A DNA stretch of 63,967 nt, filler included, from Stramenopiles sp. TOSAG23-6 (lineage: Eukaryota): NCBI GenBank assembly GCA_900128565.1. It is 3 parts of 3 records of this genome, joined end to end, with 100 filler letters (N's around TTAATTAATTAA, not from the genome) between each part and the next. Parts side by side here need not be neighbours in the genome. Positions count along the whole stretch, not along the records: positions 1 to 24,914 come from LT636000.1; 2 more parts are not named here. One strand, written 5' to 3'. The translations under genes were made by a program, and so were the position numbers. Shown here piece by piece: positions 1 through 63,967 of the stretch (its first letter is position 1; every line of letters starts with the position of its first letter). The notes below the pieces were generated by a model. It worked only from the letters and a program-made list of their open reading frames with translations. It did not search any database and had not been told where the DNA came from.

Positions 1-91
1 TTTTTTTTTTTTTTTTTTTTTTTTTTTTGGTACGAAATTTTGTACCTAACAAAAATATTTAAAAAAAATTTCATATTTTTTCACACGACAG

Positions 92-1634
92 ATTTTGATC
101 AAACAATTATACAAGAATTGATGCGTACGTCTTTTTCCACAATTGCTTCTACACAACAATCAAATGATAATAAGATCAAAATTATAGATAAAATTACAAA
201 ATTATTGAGCGTACTGCCTGAAAATTATTTGTTGTCATTGCTAGGAGTACATATTCCAAACCCTAACCCTAATTATACTCCAAACCCTAACCCTAATTAT
301 ACTCCAAACCCAAGCCCTAACCCTAATGATACATCTCTACACTGTAGAAATATGTATTTTATATGTCGACTCATTTCATTAGATATTTTACCTGATGATG
401 TATTATATTCAATATGTTGGAGATATTTTTTTGTACCAAACCCTAACCCTAGTATAGAAAATTGTATTGACGAAACATGTACATTTTTTTTCATCATGAA
501 TTTTAAATTTATTTAAATTATTTTTTCAAAAACCAAATTTTTTTTTTTTTTTTTTTTTTTTTACTAAAAAATTTGTAATTTTTTATTTAATTTCACAATA
601 TATGGTTTGTATCAACAAAAAAGGCTATTTTACCTATATATGCACGAGCTGTTGTATTTTCATCGTACAAACGCGTTTCTTCATTGGGTAAGAAAATTCC
701 TCCAATTTTAGTATGTAAAGATTTGTTATTAAATACCTTGCATGTACGTTTTCATTAGGGTTAGGGTTCAATTTCAAATTAATTTTTTTTTTTTGAAAAT
801 GTTGTACCTAACAAATTTTCAAAAAAAATTTGAAATATTTTTTTACAATCCATAAAAGTTTTTCTGCTGCTGGTAGTGCGTATTCAAGATTCGTGGAAGA
901 GAAACAGTTTTGTGTCGACATGTTGGAAAAAATTATACAACCACTCAGCTTCATCGCATTTCTTTCCATGTATGTGTTATTTTTTTTTTTACAAAAAAAT
1001 CGAATTTATTTTTTTATAAAAATTTTGTACCTAACAATTTTTTTTTTTTTTTTAAAATATTTTTCGACAATACATGAGTTTGCTTCAGAGCATTAGTAAT
1101 GGATGTGATATTTTACATCTCTTGTCATTGCGTAGTTTTTTTCATCCTGAATATTCGAAAAGTGAAATTATTTTGAAATCAAAAGTTACACAAATTCGAA
1201 ATTCAAAAACCAAATTAGGGTTAGGGATAGGTGATGGTTATCCCGAGTTGTTTTACTTACATTCCATTTTACCTCAAGTTTTACAAATTTTACCAAAGAG
1301 TACATCATTGGAATTTACATCTCAATTTATCAATTTATGTCAGTGTGATTTTTTTCAGAAATGTTGTTTTACTACACAAGAACAATCAGCAAATACCTTT
1401 CTATCTGAAAAACAAAAAATACAAAAAATACAAAAAGAAATAGAAACCGTAAAAAATAATATTTCTCTACTTTTGAAATCGGTGGTATGGGCTATCACTG
1501 GTACTTCTTCCTTTTCTGCAGTTAGGGTTAGGGATAAACAACCAGATGATGAAGTGGAGTGTGGATTTGCAACTTTGCTTTGGACTGGTAGTTGGGGCAA
1601 ATTAGAAAATTTATTCATTGAGAGTGCTCATTGA
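92..1634 (+). CDS. Hypothetical protein, 5'-truncated and spliced. Exons <92-478, 604-743, 854-969, 1076-1634; NPNPNY repeats
   Basis: ORF pieces join in frame (ET-W-FVSTKK, NTLH-KSFS, FLS-M-SLLQ) when family inserts <1-91, 479-603, 744-853 and 970-1075 are removed. Confidence 0.7.
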
Positions 1635-1862
1635 ATGGAATACACTAAAACACTAATAATTTTTGTAGTTTTTTTGTAGTTTTTTTTTATTATATGCCCG
1701 ATGTCTCCCATTTTTCGGATGTTTTTGTTACGGCTTAAAACACCGAATACCGTCGGGATTAGGGTTAGGGTTNCCGATGAATGAAACTCATTATGTATAC
1801 TAGGAAGGAGGTATCTCTCGCTAGATTTTTCATCAGAGTCTAAAGAATGAATTTGTATTCTA

Positions 1863-2939
1863 CTACCATACTCCTCCTCCTCGACGCGTTGGCATACCCA
1901 TCCTCATATTCTTCCTCTTTATTCTTGCTCGGTTTTGTTGATTTTTGATTCTGTCAATTGTCGAAATAAAATCTTGGTCATATCTTTGGACATCCAATGC
2001 ACTGTGGTCTCCCACAGGCAAATACTTGATATAATGGGCTTTGGGCATTCCATAATTGTAACCACCTGGCCAGAAACCTGGACTTTCAAACTCGTTCCAT
2101 GTTGAGTTTGACTCTCCTCGCACAGTATGGCGACTCGGGTTTCGACCCTTATATAGCATGAAGGATCTGTCTGTCTGAAATTTGCGGATCATTGGACCTA
2201 CAGGCTTCAAAACTCCCATGGCACCGCAATTCATCCGCATTGCTTCGGTCTCCAAGTGCTCAAGAATTTGCTTGTGAAATGGCGCTTTTTGAGATTTATC
2301 ATTGCATGATAAGTAGTAGGGCGTCTTTTGAATGCCTTGAAAGCGCAAAATGCACTTGCCACCGCGTGTTTCATTCCACCCAGAATAGCTCATATCGCGC
2401 ATGCCATAGAACGGAGAATAATAATAAGTTGCTATTCCGCCAACTGTAACGCCATTGATTTTAGCGAGGTAGACTTTATATCCGAAAGAGTCGCCATCGT
2501 TTTGGATACCCTCTTCATAAAAACCACAGATTACACGATACGGATCAATAACATCTCTTTCAATAGGCAGGAGAACCCCTTCATCCATGACCCGATTATT
2601 TATTCTCACAAGTTCCATGCATTCGTCATACGTTTTTGCTTCAAATATTTCTACATCTCCACTTTTTGTAAAAATACCGTCATCACCAAATGTTCCGATA
2701 TCTTTTGTATTTTCCCGTATATAACGTTGTTTTTCTGACAAGTTATTCTCAGCTTTGGATTCGATGGCAGGAGAATCAGGAGGAGGCACTGGGGGCAATA
2801 CTTCAGCAGCTTTGACCCACTCAAGGACCCACTCATTCTTTGGCATCGAAAACTGGGGTTCAGGCGACACTGATTCAGCAGCAAAAGCTGAACTCAAGCA
2901 GTATAAATAAAATACAACGAATGAGTTTGAAGATTTCAT
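1863..2939 (-). CDS. Hypothetical protein with signal-peptide-like N-terminus, possible GNAT-like fold
   Basis: Intronless 358-aa ORF; hydrophobic N-terminus; VYLAKINGVTVGGI...QILEHLETEA pattern loosely resembles GNAT. Confidence 0.6.
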   Translation of the reverse strand: MKSSNSFVVFYLYCLSSAFAAESVSPEPQFSMPKNEWVLEWVKAAEVLPPVPPPDSPAIESKAENNLSEKQRYIRENTKDIGTFGDDGIFTKSGDVEIFEAKTYDECMELVRINNRVMDEGVLLPIERDVIDPYRVICGFYEEGIQNDGDSFGYKVYLAKINGVTVGGIATYYYSPFYGMRDMSYSGWNETRGGKCILRFQGIQKTPYYLSCNDKSQKAPFHKQILEHLETEAMRMNCGAMGVLKPVGPMIRKFQTDRSFMLYKGRNPSRHTVRGESNSTWNEFESPGFWPGGYNYGMPKAHYIKYLPVGDHSALDVQRYDQDFISTIDRIKNQQNRARIKRKNMRMGMPTRRGGGVW

Positions 2940-3296
2940 TTTGGTATGTGTGACTTTATTTTTGTCAATTGAGTTGTGATGTAGTGTGAAGAAAGTAGTT
3001 GTAGTGCTTAGTCACTTAGTGTGAAGAAAGTAGTTGGTCAGGTAGGTCCTAGTTCCTAAAAAGTAGCAAATTTAACGTTTTGAATGATTTTTCGTGCACG
3101 CAGACAGATCTCGAGCCAGCGCGACCGATTCAACCGAGATATCCGATTTGACTAAAGCTATTAGCTAGGACTAGCTGGTAGATATCAATACTAGTATTGT
3201 AGTAGTGTAGATACCCTAGTGTATTGAATTCTTTGCTTACTCACATTCGTAAGAGGCAGAATTATCATATTAATTCTCAAGTAAACGTATATTAAC

Positions 3297-3731
3297 ATGA
3301 CTGAAAAAGACTTACCGATGGAAGTCCTACAAAGTTTAGATAAATTTGATGAAAAGCTAGCGTCTTTAGAGTATGCAACGTCTGTATTATCAAATGTTGA
3401 TACCAAGACCGATACATCACGGCTTAATCCACTAGAAAAGGCCCACCTGAACTTTACTTTAGCCTACTCAATTAATTCTGCTTTTCATCTGTTCCTAAAG
3501 GTAAACGGTGTCGATCCCAATGGGCACCCAGTAAGAGAACAGTTGCAACGTACTCAAAAGTATGCGAAGAAGATTGACAGGGTTGAAAATCCTGATAAAT
3601 ACAAGAAACAGCAAGAACTCTCAAAAGCAGCAATTAGTATAGTGTCACTGAATCCAAAAACAGCAAAGCCAGATAGTGAACCATCGAAAAAAAGAAGAAA
3701 AACATCGAAAAAAACAAGAAAAAGCTCATGA
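3297..3731 (+). CDS. C1D: C1D/Rrp47 nuclear exosome cofactor (Sas10/Utp3/C1D family)
   Basis: LNPLEKAHLNFTLAYSINSAFHLFLKVNGVDPNGHPVREQLQR motif and basic C-terminal tail. Confidence 0.85.
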   Translation: MTEKDLPMEVLQSLDKFDEKLASLEYATSVLSNVDTKTDTSRLNPLEKAHLNFTLAYSINSAFHLFLKVNGVDPNGHPVREQLQRTQKYAKKIDRVENPDKYKKQQELSKAAISIVSLNPKTAKPDSEPSKKRRKTSKKTRKSS

Positions 3732-3773
3732 TACATTTTTTTGACTTATAAATTTAATTACTTAAATATAATC

Positions 3774-5546
3774 TTATGGCGGAACAGGGGGTGTACAATT
3801 AAATACCTTTTCTGATGTATCTAACTTTGGTCTTACTATTGCTTTCTGTTCAACTGTATCTGCCATGTATGAATTTGACTCTAAGTGTCTAATTGTCTCA
3901 AGTCGGCTATTTCTATCTCTCAAAATGCCCTCAGCACGCACACAACGCGTATCTTCTAGATGCTGACAATGTTCTGGATCTATAGCGCGATATAAAGAGA
4001 GAGCATCCAATGCTTGGTCACGAATTCCATCGTGTGGATGAGTTTGACTGCATTTGTAAAGGCCATCAAAAACTATTTTGAGAACCTCATGTCGATGCGT
4101 TGCTTCATGTACTGTCAAATTTCGAAAAGACTCATTTTTCCAGAGCCATAAGGCTCGTTCACATATTTGTATATGTGGACAATCAATACATTTTAAAAGC
4201 CTCAGAGATAATCGTTTGCGAACAACTGCAAATTCTTCCACTGTCATAAACTCGAAAAGTTCATCTAATTCCTGAAGAAAGAGCATTTCCTTTCCAGTGT
4301 TACCACAGGGCCAATACCTTAGCAATCCCTGAATAATCACAGTTGTTAAAGATCTATCTTTTCCACAAAAAAGGACCATACAGTATGATAATGGTGGATG
4401 ATACTCTGCCATTCCACACATTTTGTGTAGTGGAAGCAGCGCGTGTGTGAGCATCTTTTTATGCTCTGTTTTAATGGGTACGGCAAATCCGTTTATTATA
4501 CTTGCAAGAATTTCCAATAATTCACTGATACCAAAATGTCGATTTGTCTCATATAGAAACTCAAAAAATATATTATTCACACATCTCCGTATAGCTGCTC
4601 GTCTGTTAGTAAGTTTACCATATATTCGATGCGTTGAAGTCTTCAAATATTCCCTTTCTCGACTGTCTTCCGTATCAAAAAGGCGGAGAAGTTTACGCAA
4701 AAATTTGACTGAAGTTGCTTTTTTCTTAATGACAATATCAATTTTGGTGGCTTGCACAAGACGAAGTAACAACTCATATACAACTGACAAGTGAGGCCAC
4801 GCAGGGTCGCGATACCCTTCATCATCCTCAGCGTTGCCAATTTCTTCATACCCAATGCAACACTTGCTCGGAAGTGCGCGAAATAAGTTCAATGAAAGCA
4901 TTTTTAGAACATCCGAATAGGTACGGAAATCATTAAAAGCACATGGCCCAACGCTTGTGTCGCAAAGATCTACAAGTTCAAGAAGAGTCTCTCGTTTGTA
5001 TTGTTTCTCTGCTGCAAATTCTGCAGGTTCAAGTGGGTTGAATTTGAAGCATACTGAGCATAGCTGAAGCTTACGGAGTAATAACTCTTTTCGTCTAAAT
5101 AATGGTTGCTCAAGCAGTGGAGGTAACTGACAAGTGTATATTGTTTGGTTTGGTAACCCACGGTAATAACTACCAGCACCTGCAGGCCACGGAGTAGGTA
5201 CTGCAGCACGGAGTAGCGAAGCGAGCCACATCTGCTGCTCCTCAGGTGTGTCAACAAATAAATTATGCACTACACCAGACGCAGAAGTCACACTAACTCC
5301 ATAATGCTGTCGCCCACCAAATATAATCAGAGACAGTGGGTTCACAATACTACCAGATACACAAATTTGATCCCTTGGATCCAGCTTTGCTACAACATCT
5401 TGTTTCTGGGTGAAGATAAAAAGATCGTTATTCTTTAACACAGCAAAGAAAACGCGAAACTCCGTAGCATCAGTAATTTCACCTTCTGAGTAATGCGTAG
5501 CAGCTTGAATCTCGACAGATCCAATCTTTGATCGCGAACGCGACAT
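3774..5546 (-). CDS. PP2A B56 (B') regulatory subunit with an N-terminal PH-like domain
   Basis: B56 motifs DPAWPHLSVVYELL, LFDTEDSREREYLK, HRIYGK, ELLEILASIINGFAVP, LLRYWP; PH-like VFFAVLKNNDLFIF...EEQQMWLASL. Start placed at ATG 5546. Confidence 0.9.
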   Translation of the reverse strand: MSRSRSKIGSVEIQAATHYSEGEITDATEFRVFFAVLKNNDLFIFTQKQDVVAKLDPRDQICVSGSIVNPLSLIIFGGRQHYGVSVTSASGVVHNLFVDTPEEQQMWLASLLRAAVPTPWPAGAGSYYRGLPNQTIYTCQLPPLLEQPLFRRKELLLRKLQLCSVCFKFNPLEPAEFAAEKQYKRETLLELVDLCDTSVGPCAFNDFRTYSDVLKMLSLNLFRALPSKCCIGYEEIGNAEDDEGYRDPAWPHLSVVYELLLRLVQATKIDIVIKKKATSVKFLRKLLRLFDTEDSREREYLKTSTHRIYGKLTNRRAAIRRCVNNIFFEFLYETNRHFGISELLEILASIINGFAVPIKTEHKKMLTHALLPLHKMCGMAEYHPPLSYCMVLFCGKDRSLTTVIIQGLLRYWPCGNTGKEMLFLQELDELFEFMTVEEFAVVRKRLSLRLLKCIDCPHIQICERALWLWKNESFRNLTVHEATHRHEVLKIVFDGLYKCSQTHPHDGIRDQALDALSLYRAIDPEHCQHLEDTRCVRAEGILRDRNSRLETIRHLESNSYMADTVEQKAIVRPKLDTSEKVFNCTPPVPP

Positions 5547-5914
5547 CGTGTATAAAAACTTCCACCAGTTGTACTCCACCTCGGGCAAGGAAAAGAAGTG
5601 ACGAATTCAATTTCTTGAACAAGTCGAAGTTCGAAAATAACATCGATCGAGATGATTCGCCTTTGAGAATTTCTCGAGTCAAAAAAACAAACCCTAACCC
5701 TAATTATAATAAATCGTAACACAAAACTATTTTGTATAGAAATTTCGTACTTAAGCGAACGTAATCGAAAAAAAACACAGAAGAACACGCGCATATATAT
5801 CTCGACGAAACGCATGCATACAATATTAGTACACATACTTACTCGCCGGTACTTTGTGTTCTGTTTTGCGCCTGCTACATTTCTTCCCTGATTTGCTGAA
5901 AATCACTGGATAGG

Positions 5915-8536
5915 ATGCTTATGTTCCGCCTTTCTCAATGTCGTGTAGCGTGCTCCCTTGAGAAATTGCAGAATGTACGATATTTACACAAGTCTGGTAG
6001 TGTTCCGTTTAGTTTGGCACATGTGCATTCAGGACCAATACGTTCAACTATCGGTCATCATTTTAGTAGTTTGCGGAACGTAACACAATCTTTCTTCCCA
6101 AAATGGTTACAAGTAGCGTCTCAGTCAAGAAGTGTGTTTTGGAACAAAAATATTCCTCGTGGATTTGGTAAGTTCTTTCCTAAAGGAAAAGATGGATCTA
6201 GTGGTGGAGTGAAAAATACAACCGGTAGAACAAAGTCGGCGACAAAGAATGAAAAGAACACTAGCAAAAGTGGTAATACATTCGCGTCTGCTTCTTCTAA
6301 ATTAGGAAAAGACAAAAAAATGAATGGTAAAGGTAAAAAAACACAGCCTGAAGATCCTTGGGGTCAACTCGGTTCTTCAGCTTGGGTTGCATCTGGATTA
6401 CTCCTTTTTTACTTATTATTTGGTCGTTCCGAAGACAACGGCCAAGAGATAACATGGCAGGATTTTCAGTCAAAATATCTTGCGGCTGGTCAAGTGGAAG
6501 GCATTACCGTAGTCAATAAAGCCATTGCTGTTGTTAAACTATATGAACAAGGAGTCAGACGTCCGCTGGATAACGGATTTGATGAAGGACGTTCCTTTGA
6601 AAATAATGTTGGCAGCGGGTATAGTACAGGTTCTGGTACGCGTTCATCAAGTAGTGGTAGTAGCAATGGATACGATCAGAGGAAATTATATTTTACAATA
6701 GGATCAATTGAAAATTTCGAAAGAAAGTTAGAGTATGCACAACGTGAATTAGGTTTAAGAACAATTGATTACGTTCCCGTGACCTATACTCAAAGTGTTA
6801 ACTGGGGTAGTACATTATTGTCTTTAGCTCCCACACTCATGTTACTTGGTGTCACTTTATTTATGATTAGAGGAATCGGTGGAATGGGTGGAATGGGAGG
6901 TAGTGGTGGTGGAGGCATGGGTGGAATGGGTGGCATGTTTCGTGTTGGTAAAGCGAAACCCTCAACAAAAACCGCCACTGGTGTAAAATTTAAAGATGTT
7001 GCAGGTTGTGATGAAGCAAAATCAGAAATTATGGAATTTGTGCAATTTCTTAAAAAACCCGAAAAATTTGTACGTCTAGGTGCAAAAGTTCCAAAAGGAG
7101 CATTACTGGTTGGTCCCCCAGGGACTGGTAAAACTCTGCTGGCAAAGGCCACGGCTGGAGAAGCATCTGTACCATTTTTTTCCATGTCAGGTTCAGATTT
7201 TATTGAAATGTTCGTTGGTGTTGGACCGTCTAGAGTTCGCGATTTGTTTAAAAAAGCAAGAGAACAAGCTCCTTGTATCATTTTTATTGATGAGATTGAT
7301 GCAGTTGCTCGACAACGATCGAAGGGTGGATTTTCTGGTGGTAACGATGAAAGAGAAAACACACTGAATCAATTATTAGTTGAAATGGATGGCTTTGAAA
7401 CCCAAGAGGGTGTAGTTGTTCTAGCAGGTACAAATCGGGTCGATATCCTTGATAAAGCCATTTTGCGCCCAGGGAGATTTGATCGACAGATTCAAGTGGA
7501 AAAACCTGATATAAAAGGTCGTAAAGATATTAGTATGGTTTACCTGAATAAATTAAAATGCCATGGTGATGATAATGAAAAATATGCTGAACGTCTTGCA
7601 TCTCTTACCCCTGGCTTTTCTGGTGCTGATATTGCAAATATCTGTAACGAAGCAGCAATTTTTGCCGCCCGTGAAGGAAAAGAAGCGATCGAAATGGTGG
7701 ATTTTGAATCAGCCGTTGATCGTATCATTGGCGGTATGACAAAGAAAAATATGATTTTGTCACCTGAAGAAAAAAGATGTATAGCATACCACGAAGCTGG
7801 TCATGCAGTGGTTGGTTGGTTACTTGAACATGCAGATCCATTGTTAAAAGTCACTATTGTCCCTCACAGTAATGGTGCTCTCGGATATGCTCAGTACTTA
7901 CCTAAAGAAATTGCGCTTCATAGTACCCAAGCTTTACATGATAGAATATGCATGGCACTTGGTGGAAGAGCGAGTGAGGAAATACACTTTGGTAAAGTAA
8001 CAACGGGTGCTTCAGATGACTTGAAACGTGTTACACAAATGGCACATGCTATGGTTACAGTGTATGGTATGAGTGACCGAGTTGGTCAAGTTTCCTATCA
8101 ACCTGAGGATAATGGATTTGGTGGGTCTTCAAAACCTTACTCAGAACTAACAGGTCAAGTGATTGACGAAGAAGTTAAAATAATAATTGATAAAATGTAC
8201 AAACGAACGCGGCAATTACTTGTCGATAATAAAGACAAAGTTAAATTACTCGCAGAAGAACTTTTGCGTAAAGAAACAATTAATGTAGATGACGTCATTG
8301 AACTTATAGGAAAACGACCTTTCGATACTCCAACAACTTATCAGGAGATGCTCGATGCGTCTTGGAAGCGTCCAGTAACGGATACATCTTCAACAGAAAA
8401 TGAAGCGAAGACTGAAGAACCTGCTGAAGAATCTGTTGGCGACGTTGGTGCTTCACCAACTTTGGCTACTAAATGTTGTGCGACCAATTCAAAAGATGGT
8501 TTGGAGAGTCTAGGATTTGTTCGTCATAATAATTAG
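5915..8536 (+). CDS. AFG3L2: Mitochondrial m-AAA protease (AFG3L2/FtsH family)
   Basis: Walker A GPPGTGKT, Walker [24 protein letters not shown] zinc motif, two TM segments, presequence-like N-terminus; intronless. Confidence 0.93.
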
Positions 8537-8755
8537 AAGCTCAAATAAAAGTATGTTAGAAATGAAATATTTGCCTTCATATATTTATGAAAAGTAAAAA
8601 ATTATAAAATTGTACATGAATTCTTTTATTGCTTTCGTTTGCGATTTCTTTTATTGCTTCCGTTTACGTTTATCCGTAGGACTTACTCATTTCAATAAAA
8701 AAGGGTAGTACGTCTTTACAATTGGGGTGAATATAACCATGCATTCGATCAAGGT

Positions 8756-10381
8756 TTAAGGTATTTCAATTTCATCAAGGGCTTTTTCGAAATCATCGAG
8801 CGACAGATTTACATTTAAAGGCTCATCCATTTCAAATACTTCAGAAGGCCTACTCGCCATCGATGGTGCCTGTGGTTCAGCAATCGGTGATGTTTGTGGT
8901 TCAGCAATCGGTGATGTTTGTGGTTCAGCAATCGGTGATGTCTGTGCTTCAGCAATCGGTGATGTCTGTGCTTCAGCAATCGGTGATGTTTGTGGTTCAG
9001 CAATCGGTGCCAAGAATTTGTGTAAGTTCTCTGGATTTTTCTGCCACACTTGAGCAAAGACATGACAATTAATGCTATTTTCGTCTTTAAACCCAAGTTT
9101 TTTAAAAAAAGAATAATCATTACCCCAGAACGAAGCACTATACTTGAAAGCAAAATTAGGTTTCAGCTGTATTTGTAATTCTTTCTTTGGGTTGTTTCTG
9201 GGACTACTCTGACTAGGTTGCAATGAAACCAATTTTCCTTTTTTCATGACATTCAAAATTGCGAGTCTTTCAGCGCCTAACTGCTGTCGTGTCGATTGAT
9301 AACCTTGACATTGTTGCAAATTATCACATGTGCAATCTCTGCAAGCTGGTTTGAGACTTCCATCATTGTTATAACATATGTGAGACTTGTATACATCAGG
9401 TGTCGAAAGAATAGGAGGCGTTCCAGGATTTTTATGTAATCCAATGCTACATTTGTGTTCTGGAAACCACATGTAGTGATGGAAAACATACGGCGAAGTA
9501 TTTGTTTCATAGGAGAAAAAGTTCCGCAGAGTATTTAACTTTGTGTTGGTTTTCTTAGATGGGTCAAATCGAAAAATCCTCGCAGGACACCATTCGGTCT
9601 CTTCATTCATTTCAATCATTTCAAAAGAATCTGAAGAAAAACAAGGAAACATTGCTTGTCTAGGAGCTTCTTGGACACCGATGGCTATTTTAGGTTTTTT
9701 TACAAAGATTTTATGAATCAATGTATTAAAAAATGAAGAAATTGTAACTTCGTTTGTAAACAAGTCTGAGTTTACAATTCCTAAAGTTTTATCATACGTT
9801 TTTACTCCATTTATCTGTGATGGCAAAGGGATAAGCGGAGTGAGAATTCTTATGACTGGAGGTTCAACCGGAGGATATTTTTTTAAAAGCATCTGAACAT
9901 GAATGATAGAATCTTCCCAATGAGTATCTTTCAAGGCATTGCCCTGTATAGTACCCATGATTTCAATATTAGCATATTTACTTTCAAATACTGGTTTCCA
10001 GGATATTCCATCATATAATTTCGATGTCATACAGTGTGGAGTTTTCACGCATTTGAACTCTAGTTCAACGAGTTCTTTTTGTTTTTTTTCACTGAGTCTG
10101 AAAATACCGATGTTATGCATATACTGTAATTGCGACAACGCTGTATTAACTTTTTGTGTAGTGTCACGGGCAATCGGACTTTGAACCTCAGATTCAACGT
10201 GAGGTGGTTTAAAAAAATCATTAACTAGTCCGAGAACAGATCTTTCATACTTCCCTCGCTGCAAATTCCAAACATCTTGCAACATACAACTTCCATTTTT
10301 CACGCTGAGACATAAAATTAGTACTACCAACTTAGGTATGATGTGATGCACAAAAGAAAATCTTCTGTGTGACTTTACCAT
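8756..10381 (-). CDS. Hypothetical protein with a UBC-fold-like segment (KYPPVEPPVIRILTP) and C-terminal PIAE(P/A)QTS repeats
   Basis: About 540-aa intronless ORF; start taken at ATG 10381. Confidence 0.6.
   Translation of the reverse strand: MVKSHRRFSFVHHIIPKLVVLILCLSVKNGSCMLQDVWNLQRGKYERSVLGLVNDFFKPPHVESEVQSPIARDTTQKVNTALSQLQYMHNIGIFRLSEKKQKELVELEFKCVKTPHCMTSKLYDGISWKPVFESKYANIEIMGTIQGNALKDTHWEDSIIHVQMLLKKYPPVEPPVIRILTPLIPLPSQINGVKTYDKTLGIVNSDLFTNEVTISSFFNTLIHKIFVKKPKIAIGVQEAPRQAMFPCFSSDSFEMIEMNEETEWCPARIFRFDPSKKTNTKLNTLRNFFSYETNTSPYVFHHYMWFPEHKCSIGLHKNPGTPPILSTPDVYKSHICYNNDGSLKPACRDCTCDNLQQCQGYQSTRQQLGAERLAILNVMKKGKLVSLQPSQSSPRNNPKKELQIQLKPNFAFKYSASFWGNDYSFFKKLGFKDENSINCHVFAQVWQKNPENLHKFLAPIAEPQTSPIAEAQTSPIAEAQTSPIAEPQTSPIAEPQTSPIAEPQAPSMASRPSEVFEMDEPLNVNLSLDDFEKALDEIEIP
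8872..9009. repeat. Coding tandem repeat, 24-bp unit, about 6 copies
   Basis: Unit tggttcagcaatcggtgatgtttg / tgcttcagcaatcggtgatgtctg seen directly. Confidence 0.9.
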
Positions 10382-11155
10382 TTTAAACAAAATGATATGT
10401 CGAGTATTGGCTTTTTAATGAAACAATCGATCAAATCGACGACGAGTCGACGACACACGCGACGACGGTATAGTATTCAGCATGGAAAGTTGGAGGCAAC
10501 TTGGAGCTTGGAGCCAGCGCCAATCACTCGTCGCTAAAAACTAAAAAGAAATATAATCGGAATTTCGTGTTATAAAATTGGCATGAATAGGATCAGATCG
10601 ATCAGATCTGAAACTGTGTCGAATATTTTATATCCTGTGTTACGGAGGACAATACTACCTTTGGTAAGACAAAGTGGATTAATAAAACAAAGCTAAACAT
10701 TAGTAATCCAATAGCTGGGATTCTACTTTACCTTGAACAAATAACTATTTTAACTGCTTACATTTGAAAGGAACATAGCAATGGTTTCTATTATTTATAC
10801 TGAAAAGAATGGTATATTTTCTCGAGCGCAAGGTGCCAGCTCTGGAAGCGAATCATATTTCATTGCTTCCTTGCTCATTCTTTGTTTTTCAATTTTTATG
10901 AATTGGTCATTTACTGAAGTCCTCATCTTTCTCGGCATTTCAATCCTATTTCAGCTGTTTATGATGTCGAAGTTTGAGCGCAATATCCTTTGGTATTATT
11001 GTTTCTCCTTGAAATATGGGCCATCAGTTGTCAGAAACGCTTGTATTGCTTTTGCTCAGTGGTAGGTTATATATTATACAATCAATATTACATTATTTGA
11101 CATCGCTGTTGTTTATTTATACTGTTTATTATTTTGATATTGATGACATTTTTCT

Positions 11156-12599
11156 GTGAAACCTGGAGGTTCTCCAACAAGAGATCACGCCTTGCATATA
11201 TATAATTTTAGCCCTTTGACTACTTGTATAATGTTTACGATTGTGGCAATCTACTTGTTAAGTATTAATCCAGTTGTGTCTTTGATTCGAGTATTCTATC
11301 CAGAGCATATATATGGAGTAAATAGTGGCCGTTTTTTTGGATTATTTTGTTTTTTTCTTAGACATCCTCTCGCAGTTCAAGGGGAAGGGCCGAGTAATGG
11401 CGACGGACTTGCAGCATTAAACGCGTCAGAAACTCTAATTTATCCCATGACACCTCGAGAATTAGAGCTGGGTCCGAGTGATCATGATTACTGGTTAGAC
11501 AGTAAACCTAGATTTCGTGATATGTTCCATGATAAACTGTTCGTTCATCGTTTTTTTAAGTCGCATAATGCGAGCTGTCCAGTTCTAGTTGCGGAAGTTG
11601 AGGAACATAATATAAGAAAAATGTTTGTTGAATCATCTTCATTTCCTAAAAGAATGATTTGGAAACCTCGTTACTCAACGATGGGTTTAGGTGTGGAGCA
11701 TTTTTCTACTTGGAAAAACAAGCAAGCGACGAAATCTAACTCAAGTTGGGCTCCTTCTTCAGACCCTTACATTATTGAAGAAATGATACAATCAACCGAG
11801 TGGGATAAAGTATGTTTTATTTTTTTGAATTTCGAATTTTTTTTTTCGTACCAAATTTTGTACCTAACGATTTTTTTTTACGAAAAAAAAAATATTTTTT
11901 TACAATACATGCTGAATGGTATCGCTTAACAACACTTTTTTCTTATGATGAAGAAACACCAAAAAATGGTTATATTTGGCGTATGCGAAATTCAAAAAAT
12001 GATAACCGTGTTCAAACAGATATTCTTGGTGGAGTGTATTGTATCACTGAATGGCCTACATACGTTTTATTTTTTTTTTTACAAAAAAATCGAATTCTTT
12101 TTTCGTACGAAATTTTGTACCTAACAAATTTAATTTTTTTTTTTGAAATATTTTTCCACAATACACTTATGTAGGCCCAAGAGAGAAGGGTATGTCAGTT
12201 AATCCAAGAACTGGTGAGAAAAAGCCTTTATTACCAGCTGTACATATAGCCCTTAAAAAAGCTGTTGGCTTGGCCATTAAAATGCATCGTAATCTTGGGA
12301 AAGAAATATTCTCTGTTGGTTGGGATTTACTAATTCGTGGATCAGAGCCTGTCTTTATTGAATTCAATATCAATAATGGCGTATGTTTCAATTTCAATTT
12401 TTTTTTTTGAAATATTTTTTTCGTACGAAATTTTGTACCTAACAATTTTTTGTTTGAAATTTTTTTTTTCACAATACATTTTTTTGTTGCCGATCATACT
12501 ATTGAGGAGTGTGAAAGAATGATTTCCTTTTATGGTAAAGAATTTCATGCTAGAGTAAGATCTCAGTTAATTGACTTTGACCATATTAAACAAGAATGA
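11156..12599 (+). CDS. ATP-grasp domain protein (sugar-transfer-associated-like), spliced, start uncertain. Introns 11810-11910, 12060-12166, 12381-12479
   Basis: HDKLFVHRFF, WKPRYSTMGLGV, FSVGWDLLI...PVFIEFN ATP-grasp-like motifs; frame runs to TGA 12597-12599 after removing three inserts. Confidence 0.7.
12060..12166 (+). other. Family intron, AT-AC variant
   Basis: CCTAC|ATACGTTTT...CAATACAC|TTATGTA restores PT-YVGPR. Confidence 0.75.
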
Positions 12600-13037
12600 T
12601 TCATTGTGTATTCATTGTGAGTGATTTATTTAATGCATTTTGATCAGGGTAGGGTTAGGGTTTCAAAACATTTGAATAAAAAATAAATTTTTGTGCAATT
12701 TTTGTGATTGATCTGAGATCGATTTGAGATTTTGTTTTTTGAGCGTTTTTTTTTATAGAATCTGACAAAATTAATTGTATAATTCAATGCTAAATATAAA
12801 AATATTGCTATTGAAATGTATTTGATTTTGACTTATTCATTCTATAATTTACACAAAATGCATATTTTAGTTTTATTATTTAATATATATAGCCTTATTT
12901 TTGAAAGTACTGTGATTTTATTATTCTTCTTCAAAAGATTAAAAAAAAGAAAAATCAGAAGCATACGAAACTGAATCACTCTCTGAATACTCTAACGAAT
13001 CATTCTCTGGATTTTTATTATATCAATCAAATCTTAA

Positions 13038-13937
13038 TTAATAAAACATTCTCTGGATACTCTGGACATTCTCTGGATACTCTGGACATCCCATCTTTCT
13101 CAACCATTGCAATACTTTTATGTGACCCTTTAAAGCTGCATAGTCACACGTTTCTTCATCCCAAGGACAAGGTGGATTTTGACTTCTTACCCATTTCAAT
13201 ATTTTTAAGTGACCATTTTCAGCTGCCCCATGACATGTCCATTCATGCCAAGGACAAGGTGGATTTTGACTTCTTAACCATTTCAATACTTCTAAGTGAC
13301 CATACTCAGCTGCAAAACTACACGTATACTCACTCCATGGACTGGGTGGATTTTGACTTCTTAGCCATTTCAATACTTTTAAGCGACCATTTTTTGCTGC
13401 CACAAAACTTGTAGCTTCATCCCATGGACAAGGTGGATTTTGACTTCTTATCCATTTTAATACTTTTATGTGGCCCTTTTTGGCTGCATATTCACACGTT
13501 CGTTCATCCCACGGACAAGGTGGATTTTGACTTCTAACCCATTTTAATACTTTTAAGTGACCTTTTTTAGCTGCTATACGACAGATATCTCCATCCCACG
13601 GACAAGGTGGATTCTGACTTCTTACCCACTTCAATACTTTTAAGTGGTTCTTTCGAGCTGCTACACGACACGTACGTTCATTCCACGGACAAGGTGGTTT
13701 TTGGCTTCTTAACCATTTTAAAAATTCAAAGTCCCCGTGCTTCACTGTTTCAGTACACGTCACTTTACCCCAATCAACACCAACCAGCCAAGGTCTGTGC
13801 TTATCCTTTGATACAACTCTCCCTGAGAGTCTATCTTTCAAACAAAGATAGCTGGTGATTACAATAGCAGGACCTAACCCGCTAAACACCTTTTGAAGAA
13901 CCTCTTCTTCATGTTTCGTGCGTTTGTGTGCATTCAT
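13038..13937 (-). CDS. Ankyrin-repeat protein of the CPWDE.TC..AA..GHL.VLKW type
   Basis: About 7-8 tandem 28-aa (84-bp) repeats; start at ATG 13937 assumed. Confidence 0.85.
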   Translation of the reverse strand: MNAHKRTKHEEEVLQKVFSGLGPAIVITSYLCLKDRLSGRVVSKDKHRPWLVGVDWGKVTCTETVKHGDFEFLKWLRSQKPPCPWNERTCRVAARKNHLKVLKWVRSQNPPCPWDGDICRIAAKKGHLKVLKWVRSQNPPCPWDERTCEYAAKKGHIKVLKWIRSQNPPCPWDEATSFVAAKNGRLKVLKWLRSQNPPSPWSEYTCSFAAEYGHLEVLKWLRSQNPPCPWHEWTCHGAAENGHLKILKWVRSQNPPCPWDEETCDYAALKGHIKVLQWLRKMGCPEYPENVQSIQRMFY

Positions 13938-14194
13938 TTTACACTTTCTTTGTAGAAAAAAGCTAGAAAAAAGAAGACGTGTTCGCGCCACTTGAATTTT
14001 TTTTAATTTTAATGCTTGTTTGACTGACACGCGTCTGACACGTGGCAAATTTTCAGCATGTGTCTCATACTACCTGGTCCTGGTACTACAAACGATACTA
14101 TATATACGTATTACAGTAATTTTACTTCTTCCAATGACACTGCTATTGACCTATATGGGAATATACATGCATTATCTAGCCCCTTTTTAGTGAA

Positions 14195-17100
14195 ATGCTG
14201 CGGCAATATGTCAGGATTGTGCCACTATGTAAAAGGTATGGAATAGTAGGACAATCATCGGTGAGTAGTATAGTAAACGCCAAAACCCATGCCTTACGCA
14301 TTCTGCAAAAACGGTTGTTGCATACGGCAACAACACGGAGAGAAGCTACGAAGTTTTATAAAAATGATGGAAGACAGTTTCCTACTAGGCGTCAGCGTCG
14401 TAAGTCGCGTGTTCAAAATAAAGCACGGGAATTACGTCATCATTTAGCGAGTCAAGGCCAACTATCAAAAGTTGATGTATCAAAACACTTTAGAAACTCT
14501 AGAATTGGTTTAGGGAGTTGTGATACGAATAATAATAGCACCATATTACCATATATCAATTATGGAAGAAAGGGGGGAATACCACTAAAGCTTACATCTA
14601 ATCCTTCACATGCTATAAATCTAGATACAATGAAAATGTTACATCGAAATGAAAATGTTGACGTCTGTCTGTATAACATCATCCTTTCTTGTAGTTTTGT
14701 TCCAGAAGACACGCGAAAATTAATAGATCAAATGAAAAGGTATGGTATACAACCTGATATTATTACATATTCAATATATTTAAATCGTTTGTTGGTTTTT
14801 GCTGAATATGAGGAAATAAATAAAATGAGAACAGAAATGAAGAAACATGGAGTTGAAGACGATGAACGATTCTTGAAACTACTCAACATTAGAGATTCTA
14901 GAAATAATGGCTTAAGTCGTTTGAGGACTGCAACTCTACAGAAGTATATTGATCATTCTTGTGAAGATACTCTTGCTCAGGCACATAATCTTTTTAACAA
15001 ACTTTTTGAAACACGTGAAATTTGTCTATATCAATGCAATGTCATGTTGAAAGCTTGTATGTTTAAATTATATATTTCAAAATATATTTCAAAAAAAAAA
15101 ACATTTCATATGAAATCTTTTTTTGAAACTCTTTTTGATGTTTTTTTTCCTATTTTTTTCATCATAAAGTATACTATTTTTTTTCATAAAAAATAATATA
15201 TACCTAACAATTGTTTAGTAAAAAAAAAATATTCTTTTTTTTTTTTTTTTTTTTGTACTAAAATTTGTACCTAACAAAAAAATATATATATATTCTTTTT
15301 TATGATACATGTTTTTGTCCTGAGGATTCTCTTCAGTTATTATCGAGGATGAAACATGCGAAAATTATTCCAAACGAGTCAACGTACAAAACTATATTAA
15401 ATACTTTTGCAATTTCAGGTCGATGGGGTGATGTATATGTATGTTTTATTTAAAAAAAATTTTTTTTAACAAAAAAATCGAATTTATTTTTTTTTTTTAT
15501 AAAAATTTTGTACCTAACAAATTTTCAAAAAAAAATTGAAATATTTTTCCAAAATAAAAAAGTTAGAAAAATCATTCAACACTACGATAACAGAAAATGT
15601 TCCTTTTATTTCAACCATTAGTTTCATGAGAGCACAACAGATTAATTGGTTATATACATTAGGGGCATCAGGTCGGTGGTATGCGAAATGCTTATTACAT
15701 GACCTTATTGACTGTAATGAGGCAAATGGAAATTTGTTTGCTATTTTTATTGAAAATTGTACGTTTTACGGTTTTAGTATGAATTTCAAATTTATTTTTT
15801 TTTATTTTTTTTTTTTATAAAAATTTTGTACCTAACAAATTTCGAATTTAATTTTTTTGTACAATACATGTGGAACAGTTTATGAAGTGGATGAAATTAT
15901 TAAAATCATGAATTTAGAAGGAATACCTCATACCTTTCACTCTATGCATGCATATGTATCACAACTTCTACTGGAATGTCAATATAAAAAGGCACAAAAT
16001 GTGTATCACAATTTCCTACATACTACGAACCCTAACCCTAGCGATACATCGAAACCACCGAACCCTAACCCTAACTCAACTCACCTAACGTCAAATGATG
16101 AGTTATATGAAACCTACTTTAATAGTAAAGAAAAAACTGCTGAATCAAAAATTCCTCTTGAGTATATTCTTGGAGGTAATTATAGTAGTAAAAGTTCACA
16201 ATATAAGAGTGTATGTTTTATATGAATTTCTAATTTAATTTTTTTTTTTGTTTTTTTTTCGTAAAAAAATTTCGTACCTAACAAATTTTTTTAGATTTTT
16301 TTTGAAATATTTTTTCACAATACGCGCATTAAAAGTTATTAATGGATTACGTGAACGACGCTTACGCTCATTTTTGAATTCAAGTGATGTATTCCGACGT
16401 AATCAGGCAAAAGATTTAGCCCTAACCCTATTAGATACTAACCCTAACCCTAATTTATATGGTAAAACCCCTAACCCTAGTGGTAATATCCCTAACCCTA
16501 ATTTGTATGGTAAAACCCCTAACCCTAGTGATAATATCACTGACGCTTTGCAGTATGAAAAATTATCCAAGAGAATCGAAATTCTTTGTTATACAGTATT
16601 ACGTGTTACTGCGGACTGTCCAGAAATGACATATAATTTATATGTATGTTGTACTCATTGAAAACAAAAAATTTAAATTTTAAATTTTAAATTTAAAAAT
16701 TAACATTTTTTTTATATACAAAAATTTGTACCTAACAAACATTTTTGAAATTTTTTTTGAAATTTTTTTTCACAGTACAGAATAGAATATCAAATTGTAC
16801 TCCTACGTATCATAATCATCATACAATGACAATAAGTGACGCATATAAATCTTTATTATCTAAATCTAGATTATTTAGTGATTATTCGTATTTATCAAAA
16901 ATCAATTCGCTTCATGAATCAAGACATGATAACCCTAACCCTAATGTAAGATATGATAACCCTAACCCTAATTCTACAAAGAACTCAAGTTTACTTTCTC
17001 GACGACGTTTGCAGCTATCTTCACTTCTTAAAAGTAAAACAAATCTTGATGTAGGACATATTCCTCTTAATCAGCATTCTTATGAAGGTTTATGTAAAGC

Positions 17101-18210
17101 TAAATATTTAGTTAATTCCTTAACTCTCAATGGTGCAGCTCATGTATGTTTTATTTATTTTTTTTTTAAAACCAAAAAAAAAAAATTGAATTTTTTTTTT
17201 TTTTGGTAAAAAAATTTTGTACCTAACATTTTTTTTATAATTTTTTTTCAAATATTTTTCCAAAATACATGTCACCCACTATAATGTGTTATTATCAGCA
17301 GCACGAAATCCTAACGAATCTTTAGAAATATTTTCTAGAATGAAAAAGGCTTCTATTGAACCAGACTGTAGAACATATACAAATATAGCCAGAACATTTA
17401 TTATATCTGGTTGCCGAAACGAAGCATTTGATGTATGTTTCCATCAAAAAAAAGTTTTTTTTTCGTAGTTAATTTTGTACCTAACGATTTTGTACTAAAA
17501 AAAAAAAAAATATTTTTTCACATGACATGTTTTACAAAATATGTTTAAAAAAGACATTATATTCGATACACAATCCAAGGCTTTGTTAAACGATTTACAT
17601 GTAGGTAGTCAAAGTCTTTCATCTACTCGTACGCGTGTGCTGTCTCGCTTAGTTTCATGGGGTATGTTTTATTTTTTTTCAAATTCGAGTTTTTTTTTCG
17701 TACGAAATTTTGTACCTAACGAAGTTTTTTTGAAATATTTTTCCAAAATACGGGGTACAATACATTGAAAAGGGAACACCATTATTTGTATATAATGTAC
17801 GCAAACGTTATATTTCAGGACCTTTTATAGCCAGTTCAGGACCTATTAGAGCCACCTTAGATTCAAAACAACGTGTAATTGTATGTTCTCATTATGAATT
17901 TCAAATTTATTTTTTTTTTCATACGAAATTTTGTACCTAACAAACTTTTTATTTTTGTTTTTTCACAATAATACATGTAAAATGGGATGAATGTAATTGG
18001 TTTCCCCCAGTATATAAAGTAGTCGGATACAATGTGATTCAAACAGGAATTTTACGTTCGGAAGATTTTGAGGAGTTATTTCATCATATTTATCAACATA
18101 AAAGAAAGTTGAAGAAAAAAAAACGAAAGCATAAAAAACAAAAAAAGAGGAGTAAAAAACGAGCAAAATTTACATCTCTTGGCTCAACAACTTTCGCTTG
18201 GGGCAGATAA
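14195..18210 (+). CDS. PPR-like repeat protein with 9 family introns (15057-15310, 15439-15559/15562, 15759-15869, 16211-16325, 16644-16780, 17144-17270, 17433-17528, 17662-~17753, 17881-17976); ends at 17830 or 18210
   Basis: PPR-like MKRYGIQPDIITYSIYL, MKHAKIIPNESTYKTIL, MKKASIEPDCRTYTNI; exons join in frame (MLKAC-FCPE, AAH-VTHYNVLL, EAFD-VLQNM). Confidence 0.75.
16420..16528. repeat. Interstitial telomere-like (CCCTAA)n tracts inside a coding exon
   Basis: Several aaccctaaccct copies encoding NPNP; similar tracts at 256-327, 16028-16075 and 16931-16971. Confidence 0.8.
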
Positions 18211-18384
18211 CAAAAGTCCTCGCTGAACTGTATTTTAACAGAGGCACTTTTCAATTAAAATAAAATAAAATTGAATGTATAAAACGGTATAAAACGTGTT
18301 TCTTTCATTTTTCGATGTTTTATTATAAAAATTATACTGATAATAACTAATTCAGTTATACTACATCATTAGTTATCAATATTA

Positions 18385-21300
18385 TTATCGAATTGTTTGT
18401 TTTTTTAATGCCTCTTTATATTGGAACTCGCGTGCATTCAGTGCTGGAGCTAATGTACGTACAAACGTGGTTGACGTTGAACCCAATTTTCTTTTTGATT
18501 TTTTATCTTTTACTTCAGAATCGGCTGAATTTGGATTCTTCTTGAAGGTGTTATTTACTGCAATTGTTGTTCCAAACTTTCTTTTTGATGGAAGAAGAGG
18601 TTCTGATATTTTGTTGTTGACTAATTTTTTGGTACGATTTTTTTCTCTACGACGATGAAGCATAGCTTCCCGGACTGAGATCTTTGATTTATCTTTATCT
18701 TTGGTTTGAACAGAAGCTTCACTATTCTTTACGCAAATATTGACATCATCAGTTTTTAAATTTTCGATTTCATTTACTTTCATACTTTCTTTTTCTTTTG
18801 CAAGTATATTTTCTAGACGGTGAATCAAATCATCTCTTCTACCACTGACAGTTCCACCTTTTTCTCGAAGTGCATCTTTCAACTTTGCACATGTATTGTA
18901 AAAAAAATTAAATTCGAAATTGGTTAGGTACAAATTTTCGTACGAAAAATAAATAAATTTGAAATTCATCATGAAAACGTACATGTCACAGATTTATCAG
19001 ATTTATCAATACTTCCATCAGATAACCTTTTCAGATTTTGAATCCATTCATTAATACCATTACCATCTTTCGTAGAAGGTATAGCTACGTGATTTCTAGT
19101 TTGATTATTATCGGAAAGAGATGATGTTCCTAATGAACTATGAAAATTTGATAGACCTTTTCTTTTTAAGCGACTTGCTAGATCGAGTGAGGTGTCGATA
19201 TCAACATCCGATGAAGAAGAAAAGTCATCAGTGACATTTGCAGTGCTACCATATGCACCATGTGAACTTCTTGTGCCCGCGCTTCCTCTTCTTCGTCTTC
19301 GAACTTTACCACCATCAAAGTCGCTGTCATCGTCACAAGCATCATCACCCGTTTCAGGATCATATTCACTTACATCACCTTCTATCTCACTCCAATCCAT
19401 ATCAGAACCAGAGTCATCCTCCAATTCTGAAAATGAATTTCTCTTTTCTTTTTGATCAGATGAACGATTACGTACAGTAACTCTATTTGCGCGACCGAGA
19501 GAACCTGTAGATTTTGATGATAGCCTCGGTCTCTTACTAGGAATAGTGTCGTTTGATTGGCGGCGTTTTGATTGATTGGTTTTATCATCCTTATCAATAT
19601 TTTCTAGATCCGATGTCTTACGTTTGTGCCCTCGTTTTCTTTTTTGTCTTATTTTGTAAATATTACGCATTTTTCTCTGTAATATGAGCTTTGCTCTTTC
19701 CAATTTTCGTCTCTCGCGTTCGACGGCTCGTACTCGCGACGCTTCTTCTAGATCTGCACTTACTGCATTAACTTGAGCTGAAACTGCAGTTTGAAACAAA
19801 AACTTTAATGCTTGCTGAGTGTGACGTACAGTGCGACTCACTGGTCCCCAACGGGAAGACAACATCGCATTACTTTTGCGGTCATCGAGTTCTAGGATTT
19901 GAGATTGAAGACTAGTAATCTTTATCTGTAGACCTTCTTTAGCATCCCGCAATTTTTGCAAGCGTTCTGTAGCTTTTTTCTTTTCCTCCTGAGCTTGAGT
20001 AAACAATGCAGCTTCATCAAATTCAGAAGAAACATTATCTTTATTTGCATTAGTAAGATCTCGCGCTTTGCTCAATTCGATGCGGCGTTTGCCTAATGAT
20101 AATTCAGCACGCTGCAAAGCACCTTGTGCCGACGCTATTTGCAATGAAATTTCTTTGCGTCTTTCAGTCGCAGCATTTAGTCTTGGACGAAGTTGCTTTC
20201 CAGCAACTTCAGCAGATAGCATTTTGGATAAGTGTTCTTGTACGCCATTTGGTCCAGAAATATTAATTTTTCGTTTTGTATTTGCTTGTCTTTGTCGGGC
20301 TTGCTTTGCATTAACTTGCATTTCATGAACCTTTCGGAGACGTTTTCTCGTTGCTGCAGCTTCCGCGGTCTTTTGACGCAATGCTGCAGTATTCTTACTT
20401 TGTTGGCGTTCCAACTTTGCTACTTTGTGACTTTGCTCTCGACCTTGTTTTTGTAATTGTTTCAGCCGAGTTTCACGAGCCTTAGATTCTTCTCGATGAC
20501 GTCGAGCAATTTCTTTCTGTTTACGAATGAGTTGAACACGCTGACGTTTCAATGCTTCAATTTGCTCTCGTGATTTTAAGGCTGATGCTGCCTCTTTTTC
20601 TTTACGTCGTAATAATTTTTGTTGTGTCTCAGCTTTATTTTTTACTGTTGTTAACTTCTTTTCGAGAGCCGCTAGCTGTTGCTTGTAACGACAACGAAGT
20701 TGTTTTTGCTTAACTTCTTGTTTATCAGACAACTTTGTGAGTTTTTCATGTAATTTTTTTTTTTGTTCTGTCAAAGTTGATACATCTTTTTGTAGTGATT
20801 TCATAGACGCAACAAGCGCTGCTCGAGTACGTTTTTCTTCAGCAGTTTTTTTAGTTTTATTATCTAAAGTTTGTTTACCCTTTGATGTGTTGCTGATAAA
20901 ACCGGAATTGTTTGTTTTATTAATCTTTGCTGCTTCTTTTTGTTTTAGAGCAAGAGTTTCAGTGAGAACTTTCAACTGTTCAGCTATTGTTTTTTGTTCT
21001 TTTTCGTGTAATTCATTTGCTTTCCGACGTTCTTCGCGAGCATTTTCACTTTCTTCATTTTCATCGTATATAATATCTTCACATTCGCCATTTCCTTCGT
21101 TGCTTTTCATTTGGCCGATAGAATCTGGACCATTAAAATCTCCTCTATCAGAGCAAAATGATAACTTCCAACGAAGTAATTCGAGTTCGGCCTGCATTTC
21201 ATCGATTTGTGCGGCCGTTTTATTCGTTTTGAATGTACCATTATTTTGTAAAAGATGCTTCAGTTCTGTATTTTCACGTTTTGCATCAGATAAAAGTGAT

Positions 21301-22741
21301 GCTAGATTTTTATTTTCTTCTAAAGCTTGTGATAGAATATGTATTTTGGAAAAATATTTCACAAAAAAAAATCGTTAGGTACAAAATTTCGTACGAAAAA
21401 TAAATCCGAAATTGAAAAAAAATAAAACATACATAATCACTTTCATCAGACGTTGAAGATCCTGTGATTCCTTCTTTATTTCGTGCTCTTGTTTTCACTA
21501 ATAGCCGCTGTAAAGTTTGTACCTGTGTCCGTAGACGCATTACCTCTGCTGACTCAGCATCGCAGTTTTGAACTGTTTTATTTTGAATATTTCGGGCACG
21601 ATTAGCATATCGTAAACAATTAATCGTTTCATCAAAGTTACTGTCCGCAGGTGATATACATGCAATCATAAGGGTACGACTATTACCTCCGAGTGAGGAC
21701 TGTAAAAGTCTAGTGAGTTTAGAGTCTCTATACGGTACATGTATTTTGGGAAAATATGGTCACAAAAAAAAATCGTTAAATTTTCATAGCAAAAAAAAAG
21801 TAAATTTGAAATTGAAGTGAATGTTGAAAACAAACATGAACAGATTGGCGTTTCTTTTCATCACCAAGTACTGAAATAACATTGCCAAGTGCAAGAAGTC
21901 CTGAATTTATAGCAATTCCTTCATGGAGTCTTTTACCCTCGGCCCCAGTGCGTTTAGAACGTTCACTCCCAGCAAGATCGACAAGCCGTAATGTAGATCT
22001 GCGATAACCAGTATCTCCACTACTATTACTTTCAGTAGTAGCAGCACATTCAATAGTGATATTGAATACGGAATGACTACGAGAAGACTGTGCATTCATT
22101 TTAGTTCCACCTGTGGCTCTTGCCGTCGCTCCTTGACGAAGGCACGCAGCCATGTCTTGAAGTGTTGCAACTTTTTCTTCATGCAGACCTGCCACAAAAA
22201 CAGTTCCAGTGGCGTCTTCTCGAAGTGCTAAAGAATCCCCGGTTGATTTAAGTAAATCGCGTACTTCATCTCTATATAGTTCTAAGTAAGAGCATGTCAT
22301 TGTTATCAAAGGTGGTGATGATTCATCTTGTTTAGCGTTTTCCTCAGCAGCTCGAGAGTATAGATATTCCATAACTCGAGGAATTACTCCAGCATCTTTA
22401 CCCAAGGTTGCAGAATCATTTCTACCAGAAGATTCAAATGAAGTTCCCATTGTATGCGTTTTACCGGAACCAGTTTGACCATATGCAAATACAGTGGCAT
22501 TGAAACCATCGAAGCAACCTGCGAGAATGGGTTTTACACATTGATCAAACACAGTTGCTTGGGTAGACGTTTCAGGTAGTAACACATGGTCGAAAGTAAA
22601 CTTTTTTTTAGCGCCCAGTAACAGAGCTGGTTCATTTGGAACTCCCTCTACACACAATTGTGCCCCTTCGGTGAGCTCATGTTCAAGAAGCGGGCGCACG
22701 CGCACAGCTACACGAACAGAAGCTTGATCCGACATTGTCAT
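18385..22741 (-). CDS. Kinesin-4 family motor (KIF4/KIF21/KIF27-like) with coiled coil and C-terminal SAP domain. Introns 21739-21835, 21339-21432, 18891-18982
   Basis: [38 protein letters not shown] restored across the intron; SAP-like [27 protein letters not shown]. Confidence 0.9.
21739..21835 (-). other. Family intron, GT-AT, in the kinesin HVPYRDS motif
   Basis: CAT|GTTTGTTTT...CCAAAATACAT|GTACCGTATAGAGAC. Confidence 0.85.
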
Positions 22742-23106
22742 GTTTGAAGATATTTTCTTTTTGAAAGAAAAGAGAGATCTCTCTGGACCTTGGCGCCAAA
22801 GTTGCGTTTGGAATTTCCCGCTGAAAGCAAAAACACGAAATAAACTTATATATTATATCCGCGAATCGAATAATATGATAGCAAAATTTTGTTTGTGTGT
22901 CTTTTGACCAGTCAATTATACCAAAGAGAGGAAGAAACACTGTCTCGCCACTAAAACAGAGATAGTCTTACTCTTGTTGAACATTTTCGCTTTTGAATAA
23001 TCTAATAACTTAATTGGTTTGGTATTCATTGATTACTTTTCAGGATTTATACCGATCTGGGTGTACTACTTCAAATCCAAAAAGTTTCTCGTTACCTAGC
23101 CTTGGT

Positions 23107-24839
23107 ATGACGGTGGAAGATAATCCATGTGTGGTGTATGGAGCCCGTTCAGCTATCGTGGCGTTTTGGATCACGTTAAATTCAGAAGCTTCCAAAATAG
23201 ACACCACGAAACTTCTCGAATTACTCGAAACTGAGGATATTGCTCCGGTCTTTGAACATTCATTTAGTTTGAAGGAAGTTTCTTTTGAAAGAAATGGTAA
23301 ACAATTCACAAAGGTTTCGGGTTTCATACATTTTCAAGCGTTCAACCGTCTACAAGTCTGCCAAACTGCTTTAGATATATTACCAGGTTTAGCAACTCTA
23401 ATACATGGATGCGAAAGATTTGAAGTAGAATCGGTTTTCCCCAGTCGATCAGGCACTCGTGATAAGGAACCAATTCATACTATGGTCAGAAATATTCCAA
23501 AGAATGATCGCGAGGCAATGAAGAAATTGAAAAAGAGTATGGTGAAGCAAATTTTTCAAGTAGTTTTTGGCCCTAATTCGAATTCAATTGGGTACATGCT
23601 GAAACTTGCGTCATATATTGCAACACTTAATAATGATGATGTTTCTCTCATGTTGAAGTTGTATGAAAAAAAAAATACCTCGACTCGAATCAACGGATCA
23701 ACTGACGAAAGTACGTTTACCTTCTTTTTATACCTTTTTTTTGTAACTAACAAACATGATGAATTTTGAATTTATTTTTTGCTATTATTTTTATATTTGT
23801 ACCATACCCAAGCTAACTATTGTTTTTACTAAAAAAAATATTTTTCTCAAATATATGTTGCTGGAGAGAATTTGTTGGTAATTTCCTCTCATCCAGAGGT
23901 AATCTATTATTAGAAAAGGCAAGACAAGTTGATAGAAATGACACAATTAATGCATGTTTAATTTTTTTCAAATTCCGTTTTTTTTTGTAAGAAATTTTGT
24001 ACCTAACGATTTGGTTTTGAAATATTTTTCCAAAATACATGCATTAGTAGGCGAAATTGTCAAACCAGCTGGATGCTCTACAGTTCGCGAGCAGTATATT
24101 GCCGGAGTGTTTGATGAACATACAGCCCTGTCTCATTATGGTGTGATGGTGTCTTGGCCTTGTTTCTGTTGTGAAACAAAGCAAAACAGTTCTGTACAAA
24201 ATGATACATTTGAAGAAGGTCCATCTGCCAAGCGTCAGAAAACTGATGAAACTGATGATACATCGATCAAAAAAGATGATACATCCATCAAAAAAGATAA
24301 AGGTTCTGTTACTAATGATGAAAATGGTAAATGTGAGGTTTGCAATCTTGTAGATAGTTTCGATAATTTTGGTGAAAATATTAAAAACTTTTTCGAAAAA
24401 AAATTCTCTGCGTATAGAGTCAAAGTGAAAAATATTACAATGTGTTACAATAGTATGACAGCCATGGTGTATTTTGAGGATTGTACGTTTTCATCATGAA
24501 TGTATTAATTTAATTTTTTTTATAGTTGATTTGTACCTAACAAAAATTAAAAAAAATATATCTCCAAACAATTTATGTTGTCCAGCATTTCAAAGGTTGA
24601 AAATTCGTGGTACTCCTGAATTTATATACACTCCTTCAGTAACTGCTCAAGCTGTCAGTCGTTTAGTACTTGTCGATCCAGAGATTATAGAGGAAAAACT
24701 TCACGATTGTATTACAAATTCGATAAAAAACAAAAAAAAGCAACCTGACGATGATGATGATGATGATGATGAGATGAAACAAACGAAGTCAATCGATGTT
24801 GATGACCTTGGAATTGAGTTTGACACTAGTCGAATAGAT
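23107..24839 (+). CDS. Hypothetical protein, 3'-truncated at contig end. Introns 23711-23856, 23952-24040, 24483-24576, 24840->24914
   Basis: Continuous frame after removing family inserts; no family recognised. Confidence 0.65.
23952..24040 (+). other. Family intron, GC-AT variant
   Basis: AAT|GCATGTTT...CAAAATACAT|GCATTA. Confidence 0.75.
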
Positions 24840-24914
24840 GTATGTTTTATTTTTTTTTCAAATTTGAATTTTTTTTTCGTACGAAATTTTGTACCTAACA
24901 ATTTTTTTTTGAAA

Positions 24915-25014
24915 NNNNNNNNNNNNNNNNNNNNNNNNNNNNNNNNNNNNNNNNNNNNTTAATTAATTAANNNNNNNNNNNNNNNNNNNNNNNNNNNNNN
25001 NNNNNNNNNNNNNN
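24915..25014. other. Artificial contig linker N44-TTAATTAATTAA-N44
   Basis: 100-nt spacer with stops in all six frames. Confidence 0.95.
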
Positions 25015-25099
25015 TTATATGAATTTCTAATTTAATTTTTTTTTTCATACGAAATTTCGTACCTAACGATTTTTTTTTAGAATATTTTTCACAATACAT

Positions 25100-25440
25100 G
25101 CATTCTACTGTCTTGTTCCTCTTGGTAGTGCAGTGGGACCAAATGGACCTTTTGAAAATGATCAAAGTTTTGTTGAATCACTTTTACATGAAGAATATGT
25201 TGCTGTACGTTTTCAAAATTGATTTTTTTCAACTTGTATTATTTTTATACGAACTTTTGTACCTAACGATTGTTTAAAAAAAAAAAAAAATATGTTTTTA
25301 CAATTAATGTTGCTCCGGGTAGTTGTTTTGGTACAATGTCCAGTGGATTTGTCAGAATTTGTTTTGCTGGGTCTGAAGATGATGTGACGGAGGGAACCCA
25401 TCGATTATGTAAATTTTTAAAAAAGTATCATACTGTTTGA
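25100..25440 (+). CDS. Class I/II PLP aminotransferase, C-terminal fragment. Intron 25205-25308
   Basis: Spliced product AFYCLV...DQSFVESLLHEEYVA-VAPGSCFG...GFVRICFA matches the GAFY / VAVxPGxxFG / GxVRxxxA pattern; missing from the ORF track. Confidence 0.8.
25205..25308 (+). other. Family intron, GT-AT, in the aminotransferase VAVAPG motif
   Basis: GTTGCT|GTACGTTTTC...CAATTAAT|GTTGCTCCG. Confidence 0.8.
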
Positions 25441-25715
25441 ATTGAAAAAAATTACAATACATGTATTTGAATAAATTAAGAATTCTAAAAATATCTTGAA
25501 ATAAGAGATGATAATACGTATTTGAATAAAATTAAATGAATATTATATGATCACTCGAGATACACAATCCTACATTCATTCATTCATTTATTATATTTTA
25601 TTTGATTATATATAGTCAGTGTATAGTTTTATATATGAATTATATTATGGAGCAGAAAACATTATATTTTATTTGATTATATATAGTCAGCGTATAGTTT
25701 TATATATGAATTATA

Positions 25716-27237
25716 TTATGGAGCAGAAAACAAGAGAGTTGCATTCGTTCCACCAAACCCAAATGAATTAGTTATAGCTACATTGATATCATCCACAGCA
25801 ACATGAGCTTCATTTGCAACTAAATTTATGCTACGCTTTCCACGAGCATGTATTTTGGAAAAATATTTNAAAAAAAAAAAAANTNGTNAGGTACAAAATT
25901 TACTATAAAAAAAATCGAATTTGAAAAAAAATAAAACATACATCATCATAAACAATTGGATTGTTCAAATTAAGTGTAGGTGGTGCTATATTATGCTGAA
26001 GGGCAAGTACTGTAAATACAGCTTCTAAGGAACCAGCTGCACCTAACAAATGCCCGACAGAACCTTTGGTGGATGACACAAGAAGCTCAGGAGCATTTAC
26101 ATCACCACCAAATACTTTATACAATGAATCTAACTCTACCGCATCACCACGTGGTGTTGAAGTCGCATGAGCATTTACATAATTAACGTCACTCGGTTGA
26201 AGGCCGGAATATCTAAATGCCGCTTTCATACATTCGGTCGCTCCAGTTCCTGATGGGAGTGTAATATGATGGGCATCGGCACTCAAACCATGTATTGTGA
26301 AAAAAATTTAAAGTTTGAAATTTGTTACGAAATGTTTTTTTTGAAAAAAAAAAAAAAAATCGAAATTGAAATGGAAACATACATAACCCCTTATTTCAGC
26401 ATATATATGAGCCCCCCGCGATAGAGCGTGTTCTCGTTCTTCTAAAAACATCATCGCTGCGCCTTCACCAATAACAAAACCAGAACGGTTTTCATCAAAA
26501 GGACGTGATGCTTCAGACGGATGATCAGAATATTTTGTGCAAAGAGCATTAGCTCGACAAAATCCAGCTATAGTCACTGAATTGACACATGCCTCACTAC
26601 CACCAGCAATCATCATATCACAATCACCACGCTGAATAAAACGAAATGCATCACCAATACTATTAGCACCACTTGCGCAAGCATTAGCTGTCGCGTGATT
26701 AGGACCTGTTAAACCGTGTTCAATAGCAACATGGCCGGCTGCAAGGTTGATCAAAGTGCGTGGAACAAAATAAGGACTTATTCCACGATAGCCTCGACCA
26801 GTATCACATTGCGGGGATAATGATATAGCAACTTGACTGACGTCATCGATATTACCTACACCAGAGCCAATAGCAACACCAGTACGACGTTTTTGTTCTT
26901 TTGTCATGACATTCTTTTCACTATCCCATCCAGCGTTGCTAAATGCTTCAGATGCAGCTGCGAGAGCAAACTCTATAAATGGAACACTCTGAGGACCACG
27001 TCGTGCAACTTTGCTAGAAAATTCCCCATCTTTTGTTCCTCGGGGAACTTGTGCAGCTATGCGTACAGGCAATGCGCCATTTTTAACACAACTTCCTACA
27101 TCCGAGTTCTTAATAGCGCTATGCCCAGAGAGTAATTTTTCCCAAGTAAAATTGGTACCAACACCTAGCGGCGATACAACACCAAGACCAGTGACAACAA
27201 CACGTCGACAAGGTGTACACAATGGAGGTGGCAACAT
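25716..27237 (-). CDS. OXSM: 3-oxoacyl-ACP synthase (FabF/OXSM type, probably mitochondrial). Introns 26290-26382, 25848-25941
   Basis: RRVVVTGLG, ANACASG, EIRGY-GLSADAHHIT restored across the intron, VNAHATST, STKGSVGHLLGAAG, NSFGFGGTNA. Confidence 0.92.
26290..26382 (-). other. Family intron, GT-AT, in the KAS GYGLSADA motif
   Basis: GGTTAT|GTATGTTTCC...CACAATACAT|GGTTTGAGT. Confidence 0.85.
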
Positions 27238-27424
27238 TTCTATTTAGCTCTTGACAATGTCATCTGAACTTCTGAAGAACTGGCCAAACCGTGCTTATTA
27301 TTTGATCGCATCATCGATCATCTCGAGACTCGATTGATATTTATTCGAGATGTTAAAAATATAAATGACGTCATAATCAAATCAAAACATCATACAATTT
27401 TATTCATTGTAGGAAAATAATATT

Positions 27425-28743
27425 CTATTTCTGTGAACGACAACACCCATTTCTCACATCGACAGGACGATGACCTACGATCTTAATATAAGCTTCTTCA
27501 TTTGGTGGAGCTTCGCAGATGATACAAGCAATCCGACTGGAGCAATTAATGCCTAGATCCTGTTTTAAAGATGGCTGAGCTGCGATTGCTAATAACACTG
27601 CTAAGCCAGCAACACCTGACTCCCCAGCGGCAATAGGGTATTTATTGCTTGCAAGGAATCTCATGGATGAACCAACTGTTTCATCAGTTACAGATACACT
27701 ATCTGTTGCACATGGTTTAAGAACTCGCCAAGCAAGAGGGGAAACTTCTGCACAATCTAGACCAGTTTGAATGTATTGTGAAAAAAAAAATTAATAAAAA
27801 AAATCGTTAGGTACGAAATTTCGTACGAAAAAATAAATACATTCGAAATTGAAAAAAATAAAACATACATGGTACCTGTGCTACTCGGCGGACAAACAAT
27901 CATTGAGCCTACTTGTAGACTTCGGAGACAAACATTGGCTTCCGCTGGTTCTACTGTGATAAGTCGAGGTCTAGGCTTTTCTTTTTTAGAATAAAAAGCA
28001 TGAAGATATCCGAAGATTGCACTCGCAAAACCACCTACTCCTGCATTAACGAATACATGAGTTGGCCACTCTTCATTGGCTAACGTAAGTTGCTCAAGTA
28101 TTTCAGATGCACATACACTATACCCAGCACTTATACGAGCAGGTATATCTTCATATCCAGACCATGCGACATCTTGTACTACGTGCCAACCATTACTTTT
28201 TGAGTCTTTGAGACATTGTTTGATGGAGCATTCATAGTTACCTGGTACCCGGCAAATTTTTGCACCAAGCGAACGCATTTTATCAGCTATTTGTTCACTA
28301 ACGCCAGCGTGTAAAAATATTACAGATTTGGCACCACAGCGCTGTGCACCCCAAGCTACACCAAGACCATGGTTACCGGCACTGGCAGTAGATACTGTGA
28401 CTACTGCGTCGTTTTTGGTTGACGAGGCTAAATCTTCAACAGCAAGAGCACCACCCAGAACTTTAAAAGAACCCACCCCAAAACGCAACGACTCGTCCTT
28501 TAGATGCACCGATGCGACACCACAAAGATCTTCTAATTCTCTATTTCGGCTTAAAGGGGTGGCGCAATATTCAGGCCAAGAAAGTATTTGTTTACGGGCT
28601 GCTGTATGAGACGTCAAAGAGACTGTCTTTTCCGCTGAGACTGGGTAAGGGGCTGATAGTGGTTCTGCGGCCGTGTTTACTACATGCTCCACTTTCCAAG
28701 AAGCCGCGATCGATAAATACTCTGCTGGTGTTGCAAAAGACAT
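27425..28743 (-). CDS. Diaminopropionate ammonia-lyase-like PLP enzyme (fold type II). Intron 27771-27868
   Basis: TPL...HLKDESLRFGVGSFKVLGG, TASAGNHGLGVAW, VVQDVAWSGYEDIP, VGGFA, TIQTGLDCAE, AGESGVAGLA. Confidence 0.85.
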
Positions 28744-29047
28744 GATTCAGTGTACAAACTATTTAGAGTGAAGAAATCAAGATGATATTATTCATTTATC
28801 CTATATATAATAATATTTGTTCTTCTTCTTTTGTTACTTTTGCTACTACTCTCGCGATTCGCGAATATTTCGAATGTGATGGCAAGTTGGCAACACGAAA
28901 AAACCGCTCAATTTTTAAACGGGTTTTCGAATCTGAAATCAAATAAATCGAGAGTTCGTTCTTCAAGGATATTATCAATTGCAGATTCTTTTCCTCCTTG
29001 AAATTCTCAGGATTATTCAACGGAATTCATTGCAGAGGAACAAAGGT

Positions 29048-31862
29048 ATGTCTGATACAAAAGACCCTTCATGGCATTGGTGGCCCCAGCCACCCCAGAA
29101 ATCTGAACTGTCGGATGCAGATGCTGAGCGAGTGGATCGCTTTTCGAAAGCGAACAATTCTGAGCGAACACTAAAGACAAATGTTTTGAATCCAGCAGAG
29201 CAAGGAATACTTCACCGAGAAGGATTACATAATTTGAGAGATGCATTTGCCGAGTGTGATCCTAACAGGTCTGGATTTGCTGAAGTGGGTCTTCTTCGCA
29301 ATGCACTTTTAAAGACGGATATAGGGAGTAATATCCAAAGCTTAGAGGCTCTAATTTCCTCTTTACCTGTTGACACAACTGGACGAGTATCCTTTGGTAA
29401 TTTAAGTAAGGCTATTGCCAGGCGATTCGCAAAAACAACAGAGCATAAGAATTCATATCAAAAGCCTACTTCAAAAATTGCTAAGGAGAAAGAAGTTCTT
29501 CTTCCGCCTCCAGTGCCTGAAAAAAATGTGTTGAGTGTTAAAACGGAAGCACTCCTTGAGCGATTAAGAAATGAAGTGGCTCATAGATACGGTGAAGATA
29601 GTATGCGTAGGGCTTTTCTTGCATGTGATACTGATCATAGTGGATCAATAGAGGGTACCGAATTCCGAGAACTGTTGCATAATATGAATTTTCGTATTAC
29701 ACAAAAAGAAGAAGAATTACTCATGCGCAAACTTGACACAACCAACAAAGGTAAAATATCATTTGTTGACTTCGCACGCGCAATAAAAAGTAAAACACCT
29801 AGTGATTTCTATCAATCTGAATATAATCATCACTTTTGCTCAACAAATCAAGGTGTAAAAAAAAATGTTAAGCCTATGGAATCTGAATCTATACTTTGCA
29901 AAGTTGGTGTCTCTGCTACCGAAGGTCAGCTGATCCGTCAAGGTGTAAAGAAAAATTCTGTACCAGCCGGCCATTATACAACACCTCTTGGGATTTCACA
30001 GAATGAAGAACATCTCAGACGTTTTCATGGTATAGATCGACAACGTGCATTACTCGACAAAATCCGTGAAAGCATCAGACAGAAACATGTATGTTTTATT
30101 TTTTTTTCAAATTCGAATTTGTTTTCATACGAAATTTTGTACCTAACGATTTTTTTTCAAATATTTTTCCAAAATACATGGCCTGGAAAATCTGCGTCGA
30201 AGCTTCCTCGATTGCGATAGTGATAGAAGTGGATTCGTTTCTCGTCAAGAATTATGGCGGATGCTTAATGAAAAACAGTGGGACGTATCTGAGGAGTCAT
30301 TATATGCATTAATAAACGCGTGTGATGTTAATCATAATGGACGTGTGAGTTATTTGGAATTTGTACGTTTTCATCATGAATTTTATTTTATTTGTATAAA
30401 ATTTTGTACCTAACCATTTTTTTTTCTTTTTTTTTCCACAATACATGTGCAAGCTATTGAAGGCGATGGAAATGGTTTGCGTGGTAGTGAGTATAACAGT
30501 AGTTTTCGATTCCCACCACCATCAGCGTATGGTGATATTGTATCCAAGTGTAAGAACGATACATCTGGGGAATATTCATCAGTCGACCAGAGGAATCAAA
30601 ACTTTGATACTACCAAGGTTGATGAAAAACTTTCTGTGAATTGGGAAAATGTTGCTTCAAATCGGCGTTTGATTCTGTTAAAAGAGAAGCAGAATAAAGA
30701 TCGATATGATGAAAGCAGAGAAGATCTCAGGGAGGCAGCTTGTCGCGATATTATGTGTAGAATCGGATTAAAGAGAACTCATACTGTCTTAATATTGGCT
30801 AATTCATATGAAGATGCTAAAATTGGTCTCATGAAGTTAGGTATCTGTGGTGGAGAGCCCGCGGTAGAAGCACTTTTGGATCTGTGTGAGTTCAAAAACG
30901 GCAATGGGGGTGCTATTTGGTCAGATTTGTTGGCATATCTTCGATCATTTCGTCCTCATCCAACTGAGTATCAAGCTGCGTTTCGATTACCTCCAAGAAG
31001 TGACTATCGCATGGATATGATCGCCGCTCGATTCCAAGATGCGATGAGAATGGAAGCTCAACTCGAGCAAAAACGAGCCGAAGTGTATAATACACTTTTG
31101 AGTGAAATTCGACGGGAAATAACACAGCAATTTGGGTTGGATCAAATGCATCGCGCTTTTATTAAATGTGACTTGGATCGTTCAGGGTTTCTTGATCGAA
31201 AAGAGTTGAAAAAGATGTTGCTCCTCCGAAACATGACAGCAACCCCAGCCGCGATGGACGCGTTGTTGGACTGTTGTGATACAAATGAAAGTGGTGGTAT
31301 CTGCTTCAATGAATTTGTAAAGGCAATTACAGGAGTATCTTCAGCAGAGCAATCTCCCGAGGAAGATGACGTTTCAAGTAAAATTGTTGAAGATGCAATG
31401 CGAAGACTCGGAACAAGTGATATTGGCATGGCGAGACACGCAAAAAGACTTCTTTTTCGAGTTCGCGATGAAGTATCTCGTCGATTTGGTGTAGAGCAAC
31501 TACGCAAAGCATTTCAGAGACTCGATGGAGATCGTTCTGGATTTCTGGATCGGGAAGAATTGTGGTTGATGTTCCAGAGACTTAATTTGCGTGTCGGTCC
31601 TGCAGCAGTTGAAGCACTTTTTCATTTGATAGATGAGAATGGAGATGGTCGTATTGCATTTAATGAATTTGCTAGAGCACTCGTTCCCAGAGAAGAAAAA
31701 GCTCGACAAAATGAATATGTCCTTGAAGGTCGAAGAGCAGTTCCAGGTCAAGAATTCAACCGTCAATGGCGTGTGCGTGGTGTTGGTCCTCATCAGAAAA
31801 TTTCATATGTGGCTCCGATTGGATCATCAGAGCCAAACTCTCAAATGGTACGTGGTTTTTGA
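29048..31862 (+). CDS. Multi-EF-hand calcium-binding protein. Introns 30089-30179, 30363-30446
   Basis: Many EF loops (DTDHSGSIE, DSDRSGFVS, DVNHNGRVSYLEF, DLDRSGFLD, DENGDGRIAFNEF). Confidence 0.85.
30363..30446 (+). other. Family intron, GT-AT, in an EF-hand
   Basis: GAATTT|GTACGTTTTC...CACAATACAT|GTGCAA gives YLEF-VQAI. Confidence 0.85.
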
Positions 31863-32045
31863 ACGTTTCTTGAGACTTAATTAGAAATTGTATGTAAATA
31901 ATTTACTAAACATTTGTTTTTCTTTTTTATATTTTATTCACTTTAGACTGAGAGTATTTCTCAAGAAAATACTCAATCGGAAAACATCGGGGAGTATAAA
32001 GTTGATTCACCGAAAAATGACCAAGCAAAAATTCCTTCAAATGAA

Positions 32046-33212
32046 ATGCCACCACCATTAAAACATTTTCAAAGTCATGCAAAGAAAAGTGCGATGTCTG
32101 AAAGCTCATCGGAAGATTTATTGCAGCGCGTCATTGAAGAAATTGCTCACAGATTTGGCACAGATTGCGTTCAAAAAGCTTTCAGGGCACTTGACGTTGA
32201 CTGCAGTGGTCAAATAAGTTCAGAAAATATTCGACAATTTTTTGAATCAATGAATTTACGAGTAGGCTCCGACGCGGTGGATGCATTGATGGCTAAACTA
32301 AATCTCAACTCATCTTCACCGGACAAGGTTGATTTTTTAGATATTGTGAAACTTTTAGAGAGTAGAAAAATGTATAATACTGAATACGGAGCTTCATACT
32401 TATCCCCACATAATGTCTCCGATATTGACTTGTGTGCTCCACCGCCATCACCACTTCCACGAAAATCAAATGTATCAAAAGTCAACAAAACAACAGCGAA
32501 ATTTGCTTCTGGGCCAGGTTCTTCTATATACCCTAGAGATCCGGGTACATTGGTTCAGTCTGCACTCGCTGCTGCTGATACTTCGAAAAGTATGGAATTT
32601 GCCCAGCTGGATAAAGTCAAGCAACAATTAATATCTGAAAGAGAAGCCCGATATAATGCATTGAAAACTTCAGAGAGTAAAGAAGAAGCGCATAATGCTA
32701 CTTCAGAAACTATGCGTGTGGCTGAAGAAGCTTATAAAAAATCAAACAAAGATAATTGTGCTACAAATCAATTCCCCAGAAACGGAAATAGTCTCAGTAA
32801 AAAAGAACAAGACAGACAAATGCTTAATACACTTGCAAATGATTTGGACCAAAGGTATCTCCATCTTTCTGATGCTTTCATGAAGCTGGATAGAGATAGA
32901 TCAGCTGGAATTAGTTCTGACGAACTTGAAAATTTTATGGCACTTCTTAATATTGAAGCAACACCTGCTGCTGCTCAGAGACTACTAAGCAAATGCGACG
33001 TTTCCGGAGATGGAAAAATATCCTTTTCTGAGCTGGCCAAAGCTCTTGAGGCATACCGTGACAATTATACTTCTGAATATATGAGTGAGTACAAAGGGAA
33101 GAATACATATGATAATTTGACTTATGTAGAAGTTTCGTCGAAACCATCTGAAATAATCCGGGCTGCTGATATAAAAGCTACTCCGCCTGCGTGGGACCCT
33201 CGTTATTTATAA
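32046..33212 (+). CDS. EF-hand protein related to the upstream gene
   Basis: DVDCSGQIS, DRDRSAGIS, DVSGDGKISFSEL; shares the HRFG....RAF unit with the upstream gene. Confidence 0.8.
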   Translation: MPPPLKHFQSHAKKSAMSESSSEDLLQRVIEEIAHRFGTDCVQKAFRALDVDCSGQISSENIRQFFESMNLRVGSDAVDALMAKLNLNSSSPDKVDFLDIVKLLESRKMYNTEYGASYLSPHNVSDIDLCAPPPSPLPRKSNVSKVNKTTAKFASGPGSSIYPRDPGTLVQSALAAADTSKSMEFAQLDKVKQQLISEREARYNALKTSESKEEAHNATSETMRVAEEAYKKSNKDNCATNQFPRNGNSLSKKEQDRQMLNTLANDLDQRYLHLSDAFMKLDRDRSAGISSDELENFMALLNIEATPAAAQRLLSKCDVSGDGKISFSELAKALEAYRDNYTSEYMSEYKGKNTYDNLTYVEVSSKPSEIIRAADIKATPPAWDPRYL

Positions 33213-33293
33213 TTCGTTTTATAAGTCACAAAGTAAATGGTCTACTTTATATGGTATTATTGAATATAAAAATTTTTATATATTATATTACAT

Positions 33294-34328
33294 TTATTGA
33301 TTAAATTTTTGGTCAAAAGGTAACACTTTATTTGTAGAACATTCAGGTAACACTTTATTTGTAGAACATTCAGGTAACACTTTATTTGTAGAACATTCAG
33401 GTAACACTTTATTTGTAGAACATTCAGGTAACACTTTATTTGTAGAACATTCAGGTATGCAATTGAAAATAGTAATTTTACATTGTTCGTCTATTTCCTT
33501 AGTTGGACACGAATTCTTGGTTTCAGTGATACATGTTTTGAAGAAAGACTGTTTCATATGAAGTAAAACTTCCATGGGATATACTGCAGTTCTATACATC
33601 ATATTATTTTGTTCCATAAAAGTCACAAGTTTAGGTTCTATTAGATAAATAAAGCAGAGAGTTGATGCTTGAAAACACCAGAAGGAACCTGCTTCAGCTC
33701 CTATGACTATAAATAATGTTACGGCAACCCATATAGAAGCTGAAAATGTAATAGGAGTTAGTGTGCTGTGTTGAAACAAAAACAAACTAGCACTGTTAAA
33801 ACCCCAACAACTAAACATGACTATAGCCCAGTACCAATGGTTTTCCATAAATTCCATGCAAGGCCAAATCTGATGACCCTTTGGTCCAATTGTTGTACAT
33901 CGCTGTAACCCAAACCAATTAAATAAAATAGAAAAAACATTGAAAATTAAAAAAGTAAAGGAGCTGAATGCGAAAAATATCTTCGGTTCTTGTAGCTTGG
34001 TAACACACATCGACTTTTTGTCTCTGTGAGGCTCGACAATGTTCAGTGTTTTATTTTTCAGACTTTGAATAACACATAAAGAGAACCAAAATGGTACACA
34101 CGAAACTATGCACTGAACTACAATACTCAGAAATGTATTTGTTTCCGTGCAACCATTACTTGAGTCAATTTCAACCCAAATAAGCAATTGTACAAACTCT
34201 TGCAGTAATAAAGGGAGGTGAAGGGCAGCATTTAACCTATCATAATGCTGGTTTCGTCTTATCAAATATAAGAGAACGACTGTTTCTAATGCACAAAATA
34301 TTGCTGTTACTTCGCTTGACCAACACAT
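33294..34328 (-). CDS. Multi-pass membrane protein (MCWS...QEFVQ...GSFWC type) with C-terminal PECSTNKVL repeats
   Basis: 344-aa ORF with about 7 hydrophobic segments. Confidence 0.7.
   Translation of the reverse strand: MCWSSEVTAIFCALETVVLLYLIRRNQHYDRLNAALHLPLLLQEFVQLLIWVEIDSSNGCTETNTFLSIVVQCIVSCVPFWFSLCVIQSLKNKTLNIVEPHRDKKSMCVTKLQEPKIFFAFSSFTFLIFNVFSILFNWFGLQRCTTIGPKGHQIWPCMEFMENHWYWAIVMFSCWGFNSASLFLFQHSTLTPITFSASIWVAVTLFIVIGAEAGSFWCFQASTLCFIYLIEPKLVTFMEQNNMMYRTAVYPMEVLLHMKQSFFKTCITETKNSCPTKEIDEQCKITIFNCIPECSTNKVLPECSTNKVLPECSTNKVLPECSTNKVLPECSTNKVLPFDQKFNQ
33318..33457. repeat. Coding tandem repeat, 27-bp unit, about 5 copies
   Basis: aggtaacactttatttgtagaacattc repeated. Confidence 0.9.
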
Positions 34329-34576
34329 TCAATATTTTCTATTATTTGACTCACTCATTCGAATGTAAAGTACATGACTCGAAATGTCGACAAAGTGAAA
34401 AATTTGTGTCTAACCGTTCTTTGTCCAGACGTTGAAAACGATGATCAGATCGTTACGAATCGAATAAATACAGTTACGCATTAGCTAGTATAGCATCATC
34501 TCCCTTGATAGCATACCCAACAACCGTAACCCAACCACTATTCTATTAAATAAGTAAATGAATTGATTTTAGGATC

Positions 34577-36943
34577 ATGATCAATTACCGTTCTTTAACT
34601 TTAAATTCTCCGACAAAGTCATATCGAAGACGTGAAAGACGTGAAAGAAAAAAACAAAGACAACAAAAACGACGGAGTGACGTAGCAGCTACGAAAATTC
34701 AAGCACTTTGTCGCGGAAACAAGGGACGAAAACTGTTTTTGAAGCTAAAAAGAATAAAGTGGTGTATAGATAAATTAGCCGCCACGCAATCAGAAAAGCA
34801 GCCGAAATGTGAAACTGTATTTATGGGGAAATTTCCGGTTCCGTTACACAGGTCGCCAAATAATAGGTCAAGGGATAGAAAGAAGTTATCGGATGAAAAG
34901 ACTCAATCCCCAGAATCTCATAACCAGTCGCCAAAATCTCCAGTGTCAGCAGATTCAACGACTACATCACAAAAATCTCATAAGCAGCCCCCAAAGCATC
35001 AGCATTCGCAGAAATTAACAGAAATACTTAAACTTCGGATACCTATAAAAGTGCATAAACTCATGCTACGAGATTACAAAAATAAATCATTATACAGAAA
35101 ACCAAAATCTAAGTTGTCAAGGGATACAAGGACTCACCCACAAAAACCACACAATCAGAAGCTATCGGATACAAAGATTGCATCACAAGAATCTCATAGC
35201 CAGTTGCCAAAATCTCCAGTGTTAACGGATTCAAAGACTGAATCAAAAGAATCTCATAAACAGTTGCCAAAGCACCAGCAACAGCAGAAATCTAAAAAAA
35301 TACATAAACTTCGGATACGAGAATACGCGTCAAAACACCAGCAAGTTACAGTTAGTAATACAACGTACTTCTTCGGCTCGGCCAAGCAAAGCTTCCTAGC
35401 GAATTATGAAAGTCAACGCCAACATATACTCAAAGTTAAACAATTTTCCGCTGCACTACAGACAGAACTTCTACAAAAAATACATCAAGCTAAGAAGGAT
35501 AAACTTGACACCCTTTACCAAAAGCATATTTCCGCTATTGAAGATATTTGGAAATCCATGATGAAACGTAAATACGGAAATGAAAACTGGAAGCTGGAGA
35601 TACGAGAAAGTTTGGTTGTAGCGGCTTCAATGTATATAGATAAGGCACTTGACAGAGAAAGTTTCACTGTCGCTTTTAGTACATTAAAAAACTATCAATG
35701 TTTAATGCGAAACATTCTCGTGAAAACATTTCAATTAGATACTTCATATATGTATGTAATATCCCAAAACACCACAGTCACTGCAGCATATTCCAAACAT
35801 ATGTGTATGATCAAATTACTCTATGAAAACCTAGTAGAAGAAACCAAGAACATGTTTAGCCTTGCATTTGGCGCGGTAAACTCTGAGAGAACAAAATTCT
35901 TTTATGGGAATGTAAATTGTTCGCAAATTTACAAGGTACACCAGAAAATTTTTGAAAATATTTTAAATTTTAGTAATGTAGTAGAAGCTATTCGAGCAAC
36001 AAAGACGGAAAATACAAAGTTGATGGATGTTGCTATACACGTTGTAAATACAATCCATGTATCATCTTTAAGTGGGATACTGAATGATTCGGTCGCTCCG
36101 ACGAATTTGGACGGCGTTTTACTCGAATCAAGATTAAAACTGACGCTCCGGAGTATTGATAGCACCACAATAAATATGGAAAATGCCGTTAGATTCTTAT
36201 CCCAAATACAGCAAAATATGGATGAAAGAGGTTTCCTACTAATTGGATATAAAAATCATGAGTCTCTGCATGAAGCTATTCGGTTAAATTTGAAAAATAA
36301 CTGTTTCCAGATTGAGTTTGACGTGTTACATAGAGAACCAGTAACACATTATCTGAATGATACACATATCGTCACAGGAAAAATACAGGGTGCTATAAAA
36401 TCCATAAAATATTACATTTCAGGCTTTTTTGAAAAACCTTTGATATCTATTTCATCAACTAAAGTTGCTACAATTCAAAGCAGAGAAAGTTGCATGAAAC
36501 GCATCATTTTGAAAAAAACAATTTTCTCCCAATCATTTTCATTTGACAATGAATGGCATAGAAGAAACTGTTCTCTCTCAGCGGCAATCCTCCGTACATT
36601 TCGGAATAAACAATTTACATACCATTTTGTGCAGAAGCTCGTAGCAATATCTAAAAATCATTTTATGATTGTGGAACTTATTAATCATTTAATTCCATTG
36701 AATTTTTCGATGGAAAATTCTGCCGTTAATTATCTGCAAGATATTCTAATGACTTACGCAGAGGATACCTTCCAATCATCAATAAAATATATTACCGATG
36801 ATGAAACAAACTTGCCAGAAATTCTGAAAATGCTAGAAAAATGTATCAAGTTAGACAGAATAAAATTAAAAAGTTGTAAAGTTTTGAAATACGAAAAACA
36901 GAATGGATTTTTTCTAGGAGATATCGATGTATTGATTCAGTAA
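34577..36943 (+). CDS. Hypothetical IQ-motif protein with an internal duplication of about 55 aa
   Basis: AATKIQALCRGNKGRK IQ motif; KLSD...ESH.Q.PKSPV...SHKQ.PKHQ...KLRI occurs twice. Confidence 0.7.
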   Translation: MINYRSLTLNSPTKSYRRRERRERKKQRQQKRRSDVAATKIQALCRGNKGRKLFLKLKRIKWCIDKLAATQSEKQPKCETVFMGKFPVPLHRSPNNRSRDRKKLSDEKTQSPESHNQSPKSPVSADSTTTSQKSHKQPPKHQHSQKLTEILKLRIPIKVHKLMLRDYKNKSLYRKPKSKLSRDTRTHPQKPHNQKLSDTKIASQESHSQLPKSPVLTDSKTESKESHKQLPKHQQQQKSKKIHKLRIREYASKHQQVTVSNTTYFFGSAKQSFLANYESQRQHILKVKQFSAALQTELLQKIHQAKKDKLDTLYQKHISAIEDIWKSMMKRKYGNENWKLEIRESLVVAASMYIDKALDRESFTVAFSTLKNYQCLMRNILVKTFQLDTSYMYVISQNTTVTAAYSKHMCMIKLLYENLVEETKNMFSLAFGAVNSERTKFFYGNVNCSQIYKVHQKIFENILNFSNVVEAIRATKTENTKLMDVAIHVVNTIHVSSLSGILNDSVAPTNLDGVLLESRLKLTLRSIDSTTINMENAVRFLSQIQQNMDERGFLLIGYKNHESLHEAIRLNLKNNCFQIEFDVLHREPVTHYLNDTHIVTGKIQGAIKSIKYYISGFFEKPLISISSTKVATIQSRESCMKRIILKKTIFSQSFSFDNEWHRRNCSLSAAILRTFRNKQFTYHFVQKLVAISKNHFMIVELINHLIPLNFSMENSAVNYLQDILMTYAEDTFQSSIKYITDDETNLPEILKMLEKCIKLDRIKLKSCKVLKYEKQNGFFLGDIDVLIQ

Positions 36944-37495
36944 GTGAAGGGTGTCAACTCGCATTGTCCAACTGGCAGCCCTCAGCTGCCCGCTACTGTA
37001 GGGTAAGAACCACTCATATGCTATAATAAACATTTTTTTTCCAAGTGAATTAGATATTTCGATGATTTTTGCATTATAGTATATATTTCGATTTTACGTT
37101 TTTATTATATGAAACACCCGATTTGAGATTTGGGAAATTAAATTAAGGATATTGACATGTCAATATTTTGAAAATTCGATTTTTTATTATAAGAAACGCC
37201 CGGTTTGGGATATTAATTAAGTACGTATACTGACACGAATTCCGTGTCAATATATTGATAACAGTTAATTATAAAAAACAAAATAACGACAAAACTTGAA
37301 TAAAGGGAATCTGTGATTTACAGATGAAATTAAAATTAATAATTTCGTGTTTTTTTTTGTGTCGACCCCGCAGCTGATGAACTCAACACAATTAAATGCT
37401 ATTATTCGGTCGCGCATGAATCAAATCAGATTGGATCTGATCATTCATTCATTCAACATAAAAAAGAAAAACAAAACAAGAAAAAAGTTCTTAAA

Positions 37496-40290
37496 ATGGC
37501 ATCATCTAAAGGCACAGAAGCGGCATGGGTTAGGACCCAGAAGCGTGTATTTCTTCGATGGACGAATCTGCAGCTTCGTCGATCTCGTTCCAGCGTCAGC
37601 GATTTGGACACCGGGTTCAAAAGCGGTGTCCAACTTGTCAAATTGTGCGAAGCAATCTCTGGAGAAAAGCTTCCAAAGTATAACAAGACTCCTAAAATGG
37701 AAATTCATTGTTTAGAAAACTTGGGTACGGCCATGAAATGGCTCAATTCCAAGGTAAAGCTGGTTGGTATTGGATCACGTGGTATCTATGAAGGTGATGA
37801 GAAACAAGTGTTGGGGTTGTTGTGGACTCTCATTCTTCGGTTCCAAGTTCAAGAAGTTGAAATCGATGGAGTCTCTGGTAAAAAAGGACTTCTACTATGG
37901 GCCCGACGTAGCTGTCAGCACGTCGATCCAAGCATCAAGGTGCGAAATTTTGATAACTCTTGGAAGTATGGAAAAGCTTTCTGTGCATTGGTCGCATGTT
38001 TCAAACCTAAACATGTTGATTATTCGTCGTGTCTTTCTATGACTGATGAAGAACGCTGTACATTTTTGTTCAAAGTTGCTGAAAAGGAATTAAATATCCC
38101 TCCTTTATTGGAGGTAGAAGACCTATGTGATGGTATCCCAGATGAAAAAGTTGTTATGATGTATGTTTTATTTTTTTTCAAATTTGAATTTGTTTTCGTA
38201 CGAAATTTTGTACCTAACAAATTTTAGTTTTTTTTTTTTTCAAATATTTTTCCAAAATACATGTATGTCAGTGAATTTTTCAAAGCCTTTAGTTCCTTAA
38301 GCAAGGAAAAGGCAATTGTAAAAGGTATTGCGTCTGCTATTGACATGACTTTACGTCATGACAAGTTCATTAACTCTTATGAAAAACAAGCAGTTGCGTG
38401 TATGTTTTTTTTTTTTTTCAAATTCGATTTTTTTTATAGGAAATTTTGTACCTAACAAATTTTAGATTTTTTTTTTAAATATTTTTCCAAAATACATTGA
38501 AGTCGTGGTTGATTGAAAAAAGTGGAGAGATGTCTTCTACTACTGGTATTGGTGTCAATGAGGAGGAAGTTCATCGTAAAATTGAAGACTTTCACCATTA
38601 TTGCAAAGAAACAAAGCTCGAACGCCGAAGTCAGTTGTACGGCTTGAAAGTTTTATTAAGTGCTCTGCAGTCCTCACAGACTCGAAACAAACGACCCGCG
38701 TATCAACCACGAGAGGACATTGAGTATAGTCAATTAGAGAATCAATTTACATCTCTTCTTTCCCTCGAAAATGAATATATCAAACGACTCAGCAGTACAT
38801 ATAAGCTTTATTGTAAATATAGAGTGATGTATTTACGATTGGAGGCTAAAGCTACTCAGCTGAGAGAGTGGGTGAATGCACGCCGTTCAAAATTACAAGA
38901 ATTGTGGGCGGAAGTTGATTCATTATGCTCCGAAGCGATAGCCACTCAATTGGTGAAATTAAATGAATCAAAAGATTTGTTGGACATTGTTTTATTTGAA
39001 TATTCTCAATACCAACCAATCCTTTCCCAAATGAGGAAAATTGACAAGGACATTCAAGAACCTGCAGAATTGGCATCTCCAGCGAAATTACTTGTCGAAA
39101 ACTGTAAAAGTGAAGTAGTAGCACTCATAAAAGAAGTGCATGATCGCGTTTCTGTCAACTCCGCTTTACGAGAAAAGGCGGAATCAATGCAAGGTATAAG
39201 TAAGCAATACAAACGGGATGCAGATAATTTTTTGTTTGATATGAAACATTTTTCCGAGTCTTTTCGAGAACCTTGTATTGATGAAACTGTTTCTGCAATT
39301 GAAAATCATATCCAAGTAACGAAACAAAACTTTGAGACGAATCTTTCGAGTCAACAGGCTCGTTTAAATGATCTGAAAGGAGTATCTGAAGTACTTAAGG
39401 CTGCTGGATTCGGTGATGAATTGCTATCACCAGCTCTGAGGGTAGTAAATTTAAGTAAGATTTTATTGGATTTTGAAGAAAGCGGGAAAAAAGCCATCGA
39501 GGCGTTATCTCAACAACTAACCGACAGTGCGCAGAAAGATAAACTTCGCATTGAATTTGCTACATTGGCTAATCTTATCCGTGAAAAGCTTCATGCTCAT
39601 GCTGCTAAATTTAAAATGACAGATCATACTAATGAACCTTTACCTGTTCAAATGAAACTTCTTTTAAGCTTACATTCAGATTTTCTTGAGGTGAAAGAGC
39701 TATTCGATCAATTGGAAGAGCTGAATGGTCGGTGCAGTGAAGCAAAGATTGTAACAAATGACTATACACCAGAAACATTTTATTCTTTAGTTGCATTGCA
39801 GTCTGAAGTAAACAAAATGTTTGATCATTCAAAAGAAAGTATTCAAGCAGCTATGGATGGAAATCAAAAACTGTCCCCTGAGCAACTTGCTGAGATTCGA
39901 AGTGTATTTAAATCATTTGATTCCGACAAAGATGGGAATTTGACTTTGAAAGAATTCCATTCTTGTACAACGTCTCTTGGACTTGTACTGTTGAAGGCAG
40001 ATGTTGAGAAGAAGTACAAATCCGCAGCTAGTAAGAGTGGCAATCTCGATATAGCAGCGCTTACAAAAGTACTGGAAAGGTTTTGGTTGTCGTCGTCATC
40101 AAAGAGTGATGTCATTGATGGGCTCGGGGTCTTATCGAAAGGAAGTGATTTGACTGCGGAAAAGATAGCAGCATCGTTTGAAGAACCACAACTTTCATTT
40201 ATCTTGGAGGGTTTAAAATTAAGTAGTGATAAGACTGTTTCGAAAAACGCTGATATTTTAGCATTTACAGAAGAGATGTTTAGCCGATAA
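37496..40290 (+). CDS. Alpha-actinin-like protein (2 CH domains, spectrin-like rod, EF-hands). Introns 38161-38262, 38400-38497
   Basis: QKRVFLRWTN, LGLLWTLILRFQV, LLLWA, PDEKVVMMYVSEFF, FKSFDSDKDGNL. Confidence 0.88.
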
Positions 40291-40454
40291 TTTATGTGCA
40301 AAGTAGATTATTATAATGAAGTAATAAAATAAAAACATATTTCTATTGTTGTTAAATATTACTTTATATATAAAACTTTCACTCATCAATGAATCTCCCA
40401 TTAGATTTCAAAAATTCTTCATTCATCAATGGATCTCCCATTAGATTAAAACTT

Positions 40455-43400
40455 TCACTCATCAATGGATCTCCCATTAGATTTCAAAAATTCTTCATTG
40501 ACAAAATTGAAAACACAAATTGGACATGCAGAAGAAATGTGTGACTTTCTAAACTCGAAATCTAAAAACGAAGAAGTTAGTGGCAACGCAGCAAACCTTC
40601 TATTATTTCTATATATAATAAAGTTTGATAAACGATATTGTAATTCTGGTAATATTTTTGTGGTGAATTCTTTTTTTTTAAATTTGTGACCACACGTAAA
40701 TATTATTATTTCCCCCGAAGTAAAATCAAAATTAGGAGATCCTTCTTCAACATTAAAAGTATCTTTTACGTCATCCATAGACAAATGTAATTTAGCTGTC
40801 GTTGCATTTGCTTCTGCAACGCGTAGGAAAGCATCCATACTCAACGTTTCTATTTGGTCTACATCTTTATCTGAATCATTTTTTTTCTGTTGACTATTAA
40901 CTTGATTTCGAACTTTAGTAATGAGTGAAGAAGCTGTTTCTTCTTGAATGTTATCTACATCTTTACTATTCAATACACTATTCGTTTGTTTATTTACATC
41001 ATATTTGACGCCTCGGAACTCTTGATTAGATGAATCCTGACATTCACTATTCGATATAGGATGTGAACCCACTGAAATAAATGCACGTCCGCCAACGCCG
41101 CCTCCTCCACATAAAGGTTTGACATTTTTAGTATACCAAAATGAAGAAATTTTATCTGAAGAGTTTTCATACTCCTCATTTTTATCCATGTTTTTCCCTT
41201 GACTCATTAAATGACATTGAATATCAATCCATTTATCATCTAAAGCCTTCTTAGATGACACAACAGAAAAATCAGTTGTCGGTGGATAATGACCTTTACA
41301 ATTTTTATCCAAAGTAATTCTAGTAGCAAGTTGGTGTAAATGAAAACGCGAAACGTCTAACAATAAAGACACAGAGAATGGCAAAATATGACAATCATAA
41401 TTTTCTTTTTTTGCATTCTTCGAAAACATATCGTATTGGATATTATCGAATAAAATAGTGGAAAGGAGCGGGCCATATCGTTTCATTTCAGACTGAATTA
41501 AATTTTCTAATGGATGCAAAGGTAACGCATTTGCTTTCCAAAATTCAAGAGTATATGAAAAGATTGTCGTCGTAAATATATCAGAATTTTGGGTGACTCT
41601 AATGAAACGATGCAACAATTTGAGAACATCATTTGCTATATGCAAACGTCTTTGATCACCATTATTCGTTGATTCATTGATACTGTCTAATATATGTTGT
41701 TCAACTATTGTATTATTTGGGGTAGTGGTTCGAAGGTTAGCGGTAGTGCTCTGTATTTTCTGAAGTTTACAAAGAAGGACAAGATGAGGGGCATCAATCA
41801 TATCGAATAAAGTCGCAGCAAAACTCCAGTTATAGTTGTTAGTACACATTGCTGAATCAAATGCAATATGTGGTCTATGTATTGTGGAAGATATATATTT
41901 TTAGTAGTAAAAACAATATTACGTACAAAGTTCGGTACGAAAAAAAAAGTTAAAATTTTGGAATTGAAAACGTACAAAGAAACCCTTGAAATTCTTTAGA
42001 AAATCCATTAAATTTTGCTGCAATTTTGTATTTTTTGTGTCTATATGACTTTGTTTAAATAACATACAAATCTTAGTTTGGACGAGACATTCGCAGAGAA
42101 TCATTTTTTTCTTCATACGAAATTCTCTATGAGACGAATTTCGAATTGGTTCATTTACTTCTTTTGATCTTGATATTTGAAACTGAGAGATTGAATCGTA
42201 TATAATTTCATATATATGCATCAACGTTGGTTCATCTAATAAATGGATCTGAGACCGTAGCCAAAGAGAACTTTCATATAATATATCTGCTGTATTGATT
42301 TTTCTAAGAGAGGTACGTTTTTTGGATTCAGTATTAAAAGATAAATATTCATTACTTTTTTCATTACATTTGTATGGCAATTCTTCATTGACTTTAACAG
42401 TTGTAGTTTTAGGTAAATTTCGTAATATTCGTCGCTGAGTTTTTATGGACAAAGTGGAAAAAATGGGAAGTGATAATTTTGATAAAAGATGTGAACTATG
42501 TCCAGATTTTTCAATCAATTGCACAGACTTGTGGCTTAAATGTAGGAAACCATACACACCGCACAACGATAATGCTACTTCTGGGATATTATAATACAAA
42601 GAGATTGCAATTGCATTATCGATACGGCCACATTGAACTAGAATATTTATAGCGCTTTCTGCATTGCAGCTGAGAACACTCGCAGCGCCACATTCATTCT
42701 CTTTCAAATCGAGAAAACTATTTAGGTATTGATGGACAGAAAGTTCTCCTACGCACGTTTGTTTTTCATCTTCATCATATATAGGAGGAGTTACTTCATA
42801 TACAACTCCACGAAGCAGTAGACCTAAAAGAAGCATCGCAGCTTCTGAAATAATACTTGGTGAACATCGAGATACATCAACGTTTTGTAAAGAATTCCAT
42901 AACCAACTAATAGCAACCCAAAGAGGGTCATTTGCCTTTGTATATAAATATTGTTTTGCTTCATGTTTTTCTCTTATATGCATTTTGATGAATAAATCAA
43001 TTTCTTCTTTTGAAGGAATATCCGTGAAACGATCTTCACTAGGACAAAATCTATCTCCGTCTATATTTGAAACACGAAATCTCTTTGACATACTAAAAAG
43101 TCTCTGTGCATCAAATCCTCTTGAATGCATTGATGTACAATATTTTGCAGCTTCATATAAAGTTGAAGATGCATCAATACCATGACAGGAAGCGATGACA
43201 TACGCTTCACTGAAATTCATACCATTTAGAGTATACTTGATAAATTCAGATCTGGCATAGGCTTTAGAGGGTGACCGTAATTCATACATGGAACTTTCTG
43301 TCCATATAATGTATTTTGGAAAAATATTGCAAAAAAAAAACTTAAATTTGTTTTCTATGAAAATTTCGTATGAAAACTAAAAAAAAAAAAAAANAATTTA

Positions 43401-45665
43401 GACTAAAAATTGAAAAAAAATAAAACATACATGACGGTTTTACAAAATTCATTTTTGTCATTTTTCAAATCAGAATTTTCTGTATGCTTAGTATTATATA
43501 GAGAATACTTTATATTCGATTGCATGTCTGATTCATTTATATAGACTGGACGTAGTCCACACACCCGTTCGCCTGGAGGAATATTGAATGATTGTACAAC
43601 GTCCAAAGAGGAAAAATCTACATTTTTCAATTTAGTCAATGTAGTCAATTTAGTCGAGGATTGAGAAGCTGCAAGATTCGAAAGAATTAAAACTTGGTGT
43701 TGTATATTTCGATTTGATTCGTTATTTGTTTCGTTATTTATTTCTCTTTCGGTAATCATCACTGTGTACCTACCACAATGTATTTTGGAAAAATATTTCA
43801 AAAAAAAAAAAACTTCGTTAGGTACAAAATTTCGTACGAAAAAAAAAACGATTTTGAAAAAAAATAAAACATACATAAAGTACGAGTAATTCACCATCAT
43901 GAATACAATCAATATTTTTCATGTTGTTATTTTCATCTTCAATTTGATTCAATGTACGTACAACACGAGAGGTGTCACATGGCACATTTGAAATTGAACT
44001 ATTTGTTTTTGTACCAAATTTCGTACCTACCGCATTTCTAATTTGTCCATTCCTTGGTATTGACGCAGGATAATATTTGAAACGTAGATCTTCGATCACA
44101 ATTTTCTTAGGCAAAGCATCCAAGAATTGACTTTGTGAATTGAATCGATCAATACATCCATATAATCGAAATCTAAATATAAATGTATTTTCAACATTTG
44201 TACTTATTTTCGTACTTATTTTTGTACTTATTTCAGCATGTTTTCCGTTCTCCACAGATGTTTCTATACCAAAAGCACACGGTAACTTCTTCAGTATTGG
44301 TACATTTGCATTAAACATTGTAGCAAAATTTTCAGTTATATTAATGAATATTGGTATATTACACATTTTCCGCCGCTCTGGAAACATTTCTTTCTCTTTA
44401 GACAGAGAATCCGTACCAATTTTCGTACCTAATGTATCAAAAGTATTTGTAAATACACGATTTAATTTCGTTGTTTTGAACAAAATTTCCAAATGATCCG
44501 CATCGTCACAAAAATTTGAGGATCGAAATGTGTTTGGTACGAAATTTGGTACGGATTTGTTAGGTACGAAATTTGGTACGGATTGTTCTACAACAATAAA
44601 ATTTCCACGCTCCAAAAGAACACGCCATAAGTTTCCAAGTGAAGTACCAATTATGAAATAATGAAGTCGAGTATTATAAAGAGAATTACTATTTTCTATA
44701 TTATTAATATAAAATCTAGAGTAAGAAATCTGTATTGTGAAAAATTATTTCCAAAAATGTGATTTTGTTTTTTGTTAGGTACAAAATTTCGTACGAAATG
44801 TTTTTTTACAATTGGTAAAACATACTTTCTCACCTGGAGATAATTGTATTCGTCGATGTAACATTGAATTCTTATCTACATTTTTCCAACTCAAATCTCT
44901 ATTTTGTATCATATCAATAAATATGACATAACCTGAATTAGTCACTGCTATTGCATATTCTTTGAGGGTTACATTCAAAGACTCATTATTTTTGAATTTC
45001 TTTTTGGTATAGATTTTTCCATGTAATCTATCGTTCTCAAAAGTATTTGTACTTCTGGTATACCAAGGCTTCCACCATTTCAAAATCACCACTCGTCCAA
45101 ACATAATATCAATATTAACTATGTGACATAGACCCTTCATTTCATTCATTTTGTGAAAATTTTCTTTTTCAGTAGTTGTAGAAAATGGATTGTTCAAGAG
45201 GGAGGAACTACTCAAGTTATTTGACAAGTCAAGATTGTTATTCCTATGAAAATGTGTACTGGAAGATGCTTCTTTTACAATTTGCAGGACATAAATATAA
45301 CCATCAAATGAACTACACAACATGTGACAAGCATTGACTGGTTCCAAGTCAATAGCAACTAAAGTGTATCGTGGGTCAGGGAACCATTTCAAACTTCGTT
45401 TAGTAACCTCTCTACTAAAAAAGTTAACAAAACGGAAAATTAAATGGTTATTAGAACAAACCAAAACAGTGACAATACTATCATTGTGAAAACCATTTTC
45501 AACCAATACAATACGTACACGCGTGTTTGGTGTTTCTTCAGTATCTTTGCCCTGCTGCAGCACTAAAGAAACAGGCTCAACGCCATAATCAGAATTTAGA
45601 TCTTTGGGGTCTACTTTAGAAGAAGAAGATGTGTGTACGCGTAGTACACGGGATAGAGAGAACAT
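40455..45665 (-). CDS. Large hypothetical protein: beta-propeller-like N-terminus, helical middle, C-terminal Zn-finger-like FTCGH...CPIC. Introns 44730-44825, 43778-43874, 43309-43430, 41877-41975
   Basis: Five ORF pieces join in frame after insert removal; similarity to vesicle-tethering subunit architecture is inference only. Confidence 0.65.
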
Positions 45666-45976
45666 TGGCCTACCAATTCAACTACAACCCCAACATATGC
45701 ATAGTTCAAAGTCAATGTGAAAATATGATTATTATTTCGCGATCTGATCTAATATTTTCGACTTTATCGGAGAGCAAACTAACAACAACAGTCCAAGAAG
45801 ATCATCACAGAAAAAGATGACTGACTGATGGTGCCATCAAAGCAAAAAACGAATTTATATATTTCATTTCAAATCGAAATTTGAATTTTTTTCTTTTTGA
45901 ATCTGAAATCGCTGTTCCTACAATAAAAAAAATTCAAATCGATTTTTTTCATTTTTTTCCAAGTTATAAAACAAAC

Positions 45977-48410
45977 ATGAACGATGCTGAAAAGTTAAGG
46001 TCTCTTATATCAGAACACTTGGAGGCAGATGGAGTTTACACCAAAATCCGTGAAATAGTTTCGAACTTCGCTCATGGAGGTGTAGATTTGGAAAACGGCA
46101 CAGACGAGGCTGGGGAGAGTAAATCTAATGCTTCGAAAGAAGACAGCTTACTACACAGCGTGTACACAAGTCCGGAAAAATCGGCAAAGGAAGTAATATA
46201 CAAAGCCAAAGATAAAAGCCAAGTATCTATATCCGAAAGAGAAGGAGGTGGATTTTTTGAAGGTTCCAACTTATCATTTCCAATGCCCTTTTCATCTGCT
46301 GCTTCTACTCTTCCGTCATCGTCAACTTCAGCGGCGTTTAATCCGTCTTCAACATATTTAGAGTTAAAATTGCTACGCGGCAGTGCATTTACTGATCATA
46401 TTTTGGAGGAAGATAAAGATGAAAATGACATCGAATCTTTTCTAGTGGTACATTTACATTTTTGTACGCAGCGCTTTCGTTCAAAGCCGGTTCCTATTAA
46501 TGTTGAACCTCAATTCAATGATACCCTACTTATCGAGCTTGATAAAACTCACACTTCCCAAAATAGATCAAACCAAACAAAGAAGAATCCTATCGATATT
46601 GAAGGTCTTTTACGTCGTGACTCACCAATTCATCTAGCCTTACTTCGAGTTGACGTTCCGATATTAGTCAGCAGTGTAAATGAAAAAAAAATTGACAACC
46701 TGAGTTCCTGTCGAGTCTCAGCTGCCGCAAAAGTGCAACTCCTTGCTACTCGCCTCATTGAGTGGAGGCATACATTAACAAATTTGGGTGGTGTAACAAT
46801 TCCTGTAGAACTATTCGGTATTGCAGAGGATAGCCACACTTCTATTGGGGTACTTCATGTCAAGTGTTCCATTCTTCCAACCCCACCATCGACGTGTACG
46901 TTTTCATCATAAATTTCAATTATATGTTTTTTTCATACGAAATGTTGTTCCTCAGATGTTTTTTTTGAAATGTTTGTTATCATAAATTTCAATTTGTTTT
47001 TAGTAAGAAAACTCTTTACCTCACGAATTTAGAATTTGACACATTTTTCTACAAACATCTCTATTAGTTCCAGCAGTTGTGGATAGAGCACTTGCATTGC
47101 AACGAAATATCGAGACCGCGTCTCATCGCGATTTCTACAGGTTTGCAAAATCGTGGTGGAATGATTTCCTTAAAATTGACAAAGATTTTAAAAAGCGAAT
47201 GGTGAAAATATTTGCGGAAAATGAGTGGGGTGATCATAGATCTGTTTGTAGTTTTATTGTACCAATACCAGGTGGCCGTGTCATTGATAGCGCATTAAGT
47301 GCGGCACGCTTTGTGAGTTTGTTACCTCTGCATCGACGATGTCCAAAAATTGGCATGTCAAGTCCAAGGTCGTCTCCATGGTCACATTTTCACACAATGC
47401 TTGCACTGAGAGGTGGTGATGTTCATGATCATGCGACTCTATTATGTTCATTATTGTTAGGTTTAGGCCTCGATGCCTATGTTTGTGTAGGATCGGCTGT
47501 CATGCAAATCAATCGCGGTGATTTGAAAACTCAAAGTAACAAGAATATTGTTTCAAATAGTAAAGAATGTGAAGAGGAAGAAGAATACATATGGGTCGTC
47601 ACAATAGATGAAAGTAAGCAAGCTACATTATGGGATCCGTTATCAGGATACAGATATTTTACAAAGGATTTGAATACAAAGTCAGTAATTCGTAAATCAT
47701 GTAGATTTTCTCGAGTAGGTTGTTTATTTCGCCATAATCGATTTTATGCAAACATTCAAACAAGTGATACCGCTGATACCTGCGATTACAATCTTTCCAA
47801 TAGATCAAAGTGGAAGGCAATGGATCCAGCAAGGATTCAAGCTTTGCCATGTGTTGTTCGTACAATACCATTATGTCCACCACAAATCAATGTTTTGAGT
47901 GCAGCTGAAGAGATGGAAAATGAGATAAAAACAATAATAGCATTACATAGAAAATCTCTCTTATCCCTTGACACCCACTGGAATGTCGAATTAAGTTACT
48001 TTCTCGCACCTGCACTAACAGCGTATGAAATGGAACGAATATGTACGTTTCCATCATTAATTTCAATCTTTTTTTACCAAATTCTATACCTAACAAATTT
48101 TGAATTTGATAAACCTTTTAACAATACATCGGGCGAAGGACAAATTACAGCTAACTCATTTTTTCAACAATCCATCAAACGTGCTGTACCAAATGGGTCA
48201 TCTTTCAGAGCATTTCCCATTATGTTTACACATCGAAATTCTGAGAAAGTCATGAAATCATTATTGGCATCTCCAGCAGCTTCTAAAATTATAAAAACAA
48301 AAGGTAAATCTGTGAAATTTGCGTTACGTGTTCGCGTGGTTGCTTATCCAGAAGATGTTGTTGCTTGTTGGATTATGTTGGCCGTTACACATTATAACTT
48401 AAATCAGTAA
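45977..48410 (+). CDS. CEP76: Centrosomal protein CEP76. Introns 46896-47058, 48043-48129
   Basis: C2-like QRFRSKPVP...EPQF, transglutaminase-like GDVHDHATLLCSLLLGLGLDAYVCVG, AYEMER...FQQSIKRAVP, YPEDVVACWIMLA. Confidence 0.88.
48043..48129 (+). other. Family intron, 87 nt, in frame and stop-free, hidden inside the CEP76 ORF
   Basis: ATAT|GTACGTTTCC...TATACCTAAC...CAATACAT|CGGGC. Confidence 0.8.
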
Positions 48411-48482
48411 AAAATTAATCTTCTCATTTATTGGAAATAAATATATTCTCTTGTTGTACACATTATTTACAGTCTTTACTTT

Positions 48483-49707
48483 TCATTTTTCTTTTGTAAC
48501 TAATTTCCTCCTTTCTATGTAACCTTCAGCTTGTTTCAGCCAACCTTCGCACCCACCATCAACCAAACCTCCACTATTTGCCCATGAAAAAAAGGCAAGC
48601 CATTCATCTAGAGAAATATTTCCATCTGTAACACCTCTTTCAGAGGATGAACACGAAAACCCATCCATATATGATAAATATACGTGTGCTTGAGCAGGAT
48701 CAAAACATTTGGATAATTCGAGAGACTCCAATATTCCAGAGTGATTTGTATCAATAGCACTGAATACTTCTGTCGCTCGTTCTATTATATCTAGCGGCAA
48801 AGGAGGAAAACAACTGATTGATGAAACTTTAGAATCCATTTCAGCAGCAGCCATTGCAGGTATAGATCGCTCAGATGTCGTTGCTACTACCTGATAACGT
48901 GACAATGCTGCCATCTGGCCACCAGTTTTGGCTTGTAAAGACTTTTCAGCTTGTTTTAACCAACGTTCGGAGCCATCTGAGGTCGATTCGGTCCATTCAA
49001 AAAAACATTTCCATTCTGCCCAGGAGAGTACACCATCCTTTATGTTTGAATTTTGACTTTTACTTTCATTGTTACGACCATCAATCCACTTTTGGTAGTC
49101 GGCTGCTTGTTTAGGTACGAAAACTCGTAATAATTCTGAAAGTTGCAGCTCACCAGACCCATCTACATCTAGTGCACGAAATATTGCTAGAGCACGGCCC
49201 AGAAATGAAGAAGAATCCAAAGCAGCAATTTGGTTAGCTTCAGCTACTTTAGCCGAGTTCATTTCACGGAGATTATGTATTGTGAAAAAAAAAACACACT
49301 CAAAAAACAATTGTTAGGTACAAAATTTCGTATGAAAAAAAAATAAATTTGAAATTCATAATGAAAACGAACATATCTTCTATTAATAATTGGTGTTACA
49401 TCAACTTCAAAATTATTTTCAAGTTTTTTAAAAATTTTCAAATGTGCCTCTGTTGTATTCTTAGACTTTTCAATGATTTTCTGTATGGTTTTAGTATAAG
49501 GACCATGTATTCCATCTTGCCCACTTTTCGATGAAAAATTAATAAATTTACCACCGCCATATAAACGAAATATATGATATAAAGTATCTTCAAAACGCAT
49601 CATTCTGTTTTTCTTAATATACGTTTCAACTTGATCGAGCCACTTTAATCTATTTTTTTCTGTCCCAGCAACTTTAGCGTTTTCGGGATCTGCAGTCCAT
49701 TCAAAGA
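48483..49707 (-). CDS. EF-hand repeat protein, 5'-truncated. Introns 49708->49769, 49275-49372
   Basis: DVDGSGELQLSEL, DTNHSGILESLEL, repeated DG.(L/I)S..EW..FF.W...WL.Q unit. Confidence 0.75.
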
Positions 49708-49769
49708 ATGCATTTTGGAAAAATATTTCAAAAAAAATATCGTTAGGTACAAAATTTCGTACGAAAAAA

Positions 49770-49869
49770 NNNNNNNNNNNNNNNNNNNNNNNNNNNNNNN
49801 NNNNNNNNNNNNNTTAATTAATTAANNNNNNNNNNNNNNNNNNNNNNNNNNNNNNNNNNNNNNNNNNNN
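49770..49869. other. Artificial contig linker N44-TTAATTAATTAA-N44
   Basis: Same spacer as at 24915. Confidence 0.95.
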
Positions 49870-49913
49870 CAAAGAGAGCGACAACAAAGAAAGCTAAACA
49901 ATCGGTTGCATCA

Positions 49914-52199
49914 ATGGAGCTTACATTTGCTGCTGCATTAAGCGCTTACTGGACTTTGTGGACTTTTGATGGGTTTCCACTTCATTTTGTAAAATTTGAA
50001 ACTCCGGTTGGTGAGAATTGTACGACCTTTGATGCAATCGATTGTTTAGCTTTCTTTGTTGTCGCTCTCTTTGGGGGGTTCTTGGGGGCTGGTTTCAATG
50101 CCATCGCTGAACATGCAGTATTACTAAGATCTAAATATGTTAAATCAAGGGCTAGACAAGTAGCAGATGTATTTTTTGCCGTCGTTGTTGCTGGGACTAT
50201 TGCAATATTTGCTGTATTAAACTGGGAGTGCCGCGATGCATCACGTGCTATTTTGTTCCGCGATAGTGGTACTTGCATGAGTAGATTTTATTATGATCAA
50301 ATCACAGTTGGTCGCGTATCTGTCGCATATGCGTGGGATGCTATTTCTGGTGATAAGATTCTTAAGGATCTAAAAGAAGGGAAGTATGCTTCAGGTACCA
50401 AGCACAAGTCATTCATTGAGGTAAAGTGTATGAATATTCAAACAAATGGACGTGGTATATATGCAGAAATGCTTACACAAGAATCAAAAGGTAGAAGACT
50501 CAGCAACACAGCAAATAATGATTTGAATTCCACTTTTGATATCGATTATTTTTTTGATGAAGATAATCATGTACGACTTTTAAGTGGTGAATCAAAACAT
50601 CCCCCAAAACATTCCTCAGAGCATTCCTCAAAACACACATCAAAACATCAACAAACAATTGTGGAGAAGCATAAGCCAATTGATTCTGATTGTATCAAAT
50701 TGTATGCGGAAATAAATGCGAAAATGGCAAAGGAATCGGAAAATCATGAAGAGCACGAAGATCACGAAGATCACGAAGAATGTACTCCAAAAAGGCTTTC
50801 TTTAGAAGAACAAGGTGTTAACTTAAATTCACATCATTTGCACATCTTTGCAGGTATCCTACATGCAAAACAAAAGATATGTAACTCAAGCCCTCAACAT
50901 CATCGAAGGTTAAATGGTCATGAGTCACACTCAATCATGATTCCTTATGATGAGCTCTGCAAGGATGGAATGGACGGGTTTAAACATTCACAAAAAGTCA
51001 TGGTACATTTGCCACATTTGAAGCAGTCATGTAGCAGCAATGCATATGAGTTTGAGCACGAAGAAAATAGAGCCGTCAAATTTGATCAACATTTATCTAT
51101 TGGTTGTGATAAAAAGAAAGAGTTTAATGAACTAGCGATGCTGTTCTTATCAGGCAACCTGCATTCTGTACGAGTCCTGCTTTTACGTGGTATTCCACAC
51201 TTGTTATCTCTGCCTTGTTTACTTGTATTTGCTTTTGTCTCATTTTTGCTTTCCGCAACTTCTTTGGGTCTCCCTGTCTCTGGGGGCACGGTAATACCAA
51301 TGATGATGGTTGGAGGTGCATTCGGTCGAGCTGTAGGTGTTATTATGCTTGTCATTCACAAGGAGATATGTAAGTACGCATTCAGCGACCCTCATGGGAA
51401 TATGTTTTATTGGTCAATGGGCTCAAGTCCGATTATCAATTTATGTTCTATATCTGATCCATCCATATATGCTGCTATTGGATGTGCGGCATTTATGGGT
51501 GGCTCTGGTCGTATAACACTTTTTCTGGCTATTGTGCTTTTGGAAATGACCCAGGACATAAAGTTAACTGTACCGATTGGCTTTACTACGATAATTGCAA
51601 TGTATGTTGGAAATGTGTTTAATCATGGCCTTTATCATAGACTATGTCATCTATGGGGTATGCCTATGATTTCTCCAGCTGCTGAACAAATTTCAAAATT
51701 GATTCCTGTAAAATGGATTATGGCAACTCCTGTCGTAAGCCTAGATAAAAGAGCAAGCGTCGGTGATCTACTGGATATGTTTTCTAAATACACGCATAAT
51801 GCTTTTCCAGTGTGTGACGACCATGGAACTTTATTTGGCCTTTTATCAAAAAAGCAGGTGATTGATCATATTGATCAAAAACTTTGTAACTTATCTGTGC
51901 GTGAAAAACATGAAAAAATATTGAACCTGGCGAATCTTATGGAATTGTGTCCTATTACTGTGCGCAGTCATATGAAAGTAGCCCGTGTACATACTATGAT
52001 GATTTCTCTTGGTCTCAGACATATCATCGTCATTGATACTAATAGCAGAGTAGTAGGAATTGTTACTCGCAAAGATATTCAGTTACATCACATTAAAAAG
52101 GCAATTAAAAGTCACAAAGATGAAGTGTACAATTTTGTTGATAATCCAGTTTTATCAAAAGAGGTTGGAGAGAGTAACAGATCAGAAACTCTCTTGTAA
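49914..52199 (+). CDS. CLC chloride channel/antiporter with two CBS domains, 5'-truncated, long His-rich loop
   Basis: GGFLGAGFN, GLPVSGGTVIPMMMVGGAFGR, YAAIGCAAFMGG, HNAFPV, GLRHIIV, VGIVTRKD. Confidence 0.88.
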   Translation: MELTFAAALSAYWTLWTFDGFPLHFVKFETPVGENCTTFDAIDCLAFFVVALFGGFLGAGFNAIAEHAVLLRSKYVKSRARQVADVFFAVVVAGTIAIFAVLNWECRDASRAILFRDSGTCMSRFYYDQITVGRVSVAYAWDAISGDKILKDLKEGKYASGTKHKSFIEVKCMNIQTNGRGIYAEMLTQESKGRRLSNTANNDLNSTFDIDYFFDEDNHVRLLSGESKHPPKHSSEHSSKHTSKHQQTIVEKHKPIDSDCIKLYAEINAKMAKESENHEEHEDHEDHEECTPKRLSLEEQGVNLNSHHLHIFAGILHAKQKICNSSPQHHRRLNGHESHSIMIPYDELCKDGMDGFKHSQKVMVHLPHLKQSCSSNAYEFEHEENRAVKFDQHLSIGCDKKKEFNELAMLFLSGNLHSVRVLLLRGIPHLLSLPCLLVFAFVSFLLSATSLGLPVSGGTVIPMMMVGGAFGRAVGVIMLVIHKEICKYAFSDPHGNMFYWSMGSSPIINLCSISDPSIYAAIGCAAFMGGSGRITLFLAIVLLEMTQDIKLTVPIGFTTIIAMYVGNVFNHGLYHRLCHLWGMPMISPAAEQISKLIPVKWIMATPVVSLDKRASVGDLLDMFSKYTHNAFPVCDDHGTLFGLLSKKQVIDHIDQKLCNLSVREKHEKILNLANLMELCPITVRSHMKVARVHTMMISLGLRHIIVIDTNSRVVGIVTRKDIQLHHIKKAIKSHKDEVYNFVDNPVLSKEVGESNRSETLL

Positions 52200-52700
52200 A
52201 TTTTCTATAGCAGTGTATGTAGAAATGGAAAAGTATATTAAGATAATATACACAAAAGATTATGCGATGTTTTTACAAATAAAAAGGAGATTTAAAATTT
52301 GATTCGGTATAATTATTGTTTTTTATAAATTTTTAATCTATTAATATGAGAGTATAGGGTATCTCATTACGTTCGCGCATTTTCGTTTTTTTTAATTTTT
52401 TCTTTGATTATAATAATATATTTTATTATTATTTTTTCGTGTAGTTCCTAGAAATAACTAACTGTATTTTTGGAAACGTAACGGTAACACGTTAGTTTAA
52501 ACTTTTCAACAGAGTCCCCACTGTCCCCCTTAAGCATGGACCAACTAGGGTAACAATAAGTACTTCAATTCTCGTACCTAATACCTCAGTACAAACGTAA
52601 TATATATTATCTTTCTTCGGTAACATTTACCTTTGGCCATCGGACCTTTCTAAAGAATAAATTGAGCTCTCTGAGGCACCGTGAAAACTTTTAATTGAAA

Positions 52701-53777
52701 ATGTCAGCAAAAGTTAATCAGACTGCAAAAGCCAATCTGACAAAAGATAAACAATATTATGATATTGAAGAAATCCGCGCAGCAGTACTATGTATAAGCT
52801 TGTCAATAAAGTTGCTTGAAATTTATACTATTTTTAAGACTGAAAAGTGTGTCGTTGACTCCAATAGTAAAACGTTCCTGCTAAAGCATAGCAGAGCTCT
52901 ATTAGATCATAGTAGAGCACTCACACAAATAAAGGAGTACCTTTGTTTACTGAAGACTTCATTACATAGAAAAGTTACACTCACTAAAAAGATTTGCGGG
53001 TTTACAGGAAAATATTTACCGTTTGAACTAAAATCCATAAAAGTTTCTCCATTTGAGTATTGCTTTCATCACCATAAAACTAAGTACAAAGAATTAATTG
53101 GAGCTGCACCCAGAGATTCTTTTGCTCTGTTTGATAAATATGGATATACTGAGTCAAAACGTCATGCTATTCTCGCATCTGTACGCGTAGGTATAGATTA
53201 CATTGCCGAAAATACTCGTTTTCTATCGAGACCAACTGCTGTAACTTTTGTTACTGAGAAAGTGAAACATAATATACGTAATTCACGAGTCGTTATTGCT
53301 CTAGCACAGGACTTTTTGAACGGGATATCACCAATTGATGCATGTATTTCAAAGATGCAGTATTCTTGTCGAAGAGCGGTGCGGATGGCGTCAAAGGAAG
53401 CTACGATACAAGGGTATCGTATCTCTGTAGAAGTTACACACAAAGTAATAGCAATAGATGATAATATACATGAAACGAAAATACAATTTGATGAGAAGCA
53501 AAAAGATAATAACGCCAAAGATGATTTGAAAAGGGAGGACAATAATTGTATATTTTTTGATACCTCACCTAACAGTAGATATGGAGTATATTCAATGATA
53601 AAAGAGGATAATGGTATAGGATTGGACAACTGTAGCAAAGTAAAACAGATTATTCATAAATCCATACTGGACTGTGCTCTTGATACAAATGATAATGCTC
53701 ATGTGCTTTCTAGACTTGAAACAGCTGCTAAAAAGTTCAATCGTATCCGCAAAAGACTCAACCGAAAAGTTCTTTAA
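52701..53777 (+). CDS. Hypothetical protein
   Basis: About 358-aa intronless ORF, no recognised motif. Confidence 0.55.
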   Translation: MSAKVNQTAKANLTKDKQYYDIEEIRAAVLCISLSIKLLEIYTIFKTEKCVVDSNSKTFLLKHSRALLDHSRALTQIKEYLCLLKTSLHRKVTLTKKICGFTGKYLPFELKSIKVSPFEYCFHHHKTKYKELIGAAPRDSFALFDKYGYTESKRHAILASVRVGIDYIAENTRFLSRPTAVTFVTEKVKHNIRNSRVVIALAQDFLNGISPIDACISKMQYSCRRAVRMASKEATIQGYRISVEVTHKVIAIDDNIHETKIQFDEKQKDNNAKDDLKREDNNCIFFDTSPNSRYGVYSMIKEDNGIGLDNCSKVKQIIHKSILDCALDTNDNAHVLSRLETAAKKFNRIRKRLNRKVL

Positions 53778-54345
53778 AGAGCAAAGTGTACAATCAAGCC
53801 ATTGGTTTTGCTATTCCAAAATACAAATAAATTTGAAAAGTATTTATCAATAGCTAAGCATAATTTCGTCCGTTTTCCCGTAATACAGTAGGTTCATTCT
53901 TTTCAAACCTTAATATATTTCTTTTTGATATATATTATATTTCTTTGTATATCATCTGGTATCAAATATTTAATTTTTTAATTCATAAATTTCGTCTTGT
54001 GTATCCAGTACATGGGCGACAGCTTTTCGAGCAGGTTTGTGATTTTTCAGTGATTTTTTTTTTTTTTTTTTTTTTTTTTTGTACGAACTAACTACGGACT
54101 CAACCTCCGTGTCACACGGTACACAATATAATATTGTCTAACCTGGCATGCAGTAATTAGTGGGAGAAGACCCGTTCAAACTCCAGAAGTTCTTTATTAA
54201 ACCATAATAAAAGTAAGTATCCATTTGAACGGATCTTCTACCGTGGCTTAAAGATTGGCGAGTAAATGACTTTCATCAAAAAAAAAAGGTATTGATTTAG
54301 TATGACTATAACCCTAACCCTCGCTTAATTTTACTAGTAAATTAC

Positions 54346-54499
54346 AGCGCGGCAACAATGGCTCTAACTTCTAAAGTACTGTCAGTTTTGAAATGCCACA
54401 TAGATAGGTGTATGCATTGCCTGTCATTCGTCATTCCCATATGTGTGAGTAGTCAAAACTGATAGTAATTTAGAAGTTAGAGCACATTGTTGCCGCGCT
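54346..54499. mobile_element. MITE-like element or long hairpin with about 47-bp inverted arms
   Basis: agcgcggcaacaatggctctaacttctaaagtactgtcagttttga ... tcaaaactgatagtaatttagaagttagagcacattgttgccgcgct; no clear TSD. Confidence 0.55.
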
Positions 54500-54808
54500 C
54501 AAACCGTCCAGATTTCGTGTTTTTGCCGTCATGTGAGCCAAATTGACACGAAAAACGAACATAATCACTCAAAAACCCCTAACCCTAGGCTAAAAGCTGT
54601 CGCCCATGTACTGGATACACAAGACGAAATTCAAAAAATCAAAATTAATATTTTTAAAAAAATTGGAGGGTTAGGGTTAGGGTTTCGCGCCAAAATTGCG
54701 CGCGAATTTTGGAATATTCAAAAGACAAGTTCAAGTTCAACCAACTTGCGAATAATAAGACTACATAATATCTTTCCCGAGACTATCTATTCCTTCTCCC
54801 TTAATAAA

Positions 54809-56767
54809 ATGAACATGAACTCTAAAGTTATTTCGGTAGCCAATACAGACTTCTCCAGTGGATCAAATATTTTGCCGATTAATTCAACACATTTTGAATC
54901 GCAAATAAAGACAAGTGAAGGTGTAGTCAGCCCAAGCAGTTCAAATGTCAGAGTAAACACCCAAGCCACACTATCTTATAGTAAGCTACAAAAAAACAAT
55001 GTAACAAAGAAACCTGTACCACAAATCTACTCAACTCCTCAAAAGTCAGTAGAAATTTTGAAAAATACAATCCCTGGGGAATATAAACGTCCACTTGCTC
55101 CAATGGTGACACAAGCAGATGAAGAAGAACTCACAGCTGCAATGCTTCTTCTTTCTCCGTTCGCTGTAGAGCAGCTTTCTGAAACTCACGACGAAACAAA
55201 AGCGACAATCGACATCCCCACCCAAAAGATCCAAATGACTGATTTAAAAGAAGGAAACATTGAGAATGGAGAACATTGCATTACACCACCAAATCTTCCA
55301 GTAAAGAAACTTAGCAATGTATCATGGACAGCGACAAAGTTGAAAACGGACTCTGGAATAAAAAATAGTCTACCTAAAAAAGAAGGGCGGAAAAAAGTGA
55401 ATTCCTCGATAACAAAGGAAAGAAAACGCTTTGCACGTAGAAAATCTATGAAAGGTGTTATTAGCATGTCTCGTAAAATTAAAAAGTCATTGGGCAAGCG
55501 ACGAAATAAATTTCAAATAAAAGCACTGAAAATGGCTAAAAGTGCCAGTAAAAAAAATAGCATTTGTCGTAATATTGCCTTTAAGTGTGATAGAAAAACA
55601 AGTGGGTCAACTACGTGTGGTACATCAGAGGAACTTTCAGCGTCTACAAATGTTGCATCCATTGAGATAGTAGAGAAAACTAATCCAGACAATCTGAAGA
55701 AAAAAACTGTCATTTCCGTTGAAACTTCAAGTAAACATTTTGATCAAGAAAATATGGGTTGTAGTTCAGCAAATGAACCAGTTGCAAAAAAAACAGCATA
55801 CATTTCACGAGAAAAAGAACAAAAAGAAAAAATAGATTCTGAATCGTATCAATCGTTACAAAAAAGTTCAATATGTACAAAATCATTTCTTGGCCATGGT
55901 CTCAATCAATACGGACTACCAAAATTGAAGCTTGTATTAGATTTAGATGAAACATTAGTTCATTCAAGGTTCGAGGATTACATGGATACGGGTTATTTGA
56001 GACAAATGGAGTTGAGGCAAGCTAATGTGAAAGCATGTGAAGATTTTCAAATTATGATTGGATCTGAAAGAGTCCAAGTGAATACGCGTCCCGGACTTAT
56101 CCCATTTTTAGAAAAAGTTTCAAAGTTGTATGACTTGTATATTTTTACCGCAGCAACTCCGGATTATGCTTCCTATGTCCTCAATGTCTTAGATCCAAAT
56201 CGGACAATTTTTAAGGGAAGATTTTATAGACGTCATTGCACTGTACGTAGTAATGGTACATATACCAAAGACTTACGAAATATTACACGTCATATCGATG
56301 CAGAAAATGTACGAAAATACAACGAAATACAGAGAATGCACACCAATAGATGTCCTCATATTAAAGGTGACAAGCAAATGTCAAATTTTTGTAATTTGAA
56401 TGAACGTTTTTCGGGATTTAGTTCTGCTCCGATATCCACTGGATGCGCAATATTATTAAACGATGAAGCATGTGATTATGATAGTAGTGACAACGAGATT
56501 CCTGTATTTGAAGAATCAGTCGATGTTGCACAGGATTTTGATGATCTCTCTCGAATCATTCTAGTGGATAACAGTCCTGTTTGTTTCCTAATGCAACCAG
56601 AAAATGGTGTGCCAATCTCATCTTTTTATGATGATGGTAACGATCAAGCTTTATTCAAACTAGAAAGGCTTCTACGAATGCTTGATAGCCAAGAGGACGT
56701 TCGACCACATTTACAAAATTTATTCAATTTAACAACAGAACATATCTATAGGGCAATTGGCCAGTAA
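54809..56767 (+). CDS. FCP1/SCP-like CTD phosphatase (CTDSPL2-like) with a disordered N-terminus
   Basis: LVLDLDETLVHS, RPGL..FL, IFTAA..YA, YTKDL, IILVDNSP, QPENGVPI; first ATG at 54809. Confidence 0.85.
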   Translation: MNMNSKVISVANTDFSSGSNILPINSTHFESQIKTSEGVVSPSSSNVRVNTQATLSYSKLQKNNVTKKPVPQIYSTPQKSVEILKNTIPGEYKRPLAPMVTQADEEELTAAMLLLSPFAVEQLSETHDETKATIDIPTQKIQMTDLKEGNIENGEHCITPPNLPVKKLSNVSWTATKLKTDSGIKNSLPKKEGRKKVNSSITKERKRFARRKSMKGVISMSRKIKKSLGKRRNKFQIKALKMAKSASKKNSICRNIAFKCDRKTSGSTTCGTSEELSASTNVASIEIVEKTNPDNLKKKTVISVETSSKHFDQENMGCSSANEPVAKKTAYISREKEQKEKIDSESYQSLQKSSICTKSFLGHGLNQYGLPKLKLVLDLDETLVHSRFEDYMDTGYLRQMELRQANVKACEDFQIMIGSERVQVNTRPGLIPFLEKVSKLYDLYIFTAATPDYASYVLNVLDPNRTIFKGRFYRRHCTVRSNGTYTKDLRNITRHIDAENVRKYNEIQRMHTNRCPHIKGDKQMSNFCNLNERFSGFSSAPISTGCAILLNDEACDYDSSDNEIPVFEESVDVAQDFDDLSRIILVDNSPVCFLMQPENGVPISSFYDDGNDQALFKLERLLRMLDSQEDVRPHLQNLFNLTTEHIYRAIGQ

Positions 56768-56930
56768 ATCAACTCGCATATTTTTAAGTATGTGAATTTA
56801 TCCTTACACCTAATTTATATTTATAATGCATCGTAAATGCAACAAATGAATTATATAATCTATATATACTGAGTAAAAAAATAAAGCGAATATAAATATT
56901 ACATTGTAGAATTATTTTTTAATATAAATT

Positions 56931-59900
56931 TCATATGCCCTCATCTTCCCATCCAAATCGAGCCAAATCTGAGAAAGTTCTTTTAAGGACAACATTCTTA
57001 CCGTCATTTCGTGTTTTTAAAGCGTTTAAATGGGCAGATAAATTAGCCAACTTTATAAAGACTTCTTCAAGTGTCGTTTCTGTGAAGCCCCAGCCTACAA
57101 GGCCAATATTATTACCATCATGAGGCCTTGAAGATGTTTTCTCTTCAGTAAATTCTATATTCGTATTATTTGATGTGTTTTGTGTCTTAAACTTTTCTAC
57201 TTCAGCCTCTAAATTAGTAAAAACATCTGATAAAACTGCTTCTTCTCTAGCTATTTCGTATTTGTATGATTTTCCGATAGGGTCACTCAGTAACTTTGCT
57301 GTTGGAAAAAATCCTTTCACAAAATTATCTACTTCCTCCATTTTTTTTACTGAAACATATTCATCTGTGAGTAGTGTCAAAGTATACCCTCTACCAAAAC
57401 GTATTTTTAACTGTGAAGCAGTTCCTATACACATGATTTCACCCTGTGCCATCACACATAATCGGTCACATAATACATCTGCTTCTTCCATAGAATGTGT
57501 AGTCAAAACAATTGACTTATCACCTTTTGCATTTGATATAACATCCCATAACTTTCGTTTCGCATCTGGATCAAGTCCAGTTGATGGCTCATCCATATAC
57601 ACTAATTCAGGAGAACCAACAAGCGCACACGCAACAGATAAACGACGTTTCATACCACCACTAAAAGAACCCGCATAATTATCTGCCTCGTGCAGTAAAT
57701 CTACTACGCTTAATACATTACACACTACATCATAGAGCTCCTTACCCTGTAATCCCTTCAAACGACCATAAAAATCAACATGTTCTTTTGCAGTTAAACA
57801 CCCCCATAAAAAATTATGCTGAGGACAAACACCCATAATTGAGTGAATATGTTTTAGAGTACTACCTCGAATACTGGCTTCTCCATTTGTATTAGTGCAA
57901 ACATAAGCAGTGCCCATTGATGGTTCATATAGACCAGTAAGCATATTTATTGCCGTCGTTTTCCCAGCACCATTATGACCCAAAATCCCAAAGCATTCTT
58001 TTTGATTTATACCAAATGTTAAATATTTTACAGCAATTTTAGGGTTACTACTACTCGTACCTTGAAAAGCTTTATGCAATCCTAAAACTTTAACTTTAAT
58101 ATTTTTCTTCGTCGAATCATTCTTCGTTTTTGTCTCTTCTTTGTGGTCAGTTGTTGATACAATTGTTGCTGATGCAACACGCAGTGCTTCAATCTTGACG
58201 TCACTTGGCATTGAGAATCCTTGCTCTTTTACAATAATTGGCACTTCAGGTAAAAGTCTGTTTTCTAAGTTACTGCTTTCAATGTCTTCGGGAGATGTAC
58301 TAGGAGTAACTATTGCACTGAGACCTCGAGGAGATTTTTTTTCCTCTTTGGAAATAATTCTATCATTTTCAATACCAATCTTTTTTAAACAAGTTTCCCC
58401 AAAACAAAATAACCAATGTTTTCGTACTCCATATCCTACAACAAATACTTGTTCAAGATACCATGTTAACAACAAACATAAAAACCACGAAGCAACCATT
58501 AAACCAAGACACTCGATCAATGCACCCTCACCTATATCACCCCAATTATTTAAAGTTATAGGTTCTTTAAAAGCACCTGCTAAACATAACCAAAACATTG
58601 CTCGTTGCATAATAAAAGGTGGCCAGATCATAAATGGCAAATATGCAGACTGTGGAATGTCATCCGCACTAAACATTTGAGTAAATATCGAATTACCAAT
58701 TGTCTGTGAAAGAATAATCAATAAAAATGACATAGCAGTTCCAGTACGAACTTTTGCAAATAATGATGATAAAAGAAATGAAAACGCTATCAAAGTATGC
58801 CCCCAGAGAAGAAATACCAAAAGAACAATGGATGTATCATGTATTGTCACAGTTTGTACGTTTGCAAAAGAACCCGTAATCATCAACACAATAATCATCA
58901 GTAAATATTGCATATAGTAAAAAATATACGTGACAAACCAATATACAGACATTTTTAAACCCATCATTTTCATTATCATTCGCAACCTTTCTTCTTTCTC
59001 GTAGACGACCAAAGATACAATCAAATAAATAAATATCAACAGAAATAAAGGGAAAAATTGAAGTGATACAAAATCTAGTATTGAAACTGCAAGAAGGCCT
59101 TGTAACAAATCACAATCTAAAGTACTTGTTTTCCCTCTTAACCAATCATCACGGTTGCATTTAAATACTTTAGGATATGTTGCTTCAAATAGATCAATAC
59201 CTCGGCCAGAATACTGTTTCAGTAAAGCATTATTCATTAACCATTGTGTGCTTATCCAATTAGCATCTTTACCAAGACCACCTTGACCAGAACCCAATGA
59301 AACACCAGCCGTTCCACTATTATTGAAATGACTAATATATTCAAAATGTGCCTGTTCTGGATCCACCACAGTAAAAGCATATGCAGAAAATTGTGAATCA
59401 TACGCATGCCATAAGTAAAACGGTGCATCTTTGTTTTGTGTAGGGTAATAACCTTTTTTACCTTTCATAGTTAATGAATATTCTGTAAAACGTTCATTGC
59501 CATACCAACTGTTGTATAATGAGTCAGATAATTCTTTGCTACTTTTTTTCTCACTAAATCCCAATCCCTCCAATACATCAATATTGATCAGCATGAAACA
59601 CATATTGTCCGTGCGAGTATTTGATCCCGTAAGAATATCTAAAACGTTTTTGCGAATAGTACAAGCGCCAGTCCGAGCACCACCTGAATAAGAACATTCA
59701 AATTGACACATGTCTTTTAACTTTAACATTCGAATAAATTGAGAGGATGCCACAATTTTACTATCTACCATAACTTTTTTAAGTGTATCATCTCGAGATA
59801 TTGCACCTTTAATATTTTCACTGAGAGAACGAACTGCCCCCGTTTCTATGNTTGAACTTGTAAATTTTGACAGGATACCAGATGGAGAGATACTATCTGA

Positions 59901-62900
59901 TTTCGCTTTTGTTATAGATTCAATTATCGTGTCATCTTTTATCGAAGAATTATCAAAATGTTGAAATAATGTATTCCATGCGCCTACTTGACATGTTTTC
60001 AATTTTTCTTTNAAATCAGCGGCGTCAGCGATACCACGTGAAGTATTACCTACAATTTCATTACCTTCAGTATCAGGTCTCGTTGGTCCACACGTATTGA
60101 AATTTTCAGTAACTCCGCTATCTAATTCTGAACTTTGATATGCTCTCTTCTTTTCGTCACATCTATCATCACAGTCATCACCACATTGATTATCTTCCTC
60201 ACAATTATTATCACTGCAAAATGACTTACAATCTAGCGCAGCTTCAACTATCTCATTACATTTATCCAAAGCTTGTTTAAACTGAAAATCAAAATACCAA
60301 TCTTTTAAAGCTTGTGAAGGTTTGTATTTAATACTTCCAATACTATTAGAAGATACACCAGATACTGATGTGTCGGACCAATCAACATGCTCAATTCCTA
60401 CATAACATTCAAAATTTCCACAATTTGGATTAAGTCCAGGTCGACCTCTGAATTGAGCATCAATTTTTCCTACAATTAATTCAGGTTGACCTGTTCGTGT
60501 AGAACTAAATAAATTTGGATAACAAGTGTCAATTTTAGGCCCGTATACTTTACATTTATCAGCAAATTCAGATGAACTACATTTGGATTTCTTGCACTCA
60601 TCAACAACGTATTTTCCACACAAAGCCTCGAGACGAAAATCTTCAAAAACAAGCTTTTCAAGAAGTATGAGTAGTCCCATGATAAATAAGGGGAAAAGCG
60701 CTACAGCTAATAATTGTCCAGTTTGACGTTTTTGATACGCCCAGCTTTTCTTTGCTAATGCAATGGACTGATCACACAAACCTGCTGTTTTACGCCTTTT
60801 AGGACTGATTTTTAAATTATCATTATCATTAATATCATTGATATCGACAATTGTATCGGAATTTTCTGATTTAAAATTATCATCTGTTAATTCCACTCCA
60901 CCGATACCAGTCCCATCTTCCCCACAACAAAAAGAAGTCATACAAGTACCCCAACAACTTCGACAAAAATTTGTTTTTTCCTTTGGTTTTTCAGATAAAT
61001 GCAACTGATGTGTTTGTTTTGATAATTGAAGAAAAACTTCTTCTAAGGTACTCATTCCAATACTAAAGGTATTAATATTTAATGAAACTTTCTTAGATTC
61101 CAACAATTTGAAAAATGAGGCCAATGTAGAATTTGGTACATTTTTATCAATTTGATAAAATATCGTATCTTCCACACGACCTTGGAAAGACGATTCATTC
61201 GGTAACTGTGATGATATAAACTTGACAACTTCTTCTTCATTCTTATTACCATCATTTAAGATTAAAGTCATCCTATACCCCAAACCAAATCTTTGTTTCA
61301 AATGTAGTGAAGTTCCAATGGCTTGCATTCGACCCTTTGACATAATAGCAATTCGATCCCCCAAGACGTCTGCCTCTTCCATAGAATGTGTTGTCAGGAA
61401 AATTACTCTTCCCTTTTTTGCACGTTCTATCATATCCCAAACTTCTCTCCGGGTAACAGGATCCATTCCAGTAGTAGGTTCATCTAAATAAACAATCTTA
61501 GGATTTCCTAATAAAGCAATTGCAATAGACAGCCGACGGCGCATTCCACCAGAATATTTACCCGCATTTACGTCAGCAGCACCAACCAATAAAACATCTT
61601 CTAAACGATTATTAACTTCAGTATCAATGATTTCTTCAGGAATTCCTTTTAAACGAGCAAATAATTCTAAATGTTCTCTTCCAGATATTTGTTCCCATAA
61701 TACGTCATGTTGAGGACATACACCCATGATGCGGTACGCATGATCCTTTTCAACGACAAGAGAACGACCAAATAATTCTGCATCACCAGCAGAAACACTA
61801 AAATTTCCAGTAAGCATATTTATAGTTGTAGATTTTCCCGCACCATTATGACCTAAAAGTACAAAACATTCACCTTCATTCACTGAATACGAAATCGAAT
61901 TGACAGCTGTAAATTCATATCTAGATTTTGGACAACAACATGTGCAAAGATCAAAACAACAATTACGAAAATATTTTCGAATACGACGACAAAAAGATAA
62001 TCTCTGAAATATTTTTTGTCTCGAAATTGTCTTTGTAAATCGTTTTGTCAAACCGACAACCTTTAATGCTATTGAAGGTCTATCTTTTGCATAATCATGA
62101 TTAATTGTTGCCTTCGCTTCAGTTTGAACATCAATATCCAAATCTTCATGTATAATTGTATTTTTTAGATTCTTCTTCCAAGGTATTGCTTTGTCTTGTT
62201 TATTATTTTTTTTGCACCAAAAATTTCTTTTTAGACAAAAAAATATAGGCATCCTACCCCCATAAACATTTGGAATAATATTATCAATATATGCCCCAAA
62301 TATAGAATAGACGAACCATAATAATACACAATACCAAAGATCAGTATTAAAAGACCATATTGCTTGATCTTCTGGATTTTCAGCTTCGTCAAGTGAATTA
62401 TCAAATCTTTCTGACCACTTCATACCTAATTTCGAATCTCCAGAACTTTTATCTATCATTATTCGCAGCATATCATAAAATGGCATTGATGGAAAAAAAC
62501 TTAACCATATTCGATAACTTTGCATTGATTTGTCATAATCAGTAAAGATAAATGATGTTACTAATGGTGATGCAAGGTATGTCAGGATAAAAAATCCTAA
62601 TACAAGATTTCTCGCAGAAACTGTTCGAATAAAAAAAGCCGCAAAAAAAACGGCTAATCCAGTAAATGCCAACATAGTATTGAAAAACGCAAAAAAATAT
62701 AGACCAAAATCATTATCCGTAAAAAATGCAAGACCAAATATGTTCCCAGCAGCGCATAAGGTTAAGGTAATGATAAAAATCATAATTATAAAACAAATTT
62801 GCCAAGATACCCAATAAGCCGAGTCAATCATGCCCACTTGCTTCAATGCACGTCGAAGTTTTCTTTCTTTTTCAGCAACAATGAGACTTACTTGTACAAC

Positions 62901-63704
62901 AAAATTAAATATTATTGCCATATAAAAAAAACTTGGTCCATACTGTTTGACAACGTCAAAAGCGGTGGGTAAGTCCGGGTGTGGGAAATCACTAAACTTT
63001 ACTTTAATTTTTGCAGTTGTTTTAGTAGAAAAAAGTCGTAGAAATGACGAATCAATTGCACTCTGTATCGGTGTTCGAAGATCTCGAGATGGTTTTGAGC
63101 ATTTGAATACACCAATGGATTGGCAAATCCGTGTCATATTCACTTGAAGTGTGTACTTAAAATTTGGTGTTTTTTGTACACTCAACCAGTCGTCGGCAGG
63201 AGGATCAAAAATGATAGCAACGCTTGTAATATTTGGATTATTTACTATCCATGTATTCATTAAGGCTTCACTAGCAAATGCACTGTAACCATACTCTTCG
63301 TCAATACCTTCTGAATTAGTTATTTCAGCAATAGATTTAGCAAGTTCTAGTGTCTTTTGTGTAGATGGTGAAAATACGAAATTACGACAAGGACCAACAT
63401 GAGACGTGCACTTTCGGAAATATGTCGAATCTTCTTCTCGGGGATATCTCGTATCCACAAAAGTTTGGTTATAACTAGAGTTAGATGTTGTTACAGCTTG
63501 CATCACTAGAAGAGCTAATATAAATACTACACCGATTAATAATTGGGCAAAAGTAGAAGTCTTATTCCGGAAGTGCAACAGAAGGTTCTTTTTTGTTAAA
63601 TGAATGACCTGATGTGAGAACTTTTTAGCCCAGGACATTTCCGAATGTATTTCAATGTCGGAAGTGGCTGGTGTAGCATTTCGAACTGTAGATACTGTGC
63701 TCAT
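56931..63704 (-). CDS. Full-size ABCA-family transporter, intronless
   Basis: Two NBDs (LGHNGAGKST/KTT, SGGMRRRLS/SGGMKRRLS, LDEPTTG/MDEPSTG) and two TMDs. Confidence 0.93.
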   Translation of the reverse strand: MSTVSTVRNATPATSDIEIHSEMSWAKKFSHQVIHLTKKNLLLHFRNKTSTFAQLLIGVVFILALLVMQAVTTSNSSYNQTFVDTRYPREEDSTYFRKCTSHVGPCRNFVFSPSTQKTLELAKSIAEITNSEGIDEEYGYSAFASEALMNTWIVNNPNITSVAIIFDPPADDWLSVQKTPNFKYTLQVNMTRICQSIGVFKCSKPSRDLRTPIQSAIDSSFLRLFSTKTTAKIKVKFSDFPHPDLPTAFDVVKQYGPSFFYMAIIFNFVVQVSLIVAEKERKLRRALKQVGMIDSAYWVSWQICFIIMIFIITLTLCAAGNIFGLAFFTDNDFGLYFFAFFNTMLAFTGLAVFFAAFFIRTVSARNLVLGFFILTYLASPLVTSFIFTDYDKSMQSYRIWLSFFPSMPFYDMLRIMIDKSSGDSKLGMKWSERFDNSLDEAENPEDQAIWSFNTDLWYCVLLWFVYSIFGAYIDNIIPNVYGGRMPIFFCLKRNFWCKKNNKQDKAIPWKKNLKNTIIHEDLDIDVQTEAKATINHDYAKDRPSIALKVVGLTKRFTKTISRQKIFQRLSFCRRIRKYFRNCCFDLCTCCCPKSRYEFTAVNSISYSVNEGECFVLLGHNGAGKSTTINMLTGNFSVSAGDAELFGRSLVVEKDHAYRIMGVCPQHDVLWEQISGREHLELFARLKGIPEEIIDTEVNNRLEDVLLVGAADVNAGKYSGGMRRRLSIAIALLGNPKIVYLDEPTTGMDPVTRREVWDMIERAKKGRVIFLTTHSMEEADVLGDRIAIMSKGRMQAIGTSLHLKQRFGLGYRMTLILNDGNKNEEEVVKFISSQLPNESSFQGRVEDTIFYQIDKNVPNSTLASFFKLLESKKVSLNINTFSIGMSTLEEVFLQLSKQTHQLHLSEKPKEKTNFCRSCWGTCMTSFCCGEDGTGIGGVELTDDNFKSENSDTIVDINDINDNDNLKISPKRRKTAGLCDQSIALAKKSWAYQKRQTGQLLAVALFPLFIMGLLILLEKLVFEDFRLEALCGKYVVDECKKSKCSSSEFADKCKVYGPKIDTCYPNLFSSTRTGQPELIVGKIDAQFRGRPGLNPNCGNFECYVGIEHVDWSDTSVSGVSSNSIGSIKYKPSQALKDWYFDFQFKQALDKCNEIVEAALDCKSFCSDNNCEEDNQCGDDCDDRCDEKKRAYQSSELDSGVTENFNTCGPTRPDTEGNEIVGNTSRGIADAADXKEKLKTCQVGAWNTLFQHFDNSSIKDDTIIESITKAKSDSISPSGILSKFTSSXIETGAVRSLSENIKGAISRDDTLKKVMVDSKIVASSQFIRMLKLKDMCQFECSYSGGARTGACTIRKNVLDILTGSNTRTDNMCFMLINIDVLEGLGFSEKKSSKELSDSLYNSWYGNERFTEYSLTMKGKKGYYPTQNKDAPFYLWHAYDSQFSAYAFTVVDPEQAHFEYISHFNNSGTAGVSLGSGQGGLGKDANWISTQWLMNNALLKQYSGRGIDLFEATYPKVFKCNRDDWLRGKTSTLDCDLLQGLLAVSILDFVSLQFFPLFLLIFIYLIVSLVVYEKEERLRMIMKMMGLKMSVYWFVTYIFYYMQYLLMIIVLMITGSFANVQTVTIHDTSIVLLVFLLWGHTLIAFSFLLSSLFAKVRTGTAMSFLLIILSQTIGNSIFTQMFSADDIPQSAYLPFMIWPPFIMQRAMFWLCLAGAFKEPITLNNWGDIGEGALIECLGLMVASWFLCLLLTWYLEQVFVVGYGVRKHWLFCFGETCLKKIGIENDRIISKEEKKSPRGLSAIVTPSTSPEDIESSNLENRLLPEVPIIVKEQGFSMPSDVKIEALRVASATIVSTTDHKEETKTKNDSTKKNIKVKVLGLHKAFQGTSSSNPKIAVKYLTFGINQKECFGILGHNGAGKTTAINMLTGLYEPSMGTAYVCTNTNGEASIRGSTLKHIHSIMGVCPQHNFLWGCLTAKEHVDFYGRLKGLQGKELYDVVCNVLSVVDLLHEADNYAGSFSGGMKRRLSVACALVGSPELVYMDEPSTGLDPDAKRKLWDVISNAKGDKSIVLTTHSMEEADVLCDRLCVMAQGEIMCIGTASQLKIRFGRGYTLTLLTDEYVSVKKMEEVDNFVKGFFPTAKLLSDPIGKSYKYEIAREEAVLSDVFTNLEAEVEKFKTQNTSNNTNIEFTEEKTSSRPHDGNNIGLVGWGFTETTLEEVFIKLANLSAHLNALKTRNDGKNVVLKRTFSDLARFGWEDEGI

Positions 63705-63967
63705 CTACTTGCAAATTTTCAAGAAGAAACAGTTTTACTCTAATATCTAAAATCAAGGATGATTGGGACACAATTTGAGCCATATGGTGTGCCTCAAAAA
63801 AATCCGAAAAAAATCACCCACAGTACCGCACGGATTTCGTGTTTTTGAACCTGTTTTCGAGTTAATTTTCCATAATTTTTTTTTAATATGCAATAAAATA
63901 TAATGAATTCTTGATTGTTTATTTAGATGAACCTACTACTGGAATGGATCCTGTTACCCGGAGAGAA

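Follow-up and report, generated by a model that had tools for sequence, protein, structure and literature searches.

An intron with inferred AT..AC ends within a family of introner-like GT..AT introns in a stramenopile genome

The window, a stretch of 63,967 nucleotides from the genome of Stramenopiles sp. TOSAG23-6, contains a gene for an ATP-grasp-like protein of 472 amino acids on the plus strand (10781..12599). Removal of four introns leaves an open frame of five exons (10781–11061, 11155–11809, 11911–12059, 12167–12380, and 12480–12599). The protein is 68.6% identical to its homologue P0028 over 472 columns, and 47 of the 53 homologous matches were used for the alignment. The ATP-grasp label rests on a protein atlas and on these homologues, which match ATP-grasp Pfam models mostly below the cut-off; two host exons gave no Pfam match at E 0.001. 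A PP2A-B56 protein of the window has its closest match in P0002 (90%), the source label of which points to MAST-3 stramenopiles. Beyond the gene, a tandem array at 13097–13718 (87-nt unit, about seven copies, 78% matches) lies in an open minus-strand frame (13038–14069), and short pairs of internal telomere-like CCCTAA/TTAGGG repeats occur at 251–332, 12649–12663, 16420–16557, and 16921–16972, some within tandem units and one within a copy of the repeat family described below, near 760.

The third intron of the gene (12060..12166, plus strand) is a 107-nt copy of that repeat family, ATACGTTTT...CACAATACAC, with exonic AC on its 5′ side and TT on its 3′ side (...CCTAC upstream, TTATG... downstream). 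The exonic AC (12058..12059) supplies codon positions 1 and 2 of a Thr and would be the left copy of a 2-nt target-site duplication. The 5′ splice site ATACGTTTT (12060..12068) departs from the family donor GTAYGTTTT by its A at +1, as judged from the family patterns and a U6 alignment, and is otherwise U2-like (ATACGT, family GTAYGT). By the rule given in the accessible part of PMC11585973, in which positions +4 to +6 of a yeast-type GTAYGT donor pair with the ACAGAGA box of U6, +5G and +6T of this donor are able to pair. Within the intron lie the conserved family core TTCGTACGAAATTTT (12102..12116) and a branch-box-like TACCTAAC (12118..12125), whose A at position 12124 (42 nt upstream of the 3′ end) is the candidate branch point. 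The family 3′ motif CACAATAC and the terminal AC that follows it, which serves as acceptor and would be the right copy of the duplication, occupy 12157..12166. Record 6 of the independent DNA run X3 (12138–12407) confirms these letters, including the last C at 12166, with zero differences; the first A (12060) lies outside every locus-specific record listed from that run, which has no cover at 11984–12057 and is uninformative there.

The intron is real and is exactly removed from mRNA. Four sequence runs were aligned to 10800–13000, and the junction was taken from the table of contig pieces, as other family copies swamped the joint table. Record 25 of poly(A) RNA run X8 places 11949–12057 directly beside 12165–12380 with zero mismatches and zero gaps, a skip of 107 nt; this support is one RNA contig from one study, from a sample other than the sequenced cell, and the rows listed for run X6 over 10800–13000 include no junction. 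The spliced protein junction, WPT|YVG, aligns without gaps to the two closest homologues, P0028 and P0029, and Thr occupies the junction in 5 of the 47 aligned homologues, these two included. The first-pass annotation had proposed removal by the spliceosome and a check of the junction in cDNA; the RNA skip and the gap-free protein alignment bear out the first. A canonical cut from GT at 12041 to AG at 12174 or 12198 would also be in frame, but it would remove conserved residues and the RNA contig contradicts it.

Because AC stands on both sides of the intron, three cuts (12058–12164, 12059–12165, and 12060–12166) yield the same mRNA and RNA alone cannot fix the register here. The earlier suggestion that the ends of this copy point to its register is therefore not provable from 12060–12166 itself. 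The family, by contrast, is cut as GT..AT. At the fourth intron (12381..12479, plus strand; GC|GT..AT|TT), where the register is unique, one RNA record from each of two studies (X7-20 and X8-25) ends at 12380. A further 30 and 28 letters are left in these records and, with resumption of the exon at 12480, they account for the depth of 0.36 and 0.44 in bin 12502–12575. Its junction encodes Gly in 47/47 homologues and Phe in 46/47, and a shift of two bases to the left would give Asp. The second intron (11810..11910, plus strand; AA|GT..AT|GC) is also informative: the Lys at its junction agrees with P0028 and P0029, with no bridging RNA record among those listed. Since the informative copies share the GT..AT register, we infer, by alignment to it, that 12060–12166 is cut as AT..AC.

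The remaining intron of the gene (11062..11154, plus strand) does not belong to the family. It has GT..TC ends (GTAGGT..TTTTTC) in a unique register, RNA record X7-17 joins 11061 to 11155, and the junction encodes Cys in 46/47 homologues. The intron, GTAGGT..ACATTTTTC, carries an ACAT 5 nt before the true end that is unused. That a non-family intron ending in TC is exactly joined implies that the loss of the AG rule extends beyond the repeat family. In this gene, RNA supports three kinds of intron (AT..AC, GT..AT, and GT..TC), and zero introns end in AG. The public gene model P0079, compared with window positions 5900–8536 and 11504–11809, joins the FtsH/AAA protease that lies upstream to a 71-residue piece of the host gene (97% identity), which looks like a prediction error due to non-AG introns.

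Copies of the family are T-rich, measure about 100 nt, and share the donor GTAYGTTTT, the core TTCGTACGAAATTTT, the box TACCTAAC, and the end CAMAATAC plus two bases. The box has 35 matches in the window, one of which (43766, beside a minus-strand copy) is false, and a small number of copies are truncated by N or by a contig end. Among the window copies with visible ends in this set, 12060–12166 is the sole copy with A at +1 and also the sole copy ending in AC, as the first-pass annotation had stated. One other window copy ends in C, after G (16211–16325, plus strand; GT..GC, exon GT). With about 30 readable copies, a single coincidence of +1A and −1C has a chance of roughly 1 in 30, so the window on its own is weak evidence for a link. 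Other window copies include 17662–17753 (plus strand), which ends in GG with exonic GG, and 44730–44825 (minus strand), which ends in AG with exonic AA; a GC donor occurs in the 23999 region.

Across the genome assembly (21.1 Mb, 6,236 contigs), a strict pattern comprising the donor, the box, and the 3′ motif CAMAATACA plus one base, which omits TT or GT ends and diverged copies, retrieved 1,609 raw copies, 1,493 (93%) ending in AT and 46 (3%) in AG. Donor patterns gave 2,507 + 109 matches, against 1 + 4 with reversed patterns, and exact removal opens the reading frame in 114 of the 133 copies with long flanks, all classes summed. The terminal inverted repeat in the family consensus is only 4 nt (GTAT/ATAC) and is broken in 12060–12166. 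The copy number in unrelated genes and the target-site duplication fit an introner. In JGI metagenomes the core motif had a single match, an AT|GT..AT|GG family copy, and C-ending copies had 0 matches. Many copies (L305–L319) have a doubled donor GTATGTTTTATGTTTT, with a second TATGTTT about 7 bases downstream. Identical copies with identical flanks recur at C108, C148, C131, C361, and C1695–C1706, some as an inverted pair within a single contig and others spread over many contigs; they are probably amplification chimeras or redundant assembly. Raw copy counts are accordingly inflated by duplicated contigs.

The genome has one canonical U6, with ACAGAGA and AGC intact. Prp8 residues 1473–1572 are identical to the human sequence except for two at 1514–1515, and Gln1522, which we take to contact the 3′ splice site, is retained. 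A search for U6atac in the incomplete genome gave no match, and neither did a control query. The earlier judgement that the donor is not of the U12 type is upheld: the donor at 12060 is ATACGTTT, the U12 consensus is ATATCCTT, and 12060–12166 lacks the U12 donor RTATCCTT described in the available portion of PMC5029451.

The first-pass annotation held that A...C substitutes for the usual end pair and called for a genome-wide tabulation of the +1 base against the last base. In raw strict copies, those with +1G end in T (1,438), C (26), G (45), or A (30), and those with +1A in T (55), C (10), G (1), or A (4); these counts take in duplicated contigs, and some first letters were counted by eye. 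The share of +1A is thus 28% with C ends, 12% with A ends, 3.7% with T ends, and 2% with G ends. The association of +1A with C ends (10/36, against 55/1,493 with T ends) holds as a bias (odds ratio 10, P 1e-6), and A ends differ from T ends more weakly (odds ratio 3.5; P 0.04 raw, 0.09 on distinct copies). It does not amount to a rule: T is the last base in 55 of the 70 +1A copies, and G is the first in 26 of the 36 C-ending ones. Exact removal opens the frame about equally often in every class with long flanks (A..C 5/6, A..T 19/21, G..C 19/22, and G..T 54/65), whereas shifted G..T controls did so in 9/65 and 5/65. With T the usual end of +1A copies, G the usual start of C-ending ones, and frames restored alike in all classes, no particular end pair is required.

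The +1 base of the family is a purine, and true pyrimidine starts are nearly absent: of 25 raw matches with pyrimidine starts, 17 distinct ones were inspected, and these comprise 15 internal donor repeats, 1 nested copy, and 1 real case. A single A..C subfamily was considered and rejected, because mutual similarity among the nine distinct A..C copies does not exceed that of random sets (P 0.45), which indicates mostly separate events; only two of them (L098 and L109) are mutual nearest neighbours. L098 is 106 nt long (AA|AT..AC|TG), and four of the five registers tried for it are in frame.

The terminal C has a simple probable source. The exonic AC precedes 21 of the 33 C-ending copies with flanks, whereas exon C precedes 45 raw of the 1,438 G..T copies (about 3%). 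Among copies with a base other than A at intron −2, the exon has that base at its own −2 position in 10/17, and GT/GT, TT/TT, and GG/GG provide other cases of duplication in the family. The terminal AC of 12060–12166 is, on this sequence comparison, most likely a 2-nt target-site duplication, so that the duplication of exonic AC that the first-pass annotation offered as an alternative origin was right for the C. The host codon encodes Thr (AC|T), as it does in the two closest homologues, which makes the exonic AC probably older than the insertion. Among distinct G-ending copies, 27/40 follow exon AT, 4/40 follow AG, and 1/40 starts with A; AG-ending copies look like the products mostly of later change, resembling T-to-G toward the canonical end.

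An exon ending in C also creates a CpG with the first G of the intron, a confounder of the +1A/−1C link that the first-pass annotation missed. We therefore stratified distinct copies by the last exon base; the distinct G..T denominator is an estimate. With exon C, copies ending in C comprise 6 with +1A and 17 with +1G, and copies ending in T comprise 5 and 36 (9 duplicate rows removed); with any other exon base, the corresponding numbers are 3 and 8 for C ends and 42 and about 1,000–1,400 for T ends. The effect of the last base on +1A survives stratification by exon C (odds ratio 3.8–4.0, exact P 0.005–0.007, nine copies), a signal that leans on three copies. Inside the exon-C stratum the link is non-significant (6 A/17 G vs 5 A/36 G, P 0.18). 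Exon C, for its part, raises +1A even among T-ending copies (5/41, or 12%, vs about 3%; P 0.008–0.03), and its effect stratified by last base has an odds ratio of 2.1–2.4 (P 0.03–0.07). On these numbers, the last base and exon C both act on +1A. The proposed association thus stands as a bias that outlasts the control for the exon base, and the proposed substitution fails as a requirement, given that A..T copies restore frames equally well.

The reading that we favour, with a probability of roughly 0.6, is that 12060–12166 is a U2-type AT-AC intron whose C came from duplication and whose A came from a later mutation, in a genome where the excess of such copies is partly favoured by pairing of the intron ends. 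A non-autonomous element (GTAYG...CAMAATAC) would have inserted at an exonic AC and duplicated these two bases; the right-hand AC would then have taken on the role of 3′ splice site that AT fills in most copies, and the first intron base would later have changed from G to A. A major (U2/U6) spliceosome without an AG requirement, guided by donor positions +2 to +6, the branch box, and the fixed 3′ motif, would remove the intron as AT..AC. The excess of +1A may have two causes, a faster G-to-A change after exon C (CpG) and a better tolerance of +1A where the last base is C (the first–last pair). We infer the insertion with duplication, the order of events, the U2-type catalysis, and the two causes from the patterns described above. 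The joint occurrence of +1A and −1C is about tenfold above chance, and about fourfold above it once the CpG confounder is taken into account; the odds that end-pairing causes the residual excess are about even. The tolerance order for +1A, C above A, matches mutational data in the consulted part of PMC8283771.

The strongest competitor, possible though clearly less probable than the favoured reading, is a purely mutational association: insertion at AC would supply both the C end and a CpG at the border, decay of which would turn G(+1) into A while the spliceosome remained indifferent. The action of exon C in T-ending copies is what such decay predicts, and the C-ending copies (AC|G 16, AC|A 6, AT|G 7, AT|A 2) resemble symmetric CpG decay. 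In 142 open reading frames the frequency of third-position C falls to 0.176 before G, from 0.22–0.30 before the other bases, and C/T differences within the element are 2.5 times commoner at CpG. On the other hand, avoidance of CpG in the genome is mild (observed/expected 0.89), G/A differences within the element are no higher at CpG in a noisy test (0.116 vs 0.155), and 3 of the 11 C-ending copies without exon C start with A (P 0.004–0.009), each of which would require two changes.

Two further explanations concern the A alone, and we regard both as improbable. The +1A might stem from the insertion itself, through a duplication that was longer or had slipped, or through an element variant starting with A, instead of later mutation and selection. 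Exon AT follows +1A copies more often (12/58) than +1G copies (7/109; P 0.009, with the +1G set enriched for chosen classes), which hints at longer or slipped duplications in some, and the mutually nearest A..C copies L098 and L109 also count in its favour; yet the exon after 12060–12166 starts with TT, and +1A copies do not cluster (nearest-neighbour P 0.63; A..C P 0.10). Alternatively, the sequenced cell might carry A at 12060 as a private variant, or the base might be an error of amplification, with GT..AC as the functional allele. Among the DNA records listed, none that is independent covers 12060, and the RNA comes from another sample, in which the allele might carry G. Against this, the strict set holds 70 raw +1A copies, far above plausible error rates, and true pyrimidine starts are nearly absent, which supports the class and not the single base. 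A minor-spliceosome (U12-type) intron, or a family cut throughout as AT..AC two bases to the left, would account for the AT-AC ends, the conserved branch box, and the AT on both sides that lets most copies be read as AT..AC, but is very unlikely given the donor ATACGTTT in place of ATATCCTT and given the RNA stop and invariant Gly at 12381–12479, which rule out the shifted register there.

The favoured U2-type reading can be set against known systems, as far as the parts of the papers available to us describe them. U2-type AT-AC introns are known from human SCN4A/SCN5A and yeast RPL30, and G1A mutants are rescued by changing the last G to C (PMC1557818, PMC5029451, PMC11585973, PMC8283771). 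In two of these sources G-to-A at +1 is rescued by a terminal C and A..A is weakly tolerated (PMC1557818, PMC8283771). The present intron shares with them the AT..AC ends and the U2-like donor, and the family shares the preference for A..C over A..G, with A..A second. It differs in that A..C there replaces G..G, whereas the default here is G..T and the commonest A class is A..T; in that the known cases are few conserved introns (15 in human), whereas these are scattered young copies of one repeat; and in the donor, ATACGT here against the ATAAGT consensus (PMC5029451).

Like the introners of Micromonas, Chrysochromulina-type and other organisms, the family consists of many similar short introns at new positions, in which the element brings the 5′ site and a target-site duplication supplies the 3′ site (PMC11282704, PMC9860276, in the parts consulted). 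Unlike those introners, its acceptor is AT, AC, AA, TT, GT, or GG rather than AG, its duplication is 2 nt, and it has a 4-nt inverted repeat and a branch box within the element. AT and AC acceptors find their nearest parallel, on the portion of PMC13326754 available, in Fritillaria (F. borealis and F. pellucida), whose transposon-derived introns have 3′ AT and AC, are handled by the U2 spliceosome, and carry a YAY triplet duplicated at both ends, which we count as a likeness. Fritillaria donors are mostly AG, whereas the donor here is yeast-like GTAYGT, and Fritillaria is a tunicate in which a duplication of U2AF is the explanation, whereas the host here is a unicellular marine protist. In the literature covered (subscription papers lay outside the scope), we found no report of a marine stramenopile with introner introns of the GT-AT or AT-AC type; the examined part of one supplement file of PMC9860276, where uncultured stramenopiles are named among the genomes screened, does not contain 'GT-AT'.

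Tentatively, and with the odds against it, we suggest that in this lineage the major spliceosome may have moved from a G..G to a G..U end pair, while U6 and the 3′-site part of Prp8 show no visible change, and that the thousands of young copies are a natural mutant library in which tolerance of +1A runs C > A > U > G. If true, this would be population-scale evidence for a base-specific trans Watson–Crick first–last pair (PMC8283771, in the part available) and not for the cryo-EM geometry. The first–last pair is otherwise known from a few reporter mutants and from structures that disagree on its geometry. Presumably, G..U and A..U would also fit the trans Watson–Crick geometry. More than 1,500 near-identical introns differing at the two end bases would allow the splicing efficiency of each end pair to be read from ordinary RNA-seq. 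The single AT-AC copy is of modest weight, since duplication accounts for its C and mutation bias for part of the link. What is valuable is the family, which offers a natural set of variants for testing the chemistry of intron ends; the host gene shows how far a 3′ AG is dispensable and for what reason public gene models come out broken in this lineage.

Follow-up and report, generated by a model that had tools for sequence, protein, structure and literature searches.

The DNA analysed here (the window, 63,967 nucleotides including filler) comes from Stramenopiles sp. TOSAG23-6 (GCA_900128565.1) and consists of three contigs joined by N linkers (24915–25014 and 49770–49869). An alpha-actinin-like gene in the middle contig is interrupted by an AT-rich insert of 102 nt. 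Reading through the unspliced insert leads to a stop codon, a cut at its internal AG shifts the frame into stops, and excision from GT to AT yields PDEKVVMMYVSEFFKAF, with PDEKVVM-M-YVSEFFKAF encoded across the junction. The actinin CH domains match the upstream exon right up to the intron site; with the last actinin exon as query, no homolog was found. The insert belongs to a large family of introns. Its parts and further copies in the window are given in Table 1.

Table 1. The intron of the alpha-actinin-like gene, its parts and other family copies in the window (slashes in sequences mark junctions).
Position	Strand	Feature	Basis or gene
38161..38262	+	family intron, GT..AT, 102 nt	alpha-actinin-like gene
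38159..38160	+	first AT of the duplicated pair, exon end; predicted to pair with U1 A9-U10	sequence, copy-by-copy match at -2/-1, U1 5' end
38161..38168	+	putative donor GTATGTTT, carried by the element; also left inverted-repeat arm	U1 complementarity
38206..38218	+	conserved core TTTTGTACCTAAC with branch-like CTAAC	exact matches across the assembly
38226..38227	+	skipped AG, 3' of the branch motif	a cut there breaks the frame
38254..38260	+	right end of the element, AAAATAC; right inverted-repeat arm	consensus of 239 copies
38261..38262	+	second AT of the duplicated pair, putative 3' splice site	frame restored by a cut 2 nt past ATAC
38263..38268	+	exon start GTATGT, donor-like by coincidence; lengthens the repeat to 8 nt	repeats of at least 8 nt near expectation
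38400..38497	+	next family intron; exon end GT, acceptor AT	same actinin-like gene
23952..24040	+	GC-donor copy, AT/GCATGT..ATAC AT/GCAT	
21739..21835	-	degenerate copy, CAT/GTTTGT..ATAC AT/GT	kinesin gene, by Pfam
17662..17753	+	copy flanked by G-runs; an exception, the frame requires a cut of 91 or 94 nt	
12060..12166	+	copy with matched non-AT pair and AT donor, AC/ATACGT..ATAC AC	
16644..16780	+	copy with canonical AG acceptor; AG retained in the exon gives a stop	
27771..27868	-	copy whose GT..AT cut restores the T/xxxGL of homologs	PLP-enzyme gene

The core word TTTTGTACCTAAC has 7,547 exact matches in the 21-Mb assembly, as opposed to one for the reversed control; because the assembly contains duplicated contigs, the number of distinct copies is lower. 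Palindromic or duplicated contigs, by which raw counts are inflated, include C2, C4, C13/C14 and C2757–C2760 of G000. The window and the fetched contigs, 959 kb in all, gave 458 motif hits, from which a set of 239 copies was parsed. Duplicates, hits containing N and those lacking a donor or end that could be scored were dropped, and copy boundaries were scored from intron bases alone, flanks excluded. The 239 copies yield a single consensus, GTAYGTTT ... CGTACGAAATTTTGTACCTAAC ... TATTTTT(T/C)CA(C/A)AATAC, and have internal sequence in common beyond the splice signals; the donor is GT in 216 of them. Their bodies are all distinct and partly low-complexity. Since all 239 are distinct, the burst is not recent, and there is no sign of current activity.

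Several features of the copies and their surroundings may be added. Copies of the GT..GT and TT..TT kinds often belong to a subfamily that starts GTAYGTTTTATATGAATTTCTAATT (e.g. C37:965–1057 and C213:3261–3355, G000 contigs); this subfamily looks more uniform and is possibly younger, with only seven members in the parsed sample. On L099 (991–1178) two family copies stand back to back with zero exon between them (..ATCCAT/GTACG..), as might result from insertion of one into the other's junction, or from recursive splicing. Copy density is very uneven: other genes carry one copy per 100–200 nt and Prp8 carries none, the family intron being absent over about 2,500 assembled codons (L097 1225–8651). 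Short telomere-like CCCTAA/TTAGGG doublets are scattered across the window (259–1759, 16028–16958, 54310, 54667 and elsewhere); 81 were counted in the 959 kb, some apparently within coding frames (NPNP).

Of the 189 testable copies, 169 have an open frame once the element is excised together with the two nucleotides past ATAC, and 20 fail. Alternative cuts at +1 and +3 keep the frame open in 31 and 45 of the 189. The frame alone is blind to a cut shifted by two bases relative to GT..AT and we therefore used the 50 copies in which the two pairs mismatch. Mismatched copies include those at 38400–38497, 30363–30446 and 11810–11910 and the intron of a DHX37-like gene on G000:C208. When the junction was masked, retention of the downstream pair led to a stop in five informative cases, two of which have doubtful ends; retention of the upstream pair led to none. 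In the three genes whose alignment covered the site, the residue specified by the upstream pair matches the homologs: the Gly of MT[DE]G in a DHX37-like helicase, the Leu of PIL in a DEAD-box helicase, and a His in glutamate-cysteine ligase. A fourth comparison, at a kinase junction, did not reach the threshold for a match. In 33 of 44 mismatched copies codon usage speaks for the downstream pair, a bias that would equally follow from the AT richness of the genome and from drift of the exon copy away from an ancestral AT. The downstream copy of the pair appears to act as the acceptor and the upstream copy to remain in the exon.

The acceptors thus defined in the 239 copies are AT (183), AG (13), TT (11), AC (8), GT (8), AA (7), CT (4) and others (5), some of the rare calls being miscalled ends. 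The terminal AG of U2-type introns is found in the 13 copies only, and 66 of the 239 skip an AG that lies between the branch motif and the acceptor. A public gene model, P0001, identical to a window protein and bearing a MAST-3 stramenopile label, forces different splice sites on the copy in the PLP-enzyme gene and so loses seven residues that are kept in homologs.

Contigs of four sequencing runs (X7, X8, X13 and X3) on positions 26000–45900 contained no usable splice joint among those listed; the 15 listed were all repeat artefacts from DNA runs, a further 215 lying beyond these. No empty-site alleles were seen in the same contigs. Depth in the element bins, which does not represent copy number, exceeded the unique depth by a factor of thousands in X3 and X8 and of only a few in the polyA runs X7 and X13. 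This depletion in polyA runs relative to DNA is a weak hint of splicing. Because no splice junction was observed in RNA, splicing is inferred here from DNA and protein.

To assess target-site duplication, the 5' junction of each copy was compared with its own 3' junction, shuffled partners serving as the null; a locus-specific test of the same kind is described in a passage of PMC9860276. In the 239 copies identity was found at −2 in 187 (152.3 expected, z 10.3) and at −1 in 204 (183.1 expected, z 8.7). The remaining 18 of the 20 junction positions gave z values of at most 2.5, the next being 2.2. A duplication of exactly 2 bp is strongly supported. Matched pairs other than AT were present in 28 copies (TT 8, GT 6, AG 4, AC 4, CT 3, AA 2, GG 1). 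Genome-wide, written as exon end..intron end, TT..TT was found 86 times and GT..GT 59 times, and the crossed combinations GT..TT and TT..GT four times and twice. After removal by eye of duplicated contigs, TT..TT/GT..TT/GT..GT/TT..GT stood at about 68/4/48/2 (p 1e-26). AG..AG (7) and AG..AT (11) are too few genome-wide to judge a conversion of AG acceptors to AT. The target is palindromic, with C/AT/G preferred (C at −3 in 35%, G at +1 in 47%). In held-out degenerate copies the signal was weaker: one set (n 36) matched weakly at −2 (p 0.06) and not at −1, the other (n 156) not at −2 and at −1 with p 0.003. This counts against the duplication, though decay and miscalled ends are expected to weaken the match.

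A previous sequence-only reading had proposed a transposon-like insertion and had staked it on duplicated flanks, and the duplication indeed lies far above chance. The longer direct repeats that it emphasised are in place, namely ATGTATGT at 38159/38261, ATGCAT at 23950/24039, GGGGTA at 17659/17752, and CATGT at the two junctions of the kinesin copy on the minus strand, but as a class they show no excess. Among the 139 AT/AT copies, in-register repeats of at least 4, 5, 6 and 8 nt number 48, 21, 10 and 2, with 48.2, 21.3, 8.3 and 1.3 expected (p 0.59, 0.61, 0.28 and 0.37). Such repeats arise because the target tends to C/AT/G and the donor begins with GT. The GGGGTA repeat is out of register, and the copy that it flanks breaks the rule of a cut two nucleotides past the element, its frame fitting 91 or 94 nt and not 92. 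Exon ends in the 239 copies are AT in 153 (background 9.6%), with T at −1 in 211 and AG in six. For the window, 21 AT, 31 T at −1 and no AG had been counted in 37 copies, close to the 18, 25 and 0 in the 30 copies of our relaxed list. The proportions were reproduced, but the set of 37 was not recovered and the claim that AG never occurs holds for the window only.

Regarding the ends of the element, the inverted repeat noticed earlier is real but short. GTAT/ATAC are followed by a T-run and an A-run with a bulge, so that 4 nt pair perfectly and more, such as the 6 nt or above of a clear MITE-type repeat, only when the bulge is allowed (covariation z at most 2.5). The termini had been given as TG..CA; the actual ends are GT..AC. 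TG..CA, present in 165 of the 239 copies, is seen only with an AT pair, because one base comes from each duplicated AT. Accordingly, none of the 28 matched non-AT copies has TG..CA, and 20 of them have GT..AC. The ends pair in 34–39 of 100 predicted folds, a count without shuffled control. Covariation between copies (z at most 2.5) lends no support to an end-to-end RNA stem as a splicing device, and the flanks of the 239 copies do not covary as inverted pairs. What stands of the earlier proposal is the transposon-like insertion with a duplication supplying a splice site; the long repeats, the TG..CA termini and the stem find no support.

A stretch of 645 bases (L024 1–645, G000:C1146) contains the genes for U5, U2, U1 and U4 snRNA in head-to-tail order on a single strand, and U6 is found on C3740. 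The sole U1 snRNA found scores 54.1 bits, below the Rfam cut-off of 69.5 (E 7.5e-12), and the assembly contains no other credible U1 at E<=10. It starts with AAACGUACAUG, the exact complement of CAT/GTACGTTT. Its 5' end reads AAACGUACAUGG where the Rfam consensus has AUACUUACCUGG, and the complement of this end, CCAT/GTACGTTT, is the family junction. The three changes U2A, U5G and C9A face +7, +4 and −1, respectively. At these positions the 239 copies have T in 235 (+7), T in 139 and C in 93 (+4), and T in 211 (−1), T and C at +4 both pairing with G5. Over the 239 copies, this U1 can form on average 10.0 of 11 pairs, and canonical U1 7.3. The donor of the actinin-gene intron is complementary to U1 nt 1–8, with a G-U at +4. 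A match between U1 and the donor junction of the family, as judged by predicted pairing, is strongly supported. The AT at the exon end would have two causes that are inseparable in these data, target preference and pairing with the changed U1.

The other snRNA signals, i.e. U2 (GUAGUA), the U5 loop and the U6 ACAGAGA box, are all canonical, and the CTAAC core is presumably a branch motif readable by the organism's own U2. Donors of the U12 type have the motif RTATCCT, to which the family donor GTAYGTTT does not conform. Searches for U12 and U6atac gave no match, a weak result since the assembly is incomplete. Prp8 is near-identical to the human protein over residues 1496–1612 (human numbering), where few positions differ, and therefore offers no obvious explanation there for the acceptor change. 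One gene resembles U2AF2; in a weak search, none of 15 zf-CCCH matches was recognised as U2AF1.

Seven family copies lie in the glutamate-cysteine ligase gene as far as it is assembled (L040). None of 80 foreign loci of this gene (39–50% identity; most show no intron in it and may be transcripts, and 21 have breaks or stops elsewhere) holds the family motif. Junctions 207 and 416 are passed without an insert of at least 10 residues in all 80 and junction 481 in 79; the 57 loci covering junction 522 are also without insert, and junctions 148, 336 and 379 fall in poorly aligned parts. In this one gene the intron positions appear to be lineage-specific; they are not shared with other eukaryotes, sharing with distant ones being what the sequence-only reading would have taken against itself. 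Matched non-AT copies are nearer to the consensus than non-AT/AT copies (p 0.042, one-sided), in keeping with a gradual change of acceptors to AT.

Internal exons shorter than 70 nt number 2 of 142 as compared to 37 expected, a deficit that insertion into linker DNA or a minimum exon size would give. Exon lengths peak at 80–160 nt, and a periodicity scan isolated no nucleosome period. Out of 132 copies, 98 lie in sense and two in antisense orientation; reading is open in sense in 214 of 236 copies and in antisense alone in three. This near-absence outside the coding sense is unlike a free DNA transposon and counts against the explanation that we favour below. An autonomous transposase with matching ends, a search for which the earlier reading had suggested, was not found among six families searched in the fragmented assembly. 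Among the loci read, matches to PF13359 (5), PF13358 (2) and PF03184 (1) lacked ends of the family type; PF13613, PF02992 and PF01359 gave no match, the latter two with silent controls. Open DDE transposase-like frames of the three matching families, likewise without such ends, are located on L118, L119, L122, L123 and L208.

We consider it probable that the family is a non-autonomous, DNA-transposon-like introner with a 2-bp duplication, which takes its acceptor from the duplication and is removed by the major spliceosome with a changed U1. An element of about 100 nt, GTAYGTTT ... TTTTGTACCTAAC ... AATAC, would have spread to thousands of sites. As the junctions show, insertion left an exact 2-bp duplication, mostly at C/AT/G and also at TT, GT, CT, AC and AG. 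The first copy would stay exonic and the element be removed together with the second, as indicated at the DNA and protein level; the original mRNA would thereby be restored and the acceptor would be whatever pair had been duplicated. The cuts would be made by the major spliceosome, U1 with U2A/U5G/C9A pairing with CAU/GUAYGUUU, a complementarity that is evident and whose use is presumed, and U2 may read the CUAAC core. The 3' cut would fall 2 nt past the conserved AATAC end and not at the first AG. AT would be favoured at this site, and non-AT acceptors would therefore drift to AT over time. Mobilisation is supposedly due to a DDE-type transposase with a 2-nt stagger, now lost or unassembled; this DDE mechanism and the mode of acceptor choice are the putative parts of the scheme.

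A more far-reaching version is possible, although we do not think it likely. AG recognition would have been dropped genome-wide and the proto-splice site moved from AG/G to AT/G by one U1 change, C9A, with A9-U10 reading AU at both the exon end and the intron end. If true, any element duplicating 2 bp would become a perfect intron at any AT, and the system would be a naturally occurring form of the old U1 crossover model, in support of which a suppression result in fission yeast has reportedly been obtained. A passage of PMC4603926 describes the crossover model as disproved or wrong.

Spread through RNA, by reverse splicing or a transcription-linked process, with the 2-nt duplication arising from staggered repair and no DDE transposase involved, seems unlikely to us. 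It would account for the near-exclusive occurrence of copies in the coding sense, for the very short inverted repeat and for the failure to find a partner transposase, and U1 G11 together with the usual exon +1 G would also select C/AT/G. However, antisense copies can be purged by selection alone in a gene-dense genome, and a duplication fixed at 2 bp in a palindromic target, along with the deficit of short exons, fits a dimeric DNA cutter acting in linker DNA. RNA-based families proposed in a passage of PMC9860276 are without duplications. The match between the two junctions might also be maintained by splicing, if both cuts slipped by 2 nt, giving an NN-GT..AC intron, and only agreeing or AT-ending copies were tolerated. 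In matched copies both cuts yield the same mRNA, matches persist despite diverged bodies, and the preference in codon usage (33 of 44 mismatched copies) is for the downstream pair. Yet the five stops created by keeping the downstream pair, the conserved Gly, Leu and His that require the upstream pair, and the pairing of U1 in canonical register, with a cut at AT/GT, render this improbable; no mechanism for comparing the two ends of an intron is known to us.

Two further explanations fare worse in the light of the same data. The one drawn from the sequence-only reading, in which duplications are longer and variable, the termini are TG..CA and a terminal RNA stem serves non-spliceosomal or stem-guided excision, appeals to eye-catching repeats of 6–8 nt, to TG..CA in 165 of 239 copies and to ends paired in 34–39 of 100 folds. 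We regard it as very improbable, since longer repeats equal the null, TG..CA occurs in 0 of 28 matched non-AT copies, the flanks lack inverted-pair covariation and U1 complementarity points to the spliceosome. Finally, ancient introns might have had their signals homogenised as U1 changed, without any mobile origin. The change in U1 and the distinct, partly low-complexity bodies agree with this, but the internal sequence common to the copies beyond the splice signals, the locus-specific 2-bp match, the absence of the positions from other eukaryotes (one gene) and the lack of introns in Prp8, as far as assembled, make it hardly credible.

The family, probably mobilised as a DNA element, is a real introner with new features: a 2-bp duplication, an AT acceptor and a matching U1. 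It comprises many similar introns with a locus-specific duplication, a splice site derived from it with the mRNA restored, as judged at the DNA and protein level, and lineage-specific positions in one gene. It joins three things mostly met separately: mass intron gain by a mobile element, loss of the near-universal AG acceptor and a matching U1 change. Because the acceptor copies the target site, natural variants (AT, TT, GT, CT, AC, AG) exist in one intron background. These allow tests of 3' splice-site choice without AG, of the resemblance between exon end and intron end, and of the part played by the spliceosome, which may have adapted to the element or have acted as a filter on it. For this lineage, gene models built on AG acceptors go wrong at many introns, P0001 being the one case shown. 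In a passage of PMC12130899 the expected 3' sites are AG and AC only, and unsupported odd families are discarded. Searching titles and abstract beginnings retrieved no paper on a GT-AT family in the lineage.

Among known systems, the introners of the Chrysochromulina type and IE1 of Micromonas pusilla, as described in parts of PMC9860276 and PMC11282704, are likewise repeated short introns with a locus-specific duplication, an element-borne donor, an acceptor from the duplication and unchanged mRNA length. There the duplication is 3–4 bp and supplies AG, whereas here it is 2 bp and mostly AT. A 2-bp AT duplication is described, in a portion of PMC4482050, for ISL2EU elements (PHIS superfamily), whose target is A/AT/T, as opposed to C/AT/G plus many non-AT sites here. 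Membership in ISL2EU is contradicted by the flanks (C 35%, G 47%) and the 28 matched non-AT pairs, and no partner of this type, which would encode a DDE-HTH-THAP transposase and a YqaJ protein, was found with PF13359 (five matches without matching ends) and PF13613 (none). Fritillaria borealis, as treated in parts of PMC13326754 and PMC11282704, also has mostly non-GT-AG introns with inverted repeats and duplications, presumed to be removed by the major spliceosome. Its introns have the ends AG-AC and AG-AT, and the adaptation is given in a part of PMC13326754 as U2AF duplication and an m6A change. The non-GT donor of the Fritillaria type is not a feature of the present family, in which the donor is GT (216 of 239), the acceptor alone is relaxed and the U1 sequence itself is changed. 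Altered U1 5' ends that follow an atypical genome-wide donor are known from Entamoeba, Mastigamoeba and Physarum; the changes described in a section of bioRxiv 10.1101/2022.06.08.495308 face intron positions. Here, in contrast, there are three U1 changes, and one of them, C9A, faces exon position −1, is mirrored by the change of the acceptor from AG to AT and is tied to an introner family.
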